DNA of 55,341 nt, filler included, from an uncultured delta proteobacterium (lineage in GTDB: Bacteria > Desulfobacterota > Desulfobacteria > Desulfobacterales > SG8-13): the NCBI GenBank assembly GCA_963848135.1. It is 3 parts of 3 records of this genome, joined end to end, with 100 filler letters (N's around TTAATTAATTAA, not from the genome) between each part and the next. Parts side by side here need not be neighbours in the genome. Positions count along the whole stretch, not along the records: positions 1 to 28,506 come from CAWKCK010000006.1; 2 more parts are not named here. The stretch is one strand, 5' to 3'. Under the pieces are notes generated by a model that searched no databases, was not told the DNA's origin, and was given only the letters and a program-made list of their open reading frames with translations. The position numbers were made by a program, and so were the translations under genes. Shown in pieces: positions 1 to 55,341 of the stretch; the stretch's first letter is position 1, and every line of letters begins with the position of its first letter.

Positions 1-944
1 CTTTCCATGCGCTTGCGATCACTGATGTCAAGCGATACACCCATCAGGCGATCCGCCTCTCCCGTGGGTTTGAAATAGGGCCGCCCACGGGACGCAATCC
101 ACTTCAAACGGCCGTCACCGACCAGGATCCGGTATTCAATGTCGACAGGTTTTCGCTCACCCAAAGCCCGGGCGATAACTTGCCGAACATGCTCACGGTC
201 GTCAGGATGAATTGATTCTTCGAAGCGTTCCATGCTGATGACTTCCTCAGAACCATAACCAAAAATTATCCGGGCCCGCTCGGTGGCCCAAAATAGATTC
301 GTGCTGCAATCCAGCTCCCAGATACCCGCATCGGCGGAATCCGCCGCCAAGGTGAGGCGAGCCTCGCTTTCGCGCAAAATTTGCTCGGAGTGCTTTCGCT
401 CGAGCGCATTGGCGAACACCTGTGCGACCAGCGAAAGGCGCTTCACAAGCGGCTCCGGCCAGTCGCGCTCCACCTGCAAGGTATCGAAGGTCAACACGCC
501 GATGAGAGGTCCGCCACCGGTCGAGAGAGGAATAACCACAGATGACTTGATGCCGTAATGGCGGCGGGCCTCCTGGTCGCGCGTTGCCTCCGGCGGCATT
601 CCTTCCGTGGAAAATGCAAGACTCTCGCCGCAGAGCATCCTTTGAAACTGCCAGGGGAACACCTCTTGGGCATCGATCGGCTCCTCCGGACGCGACGGAC
701 CTTCCGGTGGGCTATGGAGATGCGTCAGCGACAAGAAATCCGGCGAATTGACCGACGACCATTGCCACAGCGCAGACAGATCCAGCCCGAGGCATTCACA
801 GACGCGACCTTGGGCATCTTCAATCTCACTGTCTATCTGTTTGGCGGGCAGGTTGATAAAACGGGCCGAGATATCGGTCAGCAGCGTCTCGAATCGCAGG
901 CGCTCTTCCTGTTCGTATTGCAAGTCTGATTCAGATTTTGGCAT
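1..944 (-). CDS. GAF/PAS sensor protein, probable sigma54-dependent enhancer-binding regulator (N-terminal part; runs off window edge)
   Basis: Not in the ORF track. Read by hand from ATG at 944: MPKSESDLQYEQEERLRFETLLTDISARFINLPAKQIDSEIE..., which parallels [28 protein letters not shown] of 12409-14439. It continues into a PAS region (LAADSADAGIWE...IHPDDREHV...YRILVGDG). The AAA+ domain is outside the window. Confidence 0.8.
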   Translation of the reverse strand, partial: MPKSESDLQYEQEERLRFETLLTDISARFINLPAKQIDSEIEDAQGRVCECLGLDLSALWQWSSVNSPDFLSLTHLHSPPEGPSRPEEPIDAQEVFPWQFQRMLCGESLAFSTEGMPPEATRDQEARRHYGIKSSVVIPLSTGGGPLIGVLTFDTLQVERDWPEPLVKRLSLVAQVFANALERKHSEQILRESEARLTLAADSADAGIWELDCSTNLFWATERARIIFGYGSEEVISMERFEESIHPDDREHVRQVIARALGERKPVDIEYRILVGDGRLKWIASRGRPYFKPTGEADRLMGVSLDISDRKRME

Positions 945-1090
945 CGTATCACTGAGTGTCGTTAGCCGGCTCCGGCCATAATAGCCATGGCTTTCACATT
1001 TTGATCTTATATTAAAATGCAACTAGCGGGTCCATCAATAAAGCATCCCCAATGCAAGCAGCGGTTTATTTTTACAAAGTGTATTTCAAC

Positions 1091-1116
1091 ATTACCTGCA
1101 GATAGCTGCAGGTAAT
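1091..1116. terminator. Perfect 11-bp stem-loop just downstream of the minus-strand operon
   Basis: ATTACCTGCAG-atag-CTGCAGGTAAT, 16 nt past the stop at 1132. No clear U-tract, so a terminator or stabiliser role is inferred. Confidence 0.45.
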
Positions 1117-1131
1117 TAAACCCAATCAAGA

Positions 1132-1911
1132 TTAAAAAGTGTAAAACAACCTCAGGCGCAAGATGCGTTCGTCCAGAGAAAAAGCCAATCCCGGGCTGCT
1201 CTTATCCCACTTCGACAAATAATGCAATTGGACCTGCCAGGTGTCCGAAATTTTCGTACCAACCCCAATATCACCTCTCAGTTGATTGACAAACAGGGGC
1301 GTTTCAAGGTTACAGAACGCCTCTATCGAACCCATCAAAAAGATTCCGTTCTTGAAAAGGATGCCATAATCCGGAGAACGAACGCCGAGCTTATAGCGGG
1401 ACCGCACCGTAAAATCAAAATCGCCGTCACCTTCGGTCCAGATCATCCTTTCTTCCAGGCGCAGGTAATGCGAGAAGAGGAAGTTTCCGATTTTGGGCCA
1501 AGCGAATCGAAGGCCCTGCCAAGGTCCTATTTCAAAGGTATTATCCTCATCTTCATTAAACGTCTGAAAAAACCGGATCCCCCCATGCGCCGTGAGTCGA
1601 GGCATGACTCGATGTTCAACCGAGGGCCGGAAATACAGAGTGGTAGAGTCACCATTGCCAAGCACCCCTCTGCCCCCCTGATCGCCATCGTATTGCCAGC
1701 GATCATTAAATCTATAAATCGTGGTAATATCTGACCAGGTTTGAAATTCCGCCCCGTAGCTGAACTTTACTATGATCAGATTGGTTAAGATTATCAGGAA
1801 GATGATCTTTATTCGAAATGTTACAATGAAGGTTCCGTTCAGCATTACCACAAACCCGCCGTCTAACACCCCGTTGCCTTCGTTTGTCTTGACGAGGCGA
1901 GTACCTCTCAC
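1132..1911 (-). CDS. Outer-membrane beta-barrel protein (DUF2490-like)
   Basis: Hydrophobic N-terminus ending SYGA, alternating beta-strand pattern, RLEER and RSRYKL motifs, C-terminal RLRLFYTF with terminal Phe (BAM signal). The true start is probably downstream of 1911. Confidence 0.65.
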   Translation of the reverse strand: MRGTRLVKTNEGNGVLDGGFVVMLNGTFIVTFRIKIIFLIILTNLIIVKFSYGAEFQTWSDITTIYRFNDRWQYDGDQGGRGVLGNGDSTTLYFRPSVEHRVMPRLTAHGGIRFFQTFNEDEDNTFEIGPWQGLRFAWPKIGNFLFSHYLRLEERMIWTEGDGDFDFTVRSRYKLGVRSPDYGILFKNGIFLMGSIEAFCNLETPLFVNQLRGDIGVGTKISDTWQVQLHYLSKWDKSSPGLAFSLDERILRLRLFYTF

Positions 1912-1940
1912 TTCTTTAAGGACCGCTCGCCAACACTATT

Positions 1941-2770
1941 TCATTTGGGAAACAGGAACTGAAATTGGAACCGCAGCTGCCAGTCCGCGCCATTGTCCGG
2001 TGTCACCACGTTGTAGTAAGCCTGCAACTGGAAATTCACCGGCAGCCGGCCGAAGTGGACGATCTTCCCGCCACCCCCGCCCAGCGGCACGGTCCAGCGA
2101 TCACCGCTGTCGGCCTTCCAGTTGGCGGTAATGATCGGTGCGCTCGAGAGGTATATCCCACCGGAGAAATTGTAATTGAGGAACGGCTGGATCAGGAAGT
2201 TGCTGTAGCTCGGGTCATCGCTGGATCCACTCACCGACCAGACGTTGTTGGCCAGGGCGCCATAGACCCACGGGCTGCCCTTCGACATTCTCAGCGCGAC
2301 CGCGGATGCACCCAGACCCCAGCGATCATTGCCCAGCCGGTCGTTGCTGTTCGTCGGAAACTGTACGATCGGGCCGGCACCCCATATCAGGCCCTCCGAT
2401 TTGGCCGGAGACAGGAACGCCGTTAACTGGATGTCACCGAGGCCGTTGACACGGTCCTGATCGCGCGTGAAGCCCGGCTGGGAGATGATCGGCACGATCG
2501 TGCGGGTGATGAGGTTCCACTGTGCGTTCAGGTGAAAGGGAATGACCGGTTGAATGTTGAGCACGTACTGAAGATCGTCCTCCGGGCCGACATTGAAGTT
2601 GAAATTGTTCTGGAAAGGGACGCTGATCAGGTCGGCGACCGGGTTTTGTATCTTCTTGGCCAGTTCCTCCGCGCTCTGTTCCGCCGCGGCAAAACGGACA
2701 CGCCTTGGGCTCCCATGATCACGATGCTGAGGGAAATTGCTGCAACAGCTTGCTTGACATATTTTCCCAT
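1941..2770 (-). CDS. Outer-membrane barrel/transporter of the sulfatase-associated family often labelled 'neuromedin U' (apparent 1-nt frameshift near 2691-2694)
   Basis: RBS AAGGAGGA precedes ATG 2770, then signal peptide MGKYVKQAVAAISLSIVIMGAQGVS. Adding one T to the T4 run gives ...SVFAAAEQSAEELAKKIQNPVADLISVPFQNN. C-terminus LRFQFQFLFPK. Paralog at 33942-34764. Confidence 0.75.
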
Positions 2771-2972
2771 GATATCTTCCTCCTTGGTCCCTGGAACCCG
2801 GATCGGCCCTGTAACTCGCCACCGATTCAACGTGTAGCAACGGATGCCGATAATTTATGATTTGTGTTCGCGCCATCCTGATTCCTGCACACAAAGTTCC
2901 ACATCAGCCCTTATCACGGCCTTCGATGACCGTCACGGCAAAAACAGGCGGGCGGCCGTGAGCAATGATGCG

Positions 2973-3410
2973 TTACGGCATTGGAAGGCACGCTCCGTAG
3001 ACAATAAATGCCTCTTCATCCCCTGAGGCCGTCAGCACAAATCGGCCTGTTTCTTCTGATATGGTTACAGTCCATCCGACGCTGTCTCGCACGTCCTGGA
3101 TACCTTCGTCCGATCCCTGAAAAATCAGTTTGCCTCCCATGCGCTCCATCCGCCTGATGATGCTGTTGCGATCTCCATCCCTCTGCCCGGCCGGTCTGAT
3201 GCTCTTTTTCTCGAAATCAACCGTGAAAAATTGAGGCACAGCGACGCTTTCCGGCGCCACTTCGATGCATCCATTTTCAACGGTACTCTCGATCACCGTA
3301 ACCACGGAACAGAGCAATGGTTTGGAGCCGTCGAAGTCTCCTGCCGACCCAGCATTCGGAAGGTTGAGCAAAAGCAGCGCGGCAATACTCGCCGTTACTA
3401 ATATTTTCAT
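2973..3410 (-). CDS. Exported hypothetical protein with conserved cysteines
   Basis: Signal peptide (MKILVTASIAALLLL...GSA), GGAGG RBS, LLC...C...GAC pattern. Co-oriented in the operon. Confidence 0.75.
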   Translation of the reverse strand: MKILVTASIAALLLLNLPNAGSAGDFDGSKPLLCSVVTVIESTVENGCIEVAPESVAVPQFFTVDFEKKSIRPAGQRDGDRNSIIRRMERMGGKLIFQGSDEGIQDVRDSVGWTVTISEETGRFVLTASGDEEAFIVYGACLPMP

Positions 3411-3459
3411 AACGACCTCCAGATGCTAAAAATATAAATTTTCATTTCGACTGAGGATA

Positions 3460-3966
3460 TTACTTAACCGCATATCCTTTTGCTTCAAGACACACAGAGT
3501 AAGACCGGTTATAAGTATCCCGCTTCTGCCAGTACTGAGCCGACTGCTGGGCGGCAACTTGCTGTTGGGCCTGCGCAGACTGGTAATTCCGTGCCTGGCT
3601 CCTCAGCCCGCCGAAAACACCGCCGGCGAGGGCGCCAATGGCCGCCCCCTTTCCCGCCCCGCTCCAGCCGCCGGCGATTCCGCCAACGGCGGCGCCGAGG
3701 GCCGCACCGCCGGCACCGCCCCTGACGACACTCCCGGCCGCAGAACCCGGAGGCGGCTGGGAAGGCGGCGCCGGGGCGGGCGCCGGCGTCTGCATGGGAT
3801 CAAACCCGCTCCGTTGTTTGGCCCAAGAGAAGCAATCAAACTTGTCCTTCTCCATCTGCTGCTGGTTCTGCCCCTTGGCCGGATAAACGATCAAATCCTG
3901 GCCCAATGCTTGACCCACAAAAAGGATCAGGACTGACAGAACGAAGATAAACCTAATGGTTTTCAT
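3460..3966 (-). CDS. Exported glycine-zipper protein
   Basis: GGAGG RBS before GTG-ATG at 3969/3966, signal peptide MKTIRFIFVLSVLILFVGQALG, YPAKGQ...DKFDC, GAAVGGIAGG..GAAIGALAGG zipper, C-terminal CLEAKGY. Confidence 0.8.
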   Translation of the reverse strand: MKTIRFIFVLSVLILFVGQALGQDLIVYPAKGQNQQQMEKDKFDCFSWAKQRSGFDPMQTPAPAPAPPSQPPPGSAAGSVVRGGAGGAALGAAVGGIAGGWSGAGKGAAIGALAGGVFGGLRSQARNYQSAQAQQQVAAQQSAQYWQKRDTYNRSYSVCLEAKGYAVK

Positions 3967-4184
3967 CACGATGGACCTCCCTTCGCAATTCTTAGCCGGT
4001 TCTGCACAATGAGTCGGCATTCCTTCGAAATCCCTTTGACAGTTGAGACCTGTGATACTGCTGCCGGCAGTCTCCCACACCGACACCCAAGGCACATTAC
4101 ATGACTCTTTATCGCGAAGCACCCGGACTTCGCGTTGGGGAATGCTGGCGGCTTTTACCGGGTCATGAACGGTGCATGCTCGTA

Positions 4185-4658
4185 TCAAGGCTGGAGCTCG
4201 ATCTCCCCTGGCTGCCAGGTCTTGTTGAACCATGGTTCGAGCGGGCCGTATAGTCGCAGGATCTTGTTCCAACTCTTACCCGGGGCAGTCTGCACCCAGT
4301 TCTTCTTGCCGGCGAGCAAGCTCGGTCCGAAATAAACATCGAACGATCCGTCGGAGTTCACAAGCAGCTCTTTCATCTGGCTGCTGACATTCGGGAAGCG
4401 CTAATCGGTCTGGACCATCAAGTGGGTCTGGTTGCTGTACAATATCACCGACCAGAAGTCCTTGGCACGGGTGTGGAATGCGATGGCGCGAGCCGTCGCG
4501 TCACCCACGGCCGCCGCCTCGGTCAGGATATTCTTCATCCGCGTTTCGGGCGCGAAGAGTTTGCCCTTCTGGATGCCTATGGATTGGAAGAAGCCGAGCG
4601 AGACCGGATCGAGCGAGTCGGCGGGTTCTTCCTGCACCACCTGTTGTAAGGTTTTCAC
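4185..4658 (-). pseudogene. DUF1214/DUF1254-family remnant
   Basis: Two in-frame ORFs separated by TAG at 4401-4403: ...FWSVILYSNQTHLMVQTD*RFPNVSSQM...DGSFDVYFGP...NWVQTAPGKSWNKILRLYGPLEPWFNKTWQPGEIE. The N-terminus is missing and there appears to be an internal deletion (RAK|DFWS). Confidence 0.75.
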
Positions 4659-4939
4659 CTTTTGGATCCTTTATCGTCAGTGCAATTAACCAGCTGGCGC
4701 TTTGTTGTACCGGCTGCGCCGCAGATAGAGTACCAGCAATATCAACGCCAGCAGGCTGCAACGATGACGTACGGTTCCATGACATGAAACACGCTGAAGA
4801 CTGTCTTGATGTCCTTATTGATCCAGGATCGGCTGCGCCAGGGCAAAAGAATGCCGGAATGCCGTTTCCGCATCGGCCCCCAGGTGTTCAAAGAATGCCC
4901 GGGTCATGATAAGGTAATGCTGGAGCATAGTTGATGTCG

Positions 4940-5341
4940 CTATTGCCTCTTGGCGTTCCAGGTTCCCTTGGGGTTATAGGGAGCATTCAGGGAAAAAGTG
5001 CCACTCACCTCGTTTTCATCGGCTGATAAATCGCCGGAAACCGTACTGCCTCCGAAGACATCTTCACCGACGACGATCCCTTCGAGATGATTGCCGGTCA
5101 TTTTCTTTAGGGTGAGAAAGACGTCTGTCTCCGTTCCCTGGAAAGCGCCTTCAAATGTGCCGCTGCCGTCCGGCAGCCGGTAAAGATCCATTTGGCAGGG
5201 TCCAGATATTGGAACACTGCTGAAAGTTCCCTCGTAGTGGCCGATTTTCTGAGCGCCTTGAGGCAGGGATGCGCCGCCGCAAGCATATATTGCGGTCAGA
5301 AACAGTAATCCTATGACCATGAATTGCTTTTTAATTTTCAT
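4940..5341 (-). CDS. Lipoprotein of unknown function
   Basis: Basic N-terminus, hydrophobic core and lipobox-like IYA-C-GG. Beta-rich body ending GTWNAKRQ. Confidence 0.7.
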   Translation of the reverse strand: MKIKKQFMVIGLLFLTAIYACGGASLPQGAQKIGHYEGTFSSVPISGPCQMDLYRLPDGSGTFEGAFQGTETDVFLTLKKMTGNHLEGIVVGEDVFGGSTVSGDLSADENEVSGTFSLNAPYNPKGTWNAKRQ

Positions 5342-5452
5342 TGCTCTTACTTTCTATACCTTGCAAGCTCAACCCAAATTCAGAAATGAATCCTTCCCTC
5401 TACTACCAGTTGATGAACACTTCCCGATGGCTCATCTAATTGTTAAACTTTC

Positions 5453-6216
5453 TCATTCCACGATCTGGTTGAGAAGCTTTTGCGACTCTTCCTGATATTG
5501 CGCCTCCGTGATGAGCCCCTGTTTTTGCAGCGACTTGAGCTCCTTGAGGCGTGCGACGGCCTCGGCCTGACCGCTCGTCACGGCCGGTGCGGGCGGCGCT
5601 GCCACGTTCTCATTTATGGTGACGTTGGTCGGATGGGCCGCCATGGCCGCAGTTGCAGCCACAGACGTGGCCGCGTCGTCCCACATCACCGTTCGATAAG
5701 CCGCCCGCCGTGCAACGCCGGCAAAGGAGAGGGGTGTAAATGGCAATCCGATATGTCGATGAAGACCGAACAGGCCCCGCCCTTCTCCGGTAGCTTCCCT
5801 TCGATGACCGCGATGTCGTATGTCAGATCCTTGCCCGCGAGCCGTGGCCGGCTCAGTTTGACGACCACGTCCGTGAGCTGCTCCCGGACTTTTTCATACA
5901 TGGACACAGTGGCGTTGGGAGGGTCCTTGAGGAAGCTGTCCTTCCCCTCATCCCAAAGCGGCACAAACTCGTCCTTTGTGTTGAAGTGCTCGGCGATGCG
6001 CACCGGACGGTCGGAGAAAAAAACCGTCATGGGGCTCACGTCCTTGAGAGTGAGCGTACCCTTGCCAAAAACAACGGCTTCGGTATTCTGTACAAACAAC
6101 ACCTGAATGGTCAGCGGCTTCGGTTCAGCTGATGCGGCGGTGCCGGGCTGAACCGCCATGAAGGTGGCCAGCACAACCGATAAAACGATTGCCGTTCGCA
6201 AGATATGTCGTTTCAT
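5453..6216 (-). CDS. Exported protein with C-terminal SHOCT domain (apparent 1-nt frameshift near 5753)
   Basis: ORFs 5686-6279 and 5453-5746 join as ...VFIDIIGLPFTPLSFAGVARR... if one base is restored. SHOCT-like RLKELKSLQKQGLITEAQY. Paralog of 10240-10993. Alternative start 6258. Confidence 0.75.
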
Positions 6217-6446
6217 CCTTCCCATCTTCTTTCGCAGGTAGGTGACAACTTTTATCATCTTTCTTTCCCCCTTCTTCAATTGTCGTTATTCGTTCCGGTC
6301 GGACACTACCGCGAGGAACAGCCTATCAATGGCCAGGTCGTCCCAGAGATCGTTTTCAAACCCGAACATTCTCTCAGCAGTCATTTCGTGGACGGCAAGC
6401 AGAACAGGGTGAGGTCCGGCTTAAAACCGACTCGCGCGATGGATCA

Positions 6447-6500
6447 CTACACCCGTTCGATTTTCCCGAGTGTCCACATCTTGTTGAACCAAGGCTCGAT
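6447..6500 (-). pseudogene. Short C-terminal remnant of a second DUF1214-type gene
   Basis: Reads IEPWFNKMWTLGKIERV*, matching LEPWFNKTWQPGEIELQP* at the end of 4185-4658. Confidence 0.6.
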
Positions 6501-6904
6501 TTGAGTTGGGTTGTCTTCGACAGCTCACGCAGTCCGCCATGGCATTGAGGGTAGACTTTACGCCTTAGTGTCATCCTACGTGAGTCTGGCCGGTTGTAAG
6601 TGTAAACCGGAATAGCGATTCGGATTGGTCAGCACGCAGGGCTGACCAATCCATCCCTCCATCTTTTGCTATTTGGCGTCGCCCGACTTGGCCTGCGCCG
6701 AAGTGATTATCGACCGATGCTGCTGCAAAAGCCGTGAAGAATACCGATGATAGTAATGTCGATGGAACTCTTTTTCTCTTGTCTTTCTTCTTCCTACGAT
6801 TGGGGCCCAGCGGCTGCCGCTTATTTAAAATCAGCGGCAACCACTAGTTGGCTAACAGCAATCAGTAAAAAACAACTGAAAAGAGTCCACCAACTACTGG
6901 TTTC

Positions 6905-9415
6905 CTACTCGCTCACCTTGTTGTTGCGCTGGGCCATCTCGAGCTTCTTGATGTCCTCGGGCGAAAGCTTCGGCCGGTCCACCGTGAGCGTCAGCTTGTT
7001 GAGTTTTGCGGTCAGCGAGAACGGCGGCTTGTAGTCGGCGTCGTTTACGCCGGTCAGGGTGTCGGAGCCGATGTCGAAGCTCTCGTCCCATTGCAGGATC
7101 ATCGGCAGCGTTTTCTCCATCTTCTTGGTATCGACGACCTTGCCATCCACCTTGAGCGTGCCAACGCCGGGTCGGGCGAGACCGCTCATGTTGTTATAAA
7201 GGAGCGTGCCGACACCGAGGCCGTCGTATTTGAAGTCGAATTCGACGGTGTGTTTGCCGGGGCTGAGCGCGTCCTTGCCTTCCCACTTGATGCGTTCCAG
7301 GTCGACCAAGTTCCAGAGGAACACCGGTTTGCCCTCGAGCAGATAGAAGCCGTAGCCGGCGAAGCGTCCGCCAGAGGTGAGGATCATGCCCTCGGCACCA
7401 CCCTGCGGCACGTCGATGTCCGCGGTGATGGTGTAGGAGCTGTTGAGGATGGATGGCGAATCGCCCTGTGGCAGACCGACCATCGGGTGGGTGTAAACGA
7501 AATTCGTGCGACCGGCGGTAATGTTCGGACGCGGGGCCACAAGGCGGGCGGCCACGGAGGCATCCAACGGAAAGACTTGATACTTCTTCGCCTCCTCGAT
7601 GAACATCTTCTTCAATTCCTTCACCTTGTCCGGATACTTATCCGCGAGGTTCTGGGATTGGCTGAAGTCCTTGTTCAGGTCGTAGAGTTCGAGCACCTGG
7701 TTGTTGAGCGGATCAGGGTTGGCGGCACCGAAGGCCTCCCACGGCGCGCGGTTTACTTGGGTGCTCAGCAGCCAGCCTTCGTGGTACAAGGCCCACTGGC
7801 CCATCATCTCGAAGTACTGGGTCTTGTGACGCGACGGCTCCTTGGCGTTTGCCTGGTCGAAGGTGTAGGCGAAGCTGGTGCCCTCGATCGGCGCCTGCTT
7901 GATGCCGTCCACCGTTTCGGGCGCGGGAATGCCGGTCACTTCGAGAAGGGTGGGCACCACGTCGATGACGTGCATGAACTGATCACGCAGACCGCCTTTG
8001 TCCTTGATGCGTGCCGGCCATGAGACCGCCATGTTCTGACGGATGCCACCGAGCTTTGAGGCGTTTTGCTTGAACCAGGTGAAGGGCGTGTCGAAGGCCC
8101 AGGACCAGCCCGCCGACATGTGGTTGTAAGTCTGCTCGGTGCCCCACACGTCATACCACTTCATCTGCACGTCGACAGGCACGGTGACGCCGTTGAAGAA
8201 CGCAACCTCGTTGGGCGTGCCGAGCGGACCGCCCTCGGCGCTGGTGCCGTTGTCGCCGTTGATGTAAATGATGAGCGTGTTGTCGAGCTTGCCCATCTCC
8301 TCGATGGCGTCAATGATGCGCCCGATCTCGTGATCGTTGTAGGCCGCATAGGCGGCGAAGACCTCCACCTGCTTTATGTAAAGCTTCTTCTCCTCGGCTG
8401 TGCAATCGTCCCAGTTCTTGATGACTTTCGTGGGCCAGGGCTCCAGCTGGGTGTCCTTCGGAATTACACCGAGGCGCTTCTGGTTTTCGAAAATCTGCTC
8501 GCGAAGCTTGTTCCATCCCTCGTCGAAGAGGTGCATTTTGCTGATCTTCTCAACCCATTCCTTGGTCGGGTGATGCGGCGCGTGGGTGGCACCCGGCGCG
8601 TATTTGACGAAGAACGGCTTGGTGGGCATCGTCTGGTTGATGCGATTGAGGTAGTCGATGGCGTCGTCGGCCATGCCGGTGATCAGGTTCCAGCCCGGCT
8701 TGCCCTCGAAGGGATAGATCTGGGTGGTGTTGCGGAACAGATTCGGCTGCCACTGGTTGGCATCACCGCCCACGAATCCGTAGAAGTACTCGAAGCCCAG
8801 ACCGGTCGGCCACTGGTCAAACGGCCCGACCTGGCTGGCGGCGAACGCCGGTGTGTTGTGATCCTTGCCGAACCACGAGGTGGCGTAGCCGTTATCGAGC
8901 AGAATCCGCCCGATGGTGGCCTTGTCCTCGGCGATGATGCTGTCGTAGCCGGGGAAACCCGTGGCCTGCTCGGAGATCACGCCAAAGCCCGCCGAGTGAT
9001 GGTTGCGCCCGGTAATCAATGCGGCGCGCGTCGGCGAGCACAGCGCCGTGGAGTGAATGTTGTTGTAGCGCAGACCGTTCTTTGCGACGCGATCCATCGT
9101 GGGCGTCGGGATGACCCCGCCGAAGGTGCTCGGCACGCCGAATCCGGCGTCATCGGTGATGATGAGCAGAATGTTGGGCGCCTCCTTGGGCGGTACGATG
9201 CGCGGTGCCCACCACGGTTTCGAGTTCAGGGCATCGTTTTTGATCACGCCGCCGAATTTCGGCTCGGGCGCGGGCAGTTGTTTGCCGCTGATGGTGGTCG
9301 TGGCGCTGGGCGAACCGGGTTCACCGGTGGTTTGTTGTGCCGCGGAAAACGGCGCCGCTATGAATCCGGCAAAAACAACAACGAGAATTGCCGAAACAAA
9401 TGATTTGGTTTTCAT
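6905..9415 (-). CDS. Exported arylsulfatase (formylglycine-dependent, Cys-type) with C-terminal beta domain
   Basis: PNILLIITDD, active-site LCSPTRAALITGR (CxPxR), FGKDH, GATHAPHH, DNG motifs. Signal peptide and AGGAGG RBS. 836 aa. Confidence 0.95.
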   Translation of the reverse strand: MKTKSFVSAILVVVFAGFIAAPFSAAQQTTGEPGSPSATTTISGKQLPAPEPKFGGVIKNDALNSKPWWAPRIVPPKEAPNILLIITDDAGFGVPSTFGGVIPTPTMDRVAKNGLRYNNIHSTALCSPTRAALITGRNHHSAGFGVISEQATGFPGYDSIIAEDKATIGRILLDNGYATSWFGKDHNTPAFAASQVGPFDQWPTGLGFEYFYGFVGGDANQWQPNLFRNTTQIYPFEGKPGWNLITGMADDAIDYLNRINQTMPTKPFFVKYAPGATHAPHHPTKEWVEKISKMHLFDEGWNKLREQIFENQKRLGVIPKDTQLEPWPTKVIKNWDDCTAEEKKLYIKQVEVFAAYAAYNDHEIGRIIDAIEEMGKLDNTLIIYINGDNGTSAEGGPLGTPNEVAFFNGVTVPVDVQMKWYDVWGTEQTYNHMSAGWSWAFDTPFTWFKQNASKLGGIRQNMAVSWPARIKDKGGLRDQFMHVIDVVPTLLEVTGIPAPETVDGIKQAPIEGTSFAYTFDQANAKEPSRHKTQYFEMMGQWALYHEGWLLSTQVNRAPWEAFGAANPDPLNNQVLELYDLNKDFSQSQNLADKYPDKVKELKKMFIEEAKKYQVFPLDASVAARLVAPRPNITAGRTNFVYTHPMVGLPQGDSPSILNSSYTITADIDVPQGGAEGMILTSGGRFAGYGFYLLEGKPVFLWNLVDLERIKWEGKDALSPGKHTVEFDFKYDGLGVGTLLYNNMSGLARPGVGTLKVDGKVVDTKKMEKTLPMILQWDESFDIGSDTLTGVNDADYKPPFSLTAKLNKLTLTVDRPKLSPEDIKKLEMAQRNNKVSE

Positions 9416-9562
9416 CTTCTAACCCTCCTTACTTTTTCATTCACCTTTTTTCTGCCCTCGCCTCGAACGCAACGCTGACCTATGTCATCACCTTCGGACC
9501 GGACCCCATTATTTGGTGGAATAAGAATTATGGAAAAATACTGATACTCAGGCAGGTTTGCT

Positions 9563-9603
9563 GGCCCTCGTTTCTCCTGGCTGCCAGGAAAGAAACGAGG
9601 GCC
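9563..9603. terminator. Strong intergenic stem-loop
   Basis: GGCCCTCGTTTC-TCCTGGC-t-GCCAGGA-aa-GAAACGAGGGCC between the DUF1134-like gene and the sulfatase. No U-tract, so possibly an mRNA stability or processing element. Confidence 0.5.
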
Positions 9604-9632
9604 GGGTTTACGGAAAAATAATCGTGCGCCTG

Positions 9633-10067
9633 TTACCTTTCCAGAGTTAACTCGACGCCCTCTGCCGCGAGCTTCAGATTGGCCCCTTTCGTCTTGGGCA
9701 TAAGATGGATCTCCACGCCCTTATCGTTTTTCATAACGGTAGCGCCAGCACCTTCCACCATTGTGGCTTCCGCTGAGGCCGCCGCATAGATTCCGTCAAA
9801 ATCGTCAATATTCTTCAGGTTGTAGACATTGCCAACGGCCTCGGCCTTGCTGATACCCACGTCACCCACCGAGAGGCCCTTGACCTTGAAGGAGTGTGCC
9901 TTTCCATCCAGGTTCAGGTCACCCTTTCCCCAGTTCCATCCGATGCCCGCGGCCACCTGCCCCTCCTCGAGATTGAGGGTTGCATCGGGTTTTTTCGCAT
10001 CTCCGGCAAATGCCATGCCGCTCATGATCAACCCTATTACGAGTAAACACACTGTCAATCGTTTCAT
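9633..10067 (-). CDS. Exported EipA/DUF1134-like protein
   Basis: AAGGAG RBS before ATG 10067, signal peptide ending AFA, motifs GIGWNWGKG, GLSVGDVG, GNVYNLKNIDDFDGIY. Confidence 0.7.
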   Translation of the reverse strand: MKRLTVCLLVIGLIMSGMAFAGDAKKPDATLNLEEGQVAAGIGWNWGKGDLNLDGKAHSFKVKGLSVGDVGISKAEAVGNVYNLKNIDDFDGIYAAASAEATMVEGAGATVMKNDKGVEIHLMPKTKGANLKLAAEGVELTLER

Positions 10068-10239
10068 TGCGCTGTCTCCTTCTTTTTTGTTTGTATGACA
10101 TCTTGCGGTCAGGAGCCATGGAGGGCACCGCTTATAAGCAATCTCCTCCGGACCCACTGCCACGGTTCTCATCCCTAAAGGGATGACAGTTCAGGCCACT
10201 TACCCTCTCGAACGACTATGCTTCCGATCGGCAAGTGAC

Positions 10240-10993
10240 CTATTCCACGATCTGGTTGAGCAGCTTCTGGGACTCGGCCTTGTATTGCGCTTCCGTGATA
10301 AGTCCCTGCTGCTGCAGTGACTTGAGTTCCTTGAGTCGCGCGACAGCCGACGCCTGACTGCCCGTCACGGCTGGGGCGGGCGGCGGCGGTGCTGTCTGCT
10401 GGACCGTCACGGTCGTGGGATGAGCGGCGGCGGCCGCCACTGCACCGGCCTCTGCCGTGGTCGCGGCGGCCGCGCTGACCCACACCGCGCGCCGGGCCGT
10501 GCGGCGCCAGACACCGAAGATGTCGATAAAAAGCGAAGATGGTCCACCCTTCTTGGGCAATTGCCCCTCGATAAGGGTGATGTCGTAGATCAGATCTTCT
10601 CCCTGGAGCCGCGGGTTTTGCAGCTTGACAACGACGTCAAGGAGGTCATCCTGGCCCGGTTCGAAGACCGAAAGGGTGGCATTGGGTGGATCGACGCTGA
10701 AGTTGTCCTTGCCCTCTTTCCAGAAATCCAGGTATTCCTGCATGCTGTAGTGCCCGGCCATGCGCACAGGACGGTCGGAGAAGAACAGTGTCGTCGCACC
10801 AACGCCCTTGAGGGTCAGGGTGCGCTTGTCCTTGTCGATAGCGACGCCCTTTGAGTTCTGCACGAAGAGCAGTTCCACTTTTTGTTTCACGGCCGGCGTT
10901 CCGGCAGCCTGAGATAGACCCGGCAGCCCGGCTATCCAGGCAACCAGGACGGCCATACAACACCGTCGTTATTAAACGATTTTTCTTCATCAT
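10240..10993 (-). CDS. Exported protein with C-terminal SHOCT domain (apparent 1-nt frameshift near 10957 in the signal peptide)
   Basis: GGGAG RBS and MMKKNRLITTV... are one base out of frame with MAVLVAWIAGLPGLSQA. Body LLFVQ...FFSDRPVR...DPPNATLS, then SHOCT. Paralog of 5453-6216. Confidence 0.8.
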
Positions 10994-11128
10994 TGACATC
11001 TCCCTTCTTATTCGCACAATTTTATCCCACATTCTCGAATGCATCTTGGTCTTCAACCCCTGGGGGCAATACCCGAACGGCATGCCGATAAAACCTGCCG
11101 GGTTCCGCTGGTGTTGCGGACACCCGTC

Positions 11129-11425
11129 TCAATCGTTGCCGCCGATCTGAATGCGCTCCACCTTATCTTCACTAAAGGTGACATAATAAACGAAGCTCTC
11201 CGGCCGGCGATCGTATATCCAGACCTGTCCGTTTTTTTCGGTGGTGGTCGGCGGGCCGCACTTCTGCTGGAACGCGTACTGCTGATCACCGATTTCGGCG
11301 ATGACCTCGCCGCAGACCATGTTCGAAATGTCATCGAGGGCGAAAACCGCCGACGATAGACCCGTCAGCATCAGCAGGGCAACCATCAGCCGCAGAACCG
11401 GTGCATGTTTTTTCATCCTTTCCAT
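11129..11425 (-). CDS. Small exported DUF2845-like protein
   Basis: Signal peptide, C-G...GD...KCGPP...W.Y...YYVTF...V.RI pattern. Confidence 0.7.
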   Translation of the reverse strand: MERMKKHAPVLRLMVALLMLTGLSSAVFALDDISNMVCGEVIAEIGDQQYAFQQKCGPPTTTEKNGQVWIYDRRPESFVYYVTFSEDKVERIQIGGND

Positions 11426-11440
11426 CCTTCTGCAGCGCGA

Positions 11441-11728
11441 TCAGCTGCCCCATTGATCCTCTATGATTCGGACGACGTTTCCGTTATCGTCGAACTCAAC
11501 CGTGTAAACCGGCTGAGACGGCCCGGGGTTATACCGCCAGAATTGTCCCTCTTTCTTGTCGGGTTCACCGCACTTGTCTTGAACGGTCTGGGAAAAATCG
11601 CCCTTTTCAACCACCCCCCCATCGCACATCATCGAATCGGTATCTTGAGCGGCAATGGCAGGGGAATGACCCATGCTAAGAGTCAATACTGATAATGCAA
11701 CTGCTAAGATGATGATTATTTTGCTCAT
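11441..11728 (-). CDS. Small exported DUF2845-like protein (tandem paralog)
   Basis: AGGAG RBS, signal peptide, CDGGVVEKGD...KCGEP...WRYNPGP...V.F...V.RI. Confidence 0.75.
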   Translation of the reverse strand: MSKIIIILAVALSVLTLSMGHSPAIAAQDTDSMMCDGGVVEKGDFSQTVQDKCGEPDKKEGQFWRYNPGPSQPVYTVEFDDNGNVVRIIEDQWGS

Positions 11729-11822
11729 GTGATTTCTCCTCGTATATTTCTTACATTCGCATCGTGGCGGATGTCATTTCAATGCTCCGGCCACTCGTCA
11801 GGCTGCATCCATTCGGTTGCGG

Positions 11823-12209
11823 TTATTCCCTTAGTCTTTGAATGGTTTCCATACCCGTGGTATGTGCTATGGCATTGAAACGGATCTCCGGATATTCTGT
11901 GGCCATCTCGACCACCAGGAGCACGGTGTGGAATGTATCGGTGCGCAGGTGACGTTCCAGGTCGCTTTGGCTCGACCAGATTTCCTCCAGCATCAGCGCA
12001 CCCTCCTCCTGTAAATCCTGGTACAGTCGGCAGCTGATGCAGCCCTCCTCAAGTCTGATCGACTCGATCACTGAATTGAGGATTATAAACGCCTCATGCC
12101 GTTTATTTGCCGGGATCAGCAGACGAATGGTGGCATGAACAGAATGTTTGTGCGCTGTTTGCTCCATTTTAATCGACGGCGTTCCCGTGTATTCGGACAA
12201 TGACATCAT
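11823..12209 (-). CDS. ABM (antibiotic biosynthesis monooxygenase)-fold small protein
   Basis: EEGCISCRLYQD...EEIWSS..DLERHLRT pattern. Start may be 12167. Confidence 0.75.
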   Translation of the reverse strand: MMSLSEYTGTPSIKMEQTAHKHSVHATIRLLIPANKRHEAFIILNSVIESIRLEEGCISCRLYQDLQEEGALMLEEIWSSQSDLERHLRTDTFHTVLLVVEMATEYPEIRFNAIAHTTGMETIQRLRE

Positions 12210-12261
12210 TTCCGGCGTATTTTCCCACCGAGAGAAACAATAGAGAATATAAAACCCGTAT

Positions 12262-12277
12262 TGCGAAAATTATTCCA
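12262..12277 (-). promoter_or_regulatory. Putative sigma54 -24/-12 promoter
   Basis: Minus strand TGGAATAATTTTCGCA has exact GG-N10-GC spacing. It lies upstream of the exported-protein operon and about 100 bp from the candidate enhancer repeats. Confidence 0.6.
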
Positions 12278-12373
12278 TAATCAATGGAACACATGAAACT
12301 GTTGTAACTTTTCAGAATTAATGAATTTTTAAGAAGAAAAAGCTCTATGTGAGGGCATACAGGAAGATAGACG

Positions 12374-12408
12374 TGCCGTAATATCGGCATATTGCCGTAA
12401 TATCGGCA
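12374..12408. promoter_or_regulatory. Tandem palindromic repeats, candidate bEBP enhancer (UAS)
   Basis: TGCCGTAATATCGGCA at 12374-12389 and identically at 12393-12408 (TGCCG-N6-CGGCA, 19-bp period). Confidence 0.65.
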
Positions 12409-14439
12409 TCAAGGGGTCGGGCGCTGGATGCCCAACTTCTTCATTTTGGATTGCAGGGTGGTGCGCTTCATCCCCAGGATTTCGGCGGCCCCCCCCTTGC
12501 CGGTGACACGCCAGCCGGTTTTCTTAAGCACGCCCAGGATATGAACCCGCTCGACATCCTCCAGCTTGTCACTGGCGGCAACCTCTTCGGATGCCAGATG
12601 CGGCCGACGCAAATGCAGCGTTCCCCCCGGGCTGGTGATCATGGCGTGTTCGACAATATTCCTTAATTCCCTGGCGTTTCCTGGCCAGGGGTAGTGTTGC
12701 ATGGCCTCCAGGTTCTTGCGTGGGATGTGGTCGATCCGTTTGCCTATTTTTTTTTCATAGCGTTTAATGAACGACCAGATCAGAGGGGGTATATCCAAGG
12801 GGCGCTCACGCAGAGGCGGAATCAAAATGGGAAACACATTCAGACGATAGTAGAGGTCGCTGCGGAATCTTCCCGCAGTGACTTCTTGTGATAGGTCCCG
12901 ATGGGTGGCGGCAATGATTCGAACGTTCACTTTGAGCGATTTAGTAGACCCCAAGCGTTCAAACCGTCCCTCCTCCAGAACCCGGAGTAACTTGGCCTGC
13001 AAGTCGGGCGGGAGTTCGCCGATCTCGTCCAGAAAAAGCGTGGATTGGTCGGCCACCTCGAAGCGGCCTGCCATTCGCGTCATGGCGCCGGTGTAGGCGC
13101 CCTTCTCCCTGCCGAAGAGTTCGCTTTCGATAAGGGTCGGGGGCAGGACTGCGCAATTGATCGTTACCAACGGCCGGTTTTTCCGTTTGCTCAACCTGTG
13201 GATCGCGCGGGCCAGGAGGTCCTTGCCGGTGCCGGTTTCTCCCAGCAGTAGAACGGTCGCATCCGTGCCGGCCACCTGTTCGACCTGGGCCAGAACCCGC
13301 TTCATGGCCTGGCTATGGCCGACGATACCTTCATGCCCATGTTGGAGCGTGATTTCATCACGCAGGTAAATGTTTTCCTTCTCTAATTTATCCCGCAGCT
13401 GCTGAATTTCATCGATCTGTTCGAGCAGCTTGGTCTCCATCTCCTTGCGCCGGGTGATGTCGATGGCGACCCCCATCAGGCGTTCCGGCTGGTCCGGTGC
13501 GGCAGGGTAGGATCGCCCACTGGATTCGACCCAACGCACGCCCCCGGCGGGGGTTACAACCCGGTATTGGAGACTGACCAGATCGCGCGTCTGGAGACAT
13601 CGTGCGAGGGTATCTTTGGCACTTTCGCGATCGTCCGGGTGGACGACCTCCAAAAACCGCTCAAAGCTCAATGGCTCGCTGGGGTTGAAGTGAAGCAGCT
13701 CTCGCAGCTTGTCGGTGGCCCAGATCCGGCCCGTGTCGGCATTCATCACCCAAAGCCCGGCCTCGGCCGAAGAAGCGGCCAGGCTCAGACGCTCCTCGCT
13801 GTCGCGGAGGGCCTGTTCGGCCTTGCGTCGTTCAAGGGAGCTGACAAAGATCTCGCCAAGCAGCTGCAGACGCGGGATGAACTCCTCGGGCCAGTCGCGC
13901 TCCTTTTGCACGGCATTGATGGAAATAATGTGGACCACGGATTCATTGACGAGAATCGGCATGGCGAGGTTGGAGCGTATACCCCAATCGCTCCAGGTTT
14001 GCTTGTCCACATGGGCCTCATCCGGCATGTCGTCGACCCTCGCAAATGACACCACTTCGCCTTCTACCGCCAGCTTATCGAAACCCCATGGGTTGATCGA
14101 TCGGGGGAGTTCGGTACCTACGGGGACCGGCGCGGTATTCTCCGAGTAAACCGCATGGGTGATTTTCCAAGCGTTCTTATCCGGCAAGGCGTGAAGCAAC
14201 CCGCAGCGGTCGACCTGGAAGAACTCCAGCACCATTTTCAAGGCGTGCTCGATCTCGTCGTCGAGCTGATCGGACGGCAAGTGGATGAACCGTGCCGACA
14301 GATCCGAAATCATTTGTTCAAACCGCAGGCGGTTCCTGAGATCCGTTTCACCGTCCGATAGACAAACGCTGCCTTTATTCAGTCTCGTAGAAGTATCGGC
14401 CTGTCGTTTGTCAGTAGACTGCGGTTGTCTTTTAGGCAT
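12409..14439 (-). CDS. Sigma54-dependent transcriptional activator (GAF-PAS-AAA+-HTH, FhlA/NifA-like)
   Basis: Walker A GETGTGK, ESELFG, GAYTGA loop, Walker [23 protein letters not shown], Fis-type HTH GAAEILG. No receiver domain. Confidence 0.95.
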
Positions 14440-14617
14440 GGAATTCTGTTCTTTCTTTATGCGCCCTTATGCATGCGTTTGCGCGCTGATGTCGTTGAAT
14501 ACCCTTTCCGCCCCAAGAATTACGAAAACTCCCCGAGGGCGCAATTCCCTACCACTGTATGGCAACGCGTATCATAAAGAAGGGGGGGTGCCATCTTTCA
14601 AAATATCTGCAACGGCC

Positions 14618-15394
14618 TCACTGCCAGATGGGATCGCGCTTTTCCAGATAGGCCTGCTTGCTCTCCTGAGCGTCAAGACTGTATTGGGTCCGTTCCTGTA
14701 AATCGAAGTACACTTTTAAAATCGCATCGTATCCTTTGTCAAAAGCCTGGTTGGTGATCAGTTTACTCATACGCGAACCGGTCGAGCAAGATTTCAAATA
14801 ATCGGCCGCAACCTGGTCAAGATGAGAAAAAAAGTTTTTTTCGGGGACCAGGTGGTCCACCAGCCCGATGGCCGAAGCTTCTTTACCGTCGATGTTCTCA
14901 CCACCGATAATCATCTTTTTTGCGCGCCCCCAGCCGACATAGCGGGGTAGGCGCCAGGTGGCCAAACCCGGAATCAGGGATTCACGGATAGCGGGCAAAC
15001 CAATTTGGCATCCCGGCGTGCTCACCCGGATGTCACTGGCGAGGGCAAGTTGCAACCCACCACCGAGGCAATATCCGTGCATTCCGACGATCACGATCTT
15101 TTCCATCTGTTCGAATACACGCAAGGCTTTTTCCCATCTCTCATGGTAGCCCATGTCGATGTCCCCGGCCGACAGCTGCTTCAAATCGATACCGGTGCAA
15201 AACGCACGCCCCTGTCCCCGGATGACCACGATGCGGATATCCGGATCCTCCCGGATGGCCAGGGCCACATGACCGATCTGGACTGTCCCGTCATTGTTTA
15301 TGGCATTCAGGTGTGACACTCTCGTAAACGTCACCCACGCCTGTTTGCCTTCCTTTTCCAGAATCATGTTGTCCAATTGTAACAATGTTTCCAT
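14618..15394 (-). CDS. Crotonase (enoyl-CoA hydratase/isomerase) superfamily protein
   Basis: RAFCTGIDL, HGYCLGGGLQLALASDIR, GLVDHLVP. GGAGG RBS before 15394. Confidence 0.9.
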   Translation of the reverse strand: METLLQLDNMILEKEGKQAWVTFTRVSHLNAINNDGTVQIGHVALAIREDPDIRIVVIRGQGRAFCTGIDLKQLSAGDIDMGYHERWEKALRVFEQMEKIVIVGMHGYCLGGGLQLALASDIRVSTPGCQIGLPAIRESLIPGLATWRLPRYVGWGRAKKMIIGGENIDGKEASAIGLVDHLVPEKNFFSHLDQVAADYLKSCSTGSRMSKLITNQAFDKGYDAILKVYFDLQERTQYSLDAQESKQAYLEKRDPIWQ

Positions 15395-15437
15395 GATGAC
15401 CTCCCGGAGTACATCCAAAGAGAACGCCTCACCCGTC

Positions 15438-15863
15438 TCACCAGTTGATCATAATGGTTAATTGTTCCCCATCAACACTGGCAGGGAAGACCTTGATCGG
15501 GTTCGGTGCAGGACCGTAGATATTGTTTCCGTCCAAGTCATAAGTGGATTTGTTGACGCTGCAGCATTGTACCGTTCCGGTCTCAGGTACGGGGTCCAAC
15601 CGCCGATGGCCCAGATGCGTGCAGCGATTGTGAAAGGCGTGGTACTCACCGTCATCTTCTTTTACCACAAGTATCCGCAAGGGCAGATTGCCCCCTTCGA
15701 GGCGGATCGCACCGCCTTTTTCTTTCAATTCGGGTGCTTTGGTCATGTCTATTGCCAGTTTTCCATCAGCAAACTGCCAGCAGTCCGGATTGACGGGCTT
15801 GGATGTCACCGGCAAACCCAAAATTCTTTGAAAAATATTGCGCCTTAAAAACTTAATTTCCAT
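15438..15863 (-). CDS. Rieske-like [2Fe-2S] domain protein with non-canonical second motif
   Basis: NRCTHLG (CxH) is present. The second motif reads QCCSVNKSTYDLDG followed by GPAP. Confidence 0.75.
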   Translation of the reverse strand: MEIKFLRRNIFQRILGLPVTSKPVNPDCWQFADGKLAIDMTKAPELKEKGGAIRLEGGNLPLRILVVKEDDGEYHAFHNRCTHLGHRRLDPVPETGTVQCCSVNKSTYDLDGNNIYGPAPNPIKVFPASVDGEQLTIMINW

Positions 15864-16274
15864 GATTCGCTTTCCTTCCGCTTGTTGGATTGTTTCCACC
15901 CAGTTGAGCGTTTCATATTTTCGAAGTATGAAAATAAACAATAAAAATAAGGCATTCTGCCCATCGGAATTTCGAAAATATAAAACCCTGCGGGATTTCC
16001 AATTTCACCGCATCTACGACGTCAAATGACGTCCCGCATAGTTCACTATAGCGGAACGACAATTTCCTTGTACCTGCGGCGAACTTGAAAATCGCTCAAT
16101 TTGGGTTCCATCCTGAATAGTCGTTTGGCCGGGCCGAAGCCCTGCCACAGAAAGCCACTATAATTATTCTAAATATTAAATTTATGGTAGAGATTTAACC
16201 CGGGAGCCGCCTCTTTGTCAAACCCTCGTCCGAATATCAAACATCTTTCCAGCATCCTCACCAATCGAATAAAT

Positions 16275-16301
16275 TAAAGTTCCAATCCGATCGGCCGATA
16301 A
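16275..16301 (+). promoter_or_regulatory. Sigma28 (FliA) promoter
   Basis: TAAA-N15-GCCGATAA, an exact consensus match (TAAAGTTccaatccgatcgGCCGATAA). Confidence 0.85.
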
Positions 16302-16322
16302 ATACAAATGGGAGGCCATCTC

Positions 16323-16553
16323 ATGAGTGAGTCAATTAATCAAATCGATAGTCTTTTGGGGGCTGACAGCTACTATCGGCTCCAGCAACAAAAGGCTGCT
16401 CAAGCCCCTGACAGGGTGGAAAAAGATACGGATCAGAAAGCTTCTAAGTATATTATTGAGGGCAATTCAATAATTTACGAAAGTTACGATCGTGACGGCA
16501 AACTCATTTCCAGGGTGCCATGGACCGCTCAACCGATCGATGAGAGAGCATAA
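16323..16553 (+). CDS. Small sigma28-regulon protein, FlaG-like
   Basis: GGAGG RBS at 16311-16315, 76 aa. C-terminal IIYESYDRDGKLISRVP resembles the FlaG V.V.D..TGEVIRQIP motif. Confidence 0.65.
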   Translation: MSESINQIDSLLGADSYYRLQQQKAAQAPDRVEKDTDQKASKYIIEGNSIIYESYDRDGKLISRVPWTAQPIDERA

Positions 16554-16831
16554 CCCGACTTTTTCACCACTGCCAGATAAAATCCTTCGATAATATATAA
16601 CTCTTCCAGGTGCTTTTTTACTGGTTTCAAGGGTGGCTTATCCAGAATGACAAGGGTATCCTAACCGGTTCCTCGGTTCGCATTCATTTCCCACAGGTTG
16701 CGTTATCTACCCCACCAAGTTTGTGGCATATCCCCCAAACGCAATTAATGCCCGCTAACACCATTCGCGACAAAACTTACAAGCTTCTGTAATTATTTTC
16801 AATTTTCAGATTCAACAATTAAATGCGGCGT

Positions 16832-16847
16832 CGGCACAAAGCTTGCT
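16832..16847 (+). promoter_or_regulatory. Sigma54 -24/-12 promoter
   Basis: CGGCACAAAGCTTGCT is near consensus (GGCAC-N5-TTGC), about 50 nt upstream of the HD-GYP gene. Confidence 0.75.
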
Positions 16848-16894
16848 TTTTATTCATGAATTATTTCTCATGATCGTTCAAAGGAACTGTTGAT

Positions 16895-18289
16895 TTGGCG
16901 CAAAACAGGACACTGACAAGCTATACGGTAACCGATTCATTGACGAGGCGGGCGGTCGACATCTTCGTATCGCTCAAAACGTCTGCGGGTTTCAACCCGT
17001 CGTTTCGGTCGATACAGCAACGACTGTTTTGGCGGTTATCGATCGCCGGGATGGTCATCGCCGCAGTGTTGTCTCTGTTGGTGTATATCAGTGAACAAAA
17101 AACTGTCTCGAGAACGGTCAGCAGCCGGGCCTGGGAAGTCGTCGTGAGGTTCAATGACCAGATAAAAACCCTTCTTGATGACCCGGAGATCCCAAAACTC
17201 GAGATTATAAGAGATAAGATCAAGGTCTTGTTTGCCGCGAGTAAAATAAAGCACCAGCAGGGCCAACTTATCTACCTGAAAATGTACGATCAATTCGGCG
17301 ATGACATGGGTCTTGTCATGAACAATGACTACGCAAGCATCAGCACTATAGCATCGTACATGCAGGAACATTCTGGTGATCAAAAAGCTGGCGGAGATAA
17401 CCATGTTGAAATTAAATATTTTGGCGGGGCACCTCACGTAATTCTTACCGTTCCCTTGGTCGACTCCTCTGGTAAGATTGTCGCAAGGATTGAGGAAGTC
17501 GTCGCTGTTTCTTATAAAGTACTGACAGAAATCGAAACGCGTATTTTTAAGACTATCCTGATGGTATTTGCAATTGTTTTTGCAGTCACCCTGGCATTCT
17601 ATCCCATTTACCGATCACTTCTCGCTCAGCAGTTAAAATTGACCCAAAACCTTCTCGAGTCCAACATCGATATTTTGCAAGTACTCGGCAGTGCGATTGC
17701 CAAACGGGACAGCAATACGGATAGCCATAATTATCGTGTTACGATTTATGCGGTATGTCTGGCCGAAGCAATCAAACTAAACCATAATACCATTCAAAGC
17801 CTCATAAAAGGGGCTTTTCTGCATGATGTCGGAAAGATCGGTATCAGCGATACGATATTGCTAAAACCTGGGAAGTTAAATCAAGAAGAGTTTGAAGTGA
17901 TGAAAAACCATGTCCAGCATGGCATCGATATCGTCAAACGTTCAGAGTGGCTGAAAGATGCCGCCGACATCGTCGAATGTCATCATGAACAGTACGGCGG
18001 AAACGGTTATCCGATGGGACTCAAGGGTCGTGCTATCCCTGTAGGTGCGCGAATCTTTGCCATTGCCGATGTTTTCGATGCCTTGACATCTCGCAGGCCT
18101 TACAAAGAATCCTTTTCGTATCGAAGTGCTGTTAATTTAATAAGAGAAAAAAGCGGTATTCATTTCGACCCTGACTTTGTCGATGTCTTCTTTTCTATTA
18201 TCGGCCCGATCCATCGGGAAATAAAAAAATGCAACAGTAGGATTTTGCGGCACAGGATGTCGATCATCATAAACAAGTATTTTTCATAA
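16895..18289 (+). CDS. Membrane-anchored HD-GYP cyclic-dinucleotide phosphodiesterase
   Basis: Two TM helices flank a periplasmic domain. LHDVGK, HHEQYGGNGYP, IADVFDALTSRRPYK. Confidence 0.92.
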   Translation: MAQNRTLTSYTVTDSLTRRAVDIFVSLKTSAGFNPSFRSIQQRLFWRLSIAGMVIAAVLSLLVYISEQKTVSRTVSSRAWEVVVRFNDQIKTLLDDPEIPKLEIIRDKIKVLFAASKIKHQQGQLIYLKMYDQFGDDMGLVMNNDYASISTIASYMQEHSGDQKAGGDNHVEIKYFGGAPHVILTVPLVDSSGKIVARIEEVVAVSYKVLTEIETRIFKTILMVFAIVFAVTLAFYPIYRSLLAQQLKLTQNLLESNIDILQVLGSAIAKRDSNTDSHNYRVTIYAVCLAEAIKLNHNTIQSLIKGAFLHDVGKIGISDTILLKPGKLNQEEFEVMKNHVQHGIDIVKRSEWLKDAADIVECHHEQYGGNGYPMGLKGRAIPVGARIFAIADVFDALTSRRPYKESFSYRSAVNLIREKSGIHFDPDFVDVFFSIIGPIHREIKKCNSRILRHRMSIIINKYFS

Positions 18290-18717
18290 TGTTCAGTGGA
18301 AGATGAAAAATTTGGATTACATCTGACACATTAAGATCCCAGTTCTACCTAAGCCCGACAATTTGTGGTTATACTCGTTCAGTTTGAAATGCTAACCAAT
18401 CTTCAGGTTATGATATGGTATCACAATGAGCCTACCTGCCGACATCTTGAGGTACACCAGATTAGCCTTCGGTCCAAATAATGGCAAAATGTCTGTTATT
18501 TTTTTATCACTCCGGTTTTCACGCAATACGAGAATCTATTCTGTATATTGATTTTGTGATAGAGAATACCCTTTGGGTTAAATCTTCTCCCATTGATTCT
18601 CAGAACAAATAAATTCTATTAAAAATACTGGCGCTCATTTCACGTACACACCGATTTCAATTTCACTCCGCAAATTACATTTGCCGAGTGCCAAGCAAAA
18701 AATGCTGGGAGCAAAAA

Positions 18718-19764
18718 ATGACTGATTTGCCTTTAACCATGCGTGGCGTGTGGTTGACTGGTCATGGTGATATGGACAAGCTGGACATCCGTCAGGATAT
18801 TCCGGTTCCCGTCCCTGGACCGTTCGATGTTCTCGTACGTGTCGCCGCTGCTGGTGTCAACAATACGGATATCAACACACGAACGGCTTGGTATTCAAAA
18901 AAAAAAGCTGCCAGTGAAGATGCTAGTTGGTCGGGTCAGCCGATTACGTTCCCGCGCATTCAGGGGATCGACGTCTGCGGCCATATTATTGCCGTGGGCA
19001 GAGAAGTAAGCTCCACCAGAATCGGTGAGCGGGTATTGATCGAACCTTGTTTGAGGGAGGCCCATGGTAAAAAACTCGATCAACCGTGGTTCTTTGGTTC
19101 AGAGTGTGATGGTGGTTTTGCTGAATTTACTGTTGTGGCCACCAGGCATGCCCACAAAATTGACAGTGAACTGTCCGATATAGATCTGGCATCCTTTCCC
19201 TGTTCCTATTCTACGGCTGAAAACATGCTAACGCGTGCAAGAGTTAAATCAGGAGAACACGTTTTAATAACAGGGGCCTCTGGCGGAGTTGGGTCCGCGG
19301 CTGTTCAACTGGCCAAGGCACGGGGCGCATATGTTTGGGCGGTAACCACTTCTGCCAAATCGGACGCGTTAAACGAACTTGGTGCGGACGAGACGATTTC
19401 ACGAGAAACAGATCTAACCGCTGAACCTGGTGTAAACAATGTGGATGTCGTAATCGACCTCGTTGCCGGTGATAAATGGCCGCAGCTCTTGGAAGTGTTG
19501 CGGCCCGGTGGGGGGTATGCTGTGGCGGGTGCCATTGCCGGCCCGTTGGTGGAACTGGATATCAGAACCCTTTATTTGAAAGATCTCAGCCTTTTCGGTT
19601 GCACCGTTCTTGAACCTGAGGTGTTCAGCAATCTGATTGAGCGCATAGAGCAAGACGCCATAAAACCAGTCGTAGCCAGATCGTTTGCTCTCGAAGAAAT
19701 CCGCGATGCACAAATCTTTTTCCTAAAAAAGCAGCATGTTGGGAAAATTGTGCTCAAAATATAA
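18718..19764 (+). CDS. MDR-family (zinc-binding alcohol dehydrogenase/quinone oxidoreductase-like) oxidoreductase
   Basis: GVNNTD, PRIQGIDVCG, VLITGASGGVGSAAVQLAK, GKIVL. GGAG RBS. Confidence 0.9.
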   Translation: MTDLPLTMRGVWLTGHGDMDKLDIRQDIPVPVPGPFDVLVRVAAAGVNNTDINTRTAWYSKKKAASEDASWSGQPITFPRIQGIDVCGHIIAVGREVSSTRIGERVLIEPCLREAHGKKLDQPWFFGSECDGGFAEFTVVATRHAHKIDSELSDIDLASFPCSYSTAENMLTRARVKSGEHVLITGASGGVGSAAVQLAKARGAYVWAVTTSAKSDALNELGADETISRETDLTAEPGVNNVDVVIDLVAGDKWPQLLEVLRPGGGYAVAGAIAGPLVELDIRTLYLKDLSLFGCTVLEPEVFSNLIERIEQDAIKPVVARSFALEEIRDAQIFFLKKQHVGKIVLKI

Positions 19765-19845
19765 AGGCTTTTATACGCGGATTTCCGGAATATATTCACA
19801 GGTGGTATCGTTATATTCGGGTTAAAATGCGCCGACCAGTAAATA

Positions 19846-20721
19846 CTACCGGTCAAACAAACGCTTTGCGTTTTCAAAGGCGATCTGCCTGGCTACTTCA
19901 TCGGGGAGTTGGGACAACCAGTTTCGGTCAAACGCGATAATCGCTTCGTAATTATCCCATTGAGCGTTTATCCAGGTATCGCTGCCAATGGTAATCCTAT
20001 CAGGATAGTCCAGAAAAAGCTTTTCCCACTCAGGAGATAGTTTTCCATTGGGCGCTATCTCATATTCACGAATAGAAATATCTACCCAAAGATTTTTGAA
20101 GCGATCGAACATCTTCGATACAACTTCCGGAGGATCGGACATTCCGGCATGGGCCCATAGGATTTTGACGTCAGGCTCGTAGGAAAATATGGTTTCCACA
20201 GCCCGGTGATCTGAATGCACATGAATAAACAAATTACGCTCAACCGCCAATCGCACGGTCTTTTTGATGATCGGTGAATCCGCATCAAGGGGGTTGTGGA
20301 TATGGAACTCGCCAACGCCTTTATAAATCGGCATTTCGAGTCGTTCTAAGATGTAGGGAAAAACTCGGTCCTTTAAGTACCAATTGCTTGAATCGATGTC
20401 ATCATGGTAGGGGCGCAGAAATGGAATTATGCGCTCCGGATCTTCCCTATAGAGCATACGTGTGCCTTCATCCGGGGTGCTGGAAACCAGGGCCTTATCC
20501 ACTCCGGTAATTTTTAATAGATTAATTATAGTGTCCGGTGGATAAACCTCCCATGCAGGTTCTTTATAGTGGACATGTGTGTCAAAAATGGGAAGTCTTT
20601 CCTGACTGACACGGGCAGCATTCGCATGGTCAAACATATGTCTAAAACGAAATACAACTGATAAATCCATCAGTGAGACAGATGTGACCAGAAACAATGT
20701 CAAAATAAATAATTTTTTCAT
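19846..20721 (-). CDS. Amidohydrolase-family (TIM-barrel metal-dependent hydrolase) with N-terminal signal/TM
   Basis: FDTHVH, GVGEFH, HVHSD, WAHAG, GSDT, FENAKRLF. Confidence 0.85.
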   Translation of the reverse strand: MKKLFILTLFLVTSVSLMDLSVVFRFRHMFDHANAARVSQERLPIFDTHVHYKEPAWEVYPPDTIINLLKITGVDKALVSSTPDEGTRMLYREDPERIIPFLRPYHDDIDSSNWYLKDRVFPYILERLEMPIYKGVGEFHIHNPLDADSPIIKKTVRLAVERNLFIHVHSDHRAVETIFSYEPDVKILWAHAGMSDPPEVVSKMFDRFKNLWVDISIREYEIAPNGKLSPEWEKLFLDYPDRITIGSDTWINAQWDNYEAIIAFDRNWLSQLPDEVARQIAFENAKRLFDR

Positions 20722-21198
20722 ATTGTATTTCCTAATTGATAAAGGAGTCAAAATGGGTAAATAATATTTTCTACGCTAACCTGTTGTCTTTGTAATATAA
20801 TTCAAACACACGGCAAGTCTATAAAGGGTGGTTTGTGAAGGCTCAAAACCGCGCTATTAGGATCCCAGTTTTCTGTATGGTTTCCCGACCAAATGATAAG
20901 ATTAAACAGAGGGATACTGATCAACTGTGATATGGCATTATAATGTGATAGCTATGATTCAATGTTGGCCGCTGCAGGTTTTGGCAAGAATGGTGGACAG
21001 TATATTCAATTGAATGTGGATTGGTAGATCAAATGTATAATTAGCTATTATTACCGATTCAGGCAAGCTACCCATTAACATTTTCGAAGGATGGGATTCT
21101 ATCTACCTGATGGCTGATATGCCGAGAATTCGGCCTTTGTGCACAGCCGCTAAAATCGAACCAATCAATTTAACGCGAGTCGAATAGCTGCCAAGAAT

Positions 21199-21654
21199 AT
21201 GATCAATACCGCAGTTTTCAGTATCCCGATCCAGCATAGCGCCAACCAGGGATTAACAGATCTGCTGTTTGAGGCATTAACAGTGGCAATTCCACGTTGG
21301 CCGAAACCCTCGCTTGAGAAGAAGACCCATCTAATGAAAAAATTAACCGACTATATCAATGATCACATCAATGAATCCATCACGCTAGCGGAAATGTGTG
21401 CCGTTGCAAAAATAAGCCCCCGGACCATTCAACGCCTGTTTAAAGCGCACTTCGGATTGAGTCCGAAGGGTTACATTCGTGCCCGTCGGCTAAACGAGGT
21501 GCGCCATGCTATCTATAAAAACAAAGGTACCTACGACGAAAAGATTTCGGATATAGCTAGCCGGTGGGGTTTTTGGCATATGGGCCAATTCGCATCGGAT
21601 TATAGGCGTTTTTTTGGAGAGCTTCCTTTACAAACATTAGGAACATTGAAATAA
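21199..21654 (+). CDS. AraC-family regulator, C-terminal HTH domain only (EutR-like; probably truncated)
   Basis: SPRTIQRLFKAHFGLSPKGY and ISDIASRWGFWHMGQFASDYRRFFGELP. No sensing domain; the upstream DNA contains stops. Confidence 0.75.
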   Translation: MINTAVFSIPIQHSANQGLTDLLFEALTVAIPRWPKPSLEKKTHLMKKLTDYINDHINESITLAEMCAVAKISPRTIQRLFKAHFGLSPKGYIRARRLNEVRHAIYKNKGTYDEKISDIASRWGFWHMGQFASDYRRFFGELPLQTLGTLK

Positions 21655-22029
21655 TAAAGCAGTAACGAGATCTATTTACAGTAGGAATCAATTTGTTGAG
21701 GTTTGAACTTTGGAAAAATAATGCCAGATTCAATTGAGAGTACTTGCTGATAATCCAGCGTGAAAATCTTACATTAACCTTCCAGTATCGTAATTAAACC
21801 ATATTACAGGTGTTCACCATTAAACCAATAAATTACCAATCAAAAATATACAAAACTTTACTTCATGAAAAAGTGTGGGTTTCGTGCCTGCACCGAATCT
21901 TTAGTAGAACGAGAAAATTTTTGGATTGGCAATAGCTGTCTGCCGTTTAGATTTCTTTACGATATGTTGGAGAGCACAAGTTTTCTAAATTTTTAAGGTA
22001 AAATTTTATCAAAAATAGCGAGAGATTGA

Positions 22030-25017
22030 ATGAAAACAACCCAATTATGCTTGCACCAATTATTTCAGTTTCAAGTAGATCGAACTCCGGCTTCAGTTGC
22101 CGTTGTTGATGGTGGCAAGGTTTTAACCTATAAGGAACTCGATCGATTGTCAGATTATTTAGCGGGATTTTTCCAAAAACATGGAGTAACATTTGATAAA
22201 ACTGTCGGAATTTTTATGGAGACATGTGCTGAATATGTCATTTCCTATATCGCCGCTCTAAAGGCGGGAGGAGCTTATATACCTTTAGATATAGCCTATC
22301 CTAATTCCTTGTTGGAAAAAATGCTTGACGAAACAAAACCAAAAGTCATTGTTACCAAAAGTCATTACTCACACAGGCTGCATTCCTCCCTTGTTGCAAA
22401 AATACTAAACATTGATATAGATGAAACCTGGCAACTTTATAAATATGATAAGGGCATAGTCTCTTCAATCTCTTCAAACAATTTAGCCTATATTGTCTAT
22501 TCCTCAGGCACAACAGGAGCGCCTAAAGGAATATTGGCGCCTCATCAAGGATCTGTCCACTCGTATACTCAAAGATATAAGTCAAGTTCATATCAACCTG
22601 GTGACCGAGTGGCGTGCAATATATTTTTTGTTTGGGAAATATTAAGACCACTACTCAAAGGAGCAACCTGTTACATAATTCCAGATGATATCATTTACGA
22701 CCCTAAACCCCTTATCGACTTTTTGGCTGAACACAAAATTACCGAAATTCTATTTACTCCATCATTGCTGTTAACGGTTATCAACTCAGTTGATGCTGAT
22801 ATAATTCGATGTAAATTGTCATCACTGAAAGTAATCTGGCTCAATGGTGAGGTTGTGACTACAAGGCTTAAGAATAGAATTTTAAAAATAGTACCGGATC
22901 ATGTGCGCCTTCTAAATACATACAGTATCAGCGAATGCCATGATGTCGCCGATGTAGATCTGCGTGTAGTTGAGGACTTTCCTTCAGGAATGTGTCCTGT
23001 TGGAAAACCTATAGAAGGAGTAGAGATAAGGTTACTTGATGAACATATGCAACAGGTACCTTCAGATAGCACTGGAGAGCTGTATGTTGGAGGCCAATGC
23101 CTGACCCGAGGATATCTGAACAAGCCGGATCTTACAGCAGACCGATTTGTGTTTATAGACGGAAAAAGGTTTTTTAGAACCGGTGATTTGGCCGATATAC
23201 ATCCAGATGGAATGATAGAAATCAAAGGGCGCTGTGACCACATGGTCAAGATCCGAGGATACAGTATCCAATTAGGAGCCGTAGAGACAGTTTTGCTTGA
23301 ACACGCAAATGTTAAAAACTGTGCGGTCATAGCAGAAGGTAAAGAAGGGGAGCATAAACGACTTGTAGCATATGTTGTAAGGCATGAAACCGCAAATTGG
23401 AAAATTGACGAAAAGACTGGAATTAGTGTGGAAATCCGGAACAGATTAAAGCCCTACATGCCGCATTATATGATCCCCAGCACATATGTTGAAATAGAAA
23501 ATATACCAATTAATCCTATGACAGGAAAACTCTATCGACAGAAGCTACCTTCACCGCCACCTAAATATGAATATGATTTTCAGAATATTAAGCTCAGCGA
23601 GGATGCCTCTCAGGAAGAACAGGAAGCTGTCATGAGAGCATTGTGGGAGCGAATCCTATTTTTAGCTCCAGGGAGTATTAATAATGATTCCAATTTTTTT
23701 GATTTCGGTGGCCACTCATTATTGGCTGTTGAATTAACTATAATTATTGAAAATATTTTTGACATTAAACTTAAAGTTAAAAATATTTACGAATATCCTA
23801 CCGTTACAGAGATAGTTCACCACATTCAAAACGATGCAGATAGTGGTTTGCGGCCCCTTTCAATCAAAGAGGATGCTTATTTAGATCATTCTATTACCCC
23901 CGGTTCGACCAAAACACCGTTGTCTGTACTTGATGCAAAGTCAATTTTTATTACCGGAACTACAGGTTTCTTGGGCGCATTCCTACTTGATGAATTATTA
24001 AGGAAAACAAAAGATCATGTAAAAATATACTGTCTAGTACGTTTAGAAAAGGGAGACCGTAAGGATGCACTAAATCGTATCATCGATAATCTTAAATATT
24101 ATCAAATATACGATCCTAACATGAAAAAACGTATTATTTCTGTTACCGGTGATTTAACAAAAAAATATTTTGGATTGTCGATTGAACATTTCAATGAATT
24201 TGCGAAAAAAATCGATTTTATCTTTCATTGTGCTTCTCTCGTAAATTATGTCTATTCTTATGCTGTAATCAAGCCGACTGCGGTAAACGGTACTCATGAG
24301 ATCCTGCGATTCGCGTGCACCTCCGCAACTAAATCTATTCATTACATCTCAACAAACGGCATATTCCCAGGTGAACACAAAACAGCATATTTAGAAAACA
24401 GTGATATCGATTCATTTGCAGATCAATTAGGAAATGGATATGGCCAGGCAAAGTGGGTTGCTGAAAAATTGATTTGGGAAGCTGTCTCAAGAGGAGTGCC
24501 CGTGTGTTTGTATCGTCCTGGTAATATAGGACATCATAGTGTTACAGGTGCATCAAATCCAAATGATTTTATTTCCATGATTATTGATGCCTGCATGAAG
24601 TTAAAATGTGCTCCTGATGAAGACAAATGGACATTTGAAATGACCCCTGTAGACTTCTTGGTTAAATCTATTGTTCTTTTTGCAAGCAAATCATCACATT
24701 TCGGGCAGGTATTTAATGTGGTGCAAAACAATGCCGTACCAGGCAAGACAGTATTTGATTTGTTGCTTGAGATGAAAATGATATCTAAATATGTATCCAT
24801 TGATGAGTGGAAATCGATGTTATACACAAAGGCAGAAGAAGAAGGCGATTATCTTCTGAATGTTTTGGCCCAATCTCTTGATGACGTCGAAAAGTATTTA
24901 AACGATGAAACTATTTATGATTGCTCTCGCTTCGAAAATGCTTTGGCTAAATATTGCCTCCAGCGACCGCTCACAGATCCATATTATTTCAAAAAATTGA
25001 TTCATGCTAAGCTTTAG
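22030..25017 (+). CDS. Stand-alone NRPS-like reductase (adenylation - thiolation - thioester reductase), similar to fungal glycine betaine reductase ATRR
   Basis: A domain: YSSGTTGAPKG, GELYVGG, RTGD, KIRGY. T domain: FFDFGGHSL. R domain: TGTTGFLG, GYGQAKWVAE. No condensation domain. Substrate-pocket segment ACNIFFVWEILRP. Confidence 0.9.
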   Translation: MKTTQLCLHQLFQFQVDRTPASVAVVDGGKVLTYKELDRLSDYLAGFFQKHGVTFDKTVGIFMETCAEYVISYIAALKAGGAYIPLDIAYPNSLLEKMLDETKPKVIVTKSHYSHRLHSSLVAKILNIDIDETWQLYKYDKGIVSSISSNNLAYIVYSSGTTGAPKGILAPHQGSVHSYTQRYKSSSYQPGDRVACNIFFVWEILRPLLKGATCYIIPDDIIYDPKPLIDFLAEHKITEILFTPSLLLTVINSVDADIIRCKLSSLKVIWLNGEVVTTRLKNRILKIVPDHVRLLNTYSISECHDVADVDLRVVEDFPSGMCPVGKPIEGVEIRLLDEHMQQVPSDSTGELYVGGQCLTRGYLNKPDLTADRFVFIDGKRFFRTGDLADIHPDGMIEIKGRCDHMVKIRGYSIQLGAVETVLLEHANVKNCAVIAEGKEGEHKRLVAYVVRHETANWKIDEKTGISVEIRNRLKPYMPHYMIPSTYVEIENIPINPMTGKLYRQKLPSPPPKYEYDFQNIKLSEDASQEEQEAVMRALWERILFLAPGSINNDSNFFDFGGHSLLAVELTIIIENIFDIKLKVKNIYEYPTVTEIVHHIQNDADSGLRPLSIKEDAYLDHSITPGSTKTPLSVLDAKSIFITGTTGFLGAFLLDELLRKTKDHVKIYCLVRLEKGDRKDALNRIIDNLKYYQIYDPNMKKRIISVTGDLTKKYFGLSIEHFNEFAKKIDFIFHCASLVNYVYSYAVIKPTAVNGTHEILRFACTSATKSIHYISTNGIFPGEHKTAYLENSDIDSFADQLGNGYGQAKWVAEKLIWEAVSRGVPVCLYRPGNIGHHSVTGASNPNDFISMIIDACMKLKCAPDEDKWTFEMTPVDFLVKSIVLFASKSSHFGQVFNVVQNNAVPGKTVFDLLLEMKMISKYVSIDEWKSMLYTKAEEEGDYLLNVLAQSLDDVEKYLNDETIYDCSRFENALAKYCLQRPLTDPYYFKKLIHAKL

Positions 25018-25609
25018 CGCGAAACTTTCAATTGATAATAGTGTTGATATTGTAAAAGCAGATACCAACGATATTGCTAATTATTTTTTAGAGCAATTCG
25101 ATGTTCTGATTAATATCATAAACATTATCTCACCCCCAAAAATATATCATGCCATGCCCTGCCTTGCTGTGCACGGCGACTATCATCCAGGGTATCTTAA
25201 GTATAAGGACGGTAAAGTAACGGGTGGGTTTGATTTTGGTTGGTCAGAAATTAATGCCAGGTGTTTTGATGTAGGCCATGCAATAATGCACTTTTGCACC
25301 AATTGGGGGATTATCAACGATTGAATTCTGCAGCTTGATCGAGTGGAACAATTTTTGGGTGCATATCAAGAACAAACCAAACATAAACAAACGATTGGGC
25401 CCTTAAATACACTTGAGCTGGAATATCTTCCACATATGATCTATATGGGAAATCTGATGGTCATTGACTGGATATTAAGTGAATTTTACGGAAACGGTCA
25501 ATATCCTCAACAATATTTGAAATATTTACGACATAGCATGTCGTTAAATCGATGGTTGGAATGCAATTGGGAAGAACTTGCAAACTGTATTCAGCGACAT
25601 AGCACCTAA
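25004..25609 (+). pseudogene. Degenerate APH/choline-kinase-fold phosphotransferase
   Basis: HGDYHPGY (Brenner motif with Asn replaced by Tyr), FDFGW, in-frame TGA at 25322-25324, N-lobe missing. Paralogous to 27441-28506. Confidence 0.75.
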
Positions 25610-25782
25610 TACAATCAAACCAAAATCCAATTCAGAAAAGCTCATCACTTTAAACTTATCAAAATATTTATTTCGAATCTCATGATCTTTTACGGCTTGG
25701 AAGAAGTATAAATTGAATCATATTATTTTTACAATTAATTATAGCAACATTGTGTCAACAATTGAATATGGGGACAGGGTCT

Positions 25783-27099
25783 ATGGATAGTTATCTAAAA
25801 ATGATGAAAAATATTAATAAGTTATACCGTAAATACGAAGAGCAGATGGTCAAGATTACGCCGGATGCATCGGATTTTTCAACATTTATCGAAAATTTGA
25901 ATGAGCCACAATTTCACGGGATGATGGCTGGAATCCCGGCACTGTTCGGCGCAATAGATGATTCTCTTTTTAAGCATACATTTTCAATAGAGAATCTAAA
26001 AAAACTTACAGAGAGTGACAACCGATGGGATAAAGTGCTTAAAACCACTAGAAATATGCCCCTCTCGATGGACTTGACTGATTCTGAACAGGAAAGGCAG
26101 GCTTTTGACATTTCAGAGCTTTTGTTGGACCTTTATCCATCGGAGGAGGAGTTGAGGAGAGTTAACTCTCGCATTGTCATCGAGCATCGGAAGTATCCCG
26201 TCATTCTTCACCTCGCTACAAAACTTGCTCTATCAAAAAAATCTTTAGAATCTATTTCATCCCCAATTTTTAATAGTTTTATTGTTGCGATGTATAATGA
26301 GCACAACCGCATTCGCACTATTATGGAGCATCCTTCCGGAGAGGATTTTTTGAGGCGAAAAGTATCACAGTTAAATTGGCTATTCGAAGGCGAAATTGAC
26401 AAAAAATGGGAACTCATTTTTGTTGATGACGGCTGTCCTGAAAAAAGCGGTGAAATTGCGGCAGAAATCATCCAACAAGAGAAATATAACAATGTAAGGG
26501 TGCTGTTCCTGGTTGACGGAATTGAAGAAGGAACTCCGGTTACTAAAAAAATGCAATCTACAGCCGATAGTCAAAAGGGAGGTGCTATTCAATTTGGGAT
26601 GTGGTCGGCAATTCAAGAACATCACGGCAATGACCGTCACATTGTTTTTTTTACCGATTCTGACTTGTCAACAAACATTGCTCAGGCCGGTTTATTGTTG
26701 CGCCAGCTTGAAGACCGAAATAGGATGTGTGCCATTGGTACTCGTTATTCTGCCGGTGGCGTATACTGTACCTCAAAAGGCGCAATGGGTGTGACCGACC
26801 ACGATCGCTTGATGCTGGTGTTTCGTCATTTTATTCGATCGAAGCTTTTACCGCAAATCGGAGAAATCATAGACACCCAATGCGGCTTCAAGGCATTTAA
26901 AACCGAAATTTTGAAAAATGTGTTGGTTAAGATGACTGACAAGCGTTTTTCCTTTGACATGGAGCTTCTGTTACTGACAGCTCTACAATGCGGAACCAGA
27001 GACGATTTTATAGGTGAAGCTCCCATTGTTTGGATAGAAAGCAATGAAGAATCAAATTTCTACACGGCACAGTTAGAAGCCCGTGTTCGACAGCCATAG
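25783..27099 (+). CDS. GT2 glycosyltransferase (polyprenol-phosphate glycosyltransferase/ALG5-DPM-like) with long N-terminal extension
   Basis: VAMYNE, FVDDG, KGGAI, FTDSD (DxD), DTQCGFKAF, FSFDMELL. Confidence 0.85.
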   Translation: MDSYLKMMKNINKLYRKYEEQMVKITPDASDFSTFIENLNEPQFHGMMAGIPALFGAIDDSLFKHTFSIENLKKLTESDNRWDKVLKTTRNMPLSMDLTDSEQERQAFDISELLLDLYPSEEELRRVNSRIVIEHRKYPVILHLATKLALSKKSLESISSPIFNSFIVAMYNEHNRIRTIMEHPSGEDFLRRKVSQLNWLFEGEIDKKWELIFVDDGCPEKSGEIAAEIIQQEKYNNVRVLFLVDGIEEGTPVTKKMQSTADSQKGGAIQFGMWSAIQEHHGNDRHIVFFTDSDLSTNIAQAGLLLRQLEDRNRMCAIGTRYSAGGVYCTSKGAMGVTDHDRLMLVFRHFIRSKLLPQIGEIIDTQCGFKAFKTEILKNVLVKMTDKRFSFDMELLLLTALQCGTRDDFIGEAPIVWIESNEESNFYTAQLEARVRQP

Positions 27100-27440
27100 G
27101 CACTACACTGAATCTCGCTCAGTCGGCATGTGATCGAAATATATGCATATCCTCATTTTTATGTAACTATGACTGTCGAACCCAGGCCCAGGCTTCAGGA
27201 GGAAAGATTTCCCCGAAAGCTTTAGCCTGGTTGCGTGCATTGATTTTTTCATATGGATAGGCGGCATTTTGGGCCTTTATTTTCCGTGGTTTTTTAATTC
27301 TCAAGATGCAATATTGGAGGCAGACCTTTGCCTAAAAAACCGCCGAAGAATTGGTTTTTTTTAATATCAACTAAATATGATATAAGGTGGCAACCGCAAC
27401 GGATATCGTAGCCGTTGCGGTAGGCCATAAACGATATGCC

Positions 27441-28506
27441 ATGAAAGACGTTGAAGTAAAAGAGAGCAAATATGGGACTGTTGTCAGACCTAAAAGAATG
27501 AGCGTCTTACACAAACAATTCGTCTTTTATTGGAAGAAAATTACGATCTTGGGAAGCTGACACGGATCAAGGAGGTTTTAGGGGGTATTGCAATAAAAGT
27601 TATGCGGTATGGATGTCGACCCACGATCGCACTCATCGGTATTTTCTGCGTTTGTATAATCCCAAAGTCATCGAAAATGAAATCTTGTTTGAACACGCCC
27701 TCCTGAATCATTTGAGATCAAATGGGTTCACCCTTGCGGCAGCCATTTTTCCATGCCGGAACCGTGAAACGTTCGTATACACCCCGCCTCCTGAAAATCA
27801 CCAGGGAACAAGAGCGCTATGGGGGTTATTTGAGTCTCTTGAAGGGGAAGATAAATATTCCTGGAACTACACCGATCTGACAGATAAAGAATTCATCAGC
27901 GCCGCTGAAATCCTCGCCCATCTTCACCACTACGGGCATGGATTCAAAAAACCGCCCGGAGCAGATCGCGCCCAACCCCGGATAATGGAATTTATGACCA
28001 CATTCACAAAAACCTTTGCCGCGTTTTTGGAAACAAGCTGATGATCGTCGGTGTGACCGGTTATTCAAAGATAATTTTGAAACGATCTGTAGAGCCCTTG
28101 ATTATGCGGCTTCCTTTGATGTCAAATTTCAGGGGATGTCGGAAATACCGATTCATTGTGATTATCATCCCGGCAACTTAAAATTTCGCGATGAAAAAGG
28201 CATCGGCATTTTCGATTTTGATTGGTCTAAAATAGATTATCGGCTATTTGATGTCGCCCTGGGTCTCGTTTATTTTACCAGCATCTGGAACGACCAAGCA
28301 ACGGGACTTCGACCGGATAAATTTTTACTTTTTCTGAGCACTTACAATGAAGCCTGCCATCGGTTAGCCCGCATCAGCTCACTGACGGAGCAGGAACAGA
28401 GATATCTGGTTCCCATGCTTTCAATTGCCAACCTATATGTGCTCAATTGGGATTTGGCCGAATTTTATAGCACACCGGAGCCGGATGATGACAAGTATTA
28501 TATATT
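27441..28506 (+). CDS. APH/choline-kinase/type II homoserine kinase-fold phosphotransferase (three homopolymer frameshifts; truncated by the gap)
   Basis: Correcting the A4 (~27492), G5 (27581-27585) and A3 (~28031) runs gives one frame: ...YDLGKL..IKEVLGGYCNKSY...YFLRLY...FEHALLNHL...LAHLH...HCDYHPGN...FDFDW...FDVA. Confidence 0.8.
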
Positions 28507-28606
28507 NNNNNNNNNNNNNNNNNNNNNNNNNNNNNNNNNNNNNNNNNNNNTTAATTAATTAANNNNNNNNNNNNNNNNNNNNNNNNNNNNNNNNNNNNNN
28601 NNNNNN
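28507..28606. other. Assembly gap with artificial six-frame-stop linker
   Basis: N44-TTAATTAATTAA-N44. Confidence 0.97.
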
Positions 28607-28649
28607 ATAGCGTAACCAAAATAAAAAACACTGACAAGAGAACCGGGGC

Positions 28650-29123
28650 ATGAAATCGACACCTGTTGGACATATTTTTGCTGAACAGAAAGTGATTAAA
28701 CCAATCTATCTTTTTCTTCTTTTCCTCATGGGACTTACGGGCTTTGCCCAGATGCCGATTTTCAAAAGATACTATATTGCCGATGTGCCCGGATTGGGGT
28801 GGCTGGCTCAATTTTACGTCACCCATGCCCTGCACTACATCGGAGCGATTTTACTTCTGCTTCTCATCGCATACAGTGCCGTTTTCTATTTCGGGATACT
28901 TCGCAAGAGGTTTGGCCTAACGATTGCCGCGTATGTCAATATCGCCCTTTTGGGAGCCATCGTTTGCACGGGAATATTCCGCGTCCTTAAAAACTTTCCG
29001 GATGTGGTTTTTTCACCGGGTTTTATCGTATTCATCGATATTTCTCATCTCGGGTTCATGTTGGCGTTGTCGTTATTCGGCATCATAACCATGGTCACCA
29101 AAAGCAAATGGTTGAAACAATGA
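28650..29123 (+). CDS. Four-TM cytochrome b-like membrane protein (redox-complex membrane subunit type)
   Basis: Four hydrophobic helices, TGFAQMPIFKRYYIADVPGLGWLA, His residues in helices (HALHY, SHLG). Confidence 0.6.
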   Translation: MKSTPVGHIFAEQKVIKPIYLFLLFLMGLTGFAQMPIFKRYYIADVPGLGWLAQFYVTHALHYIGAILLLLLIAYSAVFYFGILRKRFGLTIAAYVNIALLGAIVCTGIFRVLKNFPDVVFSPGFIVFIDISHLGFMLALSLFGIITMVTKSKWLKQ

Positions 29124-29965
29124 AAATGCGTAAAATTACCTCTTTAACGGCTTCGCTGGCCTTTATCCTGATGGTGCTGACCAGCATCGTACTTTACATT
29201 GTTCCCCAAGGTCGGGTGGCCTACTGGGCCGACTGGCGACTGTGGGGGTTGACCAAGACGGATTGGGGAAACATTCACATCAACCTGGGCCTGCTGTTTC
29301 TTATCGCCCTGTCTCTTCACATTTACTACAACTGGAAACCGCTGATGTCCTACCTGAAAAGCAAGGCCAGGCGGATGAAAATGCTGACACCCGAATTCAA
29401 CGCTGCCCTGGTTATTACCGTGGTGTTCATTGTCGGCACCTATTTTCTCTTGCCGCCCTTCAGCTGGGTCATGGGCCTGAACGACCACTTCAAGGATGCC
29501 GGGGCCGAAAAATATGGTGAACCGCCCTACGGCCATGCTGAATTGTCTTCGCTGAAAACGTTCAGTAAAAAGATGCGCCTCGATCTTGAAAAAAGTCTGA
29601 ATTTGTTATCGCAAGCGGGGTACCCCGTTGAGGGTGGAGAGATGACCCTGGAGAAAATCGGCCGGAAATACGGCATTCCGCCCCAGAAGATTTTCGAGAC
29701 CATCAAACCGGCCGAAATCGCATCGGTGCAAGCCGATGCAAAGACAAGCAACCTGCCCGATTCTCCGCCACCGGGTACGGGTAATTTTTCCCTGGCCGAC
29801 TTCTGCGCCCGGTTCAACCTGAACCTGAAACTCGTGGTCCGGGAATTGAAAAATCTGGGAATTTCCGCAACGGCAGAAGCGACCCTCAAAGACATCGCGG
29901 CCAAGAACGACACCAGTCCGATAGACATTTATGAGAAGATCAAGAAGATCGTCAATAGAACCTGA
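29120..29965 (+). CDS. DUF4405-domain membrane protein
   Basis: LTSIVLYIVPQGRVAYW...WGNIHINLG...HIYYNW, then a soluble repeat-containing C-terminus (PPYGHAE). Start overlaps the upstream stop. Confidence 0.75.
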   Translation: MKMRKITSLTASLAFILMVLTSIVLYIVPQGRVAYWADWRLWGLTKTDWGNIHINLGLLFLIALSLHIYYNWKPLMSYLKSKARRMKMLTPEFNAALVITVVFIVGTYFLLPPFSWVMGLNDHFKDAGAEKYGEPPYGHAELSSLKTFSKKMRLDLEKSLNLLSQAGYPVEGGEMTLEKIGRKYGIPPQKIFETIKPAEIASVQADAKTSNLPDSPPPGTGNFSLADFCARFNLNLKLVVRELKNLGISATAEATLKDIAAKNDTSPIDIYEKIKKIVNRT

Positions 29966-30262
29966 GAGGTGTAAACGGTTACCCAAGTCTTTTTAAGAAT
30001 TTCAGTTCCATTGGTTGACCACCATATTCAATGAACCGACCCTCCCAGAACGATATCTCTATTGGTGTCCATCTGCGGGTAGTGGATGCCTCCTTTTGTT
30101 TGCCTGGTAAAAATTGAGTGCTTCTCCCTGGACAGAGCCACAGAGGATTTAGTGAGAATGGTACTGCATATGAATTAAGTCTGACAAACTACAGATACTA
30201 TCTTACATATCTGTAGTTCAGTGACTGTGCAAATAATAGTTCGAAACCTGTTCAATCAATTC

Positions 30263-30300
30263 AAAAAAGGCAGACACAATATATTGTGCCTGCCTTTTTT
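30263..30300. terminator. Bidirectional intrinsic terminator
   Basis: A6-GGCAGACACAAT-at-ATTGTGCCTGCC-T6. Confidence 0.8.
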
Positions 30301-30379
30301 CCTTTTGAGCGGTTGCTAATTAAAGCAGTTCTGTATATGTAATTGATAATGCCTATCCATAAAATTCAGGATATTTGAT

Positions 30380-33137
30380 ATGCCCGGCAAAGAAACCGAC
30401 ACACTTTTCCTACTCACTAAGTTTCATCGCCCAATCGTCCCCTCTGATCACGTACATCGAGCGAGGCTGATGGAGCAGCTTGATAAGTGTTACCATCGGC
30501 CTTTAGCGCTTGTTTCCGCCCCTGCCGGTTATGGCAAAAGCACACTGGTGAGTGCCTGGTTGGATGGGTGTGAAGTCCCCAACGCTTGGCTGTCCCTGGA
30601 CGAGAGTGATGATGATCTGAGATCGTTTTTGATCTATTTTTTGGCTGCAGTGGAGAGCATGTTTCCCGATGCCGTCGGCAAGACCAAGTCCATGGTCAAT
30701 GCCTCGAAACTGCCCTCACTATCGATTTTAACCGGCACTTTGGTCAATGAACTGGACGCCATTGGGCGCGATTTTATCCTGGTCCTGGATGATATCCACT
30801 ACATTAAAGAGGAGTCGGTGCATGCATTCTTCAACCTTCTGTTACAACACCCACCCCAGCCCTTGCATCTGGTAATGATCGGTCGCCGCGACCCGTTTCT
30901 GGCCATATCCACTTATCGCGCACGAGTACAGCTCGTCGAAATAAGGGTCGTTGATCTGCGGTTTTCGGTTGATGAAACCGCATCCTACCTGAAACTGATC
31001 CTCGATACATCGATCGATAAGGATTCCGCCTTATCATGGGCGGAGAAGACGGAAGGCTGGGTGACCGGTCTTCGTCTGGCTGCTCTTTCAATAAAGCACC
31101 GTGGCAATTTCAATAGTTTGCTGCCCGAACTCGTTGGCGGCACCCAATACGTGATGGAGTATCTTTTTAATGAAAACCTTTCTCACCAGCCTGCTGTCTT
31201 TCGGGACATACTCCTGAAAACATCCATTTTGGACCGTTTCTGCGCCCCGTTGTGCGAAGCCATCTGTGGGGCAGGTGACGAGATGGAGAAGGAACATATC
31301 AGCGGTTGGAGCTATATCAACTGGCTGAAAAGAGAAAACCTCTTCCTGATTCATCTGGACACGGAAGGCCGGTGGTACCGTTACCATCATCTGTTTCAGC
31401 AGCTCCTGCAAAACCAATTAAGGCGCTATCAAAATTCTGACCAAATTGCTCAGCTTCATTGCCGGGCTGCTGAGTGGTTCGAGGACCAGGGATTGATCAC
31501 GGAATCGATCAAGCATGACCTGGCAGGTGGGAATATCGCGCATGCGGCCGATACCATCGAGGAGTACCGGTACGGCGAACTCGCTGCGGACCGGTGGCAT
31601 GTTGTTGAGCGATGGCTATCCATGCTACCGGTCGACACAAGGCAGGCGCGCCCGAAGCTGCTTCTTACCGAAGCGTGGATCAATAATCTGCAACATCAGA
31701 TGGCTCGGGCTTTGACTCTCATTGAGCAAGCCGAGTCTCTGATAACCGGTCAAACGACAGACCCAATAGTGGTCGGAGAACTCGCCTTCATGCGGGGATA
31801 TGTCGTGTACTACGACGGTCAGGCCGAACGAAGTCGGCAGCTTCTCGAGGAGGCCGTGTCTCAACTCGCCGGCAAAAAATCCCCATTTCTGGGGGAGGCC
31901 GAACTTATGCTCGGGCTGGCTCTTTGCCAGGACGGCCAGAAAGACCAGGCAGTCAAGGCCCTGGAGGCTCGGATCAGTGAAGTTGACGCGTCGGAGAATT
32001 ACTTACGTTCACGATTGATCGCCGGATTAGTTTTCATCTACCTGCTCTGCGGTGAACTGTTTAAGGCTCGCGTCGAAGCGAAACGTCTACAGCTTATTTC
32101 AGAGAAGCACAGCATGCGTCTCGCCCAGGCCTGGAGTTACTACCTAATAGCGTGCACACACCTTCACACCGGCGAACTCGAAGCCGCATCGTTTCACTTT
32201 GCGAAAGCCGTCGAGCTGCGTTACGAGCTGGAACCACGGGCAGCGGTGGATGCCCTGGCAGGATTGGTTCTAACGCAGCAGTTTATGCAGTTAGAGGACG
32301 AGGCGTCGGAGTCGTGTCAAAGGCTACAAGAGTTCGCTTTAGAGTTGAATGAAAGCAATTACCTGTCCGTTGCCCAATCCTGCCGCGCCCGCCTTTCGGT
32401 ACTGCAAGGGGCGTTGAGGCCGGCTGTTGAATGGGGTCGTTCGTTCGACGAATCACCAGTGCTGTCAGAGGTCTTTTCGTGGCTCGAAGCGCCCTCAATA
32501 ACTCAAGCCAGGGTACTGATCGCAGACGGAACGGAGGAGAGCCTAAATAAAGCGTTCGATCTGATCCGTTCGCTGCAACAGCTTTCAGAATCGTGCCACT
32601 TTACCTGTCAAACGATCGAGATCGCAATTCTGCAGTCCATGGCTCTGGAGAAGCAGGGGCGCGGCGAGGAAGCGCTTAACAACCTTGAAGAGGTTATGGT
32701 ACTGGCCGGACCCCGGGGTTGGATACGACCTTTTGTTGAAGCCGGCCCACCGATGGCCGATTTGCTGAAAAGGCTGCGAAAACAGAACGTCGCTGTCGAC
32801 TATATTGAGAAGGTTTTGACCGCATTCCCGGGATCATGGACCCGCATCCAAACAGAAGACATCAACCCATGATCACATGCCTCCCCTTCACCCTCTCCCC
32901 CCGTCTCAAAGTCATCCAAGCCCCTCACCTCTGGCCGAACCACTAACCAATCGCGAGCTCGAGGTCCTCGAGCTGCTGGCGCAGCGGCTTCAGAATAAGG
33001 AGATTGCTTCAAAGCTCTCCGTTTCACCGACAACCGTAAAAACCCACCTGCAGCACATCTACCAGAAACTCTGCGTCAGCAGCCGCCGAAAGGCTGTTGA
33101 AACCGCAGAAGCTCTTGGCATTCTTTCCCGGCATTAA
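30380..33137 (+). CDS. MalT-type (STAND ATPase-TPR-LuxR HTH) transcriptional regulator, apparent 1-nt frameshift at 32830-32832
   Basis: [40 protein letters not shown]. The LuxR HTH ([23 protein letters not shown]) in ORF 32877-33137 joins in frame if G3 is read as G2. Confidence 0.88.
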
Positions 33138-33173
33138 GCAGTGTCCATCCACGAGTCGTTTAAGGAATTATAG

Positions 33174-33314
33174 AGTGTCCAATTCATAAATGAGAATTTT
33201 TTTCGCTGGGCAAGGCCGCACGAGGGTTTACGGCGAGGCATACAGTACGTACCCGCTGCCGGAAGCCTGCGGAACGCCGCCCAGCGGAAAAAAGTCCATT
33301 TATGAATGGACACT
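33174..33314. mobile_element. MITE/REP-like non-autonomous palindromic element
   Basis: About 37-bp imperfect terminal inverted repeats (AGTGTCCAATTCATAAATG...TTTTTTCGCTGGGC / GCCCAGCGGAAAAAAG...CATTTATGAATGGACACT). 141 bp, no transposase. Confidence 0.65.
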
Positions 33315-33584
33315 AATTAGTATCCCCCCAGTTCTTTCCTTGCACAATGACTCAACAGATTTATGGCCGTGACCTTCAGTGATTTTTAGCTGCACTCAGT
33401 GACTCCTCCGGTTCGAATCATCTTCCTCCCTCTTTTCTTTTCACAGTATTTATTTCTAAAAATCATCCAAAAATACGCCATTTTTCATTCATTATGGATG
33501 ATGCACTCCCTTTCCGAAGCGACTAAGGTCAAAATGAATGGATCTGAAAACAAGGCCTTAGACACTCGAAGAAAGGAACCACCA

Positions 33585-33858
33585 ATGATGTCGGATTCAC
33601 GCACATAGGGGGACAATCAAACTTTGGTCGCCGGCAACCTATCGCATCGAAATCCAAGGGAATCTGGGCGAAAACTGGGCCGACCGTTTGGGAAATATGC
33701 GCATCAGTTCAAACAAAAGAGTCGATCAATCAATAGTGACGACACTGACCGGACGGTTGCAGGATCAGGCGGAGCTGCTGGGGGTGCTGAACAGCCTCTA
33801 TGAACTGCACCTGCCGATCCTGATGGTGGAATATCTCGAGAAGAATAATGGCGTTTAG
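33585..33858 (+). CDS. Small conserved protein of the type found downstream of MalT-like regulators (missed by ORF track; frameshift near 33605)
   Basis: Read by hand: IKLWSPATYRIEIQGNLGENWADRLGNMRI...TTLTGRLQDQAELLGVLNSLYELHLPILMVE...* ending at 33858. AAGGA RBS and ATG 33585 are one base out of frame. Confidence 0.65.
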
Positions 33859-33941
33859 GCCCTCAGGAATCACTTGAATCATCTTTGTCAGAACCCGGAG
33901 AGCAAACACCGGGAAAGATTCACCATAAGGAGGCGATAGCA

Positions 33942-34764
33942 ATGAAGATTCCTATAATCACCGCCCTTGCATTGGCCGCGGTAATATTGCTCGGTATCAC
34001 TGGTTTCCCCAGCCACCTGTGGGCGGAAGGTCAAAGCGCGGAGGCGTTGGCCAAGGCCGCGCAGAATCCGGTAGCCAACATGATCAGCCTGCCGCTTCAG
34101 AACAACACCAACTTCGGGGTCGGCCCGGGCAACGATGTCCAGAACGTGCTCAATATCCAGCCGGTAATCCCATTTCAGCCTGAGCGAGGACTGGAACCTG
34201 ATCACCCGCACCATCGCCCCGCTGATCTACCAGCCGGAACTCGTGCCGGGAGCCGGCAGCACGTTCGGTCTCGGGGATATCAATACGACCCTGTTTTTGT
34301 CACCCGCCAAACCGGGAAAACTTATCTGGGGCCTGGGGCCGGTGTTCTCCTTTCCCACCGCCACCGACGACGTGCTGGGTACCGACAAGTGGAGCGCCGG
34401 TCCCTCGGCCGTGGTGCTGAAGATTCAGGGCCCCTGGGTGGTCGGCGGCCTGGCCAGCAACCTGTGGTCCTATGCCGGGGACAGCGACCGGGCGGACGTC
34501 AACCAGTTCCTGTTCCAGTATTTCATCAACTACAACATGGCCGACGGTTGGTATCTCTCGTCGGCCCCGATCATCACGGCCAACTGGGAGGCCGACAGCG
34601 GCAACCAGTGGACCATCCCCTTCGGGGGCGGGGTGGGCAAGATCTTCAAAATCGGCAAACAGGCCATGAATGCCCAGGTGCAGGCTTTTTACAACGCGGC
34701 CAAGCCAGACAACGGCCCCGACTGGACCCTGCGGCTGCAGCTGCAGTTTTTGTTTCCGAAGTGA
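33942..34764 (+). CDS. Outer-membrane barrel/transporter, paralog of 1941-2770 (1-nt frameshift at ~34173)
   Basis: AGGAGG RBS, signal peptide, LAKAAQNPVANMISLPLQNN...QPVIPF|SLSEDWNLITRTI...LRLQLQFLFPK when T3 is read as T2. Confidence 0.8.
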
Positions 34765-34772
34765 ATAAAAAG

Positions 34773-34882
34773 GGTTCAACGGTTCACCGTTCAACGTTCA
34801 AAGGTTGATTGAACAATAGAATCGATGTTCTTCCCAGAACCCAGGACTCTGAACACTGACACCTGAAACCCGAAAATCGAAG
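34773..34882. repeat. Two tracts of degenerate heptamer tandem repeats
   Basis: (G)GTTCAAC/GTTCACC/GTTCAAC/GTTCAAA at 34773-34803 and CTGAACA/CTGACAC/CTGAAAC/CCGAAAA at about 34849-34876. Confidence 0.5.
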
Positions 34883-34934
34883 ACGTTACCGCCGGGATTA
34901 AATTGAAATGATGAACGTGAATAGTCTTGAAAAT

Positions 34935-35273
34935 CTAACGCGCATCCGTGGCTTTATCCAGTATATCGGAAACCCATTTATTGAGGCTTTTGCCGCTTGT
35001 CTCGGCCGCTGTGGCGATAGCGGCATGAACGCTGGATGGAATGCGCAAGGTCAGCTTGCCGGAGTAAGGTTTGTCCGGCTTATCTCCAAGCTTGGCGCAG
35101 GTTGTAACATAATCATCAACCGCCTCTTTGAAGGCTGCTTCCAGCTCATCGACGGTCTCGCCGTGGAAGGTGATAATATCTCGAATACTCGCCAGGCGGC
35201 CACAGAAAATCCGATCCTGGGCGTCAAACTCAATGCGGGCGCTATATCCTTTATATGTCATGGCGTTCTTCAT
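34935..35273 (-). CDS. hicB: HicB antitoxin
   Basis: MTYKGYSARIEFD...FHGETVDELEAAF.EAVDDY...KPYSGKLTLRIP..VH. Confidence 0.93.
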   Translation of the reverse strand: MKNAMTYKGYSARIEFDAQDRIFCGRLASIRDIITFHGETVDELEAAFKEAVDDYVTTCAKLGDKPDKPYSGKLTLRIPSSVHAAIATAAETSGKSLNKWVSDILDKATDAR

Positions 35274-35524
35274 GGTGTAACTCCAATTAGTTTTAGAAAA
35301 TCACGAGCTGCACGTATTTGGTACCGCAAGGCATCCTTGCCTGGGTGCGGTCGGTGGAAACCCGCTTTTCGGTCTTTATACAAAATCGTAATCCTGGAAC
35401 CCCTGCCCTCGACGATCTCGCAACCCGCAGCTTTGAATAGGGCTTCGATTTTTCGCCACTCAACATGTCCGGGAACCGGATCGGTGAATATAGCCTCAAG
35501 GGTTTTCCGGTGCCGTCGGTTCAT
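35270..35524 (-). CDS. hicA: HicA mRNA interferase toxin
   Basis: WRKIEALF.AAG...EGRGSR...FHRPHP. ATGA overlap with hicB. Confidence 0.92.
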   Translation of the reverse strand: MNRRHRKTLEAIFTDPVPGHVEWRKIEALFKAAGCEIVEGRGSRITILYKDRKAGFHRPHPGKDALRYQIRAARDFLKLIGVTP

Positions 35525-35531
35525 AAATAAT

Positions 35532-35559
35532 ATGATATCACTTTTTGCCACCACGTCAA
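35532..35559 (-). promoter_or_regulatory. Sigma70 promoter of hicAB
   Basis: TTGACG-N16-TATCAT with extended -10 TG. Contains the palindrome TGATATCA. Confidence 0.65.
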
Positions 35560-35576
35560 GGAGGGATTTAATAGGT

Positions 35577-35676
35577 NNNNNNNNNNNNNNNNNNNNNNNN
35601 NNNNNNNNNNNNNNNNNNNNTTAATTAATTAANNNNNNNNNNNNNNNNNNNNNNNNNNNNNNNNNNNNNNNNNNNN
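35577..35676. other. Assembly gap with artificial six-frame-stop linker
   Basis: N44-TTAATTAATTAA-N44. Confidence 0.97.
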
Positions 35677-35864
35677 AAGGGGTTGCGGGCTTTTCCTTCG
35701 GCGCCACCAAATATTCGCAGCATCCCCCGGGCTTCGGAAGGCGCTTCCTCGAAGCTCATTACCCGTGGTCATTTTTTCAGCGGTCTATTGACGTTCATTA
35801 TTCATATTCCGCCGCCCTTGCCGACATTTCGATCGACCCACTTTCAGTTTAAGAAAAGAAACAA

Positions 35865-36563
35865 TTGATGATTACCATACCCCTCCTCAAACAACGGATA
35901 TCTCTTCCGGCAGGGCTGCGCCTGCTTGCTTTTTTCGTTCTGATTATGATCGGGCTGGCCCTGGTACGTTTTTCAATTATAGGCGATCTGTTTAACGAAA
36001 ATAGACTGGTGGCATTTTTAACTGCACTGCGCAGTGTCTGGTGGGCACCTCCGTTGCTTATCGGTCTGTATTTCCTGCTGGCGGTTCTGGGATTGCCGCC
36101 CGGGCCTCTGATGGTGGGCGGGGCTTGTTTTGGTACTTTTTACGGGGCGATTTACAATATCACCGGGCTTTGCTTGGGAGCCGCGAGCGGCTACATGGTT
36201 GCAAAGCTATTGGGGCGGGACTTTGTCATCCAGGTCACGGGGGACCGCCTGCGACGGGTAGAGACTGTTTTCGAACGACATGGTTTCTGGCCGCTGGTGC
36301 AGACCCGATTCTTACCGATTCCGTTTACGATTATCAATTTCGGGGCCGCTCTGGCCGGCGTGCGGCCAACCCTTTTTTTGACTGCCTCCACCATCGGTCT
36401 GGTACCGTCCACCCTCATCCACACATACTTTATTGCCAATTTGCTTGTTTCAAGTGGCCGAGAACGAATTATATTGCTGGGTCTATATGTCGCGACCTTT
36501 ATTATCTTCAACATCCTGATCAGCGCGATGTGGTTGAAGGGCAAGAATCGTGAAGAGAAGTAG
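35865..36563 (+). CDS. TVP38/TMEM64 (DedA/VTT) membrane protein
   Basis: PPGPLMVGGACFG..GA, RFLPIPFTIINFGAAL, FLTASTIGLVP. Confidence 0.85.
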   Translation: MMITIPLLKQRISLPAGLRLLAFFVLIMIGLALVRFSIIGDLFNENRLVAFLTALRSVWWAPPLLIGLYFLLAVLGLPPGPLMVGGACFGTFYGAIYNITGLCLGAASGYMVAKLLGRDFVIQVTGDRLRRVETVFERHGFWPLVQTRFLPIPFTIINFGAALAGVRPTLFLTASTIGLVPSTLIHTYFIANLLVSSGRERIILLGLYVATFIIFNILISAMWLKGKNREEK

Positions 36564-36725
36564 AATATGAACCGATTATGCCGCTTTTCAAGAATATGTT
36601 CCGACCTCCTATTCCTTCGGAATTTCCATTGATCTTTCCCCCATTTATACCACTTTTTGGGGGTGGTGCAGAGGTAGAAGAAGTCCTAATCTGTCACATC
36701 AAATAAAAGAGAAGTATATTGGATA

Positions 36726-37628
36726 ATGTCTATGTTTGACTTACCCTTATATCTGAACTCAAAACGCGAGCAGATCAATATTTACCTCGAAAAATGTTTT
36801 CATGCGGTGTCTGAGTCAGGACGGCTAATCGATGCCATGCAATTTTCGTTGATGGCTGGGGGAAAGCGCCTCAGACCGATTCTGTGCTTGGCCGGGGCCG
36901 AAGCTGTCGGTGGGCGGGCAGAAAATGCTCTCCCGGCTGCCTGCGCTCTTGAAATGATACACACCTATTCCTTGATTCATGACGATTTACCTTCAATGGA
37001 TGACGATGTCCTGCGCCGGGGAAAGCCAACCTGCCATGTGCAATTCGATGAAGCGACGGCCATACTTGCCGGTGACGCCCTGTTGACCATGGCATTTGAG
37101 GTTCTGTCCGGTGCTGGGCTCAATGATAGCGATGATCACCAAGGCGTAACCTGGTTAAAGATTACACAGCGTATATCTCGTGGGGCCGGATGCTGTGGAA
37201 TGGTCGCAGGGCAGATGCGGGATATTGCCGCTGAAAACAACGCACTCTCCCGGCCGGAACTCGAACAACTGCATGCATTGAAAACAGGTGCCTTGATTGA
37301 AGCCGCGGTGTATGCCGGTGCCGTTTTAGGAAAGGGTACGCCAGAGCAGATCGTCCAGCTCGAAACTTATGCCGGTTGCATCGGCCTTGCTTTTCAAGTA
37401 AAAGACGATGTGCTAAATGTGGAAGGCGATCCGGTGCATTTGGGGAAAAGTGTTGGAACAGATGAATTACGTCAGAAAAGCACTTATCCTTCAATTATGG
37501 GTCTTGAGGCGTCCAAGGCGTTTGCCCGCCGGCTCATTGAAAAAGCTTTGCTCGCTCTGGAACCATTCGATATGCGCTCGGATTCTCTGCGTGCCATTGC
37601 CAACTATATCATCGAAAGAAAACGATGA
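36726..37628 (+). CDS. ispA: Farnesyl diphosphate synthase (geranyltranstransferase)
   Basis: GGKRLRP, EMIHTYSLIHDDLPSMDDD..RRGKPT, KTGALI, GLAFQVKDD, KSTY. Confidence 0.95.
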   Translation: MSMFDLPLYLNSKREQINIYLEKCFHAVSESGRLIDAMQFSLMAGGKRLRPILCLAGAEAVGGRAENALPAACALEMIHTYSLIHDDLPSMDDDVLRRGKPTCHVQFDEATAILAGDALLTMAFEVLSGAGLNDSDDHQGVTWLKITQRISRGAGCCGMVAGQMRDIAAENNALSRPELEQLHALKTGALIEAAVYAGAVLGKGTPEQIVQLETYAGCIGLAFQVKDDVLNVEGDPVHLGKSVGTDELRQKSTYPSIMGLEASKAFARRLIEKALLALEPFDMRSDSLRAIANYIIERKR

Positions 37629-37645
37629 TGAATTGGAGTCCGATC

Positions 37646-39559
37646 ATGAGAAATCTTTTGAATACTATACACGATCCATCACAGCTGAAACAGTTGCCAC
37701 TGTCAGAGCTACCAATCTTGGCCGCCGAAATAAGAAGCCGGATCATTGAAGTCGTATCAAAGAACGGTGGTCACCTGGCGCCCAGCCTGGGTGCTGTTGA
37801 ATTGGCGATTGCCCTGCACTACGTGTTTGATGCCCCACAAGATAAGATTATTTGGGATGTCGGGCACCAATCTTACCCGCACAAGCTTCTGACCGGGCGG
37901 CAGGAACAGTTCGATACCCTACGAAAATTTCGGGGGCTATCCGGATTTACCCGGATCAGTGAGAGCCCATATGACGCGTTTTCCACCGGGCATGCCAGCA
38001 CCTCCATTTCGGCCGGTCTGGGAATAACCTGTGGTAAGAAATTGAACGAAGACGCTTCAAAGGTGATTGCCGTCATTGGTGACGGGGCCCTGACAGGCGG
38101 TATGGCATATGAGGGCCTTAACCAGACCGGTGCTCTGAAAAAGAACCTGATTATTATTCTAAACGACAACAACATGTCCATTTCTCCCAACGTGGGAGCC
38201 CTATCATATATTTTAAGCCGGGCATTTTCGAAGAAAAAAATGCAAACCTATCTCAAGGAGGTCGGCAACTTTCTCAAATCCCTTCCAGGTATCGGTGATG
38301 ATGCGTATCAATTTGCCAAACGGTCAAAGATGTCGTTTAAAACTTTCATTACACCGGGAATGCTCTTTGAAGCCTTCAATATTGAATATTTCGGCCCGAT
38401 CGACGGTCACAATCTTAACCACATGATCGATATGCTCGATAACCTCAAGAAACTTGATGAGCCGGTTCTTTTGCACGTGAAAACTAAAAAAGGTCGGGAT
38501 TACATACCGGCTGAAAAAAACCCGGTATATTTTCATGGTTGCAGCTGTTTTGACATCGAAACCGGCCGCTGTTTAGATCAGAAAAGCACGATTCCAAGCT
38601 ATACCGAAGTGTTCGGCAATACCTTGGTGGAATTGGCCGAGGACAATCCGAATATTGTGGCGATTACGGCCGCAATGCCTGAAGGGACCGGCCTAAAGAA
38701 GTTTTCCGAAACCTATCCGGAGCGCTTTTTCGACGTGGGAATCGCCGAGCAGCATGCCGTCACATTCGCTGCAGGGCTTGCAACAGAGGGGATAAAACCG
38801 GTTGTGGTACTGTATTCCACTTTTCTGCAGCGTGCCTACGATCAGGTTCTGCACGATGTCTGCCTCGAAAATCTGCCGGTTGTATTTGCCATTGACCGGG
38901 GTGGCATTGTAGGTGAAGATGGTCCCACCCACCAGGGTGTGTTCGATTTGTCCTATCTGCGAAGCCTGCCGAACATGGTTGTCATGGCGCCCAAAGATGA
39001 AAACGAATTGCGTCAAATGCTTAAATCCGCGATTGGTCATGATGGGCCGGTTGCCATCCGGTACCCGCGTGGAACAGCCGTCGGCGTGGAACTCGAAGCG
39101 CAGATTCAAACCTTGCCGATCGGTAAAGCAGAGGTTCTACAACAGGGTGCTGATGTACTGGTGCTTGCCGTCGGCCGGAGTGTTCAAGAAGCCCTGCGTG
39201 CATGCAAAATGTTGCAAAAGGAGGGAATCGAGGCCACGGTAGTCAACTGCCGTTATATCAAGCCCCTTGATGCCGAATTGCTGGCAACCCTAACCCGAGA
39301 CATACCGCGCATTGTAACTGTGGAAGAAAACGTCCGGCAGGGTGGGTTTGGCAGTGCTGTATGGGAATGCCTAAACGATCAAGGCTTGAACGGTCTAAGC
39401 ATAGAGCGTGTTGGCATACAGGACACCTTTGTCGAACACGGATCGCCTCGGATTCTGCGTTCCAAATACGGCGTCGATGCAGCAGCAATTGTAAAAGCAG
39501 CAAAAAGATTGTGCGACGTTGCCAACAATAAGATGAATTCGGTCCGTGCTGCTTCTTGA
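37646..39559 (+). CDS. dxs: 1-deoxy-D-xylulose-5-phosphate synthase
   Basis: GGHLAPSLGAVEL, WDVGHQSYPHK, GDGALTGGMAYE.LN, FDVGIAEQHAV, YSTFLQRAYDQ, IRYPRG. Start could be 37625/37628. Confidence 0.98.
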   Translation: MRNLLNTIHDPSQLKQLPLSELPILAAEIRSRIIEVVSKNGGHLAPSLGAVELAIALHYVFDAPQDKIIWDVGHQSYPHKLLTGRQEQFDTLRKFRGLSGFTRISESPYDAFSTGHASTSISAGLGITCGKKLNEDASKVIAVIGDGALTGGMAYEGLNQTGALKKNLIIILNDNNMSISPNVGALSYILSRAFSKKKMQTYLKEVGNFLKSLPGIGDDAYQFAKRSKMSFKTFITPGMLFEAFNIEYFGPIDGHNLNHMIDMLDNLKKLDEPVLLHVKTKKGRDYIPAEKNPVYFHGCSCFDIETGRCLDQKSTIPSYTEVFGNTLVELAEDNPNIVAITAAMPEGTGLKKFSETYPERFFDVGIAEQHAVTFAAGLATEGIKPVVVLYSTFLQRAYDQVLHDVCLENLPVVFAIDRGGIVGEDGPTHQGVFDLSYLRSLPNMVVMAPKDENELRQMLKSAIGHDGPVAIRYPRGTAVGVELEAQIQTLPIGKAEVLQQGADVLVLAVGRSVQEALRACKMLQKEGIEATVVNCRYIKPLDAELLATLTRDIPRIVTVEENVRQGGFGSAVWECLNDQGLNGLSIERVGIQDTFVEHGSPRILRSKYGVDAAAIVKAAKRLCDVANNKMNSVRAAS

Positions 39560-39623
39560 TGCTTTTACCCCCAAAAAAGTAAGATCCGAGGCTGGATGTT
39601 TCGATAGGATATGACACGTACGT

Positions 39624-40763
39624 ATGCCCTGGATTATTCTTTCAGCTGCCAGTGCAGCGGCATGGCTGTTAATTGTGGTTCTTCTCTGGCGTCCGTGGGA
39701 GACACGTGAATTTCTGGAAGCCGAGCCGCAGACCGCCAGGCGTTTAAATGATACCGATGATGACACTGCGCATATGGACAATGTAACTGTCATCATTCCG
39801 GCCCGCAATGAAGCTGTGGTTTTGAAACAAACGCTGTCAGCTGTGATCGATCAGAGCGAGAACATTGCCGTTATACTCGTGGACGACAGTTCAACCGATG
39901 ATACGATTCGAATCGCGAGTCAGTTTGATCCCAAACAATTGCTTATTGTGGCAGGCAAGCCGGTGCCGGTTGGCTGGACCGGAAAACTCTGGGCACTTGA
40001 ACAAGGATTGGGCCATGTTCGTACCGATTTGACGTTGTGTCTGGATGCTGATATCGCCTTGCGGCCGGGTCTCATAAGGACACTTGTTAGAAAAATGAAC
40101 AGAGACAATTTGCAGCTGGTTTCATTGATGTCCAGCTTGCGAATGATATCGTTCTGGGAACGTTTTCTATTACCGGCGTTTGTATATTTTTTTAAAATAA
40201 TGTATCCATTCCGGCTATGTAACTCGCGCTTGAAGACGGTTGCTGCAGCAGCCGGTGGATGTATCCTGATACAGACCCGGGTGCTGAGAAAAATCGGCGG
40301 TTATGCTTCACTGTGCCATAGTCTGATAGATGACTGTAGCCTGGCCAAACTTGTAAAACGAAACGGGTACCGCACCTGGATTGGTTTGACGCACTCTGCG
40401 TTGAGTCTGCGGCAATATGACAGCCTGGCTTCCATCTGGAATATGGTTGCACGTACAGCGTTTTATCAGCTACGTTATTCGGCCGGGCTGTTATTGTTAA
40501 CGACGATAACGATGGTTGGGGTCTTTTGGATGCCAGTGGCCGGCGTCTTTTTTAACAATAGCCTGGTCCAATTCATATCAGCTTTTGCGCTTTGTGCTAT
40601 GGCATCAACCTACCTTCCGTTATTGATGTTTTATGGCCGTTCGCCCGCTTGGGTGTTAACTCTGCCTGTTATCGCCCTTTTCTATATAGGCATGACCTGG
40701 ACATCGGCCATTCGTCACTTCTCCGGAAAAGGAGCGGTATGGAAGGGGCGGGAGTATCGTTAA
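39624..40763 (+). CDS. hpnB: Hopanoid-associated GT2 glycosyltransferase
   Basis: IPARNEA, VDDSSTD, GWTGKLWAL, DAD, AAAGGCIL, IDDCSLAK, IWNMVARTAF, terminal WKGR. Located in the hpn cluster. Confidence 0.85.
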   Translation: MPWIILSAASAAAWLLIVVLLWRPWETREFLEAEPQTARRLNDTDDDTAHMDNVTVIIPARNEAVVLKQTLSAVIDQSENIAVILVDDSSTDDTIRIASQFDPKQLLIVAGKPVPVGWTGKLWALEQGLGHVRTDLTLCLDADIALRPGLIRTLVRKMNRDNLQLVSLMSSLRMISFWERFLLPAFVYFFKIMYPFRLCNSRLKTVAAAAGGCILIQTRVLRKIGGYASLCHSLIDDCSLAKLVKRNGYRTWIGLTHSALSLRQYDSLASIWNMVARTAFYQLRYSAGLLLLTTITMVGVFWMPVAGVFFNNSLVQFISAFALCAMASTYLPLLMFYGRSPAWVLTLPVIALFYIGMTWTSAIRHFSGKGAVWKGREYR

Positions 40764-40988
40764 ATATTGCTTTTAAGGTTGGTCGATTCGATCAGAAATG
40801 TGGCCAATTTAGAAATTGGATACAAGATAACGGTTATTGGATAGCGGGGCTACGCTTTGATGATTCAACGGTAAATCGTCAATATTTTATTTTACGTTGC
40901 TTATATGATCAAGAAGCATAAAATTTTCGTTCCTGTTGGTTCCGATAGATATCGCCCCTTATCCGCGAACCCATCCGAGTATATTTAA

Positions 40989-42098
40989 ATGAGAGATCCA
41001 TACGCTACGATGCAAAATGATGAATTTGAGGCCCGGATCCTGCAAGCGGTTTCGCGTTCATTTGCGCTGACCATACCCCTGTTGCCGGCAGAATTGGCAA
41101 AAACCGTTTCAAATGCTTATCTGCTGTGCCGCATTGCGGATACGATTGAAGATGATTCCGGTCTATCGATTGACCAAAAACAACAATTTTTTCGAGAATT
41201 TGTTGAAGTGGTCAACGGCAATTTTTCTACAAAAGAATTTGTAGACGGACTGCATCCATTGCTGTCAGCCGATGCCCCGCCAGGTGAGCGCGAACTCATT
41301 TTAAACACCCCTGTTGTGATGCAGAGCTTTTCCCGTTTTAACGACCGTCAACAAGCAGTCATAAGGCAATCTATAGGAACGATGGCATACGGGATGTTTG
41401 AATTTCAGAAAATTCAGAATCCATGCGGCCTCGAAACCCTCACGCAGATGAACGATTACTGTTATTACGTTGCCGGTGTGGTTGGAGACATGTTAACCGG
41501 CTTGTTTTGTGATTACTCGAATGAAATTGCGCAGAACCGTGAAAAAATGAAGCCTTTGGCGGCATCATTCGGACAAGGGCTGCAAATGACCAATATAATA
41601 AAAGATTTATGGGAAGACAAAGCACGTGGGGCATGCTGGTTTCCCAGAGATGTGTTTCAAAAGGCCGGTTTCGATTTGAAGGAGCTGAAAGTCGGCAATT
41701 ATCGTTCGAGTTTCGGCGAAGGGCTGTCGACGTTGATCGGCGTTGCCCATGCCCATCTTAAAAATGCACTGAGATATACGCTGCTGCTGCCGAAAAATGA
41801 ACCCGGAATTCGGAAATTCTGTATGTTGGCGGTCGGCATGGCAGTTTTTACACTGCAGAATGTTTACAATACCCGTGATTACACCTGCGGGCAGGATGTA
41901 AAAATTTCAAGGAGCACAACCCGTAACATTATCATGTTTACGAATGCCTCCGTGAAAAGCGATATGTTGCTGAAGACGTTTTTCCAGCTGGCAGCACGAG
42001 GTCTACCGCTGACTGAAACAAAAGTCTGTGCCTCACTACCGGATCCCCTCTATGTGTCAGAGCACCTGCCGGATGCAAGTCATCACAATATGAATTGA
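40989..42098 (+). CDS. Squalene synthase (FDFT1/single-enzyme type)
   Basis: VSRSFALTI, YLLCRIADTIEDD, YCYYVAGVVG, GLQMTNIIKD, VKISR. Confidence 0.88.
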   Translation: MRDPYATMQNDEFEARILQAVSRSFALTIPLLPAELAKTVSNAYLLCRIADTIEDDSGLSIDQKQQFFREFVEVVNGNFSTKEFVDGLHPLLSADAPPGERELILNTPVVMQSFSRFNDRQQAVIRQSIGTMAYGMFEFQKIQNPCGLETLTQMNDYCYYVAGVVGDMLTGLFCDYSNEIAQNREKMKPLAASFGQGLQMTNIIKDLWEDKARGACWFPRDVFQKAGFDLKELKVGNYRSSFGEGLSTLIGVAHAHLKNALRYTLLLPKNEPGIRKFCMLAVGMAVFTLQNVYNTRDYTCGQDVKISRSTTRNIIMFTNASVKSDMLLKTFFQLAARGLPLTETKVCASLPDPLYVSEHLPDASHHNMN

Positions 42099-42205
42099 CT
42101 GGAAAATTGAATCGATAATACCTCACCCAATGGCGCAAAGGATGACGTTTTTTCATCGTGCTTTTGCCTTATTGAATGGGGTAATATGATCTTGAGGAAT
42201 TTGCA

Positions 42206-43207
42206 TTGGGTATACCGGCAATCCAACAGGTACGAATCGGTAAGTATATTATCAAGCAGATGATAACCCGACGGCCACGGTTTCCGTTGGTGCTCATGCT
42301 GGAACCGCTCTTTCAGTGCAACCTGCGCTGTAAGGGATGCGGCAAGATTGCTCATAGCGGAGAAATCCTGTCAAAGAAGTTAAGCCTCCAGGAGTGTGTG
42401 TCCAGCTCCGAAGAATGCGGAGCACCGGTTGTTTCCATTGCCGGCGGAGAGCCGCTGTTGCTTCCGGACATTCATTTGATAACCGGAGAACTGACAGCTC
42501 GCAAGAAGTTTGTCTACCTGTGCACAAATGCATTATTATTGACCAGGCGGATGGATGATTTCAGCCCGTCACCCTATCTGGCTTTCAATATTCACCTGGA
42601 CGGCTTACGGGAGCGGCACGATGCCCTGGTTTGCCAGCAGGGAGTGTTTGACCAGGCGGTGGCTGCTATCCGATTGCTCATCTCCAAAGGTTTTCGAGTG
42701 ACCACCAATACGACCTTTTATGACGGTGAATCACCTGAAATTGCCGCCCGTTTTTTGGACTTTGTCACGTCCTTGAGTGTTGAAGGGATGACCATTGCCC
42801 CTGGCTTCAGCTACGAGACAGCAGCAGCCCAGGATCAATTCCTGGGCCGCAGCGGCACGATTCGATTTTTCCGGGATCTTTTCGAGTTGGGGAAAGACCG
42901 AAATTGGGTGTTTAATCACAGCGGGCTTTATCTGGATTTTCTGGCAGGCAAACAGAAATATGAATGTACGCCCTGGGGAAATCCGACCCGCAATATATTC
43001 GGGTGGCAGAAACCGTGTTACCTGCTCGACGATAGCCACGTTGCAGGATACCGGGAACTGATGGAGACCACAGACTGGACCCGTTATGGTGTTGGCGGTG
43101 ACCCGCGCTGTACCGACTGTATGGTGCACTGCGGCTTCGAACCCTCAGCGGTCCTGGATTCAGTGCGGCATCCGTTTAAGTTGATCAAGCGTCGGATGAA
43201 CAGGTAA
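42206..43207 (+). CDS. hpnH: Adenosylhopane synthase (radical SAM)
   Basis: PLVLMLEPLFQCNLRCKGCGK, GGEPLL, CTPWGNPTRNIFGWQKPCYLL, CTDCMVHCGFE. TTG start. Confidence 0.95.
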   Translation: MGIPAIQQVRIGKYIIKQMITRRPRFPLVLMLEPLFQCNLRCKGCGKIAHSGEILSKKLSLQECVSSSEECGAPVVSIAGGEPLLLPDIHLITGELTARKKFVYLCTNALLLTRRMDDFSPSPYLAFNIHLDGLRERHDALVCQQGVFDQAVAAIRLLISKGFRVTTNTTFYDGESPEIAARFLDFVTSLSVEGMTIAPGFSYETAAAQDQFLGRSGTIRFFRDLFELGKDRNWVFNHSGLYLDFLAGKQKYECTPWGNPTRNIFGWQKPCYLLDDSHVAGYRELMETTDWTRYGVGGDPRCTDCMVHCGFEPSAVLDSVRHPFKLIKRRMNR

Positions 43208-43235
43208 TTGTTTTGAGTTGATCGTTCCGATTCGA

Positions 43236-44003
43236 TTATCCTTGACCGTTTACCAGCAAACCGGGCAGTCGGTTGGCGATTAATGACTGCCATGCTCGTT
43301 TGAGTGCAGTCCGAGCAGCTGAAAAGTAGCGGTTCATATACCACATGTCTTTTATCAGGGCTGGGCGGCGGGTCAGGTTTTGCAGCACGGAAGATATGTG
43401 GATATGACCATTCGCGTCCAGGCATCTGAAGAGTTCTTCTGGAACAGTTTGATCGGCTGGGTCACAGACAGCACGTAAACCGAAAAAAGGGATTTGAACC
43501 TGATGGGCAATGCGGGCTACAACGGCGCTTTCCATGTCCACCGTCAGTGCCTGGTGTTGCTTGAACAACGATTCTTTGCGGTCACAGGTTAACATTTCCT
43601 GCTCGGTGGTTAACAGTGTTCCGCTGCGGACGGCAAAGCCCTCTGATCTTAAAATCTTAACAGCTTGTGCAGATCCCCAGGCACGCCACGGTCCCACGGT
43701 ATGGTCTGCATCGATATGCAAAACATCGGAAGCAATGACAATGTCCCCGGCTTTTAACTCAGGATCCAAGCCACCTGCCAGGCCCACACTGGCCAAAGCC
43801 GACACGCCGGATGAAATGAGATCATTAGCAGCCATCTGCGCCTTCTCTGTTCCGATTCCGGCGCTTGTGGCGATGAGCATCAGATCGTCTTGTAATTGGT
43901 GGACGCGCACTTTCACCCCATTGTGGCGTCGCCATGCCCCCCTGCCAAGCAGGGAGCGGCCCTCGGAGGCGAGAGCTATAACCAAACCCAGTTTGGGCTG
44001 CAT
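43236..44003 (-). CDS. hpnG: Hopanoid-associated nucleosidase/phosphorylase
   Basis: SVGLAGGL, VDMESAVVA, RAVCD. Located between hpnH and shc. Confidence 0.85.
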   Translation of the reverse strand: MQPKLGLVIALASEGRSLLGRGAWRRHNGVKVRVHQLQDDLMLIATSAGIGTEKAQMAANDLISSGVSALASVGLAGGLDPELKAGDIVIASDVLHIDADHTVGPWRAWGSAQAVKILRSEGFAVRSGTLLTTEQEMLTCDRKESLFKQHQALTVDMESAVVARIAHQVQIPFFGLRAVCDPADQTVPEELFRCLDANGHIHISSVLQNLTRRPALIKDMWYMNRYFSAARTALKRAWQSLIANRLPGLLVNGQG

Positions 44004-44278
44004 GATGTCCGTGTTTTCTGTTTAGATATTTCTCTGAGGTATCCACTATCCAATTCAACTCATATGACCTATAAACCATTTTTACTATAAATTCTACTGA
44101 GAGCGCTTATCGTAATTAAGAAAAACATTCCTTTATTCGAGTTATTTTACAATCACTCAAATCACTCTTCCCAAGGTTGGTGTGACTGTTGAAAAGCGCC
44201 ATGATAGTTGAATTAACACCAAGCACAACATAACTAAACACTTTATATTCCAAGCACTTTCATCTAAAGTCTTTTTAC

Positions 44279-46309
44279 ATGGATCCCGTCAATATTTTGA
44301 ACAGCGATACGCGGTTTACCGCCATAACCGAAACCATTGAAGAAGGGCTCAATTGGCTGGTCGACAACCAGGCTCAAGAGGGATACTGGGTCGGGACACT
44401 GGAATCGAATGCCTGCATTGAAGCCGAGTGGCTTCTGGCAATGCATTTTCTGGGAATTCAGAGCGATCCCAAAAAAGAAGGCCTCGTGCAGGGGCTCTTG
44501 AACGCGCAGCGTGCCGATGGTTCGTGGGAAATTTTCTTTGATGCGCCCCAGGGTGACATCAATGCTACGATAGAAGCCTATGCGGCTTTGAGGGCTACCG
44601 GCATATCTCCAGACAGCAAGGCCTTGCGCAATGCCCGCAAGTGGATTTTTGCCCATGGTGGCCTGAGCGGTATTCGGGTTTTTACACGCTACTGGCTTGC
44701 GCTGATTGGAGAATGGCCCTGGGAGCATACGCCCAATATTCCGCCGGAAATCATCTATCTTCCGGAATGGTTTCCTTTCAATATATACAATTTTGCATCT
44801 TGGGCACGTGCAACGATTGTGCCTCTAAGTATCCTGTCATCCCGCCGACCGACGCACCCCCTGGCGGCCCGGTTCAGGATGGATGAACTCTTTCCCCGCG
44901 GCCGTGCTGTATTTGATTATTCACTACCGAAAAAAGGCCGTTCATTGTCGTGGCCGCGTTTATTTCTGCTCGCTGATCGTATCCTGCATCATTATCAGCG
45001 CCTGGAATTCGCACCGGGCCGTAAATCAGCCATCAAGAAATGCCTGAAATGGATTGTCAGCCACCAGGAAGCGGACGGGTCCTGGGGTGGTATACAACCG
45101 CCTTGGATTTACAGTCTAATGGCGCTGAAGGTGGAAGGCTACGACCTGTCTCATCCAGTCATGTCACTGGGAATGGAGGCTTTGAACAAAAGCTGGTCCT
45201 ACGAGCAAGATGGTGGCTGCCACATTCAGGCCTGTCAGTCACCTGTCTGGGATACCCTTTTGGCATTGATGGCCATGCAGGATTGTGACATAGACTATCG
45301 CTGGTCGCCGGCCATGCAGGTTGCGGTCGATTGGATTTTACGGCAGCAAGTGACCGCAACCGGTGACTGGCAGGTTAAGGTAAAGAACTGTCCTCCAGGC
45401 GGTTGGGCTTTTGAATTTGCTAATCTGTGGTACCCTGACGTGGATGACACTGCTGTGGCGTTAATTGTTTTAGCGCGGTTGCGGGGGGTCTATCCGAATT
45501 GCGAACGGTTGGAAAGAGCGATCGAGCTTGCCAAAGAATGGGTTCTGGCCATGCAGTGCCGCAATGGCGGTTGGGGCGCATTTGACAAGGATAATGATAA
45601 AGATCTGCTGACTAAAATTCCTTTCTGCGATTTTGGAGAGACACTGGACCCCCCCAGTGTCGATGTCACTGCACATGTTGTCGAGGCCTTTGGTCTTTTG
45701 GGTATGGAGCATACACACCCAGTCGTAAAACGGGCCCTCGCGTACATGCTCTCCGAACAGGAGCCTGACGGAAGCTGGTTTGGCCGCTGGGGTGTCAATC
45801 ATATTTACGGAACCGCAGCTGTGCTCCCCGCGTTAAAGGCCGTCGGGTTCGACATGACGAGCGCCACCGTGCGCAGAGCTGGCGATTGGATTGTTGCTCA
45901 CCAGAATGAAGACGGCGGTTGGGGCGAGACATGCGCCTCCTACATGGATTCATCCCAGCGCGGCAGAGGTGCCAGCACAGCCTCTCAAACCGGCTGGGCC
46001 CTAATGGCTTTGCTTGCTGTGAAATCAAGACGGTACCGACGGTCCATCCAATGCGGCGTCGATTATTTAGTTCAACTGCAGAATAAGGGTACCTGGGAAG
46101 AACCTTTTTACACCGGCACCGGTTTTCCCGGTTACGGCGGGGGCGCCAGAGTTGACCTGGAAGCCAACGATCTGAAGGAAAAACTCTGTCACGGTACCGA
46201 GCTCAGCAGAGGATTTATGATCAACTACAATCTTTACCGTCATTATTTCCCCCTGATGGCTCTGGGCAGAGCCAAGAGCTATTTGCGCCAGAAGACAACC
46301 GGCAGATAG
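44279..46309 (+). CDS. shc: Squalene-hopene cyclase
   Basis: QW repeats, SPVWDT, GGWAFE, YPDVDDTA (DxDD), WFGRWGVNHIYGT, TGTGFPG, YRHYFPLMALG. Confidence 0.98.
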   Translation: MDPVNILNSDTRFTAITETIEEGLNWLVDNQAQEGYWVGTLESNACIEAEWLLAMHFLGIQSDPKKEGLVQGLLNAQRADGSWEIFFDAPQGDINATIEAYAALRATGISPDSKALRNARKWIFAHGGLSGIRVFTRYWLALIGEWPWEHTPNIPPEIIYLPEWFPFNIYNFASWARATIVPLSILSSRRPTHPLAARFRMDELFPRGRAVFDYSLPKKGRSLSWPRLFLLADRILHHYQRLEFAPGRKSAIKKCLKWIVSHQEADGSWGGIQPPWIYSLMALKVEGYDLSHPVMSLGMEALNKSWSYEQDGGCHIQACQSPVWDTLLALMAMQDCDIDYRWSPAMQVAVDWILRQQVTATGDWQVKVKNCPPGGWAFEFANLWYPDVDDTAVALIVLARLRGVYPNCERLERAIELAKEWVLAMQCRNGGWGAFDKDNDKDLLTKIPFCDFGETLDPPSVDVTAHVVEAFGLLGMEHTHPVVKRALAYMLSEQEPDGSWFGRWGVNHIYGTAAVLPALKAVGFDMTSATVRRAGDWIVAHQNEDGGWGETCASYMDSSQRGRGASTASQTGWALMALLAVKSRRYRRSIQCGVDYLVQLQNKGTWEEPFYTGTGFPGYGGGARVDLEANDLKEKLCHGTELSRGFMINYNLYRHYFPLMALGRAKSYLRQKTTGR

Positions 46310-46405
46310 CGACAATTGCCCCTCATAGTGTTCACCTTATGAATTCGGCGTTTTTTCATCCGTTCGCGCTTTTACCATCGGTATAATCAGTGTTTTTGAA
46401 ATCAC

Positions 46406-47395
46406 TTACAAATATCCGTGGCGAGCGAACCAGGCGATGGCTTCCATGAGTGCTTCCTTCACTGGTCGGGGGGTATAGCCAAGTTCTTCTCTCGCGCGTC
46501 TGGATGTAAAGAACATTTTTTTCTTGGCCAGGCGCACACCATCCACTGTAACCCGGGGCTCACCCGAACCGATCAACCGGGCCCAACCCTCCAGGAGAAT
46601 TGCGATCGGTAAAATAAGATTGTGCGGCAGGCGTATATGCGGTTGTTTACGCCCGGTAACGGTTGAAATCAGGGAAAAGATTTCTTGCAACGTCAGGTTC
46701 TTGCCGCCGAGTATGTAACGCTTTCCTGTCACCCCTTTTTCAAATGCCAGTAAATGGCCATTTGCCACATCATTCACATGAACGATATTCAAGCCGGTAT
46801 CCACATAGGCCGGCATTCGCCCGGCAGCGGCATCCAGCACCATACGTCCCGTGGGTGTCGGCTTGACATCCCGAGGGCCCACAGGCGTCGATGGATTAAC
46901 GATGACCGCCGGCAGGTTTTCTTCAGCAATCATTTTTTTGACTTCAACTTCGGCCATAAACTTAGATCGTTTGTAATGTCCAATCATATCGTCCAAAGTC
47001 GCAGGTGTTTCCTCATCGGCTGGGCTGTCATCGACATTCAAACCCAGGGTTGCAACGCTGCTGGTATACACGATTCGTTTTATACCTGCGCGAAGTGCAG
47101 CCTGCATGAGTTCGCGCGTTCCGGTGACATTGGTTTTGTACATGTTGACCGGATCAGGCACCCACAGGCGATAATCGGCCGCTACGTGAAAAAGGGCATC
47201 ACATTCATTCAGCGCCCTATCAAAAGAACCGGGATCGGAGAGATTTCCAATGACTTCTTCACACTGCAGTCCTTCAAGATTGCGCCGGTTACTCTCCGGG
47301 CGCAGTAATGCGCGGACATGGTGACCCGCCTGGATTAATTTACGCAATACCGCCGATCCAATAAAACCGCTAGCGCCGGTGATCAGCACCTTCAT
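46406..47395 (-). CDS. hpnA: Hopanoid-associated NAD-dependent epimerase/dehydratase
   Basis: TGASGFIG, FHVAADYRLW, MIGHYKRSK, VNPSTPVGPRDVKPTPTG. Confidence 0.93.
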   Translation of the reverse strand: MKVLITGASGFIGSAVLRKLIQAGHHVRALLRPESNRRNLEGLQCEEVIGNLSDPGSFDRALNECDALFHVAADYRLWVPDPVNMYKTNVTGTRELMQAALRAGIKRIVYTSSVATLGLNVDDSPADEETPATLDDMIGHYKRSKFMAEVEVKKMIAEENLPAVIVNPSTPVGPRDVKPTPTGRMVLDAAAGRMPAYVDTGLNIVHVNDVANGHLLAFEKGVTGKRYILGGKNLTLQEIFSLISTVTGRKQPHIRLPHNLILPIAILLEGWARLIGSGEPRVTVDGVRLAKKKMFFTSRRAREELGYTPRPVKEALMEAIAWFARHGYL

Positions 47396-47702
47396 GTCGT
47401 TTTACCTCTCTTGCAACCGGGAAGTTTCTGAAAATTCTTTGCGATTGCTCACTATAACAGAAATCTTATCCATCCGAATTTCATCAATATGGGGTCCGGA
47501 AATTTTGGTAGCGTTGTTTTATTTCAATTTTTTTCGTAAGTTGGTAGCATAAGCCTTTCCCGACGCTGAAGATGGTTTGTTGAGGAAGGGTAATATTTCT
47601 TGCTGCCAATTTGTATGGAAAAAGCAAAGTCAGTAAGCGTCGGGATAAAAAATCGTTGACCTCTTCCAATGAGGTTGCCAGAATGTGCATGGGTTCCGCT
47701 CT

Positions 47703-47743
47703 CAAATTTGACGCCAAAGCCCGGTCGGTGGCGTCTAAATTTG
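47703..47743. terminator. Stem-loop downstream of the Smr gene
   Basis: CAAATTTGACGCCA...TGGCGTC(T)AAATTTG, 15 nt past the minus-strand stop at 47758. Confidence 0.5.
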
Positions 47744-47757
47744 CCGAGAAGGATCGT

Positions 47758-48048
47758 TTATTGACGGTTAACGGGGTTTCTTTTCAACGCCACCAACGTT
47801 GCGCCCCATCCCCCGGCTTCGAGCGGGGCATCCTTGAAGCTCTCAACCATGGGGCTCTTCTTCAACAGGCTGTGCACTTTCTTTTTCAATATCCCGCTGC
47901 CTTTGCCGTGGATTAGCCTTATTGACGTTATCCCGACGGCAAGGCATTCGGAGAGGTAATCGTCGAGCAGATCCGGTACATCGCGCGGATGAAAAGTATG
48001 CAGATCCAAAACGTCTTCTATCGGCAGTTTTATCGGTTTCATATTCAT
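47758..48048 (-). CDS. Stand-alone Smr-domain protein
   Basis: LDLHTF, IHGKGSG, GGWGAT. Confidence 0.92.
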   Translation of the reverse strand: MNMKPIKLPIEDVLDLHTFHPRDVPDLLDDYLSECLAVGITSIRLIHGKGSGILKKKVHSLLKKSPMVESFKDAPLEAGGWGATLVALKRNPVNRQ

Positions 48049-48206
48049 AAGATTGAGCTAAAACGTATCCTTCTGTGAGAGCCATCTGTTATCTGTGGGG
48101 TCATTGGATGCGGTTAAACCAGAGACACAGTTTGCCGGGCATATTGAAATTCGTTTGTTTGTTGATACGAAATACACCTTCGATGACGTAATCGGTGATT
48201 TGATCT

Positions 48207-48833
48207 ATGCTTCGACCCCTACCAGCCGTTCTGTTCGGACTTCCAATGCTGGCGTATCTTTTTGGGTCAATACCCTGGGGGTTGATTTTGACCCGACGGT
48301 TCACTCCGATAGACATCCGGAAACAGGGTAGTGGAAACATAGGCGCCACAAATGTCCGCCGCCTTGCCGGCACACCATTAGGGTTACTGACCCTTGCCGG
48401 TGACCTGCTGAAGGGTGCCATACCGGTTTATTTCGCAGGCCGGGTCGTTGGCTTCGAACCCAACCTGCAGGCGTGTTTCGTTTCCACAGTGGCCCTCGCT
48501 GCCTTTGCCGGACACCTTTTCCCTCTTTACCTCAAGCTGAAGGACGGAGGTAAGGGCGTTGCGACGGCTATGGGATGTTTCCTTGTGATTTCGCCAATTT
48601 CAGTTTTGGCTACCCTGATCGTCTTTCTCCTGGTCGTCTGTTTGTCCGGGCGGGTATCGGCCGGCTCTCTGTCCGCCGCGGCCGTCTTACCTGTTGCCGT
48701 CTGGTGGGCGTGCCAATCAAAGATCTTCACAGCCTGTGCGGGCGTTGTTGCGATATTGATATTTATAAGACATGCAGAAAACATTAAACGCCTGCTGGCC
48801 GGAACGGAACCGACAATAGGAAAAAAGAGATAG
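48207..48833 (+). CDS. plsY: Glycerol-3-phosphate acyltransferase
   Basis: GSIPWG, GSGNIGATN, DLLKG, GHLFP, GGKGVAT, RHAENIKRLLAGTE. Confidence 0.96.
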   Translation: MLRPLPAVLFGLPMLAYLFGSIPWGLILTRRFTPIDIRKQGSGNIGATNVRRLAGTPLGLLTLAGDLLKGAIPVYFAGRVVGFEPNLQACFVSTVALAAFAGHLFPLYLKLKDGGKGVATAMGCFLVISPISVLATLIVFLLVVCLSGRVSAGSLSAAAVLPVAVWWACQSKIFTACAGVVAILIFIRHAENIKRLLAGTEPTIGKKR

Positions 48834-49080
48834 CCAGTCTCAAGCGGGTATGGCGGTCGCATCGTTCGAGGCTCGAGTATTCAGGCCGTTTCATTTGTTT
48901 CCGGGTTTGTTTTGAATTCGCCTTTACCGGAAGATGATCGGCGGTATTATCGTTGCGACATGGATCGGATTCTATCCCTATCTAATAATACCGCCGTATT
49001 TTGATAAATTCAATGCTTGTAATTCCCAACGACGAATAGCGGCCAGGAACCGGCGTATCTATGCATCCCCCATTCAGACA

Positions 49081-50313
49081 ATGAGTGATTTTTTTCACAG
49101 ACCCGCAACCATTCGCTTGGTAAACAGGCTGGGTGGATTGATCCACCAGACGGGTTTTCTGCCATTTTCTCTCGATCGGGATAAGATTCTGCAGCAGGCC
49201 CAGCGGAAAATCGGGCTGCACGATTTTGGTCCTGATGATTTCATGGAGCCGCTGGGGCGTTTGCTTCATTCTTATCAGCATGATGCCCGGTTAAATTTTA
49301 TCGGTCTGGCCTGTGCGCATGTTTATCTTCTCAGGCTTCTGGTCAATCGCCTGCGGATGGAACAGGATCGAGCAAAGCATCCACTGATAGCGAGCGAGAA
49401 AATCGCAGCTCCGGTTTTTATCCTGGGTTTGCCGCGCACCGGCAGCACGATTTTGTTCGAGCTGTTGGCAACCGATCCACGATTCAGAGTGCCAGCCTCA
49501 TGGGAAGTCATGTTCCCCAGTCCAGCTCCCGGCTTTGACGAAGAGATTGCGTCTCGCATTCGCACAACTGACCGGATGTTGAACTGGGTGGATCGGCTAT
49601 CACCAGAGTTTAAAAAAATACATCCCCTTGGGGCCCTGTTGCCGCAGGAATGTATCACTATCCTGGCGCAGGCTTTCCGCAGCGTACAGTTTCACACGCA
49701 GAATGATGTGCCGTCCTATCAGCGCTGGCTTGATGATGCGGACATGCTGCCGGCCTATGCCTATCACGAGCGCTTTTTACAACAGTTGCAGCACCGCACC
49801 ATGGAAGGAAAACGGTGGTTACTGAAGGCGCCGGTCCATCTATTTGCTCTTGATTCGCTATTTTCCGTTTATCCGGATGCGACCATCATACAAACACACA
49901 GGGATCCGGCAGCGGTTGTTTCTTCAGTGTCGAGCTTCAGCGCTACGATACGGCAGTCTTTTAGTGAATCCCTTGACCTCAAAAAGATCGGGGAAACGTC
50001 ATGTGGTTTATGGGTTAATGGCCTGAGTCGAAGTATAAACTTCCGGGAGTCTCACCCGGAACACCGGGAACGGTTTTTTGATCTCTACTACCAGGATTTC
50101 ATTAAAGATCCGATTGCATCGCTGGATGGGCTTTATCGCCATATTGGCATTCCCTATGGCGATGATCAGAAGGCAAGAGCGCAGAATTATCTTGATATCC
50201 ATCCCCAGAATCGCCACGGTCGCCATAGTTACACGCTTGAAAGCTTCCATTTGTCAAAGGCTTCGGTACGCCAGCAGTTCTCCCAATATCTGGATTATTT
50301 CCAGCTTTTCTGA
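49081..50313 (+). CDS. PAPS-dependent sulfotransferase family protein
   Basis: 5'-PSB loop PVFILGLPRTGST, WLLKAPVH, 3'-PB motif QTHRDP...SS. The longest ORF starts at 48934. Confidence 0.9.
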   Translation: MSDFFHRPATIRLVNRLGGLIHQTGFLPFSLDRDKILQQAQRKIGLHDFGPDDFMEPLGRLLHSYQHDARLNFIGLACAHVYLLRLLVNRLRMEQDRAKHPLIASEKIAAPVFILGLPRTGSTILFELLATDPRFRVPASWEVMFPSPAPGFDEEIASRIRTTDRMLNWVDRLSPEFKKIHPLGALLPQECITILAQAFRSVQFHTQNDVPSYQRWLDDADMLPAYAYHERFLQQLQHRTMEGKRWLLKAPVHLFALDSLFSVYPDATIIQTHRDPAAVVSSVSSFSATIRQSFSESLDLKKIGETSCGLWVNGLSRSINFRESHPEHRERFFDLYYQDFIKDPIASLDGLYRHIGIPYGDDQKARAQNYLDIHPQNRHGRHSYTLESFHLSKASVRQQFSQYLDYFQLF

Positions 50314-50531
50314 CCGATTCGCAGTGCGCTTTACAAATGCCTGGCGATACAGTAATGTAGCCGTCTTTGTAATTCTACGACCTTTCGTTAGATTTCATAA
50401 CGGGGGCTATGTTTAGAGCGCTCGGAACTGCTGCGTCAAAACAGACAATAATATCGCATATGAAATTTCTTTTCGATGTCAATAACTTGATAGTCGTGTC
50501 CCACCCATTTTGCGGTTGAAGATCTCGGCAG

Positions 50532-53186
50532 ATGTTTGGATGCCTTCGACATAATCGGCCCTGTGTGCCCGAATGGTGGCTCAGATTTATCCTGGGGCAC
50601 TCGTTTTTTGTCGTCATTGCGATGATCGTCCTGACCGCCGGTATTCTGGTATACTCCGTCAACAATTTTAAAATCGACACCGATCTTACGGATATGGTTT
50701 CAAACAAACTTCCATTCCGCAAGATCTACAAAGATTACCTGAGTACCTTTCCTCAACTCTCCGATGTTATTGTCGTGGTTATCTCCGCGGATACCCCGGA
50801 ACGCGCCTGGTTGGCGCAAAAACAGCTGGCGACCCGTTTGGCCAAGCAGGACCATATATTTAAATCTATTTTTTTGCCGGGGGGGGGAACATTTTTCGAT
50901 AAGAATGGTCTCCTATATCTAACTGATGATGAACTCGATGATTTGGCGGATAAACTGGCTGAGATGCAGCCGTTCTTTGCGACTCTTGTCCAGAATCCAA
51001 ATTTAAGCGGTCTATTCTCCATCTTGGAGAAGATATTAAAATTGTCGCCCGAAAGTGTTGACAACAACGAAAGCCTGCTGAGGTTGCTCGTTCAGGTGGG
51101 CGAAGCGGCTATGAACGTAGAAAAAGGGCAAAGCCATCATGTATCGTGGCAGGCGGTAATGTCTGGCAAGGCCGAAGAAAACCAGTCTCGTCGGTTTCTC
51201 ATCACTGCGCCTATTCTTGATTACAGTGTGCTGTATCCAGCACGAAATGCCATTCAGACCATTCGGTCCACCGCAGCGGACCTCAATTTTACCCCCCCTA
51301 ATGGCGTAGAGATAGGAGTGACTGGTGAAGTCGTTTTAAATTACGAAAATCTCATCAGCGTCGAAAAGGGAATGGGCACTTCGGCCATTTGTTCCCTGGT
51401 CCTCGTGGCGATCGTTCTGTTTGTAGGTCTTCGGTCGGGAATATTGATCTTTTCAAGTTTGTTGAATCTGATCTGCGGTTTGATCTTGACGCTCGGATTT
51501 GCCATCTTTTTTATCGGCCATTTGAACATGATATCGGTTACCTTCGCCGTCCTTTATATCGGCCTTGGGATAGACTATAGTATTCAATTCTGCCTGCGCT
51601 ACCGTTCCCTTGTCATGGCCGGTCACGATAACAGACATTCCTTGCTGACAGCAGCCAAACAAGTCGACAATGCTCTTATACTATGCACTTTGACGACTGC
51701 AATCGGATTCTACGCCTTTGTTCCGACCGCGTATGTCGGTGCTTCCGAGTTGGGAATAATCGCCGGGACGGGTATGTTTATCAATCTCTTTACCAATCTC
51801 ACCTTCCTTCCGGCGGTTCTCAATTTGGCCGGCCCATGCCGTCCAGCAAATGAAACCCCGCCAATCGGACTTATTTTTACACGGTTTACCAACCATTATG
51901 CCAAGAGGATATGTGCGATTGCCATCGTTCTGGCCGGTGTTGCCGCGATGCTTCTTCCGAAGGTAACATTTGATTACAATCCTTTGAATCTCGCCAACCG
52001 GCAAGCCGAGTCCTTACAAATGCTTGAGGAACTCTTTCAAGATTGGAAAACGTCTCCTTGGACGATATCGGTTTTAAAAGATGACTTAACATCGGCCTCA
52101 AAGCTCGCCTCCAGATTGAATGCTCTTGACTCGGTTAGAAAAGCGGTGACCATCGCAGAATTTGTTCCTGAAAACCAATCTGAAAAGTTAGCAATAATTT
52201 CCGACATGGCGTTTTTCGTTCCGATAGATGTAAACGAGATTGTCTTTACAACACAAGATGATGAGGAAACGGTGGCCGCTCTCAAGGATTTTGAACATGA
52301 GCTGGCTTCAGCGGTTGAGAGAAAGCCTGTGACGGACGGCACCGATAATCAACTGTTGGAAAACTTGCTGGGGCGTATTCATCGTTTGAGCGCTTTGGTT
52401 GAAAATCCGGCAACAAGGCCCGCAGCGCTGACCCACCTGCGCGAAAGTTTACTGCCAACATTGAAAATTTTGTTGGAACAAATTGGAGCGTGGGTCCACC
52501 CTGAAGAATTCGATCTGTCGCAATTGCCGGAGGACCTGAAGCGGCGCTATGTATCAGCAGACGGACGTTACCGCATCGAGGTTTTTCCGGAAGAAAACTT
52601 AGCCGAAATTAGCGCTTTGAGGCGTTTCGTGACCGACGTGCAGTCCATTGCCCCCGAGGCCACAGACGGCCCTGTAACCATCCTGGCATCCGGTGATGCA
52701 ATTGTCACAGCCTTTCTGATGGCATTGGGTATGGCACTGGCGGCGATAGCGGTTTTGCTATTGATGCTATTAAAAAATCTCATGGATGTCGTCTTGATTC
52801 TGACGCCTCTTATTGTGGCCATCCTCTATACTTCGGCCGCAACGGTTGTACTGCACATTCCCTTCAACTTTGCCAATATCATCGTCGTGCCGCTTTTATT
52901 GGGCACCGGCGTCGATTACGGTATCCACCTCATTCATCGATTTCGCAATGACCTTTCACCTGGCAGGGGGATTCTCGAAACCAGTACGTCACGGGCCGTG
53001 TTTTTCAGCGCTCTCACAACCATTGTCAGCTTTGGAACGCTGGCTTTAATTCCGCATCAGGGAACGGCCAGCATGGGGATACTGTTGACACTTTGCCTCG
53101 GATTTATCATCGTCTGCTGCCTCATCTTGCTCCCGGCAATATTGAGGGTTTTGCAATTAAAGGCCAGCGTTAAGACCCAAAGATAG
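50532..53186 (+). CDS. hpnN: Hopanoid RND/MMPL transporter
   Basis: Two MMPL halves with GLGIDYSIQF and GTGVDYGIH. FFDKNGLLYL, FDYNPLNL, FNFANII. Confidence 0.93.
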   Translation: MFGCLRHNRPCVPEWWLRFILGHSFFVVIAMIVLTAGILVYSVNNFKIDTDLTDMVSNKLPFRKIYKDYLSTFPQLSDVIVVVISADTPERAWLAQKQLATRLAKQDHIFKSIFLPGGGTFFDKNGLLYLTDDELDDLADKLAEMQPFFATLVQNPNLSGLFSILEKILKLSPESVDNNESLLRLLVQVGEAAMNVEKGQSHHVSWQAVMSGKAEENQSRRFLITAPILDYSVLYPARNAIQTIRSTAADLNFTPPNGVEIGVTGEVVLNYENLISVEKGMGTSAICSLVLVAIVLFVGLRSGILIFSSLLNLICGLILTLGFAIFFIGHLNMISVTFAVLYIGLGIDYSIQFCLRYRSLVMAGHDNRHSLLTAAKQVDNALILCTLTTAIGFYAFVPTAYVGASELGIIAGTGMFINLFTNLTFLPAVLNLAGPCRPANETPPIGLIFTRFTNHYAKRICAIAIVLAGVAAMLLPKVTFDYNPLNLANRQAESLQMLEELFQDWKTSPWTISVLKDDLTSASKLASRLNALDSVRKAVTIAEFVPENQSEKLAIISDMAFFVPIDVNEIVFTTQDDEETVAALKDFEHELASAVERKPVTDGTDNQLLENLLGRIHRLSALVENPATRPAALTHLRESLLPTLKILLEQIGAWVHPEEFDLSQLPEDLKRRYVSADGRYRIEVFPEENLAEISALRRFVTDVQSIAPEATDGPVTILASGDAIVTAFLMALGMALAAIAVLLLMLLKNLMDVVLILTPLIVAILYTSAATVVLHIPFNFANIIVVPLLLGTGVDYGIHLIHRFRNDLSPGRGILETSTSRAVFFSALTTIVSFGTLALIPHQGTASMGILLTLCLGFIIVCCLILLPAILRVLQLKASVKTQR

Positions 53187-53359
53187 CCGGGATTGGCCCG
53201 GGAAGTGAGCTTTAACCTCGTCAATATATAATATCAACTGAACGGACGCTGTGACGATCGACAAATATATTTGCGGTGGTAACCAGTTGCCCGGCTTCCT
53301 GAATTCGCTTGGCTTTTTTCAGACGACGGCTACATAATCCATCCCTGTGAACCGTCCGT

Positions 53360-53977
53360 TCAAGGATCAGGGCTCGAGGAAATATCTTTCACCTTCTCCC
53401 GGAGCAGGTCGATCAGGGCATCAAATCCGTCGCTTTCAAGCACGTCAACAAATTGCGAACGGGTGAGAGCCAGTTGGCTGACACCTGAAACCTGGATGTC
53501 GATGATTTGCCATTGCCCTTCCGGGCGCCGGAGAATGTAGCGAAAGTCTATCTTCTTGCCGTTGGGTTTAATGAGCTGACTGGTGACCGCCACCGTTTGT
53601 TGATCCGAATTCGAAACAGAAATCAACTGGAACCGCTCGCCCGAAAAACTGTCAAACTGACGGGCGTAATTGGCCGTCGACCATTGGAGATAATAATGGA
53701 TAAGTTCTCGCTGCTGTTGAGCGCTCAGTTTTCTCCAGTATTTACCGACGGAGATTTTGGTGATGAGCGGTAAGGCGAAACTTTTCTCGATGACGGGCTT
53801 AAGGTAATCGAAACGTCCGGACAGTCCGAGTGCTTTGGCCTGGCGCATCGATTCCAGAAGAGTTTCATTGAACTGTTCAATGACCGCAACCGCTTCAGCC
53901 GATTGAGCGCGACCGGACATGGGTGCAAGGACCAGCAGAAGAGTCATCATTAAAGCTAAACGCCGCAAGAGCGTCAT
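53360..53977 (-). CDS. hpnM: MlaC/Ttg2D-type lipid-binding periplasmic protein
   Basis: Signal peptide, YARQFDSFSGE, WQIIDIQVSGVSQLALTRSQF. Adjacent to hpnN. Confidence 0.85.
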   Translation of the reverse strand: MTLLRRLALMMTLLLVLAPMSGRAQSAEAVAVIEQFNETLLESMRQAKALGLSGRFDYLKPVIEKSFALPLITKISVGKYWRKLSAQQQRELIHYYLQWSTANYARQFDSFSGERFQLISVSNSDQQTVAVTSQLIKPNGKKIDFRYILRRPEGQWQIIDIQVSGVSQLALTRSQFVDVLESDGFDALIDLLREKVKDISSSPDP

Positions 53978-54202
53978 ATCCTTTCGTCGGGAATTCCCGG
54001 TTTGCTGAAACTGAGAGCCGCTCCCACAAGTCTCGGCCGGAGTCCGGATGCAGATCCGCCGCTGTCGCCAGGATCTAGTGGCAGCATGCTCCCCGGTTTT
54101 GCACCTGGAGGATTGATCTATTCTAAACATCTATTTTTGATCCTCATAGGCCAGTTCTTCATATGAACAGGCGATATCTGACAGTTGATAGTTGAAATGA
54201 CA

Positions 54203-55341
54203 TTAGTGCAAAATCGACCACAGGAGAGCAAGACATCCCGTCAGCACCGTAATGGATTCAACCAGAAATTCCAGCCGGATCCCAGGGAGCACCATCCGCC
54301 TTTCAAAGGTCCAAAGGACTAAATACATGAGGATCGGACTGATGAGCAGCCAGAATCCGAAACCGGAGACGATCCCAAAACCGGTGGCCAAGAGCAAGCC
54401 GATAACTACCATTGCCAGCATCTTTTTCAGCAATCGAAGGCTGTTTTTCTCTCCCATCAGAATAGGTATTGTTTCGCGCCCCACGATGCGGTCACCCTGC
54501 ATATCGAGAATATCGAAGAACGCCGTTCTCGTAAACACCAGAGATGATGAAATGAGAAATGCTGCGATGACGGTAAAATTGTTCCGCATTGGCTCGTCCA
54601 ACGACGGAAAAACCGCAGTTACGATGCCCCACGCTAGAGCAATCAATATCGTTTTTGAGCCGGGGATATCTCTTATTCTCTGGTAACGTTTACCGCCGAT
54701 GGTGGCCGGTATCATTCGCAGATTATAGGACAGGCCGAGTGCACTCATGGTGAGAAGAAGCAAAAACTGGAACCAGCCAGTTGTAAAGGCCAGAAAGAGG
54801 CCGGTGGCACCGGAGAGGTTGGCCAGAGCGGTTAAAAATGCTTTGTGTTTGACGTAAAACGAAGCCCTTTCCGGGTCGTTATATTGGTCGGATAATCGTC
54901 CGGTGAGGTGATTTAAAATATGCATGGACTGTACGTAAAGAACGGCAATGGCTATATAGGGAAAGAAGTGCTGGGTGCCCTGTAATACGGCAAAAGCATA
55001 ACACAGGGCACCGGCACCGATAGAAACGTAGATATTGGTCAGCATCAACGTGCGCTGGATTATGAATAATGCGCGGCGCCATCCCCTGTTTTTATTGAAC
55101 TGTATCGATTCAACCGCTCGGTACACCCGTTTGATTATCCAATTGGGTGTGGAGGCCCCGGCAGTTATCCCGATCGTCTGAAAGTTCGAAAGACCTTTAA
55201 AAACAGGAGATTCAAAATCTGCTTCGGTTTCAATGTGGTAGGTGGGTTTGTCTGATGCGCCGGCTATTTCGGCCAGCCGTTGGGTATTGCCGCTGTTGCA
55301 CCCGCCAACCACTATGACGGCGTCGACCTGGTCAGCCAAGC
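54203..55341 (-). CDS. ispH: IspH (HMBPP reductase) fused to a UbiA-like membrane prenyltransferase domain (5' part beyond window)
   Basis: IVVGGCNSGNTQRL and GITAGASTPNW (IspH C-terminus) are followed in frame by about 8 TM helices with FDILDMQGDRIVGRETIP. Confidence 0.88.
   Translation of the reverse strand, partial: LADQVDAVIVVGGCNSGNTQRLAEIAGASDKPTYHIETEADFESPVFKGLSNFQTIGITAGASTPNWIIKRVYRAVESIQFNKNRGWRRALFIIQRTLMLTNIYVSIGAGALCYAFAVLQGTQHFFPYIAIAVLYVQSMHILNHLTGRLSDQYNDPERASFYVKHKAFLTALANLSGATGLFLAFTTGWFQFLLLLTMSALGLSYNLRMIPATIGGKRYQRIRDIPGSKTILIALAWGIVTAVFPSLDEPMRNNFTVIAAFLISSSLVFTRTAFFDILDMQGDRIVGRETIPILMGEKNSLRLLKKMLAMVVIGLLLATGFGIVSGFGFWLLISPILMYLVLWTFERRMVLPGIRLEFLVESITVLTGCLALLWSILH

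Follow-up and report, generated by a model that had tools for sequence, protein, structure and literature searches.

A stand-alone A-T-R gene and its flanking genes

The window, by which we mean the whole stretch of DNA analysed (55,341 nucleotides, filler included), carries at 22030..25017 on the plus strand a single open reading frame, with an ATG start and a TAG stop, for a 995-aa A-T-R enzyme that we propose to be a glycine betaine reductase. A Pfam search of the protein placed AMP-binding (PF00501, 2.9e-64) at residues 12-363 and AMP-binding_C (PF13193) at residues 418-494, the main part and C-terminal subdomain of the adenylation domain (22063..23511, plus strand). These are followed by the thiolation, or carrier, domain (23632..23826, plus strand; PP-binding at residues 535-599, 6.3e-15) and by the thioester reductase domain (23944..24951, plus strand; NAD_binding_4 at residues 641-881, 5.6e-62). 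The same search found neither a condensation domain nor a second reductase in the 995-aa protein, and with A, T and one NAD_binding_4 as its only domains the earlier note's description of a stand-alone A-T-R enzyme without a C domain, ending after the first reductase (R1), stands. The adenylation motifs are in place (SGTTG at 159, FRTGD at 382, GRCDHMVKIRG at 400, and K500), as is the carrier serine, Ser563, in GGHSL (codon at 23716-23718). The thioester reductase model TIGR01746 scores 261.9 bits over residues 639-974, against a cut-off of 213.35, and both the GxxGxxG (GTTGFLG at 643) and the YxxxK (Y804, K808) motifs are present. None of the key residues (the carrier Ser, K500, those for nucleotide binding and the YxxxK pair) is lost, and they are kept in 119 to 121 of 121 relatives: Ser563 in every one of the 121 family sequences, and Y804 and K808 in all 119 that are ungapped there.

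Upstream by 375 bp lies a gene for a 151-aa AraC-type HTH regulator (21199..21654, plus strand; Pfam HTH_18, 9.9e-22). A homologous 154-aa open reading frame (cluster c27) occupies the same place at locus L020, whose reductase is 94% identical to ours, and the HTH protein might regulate the reductase gene. Downstream, at 25082..25603 on the plus strand, is a remnant of an APH-family kinase gene, of which only the C-terminal 174 codons are left; they correspond to residues 198-371 of the 373-aa kinase of locus L022 (65% identity) and are interrupted by an in-frame TGA at 25322-25324. The contigs of relatives have a G at 25322, giving GGA, and differ from the window after 25058. Next comes the gene for a 449-aa glycosyltransferase-like protein (25750..27099, plus strand), with a GT-A fold and an N-terminal half that is helical; the Glycos_transf_2 match on it is weak (2.1e-6). 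A PDB sequence search gave no real match for it; its AF2 model (pLDDT 79.6) retrieved ArnC, dolichyl-phosphate mannose synthase, GtrB and GpgS in Foldseek, with E-values from 1e-6 to 1e-4. At L022 a homologue is encoded on the same strand as the reductase, four genes 3' of it; that locus also has SDR and FMN-reductase genes that are missing here. A second APH-family kinase paralogue (27500..28498, plus strand) is cut by the contig end at 28506 and falls into three pieces, matched by tblastn in frames 3, 2 and 3. Relatives have one base more at 27582/27585 and one fewer at 28024/28031, and both sites are homopolymer runs in the window (G5 and T5), so that the frameshifts may be assembly errors. 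The contigs compared come from relatives, since no sequencing run holds a share of the sampled words greater than 0.30. Contigs of one RNA library (X11) also give cover, which is not proof of transcription.

With both flanking kinase genes broken and two genes of the L022 locus missing, one might ask whether the reductase gene is itself the decaying remnant of a horizontally acquired island, non-functional in this organism. Its distribution would agree with this: among 201 genomes sampled from the order and 401 from the phylum, this genome alone yielded it, and it is missing from two genomes of the same genus. The frame, however, runs through 995 codons without interruption, all catalytic residues are kept, and dN/dS is 0.34 against the L020 gene and 0.22 against that of L021, from which we conclude that the A-T-R gene is under purifying selection. 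The kinase frameshifts, sitting in homopolymers, may moreover not be real. We regard decay of the reductase gene as very unlikely.

The substrate pocket and the relation to fungal ATRR

The A4 segment of the adenylation domain, ACNIFFVWEILRP (residues 195-207), was said in the earlier note to lack the Asp that binds the alpha-amino group. The loss is borne out by an alignment with 5 FD-bearing NRPS A domains, in which the Asp column falls, depending on gap placement, on I198 or F200, neither of them acidic. The core of the segment, I198-F199-F200-V201-W202 (22621..22635, plus strand), instead supplies two aromatic residues, F199 and W202, that align to F201 and W204 of Aspergillus A-T-R-SDR proteins; W270 (22837..22839, plus strand) aligns to their W270, and D305 (22942..22944, plus strand), predicted to face the ammonium head, to their E304. 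These four residues are F, W, W and E in three of the four Aspergillus proteins examined. A cage of F201, W204 and W270 with E304, Asp235 being absent, is the pocket given for ATRR, the NRPS-like glycine betaine reductase by which Aspergillus nidulans converts this osmolyte to choline, in the part of the preprint by Hai, Huang and Tang that we cite here (bioRxiv 10.1101/559534). The likeness to an ATRR-type aromatic pocket noticed at the outset is thus upheld, with the three cage residues identical and the acidic charge kept by Asp for Glu. Over ten pocket positions the code is IFWLWNTDVK in the window and VFWLWNCEIK in the fungi, six positions being identical and four conservative. Within the family of 121 sequences these residues are conserved: at the F199 column 117 sequences have F and one has Y, with three gapped; at W202, 119 have W and two are gapped; at W270, 119 have W, one has Y and one is gapped; and at D305, 120 have D and one is gapped. 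For the pocket region alone, the 120 longer proteins listed match at 49-61% identity; 107 of them are of the A-T-R(-SDR) type, about 1150-1400 aa long and for the most part fungal. The replacement of Glu by Asp, and of Cys by Thr at position 322, could shift the specificity.

The relationship extends over the whole protein. It is 37.5-38.2% identical to the Aspergillus A-T-R-SDR proteins over about 1000 residues (632-669 bits), whereas with ordinary terminal NRPS A-T-R modules the identity is 29-31% (406-451 bits). The segments that the earlier note had named for ATRR do occur in the Aspergillus proteins, as QPGDRVACNVFF(I/V)WEILRPLLRGAT, ITETLMTPTLL and WLNGEVVT(T/A). In trees whose outgroups come from a few giant NRPS, and which contain no CAR or Lys2 sequences, the protein groups with the ATRR-type proteins. 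A single clade (SH-aLRT 100) unites the betaine-type A domains and leaves out 20 NRPS A domains; the ATRR-type grouping has the same support (100) against 5 terminal A-T-R modules in the A-T-R tree; and the bacterial A-T-R proteins, whose monophyly is supported at 98 and 100, adjoin the fungal ones.

The two kinds of protein have in common the A-T-R1 core, the F/W/W cage without Asp235, the carrier Ser, the reductase motifs and an acidic residue in the same column. Unlike ATRR, the window protein has Asp in place of Glu and Thr in place of Cys at 322, comes from a bacterial host, belongs to a separate clade and has no R2: it ends at residue 995, without a fused SDR, as compared with about 1270 aa. 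The Aspergillus protein P0376, for instance, has an additional adh_short domain at 1034-1223, a domain that precomputed Pfam lists give for none of 120 listed relatives of the window protein (46-94% identity). The passages of the preprint used here also report that in ATRR R1 yields the aldehyde and R2 is needed for choline, and call atrr genes 'exclusive to eukaryotes' (bioRxiv 10.1101/559534). A nematode protein, MiATRR (PMC11050029), shows that ATRR-type enzymes occur outside fungi; as described in the portion of that paper drawn on here, and compared by description only, it is assigned to glycine betaine metabolism and, unlike the window protein, has the A-T-R1-R2 architecture with 1306 aa, and its pocket agrees with that of A. 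nidulans at only 5 of 10 positions. Architecture alone does not fix the substrate, because a diatom A-T-R1-R2 enzyme, PtNRPS1, is reported, in the part of the source consulted, to reduce tryptophan.

Carboxylic acid reductases and Lys2 share the chemistry proposed here: they adenylate the substrate, load it on phosphopantetheine and reduce the thioester to an aldehyde. Membership of either family was rejected on scores far below the curated cut-offs (191.8 bits against 1300 for the carboxylic acid reductase model NF041592, and 352.3 against 1030.1 for the L-aminoadipate-semialdehyde dehydrogenase model TIGR03443). Terminal NRPS A-T-R modules of the MxcG type (NF038078) have the same domain order and good generic similarity, but the window protein stands alone, has no C domain, lacks the pocket Asp and falls outside the NRPS A-domain clade. 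A representative search of the whole library with the full protein was uninformative: its best 150 matches were all giant multi-module NRPS (4653-7864 aa), the summed scores of which swamp single-module relatives. Could it nevertheless be an ordinary NRPS-like reductase of an amino or aryl acid, Lys2- or CAR-like or of the A-T-R type that forms amino aldehydes or pyrazines, its likeness to ATRR being convergent or irrelevant? Generic NRPS models do score well on it (466 bits for MxcG; 304.1 for the amino acid adenylation domain TIGR01733, just under the cut-off of 317.4), and a protein-language-model search of the atlas with the A domain returned generic adenylation clusters only. Against this reading stand the missing alpha-amino-binding Asp, the CAR and Lys2 scores, the grouping with ATRR-type proteins at SH-aLRT 100 and the setting of the gene, with no C domain or further NRPS gene near it and a best other AMP-binding match in the genome of 25% identity; we find it scarcely credible. 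The bit scores and the family cut-offs agree with the earlier note, which had called the protein a homolog of ATRR.

Bacterial relatives, their neighbourhoods and the host genome

The named relatives are MAGs of Desulfobacterales, SAR202, Nitrospinales and Tectomicrobia. We surveyed 60 loci, mostly on short contigs, so that the neighbour counts are low and uneven. Several loci with the identical pocket code have neighbours that can be named. A BCCT transporter lies upstream in L025 and L026, and the model that fits it best is 'glycine betaine uptake' (601 and 499 bits, below the cut-off of 650); the same arrangement is seen in L007, which has one pocket change. In L041 a same-strand operon consists of a pfkB kinase, the A-T-R gene and three methyltransferases, the best models of which are sarcosine/dimethylglycine and glycine/sarcosine N-methyltransferase, both under cut-off. 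L002 has as neighbours a cytidylyltransferase gene, a LicD-like gene and a GSMT-SDMT fusion that scores 463 bits (cut-off 350); the fusion is encoded on the other strand, and its partner may be the adjacent PKS and not the reductase. As a line of evidence separate from the sequence of the protein, these same-code neighbourhoods point to glycine betaine and choline metabolism. Many loci also have unrelated neighbours, such as Opp-type ABC transporters and sigma-54 activators. PDB sequence searches gave nothing usable here: the L001 kinase matched a homoserine kinase at E 1e-4, and the 337-428-aa protein encoded upstream in the 47-50% group had no real match.

These neighbours bear on whether the substrate is another small onium carboxylate, for which dimethylsulfonioacetate, DMSP, beta-alanine betaine, proline betaine, carnitine and gamma-butyrobetaine would be candidates. 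The cage recognises a cationic head group and not a whole molecule, Asp for Glu and Thr for Cys could enlarge the pocket, and the runs with related sequence are labelled as sediment and salt-marsh metagenomes. Such habitats are rich in DMSP. Fungal ATRR itself also accepts the sulfonium analogue, ten-fold more slowly, according to the part of the preprint cited (bioRxiv 10.1101/559534). Yet those same-code neighbours that can be named are betaine-specific, the L002 GSMT being over its cut-off and the best BCCT model being glycine betaine uptake, and six of the ten pocket positions are those of fungal ATRR, with the other four conservative. A different onium substrate thus seems improbable to us, and glycine betaine is the substrate we retain.

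A second question is what would become of an aldehyde product. Eight actinobacterial loci (L010, L011, L049, L051, L052, L054, L060 and L061, the first two from Rubrobacteraceae and Rubrobacter MAGs) appear to carry a split form of ATRR. Like the window protein, theirs is a stand-alone bacterial A-T-R protein of the same superclade, 41-45% identical to ours; unlike it, the pocket has Met or Leu in the W270 column and Glu at 305. In the A-T-R tree this set is sister to fungal ATRR (SH-aLRT 100). On contigs that continue beyond the A-T-R gene, which is so in five of the eight, a separate SDR gene follows (as the next gene in L011, L054, L060 and L061, as the second in L052), and its product is 62-64% identical to fungal R2. 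Over all 60 loci, an SDR is found near the A-T-R gene in 12, directly downstream in 6, and an APH kinase lies directly downstream in 7.

The kinases allow another reading, in which the one R domain would carry out the two two-electron reductions by itself and set choline free, making a second reductase unnecessary. A kinase flanks the A-T-R gene in the L040/L041 operon (pfkB) and in the clade of the window protein (APH), with no reductase in the same-strand unit, and the substrate of a kinase must be an alcohol. The best match of the R part among solved structures is MxaA (4u7w, E 1e-60). MxaA releases an alcohol, and some terminal reductase domains do carry out both reductions. Direct release is at odds, however, with the R1 of ATRR, which in the cited part of the preprint gives the aldehyde, R2 being needed for choline (bioRxiv 10.1101/559534). 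The SDR kept nearby in 12 of the 60 loci and the dedicated R2-like gene of the actinobacterial subgroup further argue that a second enzyme is the ancestral solution. We therefore consider it unlikely that this enzyme makes choline unaided, and infer that its free product would be betaine aldehyde.

The host genome is 98.65% complete. A dsrA match of 611 bits (cut-off 393) fits the anaerobic life style supposed at the outset. As had been stated, no PPTase gene lies in the three contig pieces that form the window; the genome has four PPTase-family matches, all outside these pieces (contigs C17, C7:11924, C2 and C9). Candidates for betaine uptake are one BCCT and four OpuAC matches. In the same genome we found no specific R2-like SDR, no GSMT over cut-off, no match for LicD or the MttB family, no tblastn match for the cytidylyltransferase, LicD-like and methyltransferase proteins of L002, and no CutC over cut-off (one glycyl-radical enzyme scores 487 against 1050 bits).

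Proposed function and its wider meaning

Taken together, the data lead us to favour, with reasonable though far from complete confidence, the view that the window gene encodes a stand-alone NRPS-like carboxylate reductase of a bacterial sister clade of ATRR, which would reduce glycine betaine to betaine aldehyde with ATP and NAD(P)H. That the substrate is of the betaine type is likely, going by four to ten pocket residues and the neighbours. The A domain would bind glycine betaine with its trimethylammonium head in the F199/W202/W270 cage, facing D305, and with its carboxylate held by K500; with ATP, the carboxylate would be adenylated and then bound in thioester linkage to the phosphopantetheine arm on Ser563, presumably installed by one of the PPTases of the genome. 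The R domain (GxxGxxG, Y804, K808) would then reduce the thioester with NAD(P)H and release betaine aldehyde. The pathway probably continues to choline, as relatives often carry an SDR or a kinase beside the gene; because the gene has no R2, choline would most likely be made by a separate reductase, and in relatives the kinase encoded next door would probably phosphorylate it. In this genome betaine would be imported, through the BCCT and OpuAC-type systems, and not synthesised. For the whole chain, with the aldehyde released and the second step in trans, we see about an even chance. A literature search brought up no description of such an enzyme from bacteria, in line with the earlier remark that none had been characterised.

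A broader reading joins these observations into a bacterial route from glycine betaine to free choline that has gone unrecognised, carried by a widespread stand-alone A-T-R enzyme, together with de novo choline synthesis, the ancestry of ATRR and betaine-primed synthases. We put it forward tentatively, as somewhat more doubtful than not. If it is true, the A-T-R enzyme and the glycine methyltransferases (in the L041 operon and beside the gene in L002) would amount to complete de novo synthesis of choline from glycine, and this choline would go into phosphocholine, CDP-choline and LicD-type decoration, or into phosphatidylcholine. Eukaryotic ATRR would descend from the betaine-selecting A domain, given that the two-gene forms of Rubrobacter-like actinobacteria group as sister to the fungal enzyme, which would offer a concrete origin for the eukaryotic enzyme by gene fusion or transfer. 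The same A domain would also prime bacterial TE-A-T-KS-AT-KR-ACP synthases, in which betaine and one malonyl unit would give carnitine.

Free choline is usually seen as something that bacteria need to take up from outside, and betaine as the end of a pathway or a substrate for catabolism. A bacterial reverse step driven by ATP and NAD(P)H would call for a new interpretation of the betaine and choline pools of marine sediments, salt marshes and the deep ocean. In the parts of two marine studies drawn on here, one attributes transcripts of atrr homologues mainly to eukaryotic groups, and the other describes the ATRR pathway as not represented in its metagenomes. The family would moreover provide enzymology and biocatalysis with ready-made natural variants of a cation-pi adenylation pocket. 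A one-module enzyme with a pocket matching that of ATRR, in a sulfate-reducing bacterium, thus points to an unstudied bacterial route to choline.

A stand-alone A-T-R protein with an ATRR-like pocket

The reductase gene of the window (22030-25017, + strand) is one unbroken open reading frame of 995 codons, under purifying selection (dN/dS 0.34 against relative L020 and 0.22 against relative L021). In its product, Pfam places an AMP-binding domain (residues 12-363), an AMP-binding C-terminal subdomain (418-494), a phosphopantetheine attachment site (535-599) and an NAD_binding_4 thioester-reductase domain (641-881), with neither a condensation domain nor a second reductase. This is the stand-alone adenylation-thiolation-reductase (A-T-R) architecture described in the earlier note, and the motif quoted there, ACNIFFVWEILRP, is indeed present (residues 195-207). 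The protein passes the NCBIfam thioester-reductase model (261.9, cut-off 213.35) and falls slightly under the cut-off of the amino-acid adenylation model (304.1 versus 317.4). Identification as a carboxylic acid reductase (CAR; 191.8 versus a cut-off of 1300) or as Lys2 (352.3 versus 1030.1) was rejected, both scores being far under.

When representative proteins were searched with the window protein, the matches were dominated by giant NRPS. A search for ATRR-like proteins, using the A-T part of the open reading frame as query and scoring proteins of 1121-3200 aa on residues 180-320, retained 483 of 644 candidates at E <= 0.001. Among the 120 listed, 107 were under 1500 aa; these are mostly fungal, of about 1250-1350 aa, and carry AMP-binding, PP-binding, NAD_binding_4 and adh_short/KR domains, that is, the A-T-R1-R2 layout. 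Aspergillus A-T-R-SDR proteins are 37.5-38.2% identical to the window protein over the full length (632-669 bits), against 29-31% (406-451 bits) for terminal NRPS A-T-R modules. We placed the ten specificity positions by the classical core motifs, as is established for A domains. The resulting pocket code is IFWLWNTDVK in the window protein and VFWLWNCEIK in 69 of the 107 shorter ATRR-like proteins, six positions being identical and four conservative. According to the preprint on Aspergillus nidulans ATRR (bioRxiv 10.1101/559534), the aromatic cage consists of F201, W204 and W270, with E304 as the nearby anion. Residues 201/204/270/304 are exactly F/W/W/E in 3 of the 4 Aspergillus proteins examined, and MAFFT aligns them with F199, W202, W270 and D305 of the window protein.

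One clade (SH-aLRT 100) of a 69-row A-domain tree unites the bacterial A-T-R (25), fungal (11), other eukaryotic (5) and bacterial PKS-hybrid (8) domains; 20 outgroup A domains, which derive from four giant NRPS, lie apart from it. The bacterial A-T-R group is monophyletic (SH-aLRT 98). In a 49-row A-T-R tree, the main bacterial clade, with the window protein, is monophyletic and the fungal proteins have an actinobacterial subgroup as their sister (SH-aLRT 100 for both). Both trees are quick searches with SH-aLRT as sole support and without a CAR or Lys2 outgroup, and their ATRR-like rows were picked by pocket-region likeness. Within that scope, the kinship with ATRR claimed in the earlier note holds in the pocket, with the F/W/W cage aligned and D305 standing for E304, and in the tree, where the protein groups with fungal ATRR-like proteins and not with the 20 NRPS domains.

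Bacterial relatives, a split form and PKS hybrids

The bacterial A-T-R form is widespread in environmental bacteria. The 120 relatives listed in the near-length protein search are 46-94% identical to the window protein and nearly all measure 990-1035 aa, some of the shorter entries being labelled partial; their named sources are Deltaproteobacteria, Desulfobacteraceae, Desulfosarcinaceae, SAR202, Nitrospinales, Tectomicrobia and Magnetoglobus MAGs. Further carriers among species-representative genomes include Rubrobacter, a Burkholderiales MAG, a 'Vulcanimicrobiota' MAG and others. Across 121 sequences of the family, F199 is conserved in 117 (Y 1, gap 3), W202 in 119 (gap 2), W270 in 119 (Y 1, gap 1), and N272 and D305 each in 120 (gap 1); K500 and the carrier Ser563 are found in 121 of 121, and Y804 and K808 in all 119 ungapped sequences. 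Of the 121, 82 carry IFWLWNTDVK without a change. The distribution is patchy: in samples where only a few first-look candidates were scored per genome, a query with the window protein hit a single genome among 201 of the window's order and a single one among 401 of its phylum, both times the window's own, and found no copy in two genomes of the same genus.

A two-gene form of ATRR, that of the actinobacterial subgroup (L011:1053-4841, L054:10001-13821, L061:10001-13806; also L010, L049, L051, L052 and L060), occurs in two Rubrobacter/Rubrobacteraceae MAGs and otherwise on metagenome contigs. Its A-T-R protein is 44-46% identical to Aspergillus ATRR, with Met or Leu replacing W270 in the pocket, and its gene is followed, where the contig extends, by a separate SDR gene whose product is 62-64% identical to the fungal second reductase, R2 (L054, 63% over 252 residues, E 6e-120; L061, 64% over 243). 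The R2-like SDR and the sister position to the fungal enzymes suggest gene fusion or transfer between actinobacterial and fungal lineages.

A separate set of bacterial synthases, of about 2000-2570 aa and domain order TE-A-T-KS-AT-KR-ACP, has a loading A domain with a betaine-type pocket, I/VFWLWNDDVK (L012:9179-16372, L014:9170-16477, L057, L002:9201-12140; proteins P0273-P0276, P0281, P0291, P0298, P0311, P0331-P0333, P0336 and P0337). In L012, two methyltransferase genes come next: the product of one exceeds the cut-off for glycine/sarcosine N-methyltransferase (465 bits), that of the other is sarcosine/dimethylglycine N-methyltransferase-like; in L002, a near-cut-off L-carnitine dehydrogenase adjoins the PKS part. 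By one malonyl extension and ketoreduction, these PKS hybrids would turn betaine into carnitine. No paper on betaine-primed PKS hybrids was found in the literature searched.

Gene neighbourhoods and the window's own genome

We called open reading frames at 60 loci (the window, 13 from genomes and 45 from metagenomes, one locus being counted under the window) and clustered as many as five neighbours per side. Because many loci are short contigs, the counts are lower bounds with uneven denominators: in at least 7 of the 60, all belonging to the window's 71-100% clade, the next gene downstream on the same strand encodes an APH-family kinase; three loci of another clade (L040, L041, L056) have a pfkB-type kinase immediately upstream; and an SDR lies within three genes in at least 12 of 60, being the next same-strand gene downstream in 6. 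SAR202-type SDRs share 34-36% identity with the Aspergillus R2, those of L022 and L028 only 26%.

Just upstream of the A-T-R gene in L025, L026 and L007 are BCCT transporters, which pass the BCCT subfamily model and, among NCBIfam models, score best on 'glycine betaine uptake' (601 and 499 bits, missing the cut-off of 650). L041 (687-7147) and L040 (396-5320) have a tight same-strand unit of a pfkB kinase gene, the A-T-R gene and as many as three genes for methyltransferases, all three in L041, which resemble the enzymes that make betaine from glycine. Two of the methyltransferases have as best models sarcosine/dimethylglycine N-methyltransferase (156 bits, for the copy in L040) and glycine/sarcosine N-methyltransferase (280 bits), both below cut-off, and the unit looks like a candidate operon for choline phosphate from glycine. 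In L002, the A-T-R gene converges with a minus-strand block encoding a cytidylyltransferase, a LicD-like protein, an L-carnitine dehydrogenase-like protein (406.5, just under the cut-off of 414), a GSMT-SDMT fusion (463 bits, with 350 required for GSMT) and the AT-KR-ACP part of a PKS. L002, L022, L025, L026, L040 and L041 equal the window protein at all aligned pocket positions, and their contexts therefore transfer to it.

Some neighbourhoods of relatives do not speak for betaine. A divergent Opp-type ABC system lies upstream of the A-T-R gene in close relatives. Eleven loci of the group with 47-50% identity (the L036-L047/L053 set, from one metagenome) encode, immediately upstream of the A-T-R gene and on its strand, a 337-aa protein without Pfam, NCBIfam or PDB match, and 7 have a PAS/sigma-54 activator gene directly downstream.

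The window joins contig C6 (whole, 1-28506), the end of C7 (28607-35576) and C8 (whole, 35677-55341) through artificial spacers (N runs around TTAATTAATTAA; 28507-28606 and 35577-35676), so genes beyond 28506 are unlinked to the reductase gene. Upstream of the latter is a small AraC-type regulator, also found in the 94% relative L020. Downstream, a kinase remnant, which aligns with the 373-aa kinase of L022 at residues 198-371 alone, has an in-frame TGA, where relatives' contigs from four sequencing runs have GGA. In two of these runs the contigs part from the window after 25058, as expected if the window's genome has lost the 5' part of the kinase gene. A second kinase paralogue further downstream is in three frame pieces and cut by the contig end; its frame changes, in G5 and T5 runs where relatives have +1 or -1 base, may be real or assembly errors. 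The local pathway is partly decayed. The 449-aa product of 25750-27099 has a GT-A glycosyltransferase fold (predicted model, pLDDT 79.6; Foldseek ArnC, DPMS, GtrB, GpgS). With L022:13397-14698 it represents a family of about 436 aa, the GT-A fold lying behind a helical N-terminal half, that is common among Desulfobacterales-type metagenome proteins and has protist homologues 37-41% identical.

The genome itself (6.03 Mb, 98.65% complete) contains dsrA, four PPTase-family matches, one BCCT and four OpuAC-type binding proteins; it has no LicD or MttB-family match, and no GSMT or CutC over cut-off. An 842-aa glycyl-radical enzyme (C12:128432-130771, - strand) scores 487 bits, well under the choline trimethylamine-lyase cut-off of 1050.

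Predicted reaction and its meaning

Judged by its sequence, the window protein is most likely an ATP- and NAD(P)H-dependent glycine betaine reductase. Its domains, catalytic residues, pocket identity and phylogenetic position are observed, and we infer its substrate, cofactor, product and downstream steps. It would work as the A-T-R1 part of ATRR: glycine betaine, recognised by cation-pi contacts, would be adenylated and loaded as a thioester, and hydride transfer to the thioester would yield betaine aldehyde. The recurrence of kinases and SDRs beside the A-T-R gene suggests that the pathway ends at choline or phosphocholine; a separate enzyme or the same R domain may carry out the second reduction.

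Enzymes of the ATRR kind are already known from fungi and nematodes, and atrr is called exclusive to eukaryotes in the preprint (bioRxiv 10.1101/559534). Two marine studies have sought ATRR: atrr-homologue transcripts were mainly assigned to eukaryotic groups in one, and the ATRR pathway was not represented in the metagenomes of the other. No description of a bacterial stand-alone ATRR-type enzyme was found in the literature searched. The sequence supports this bacterial stand-alone form well, and it opens a possible route to bacterial choline.
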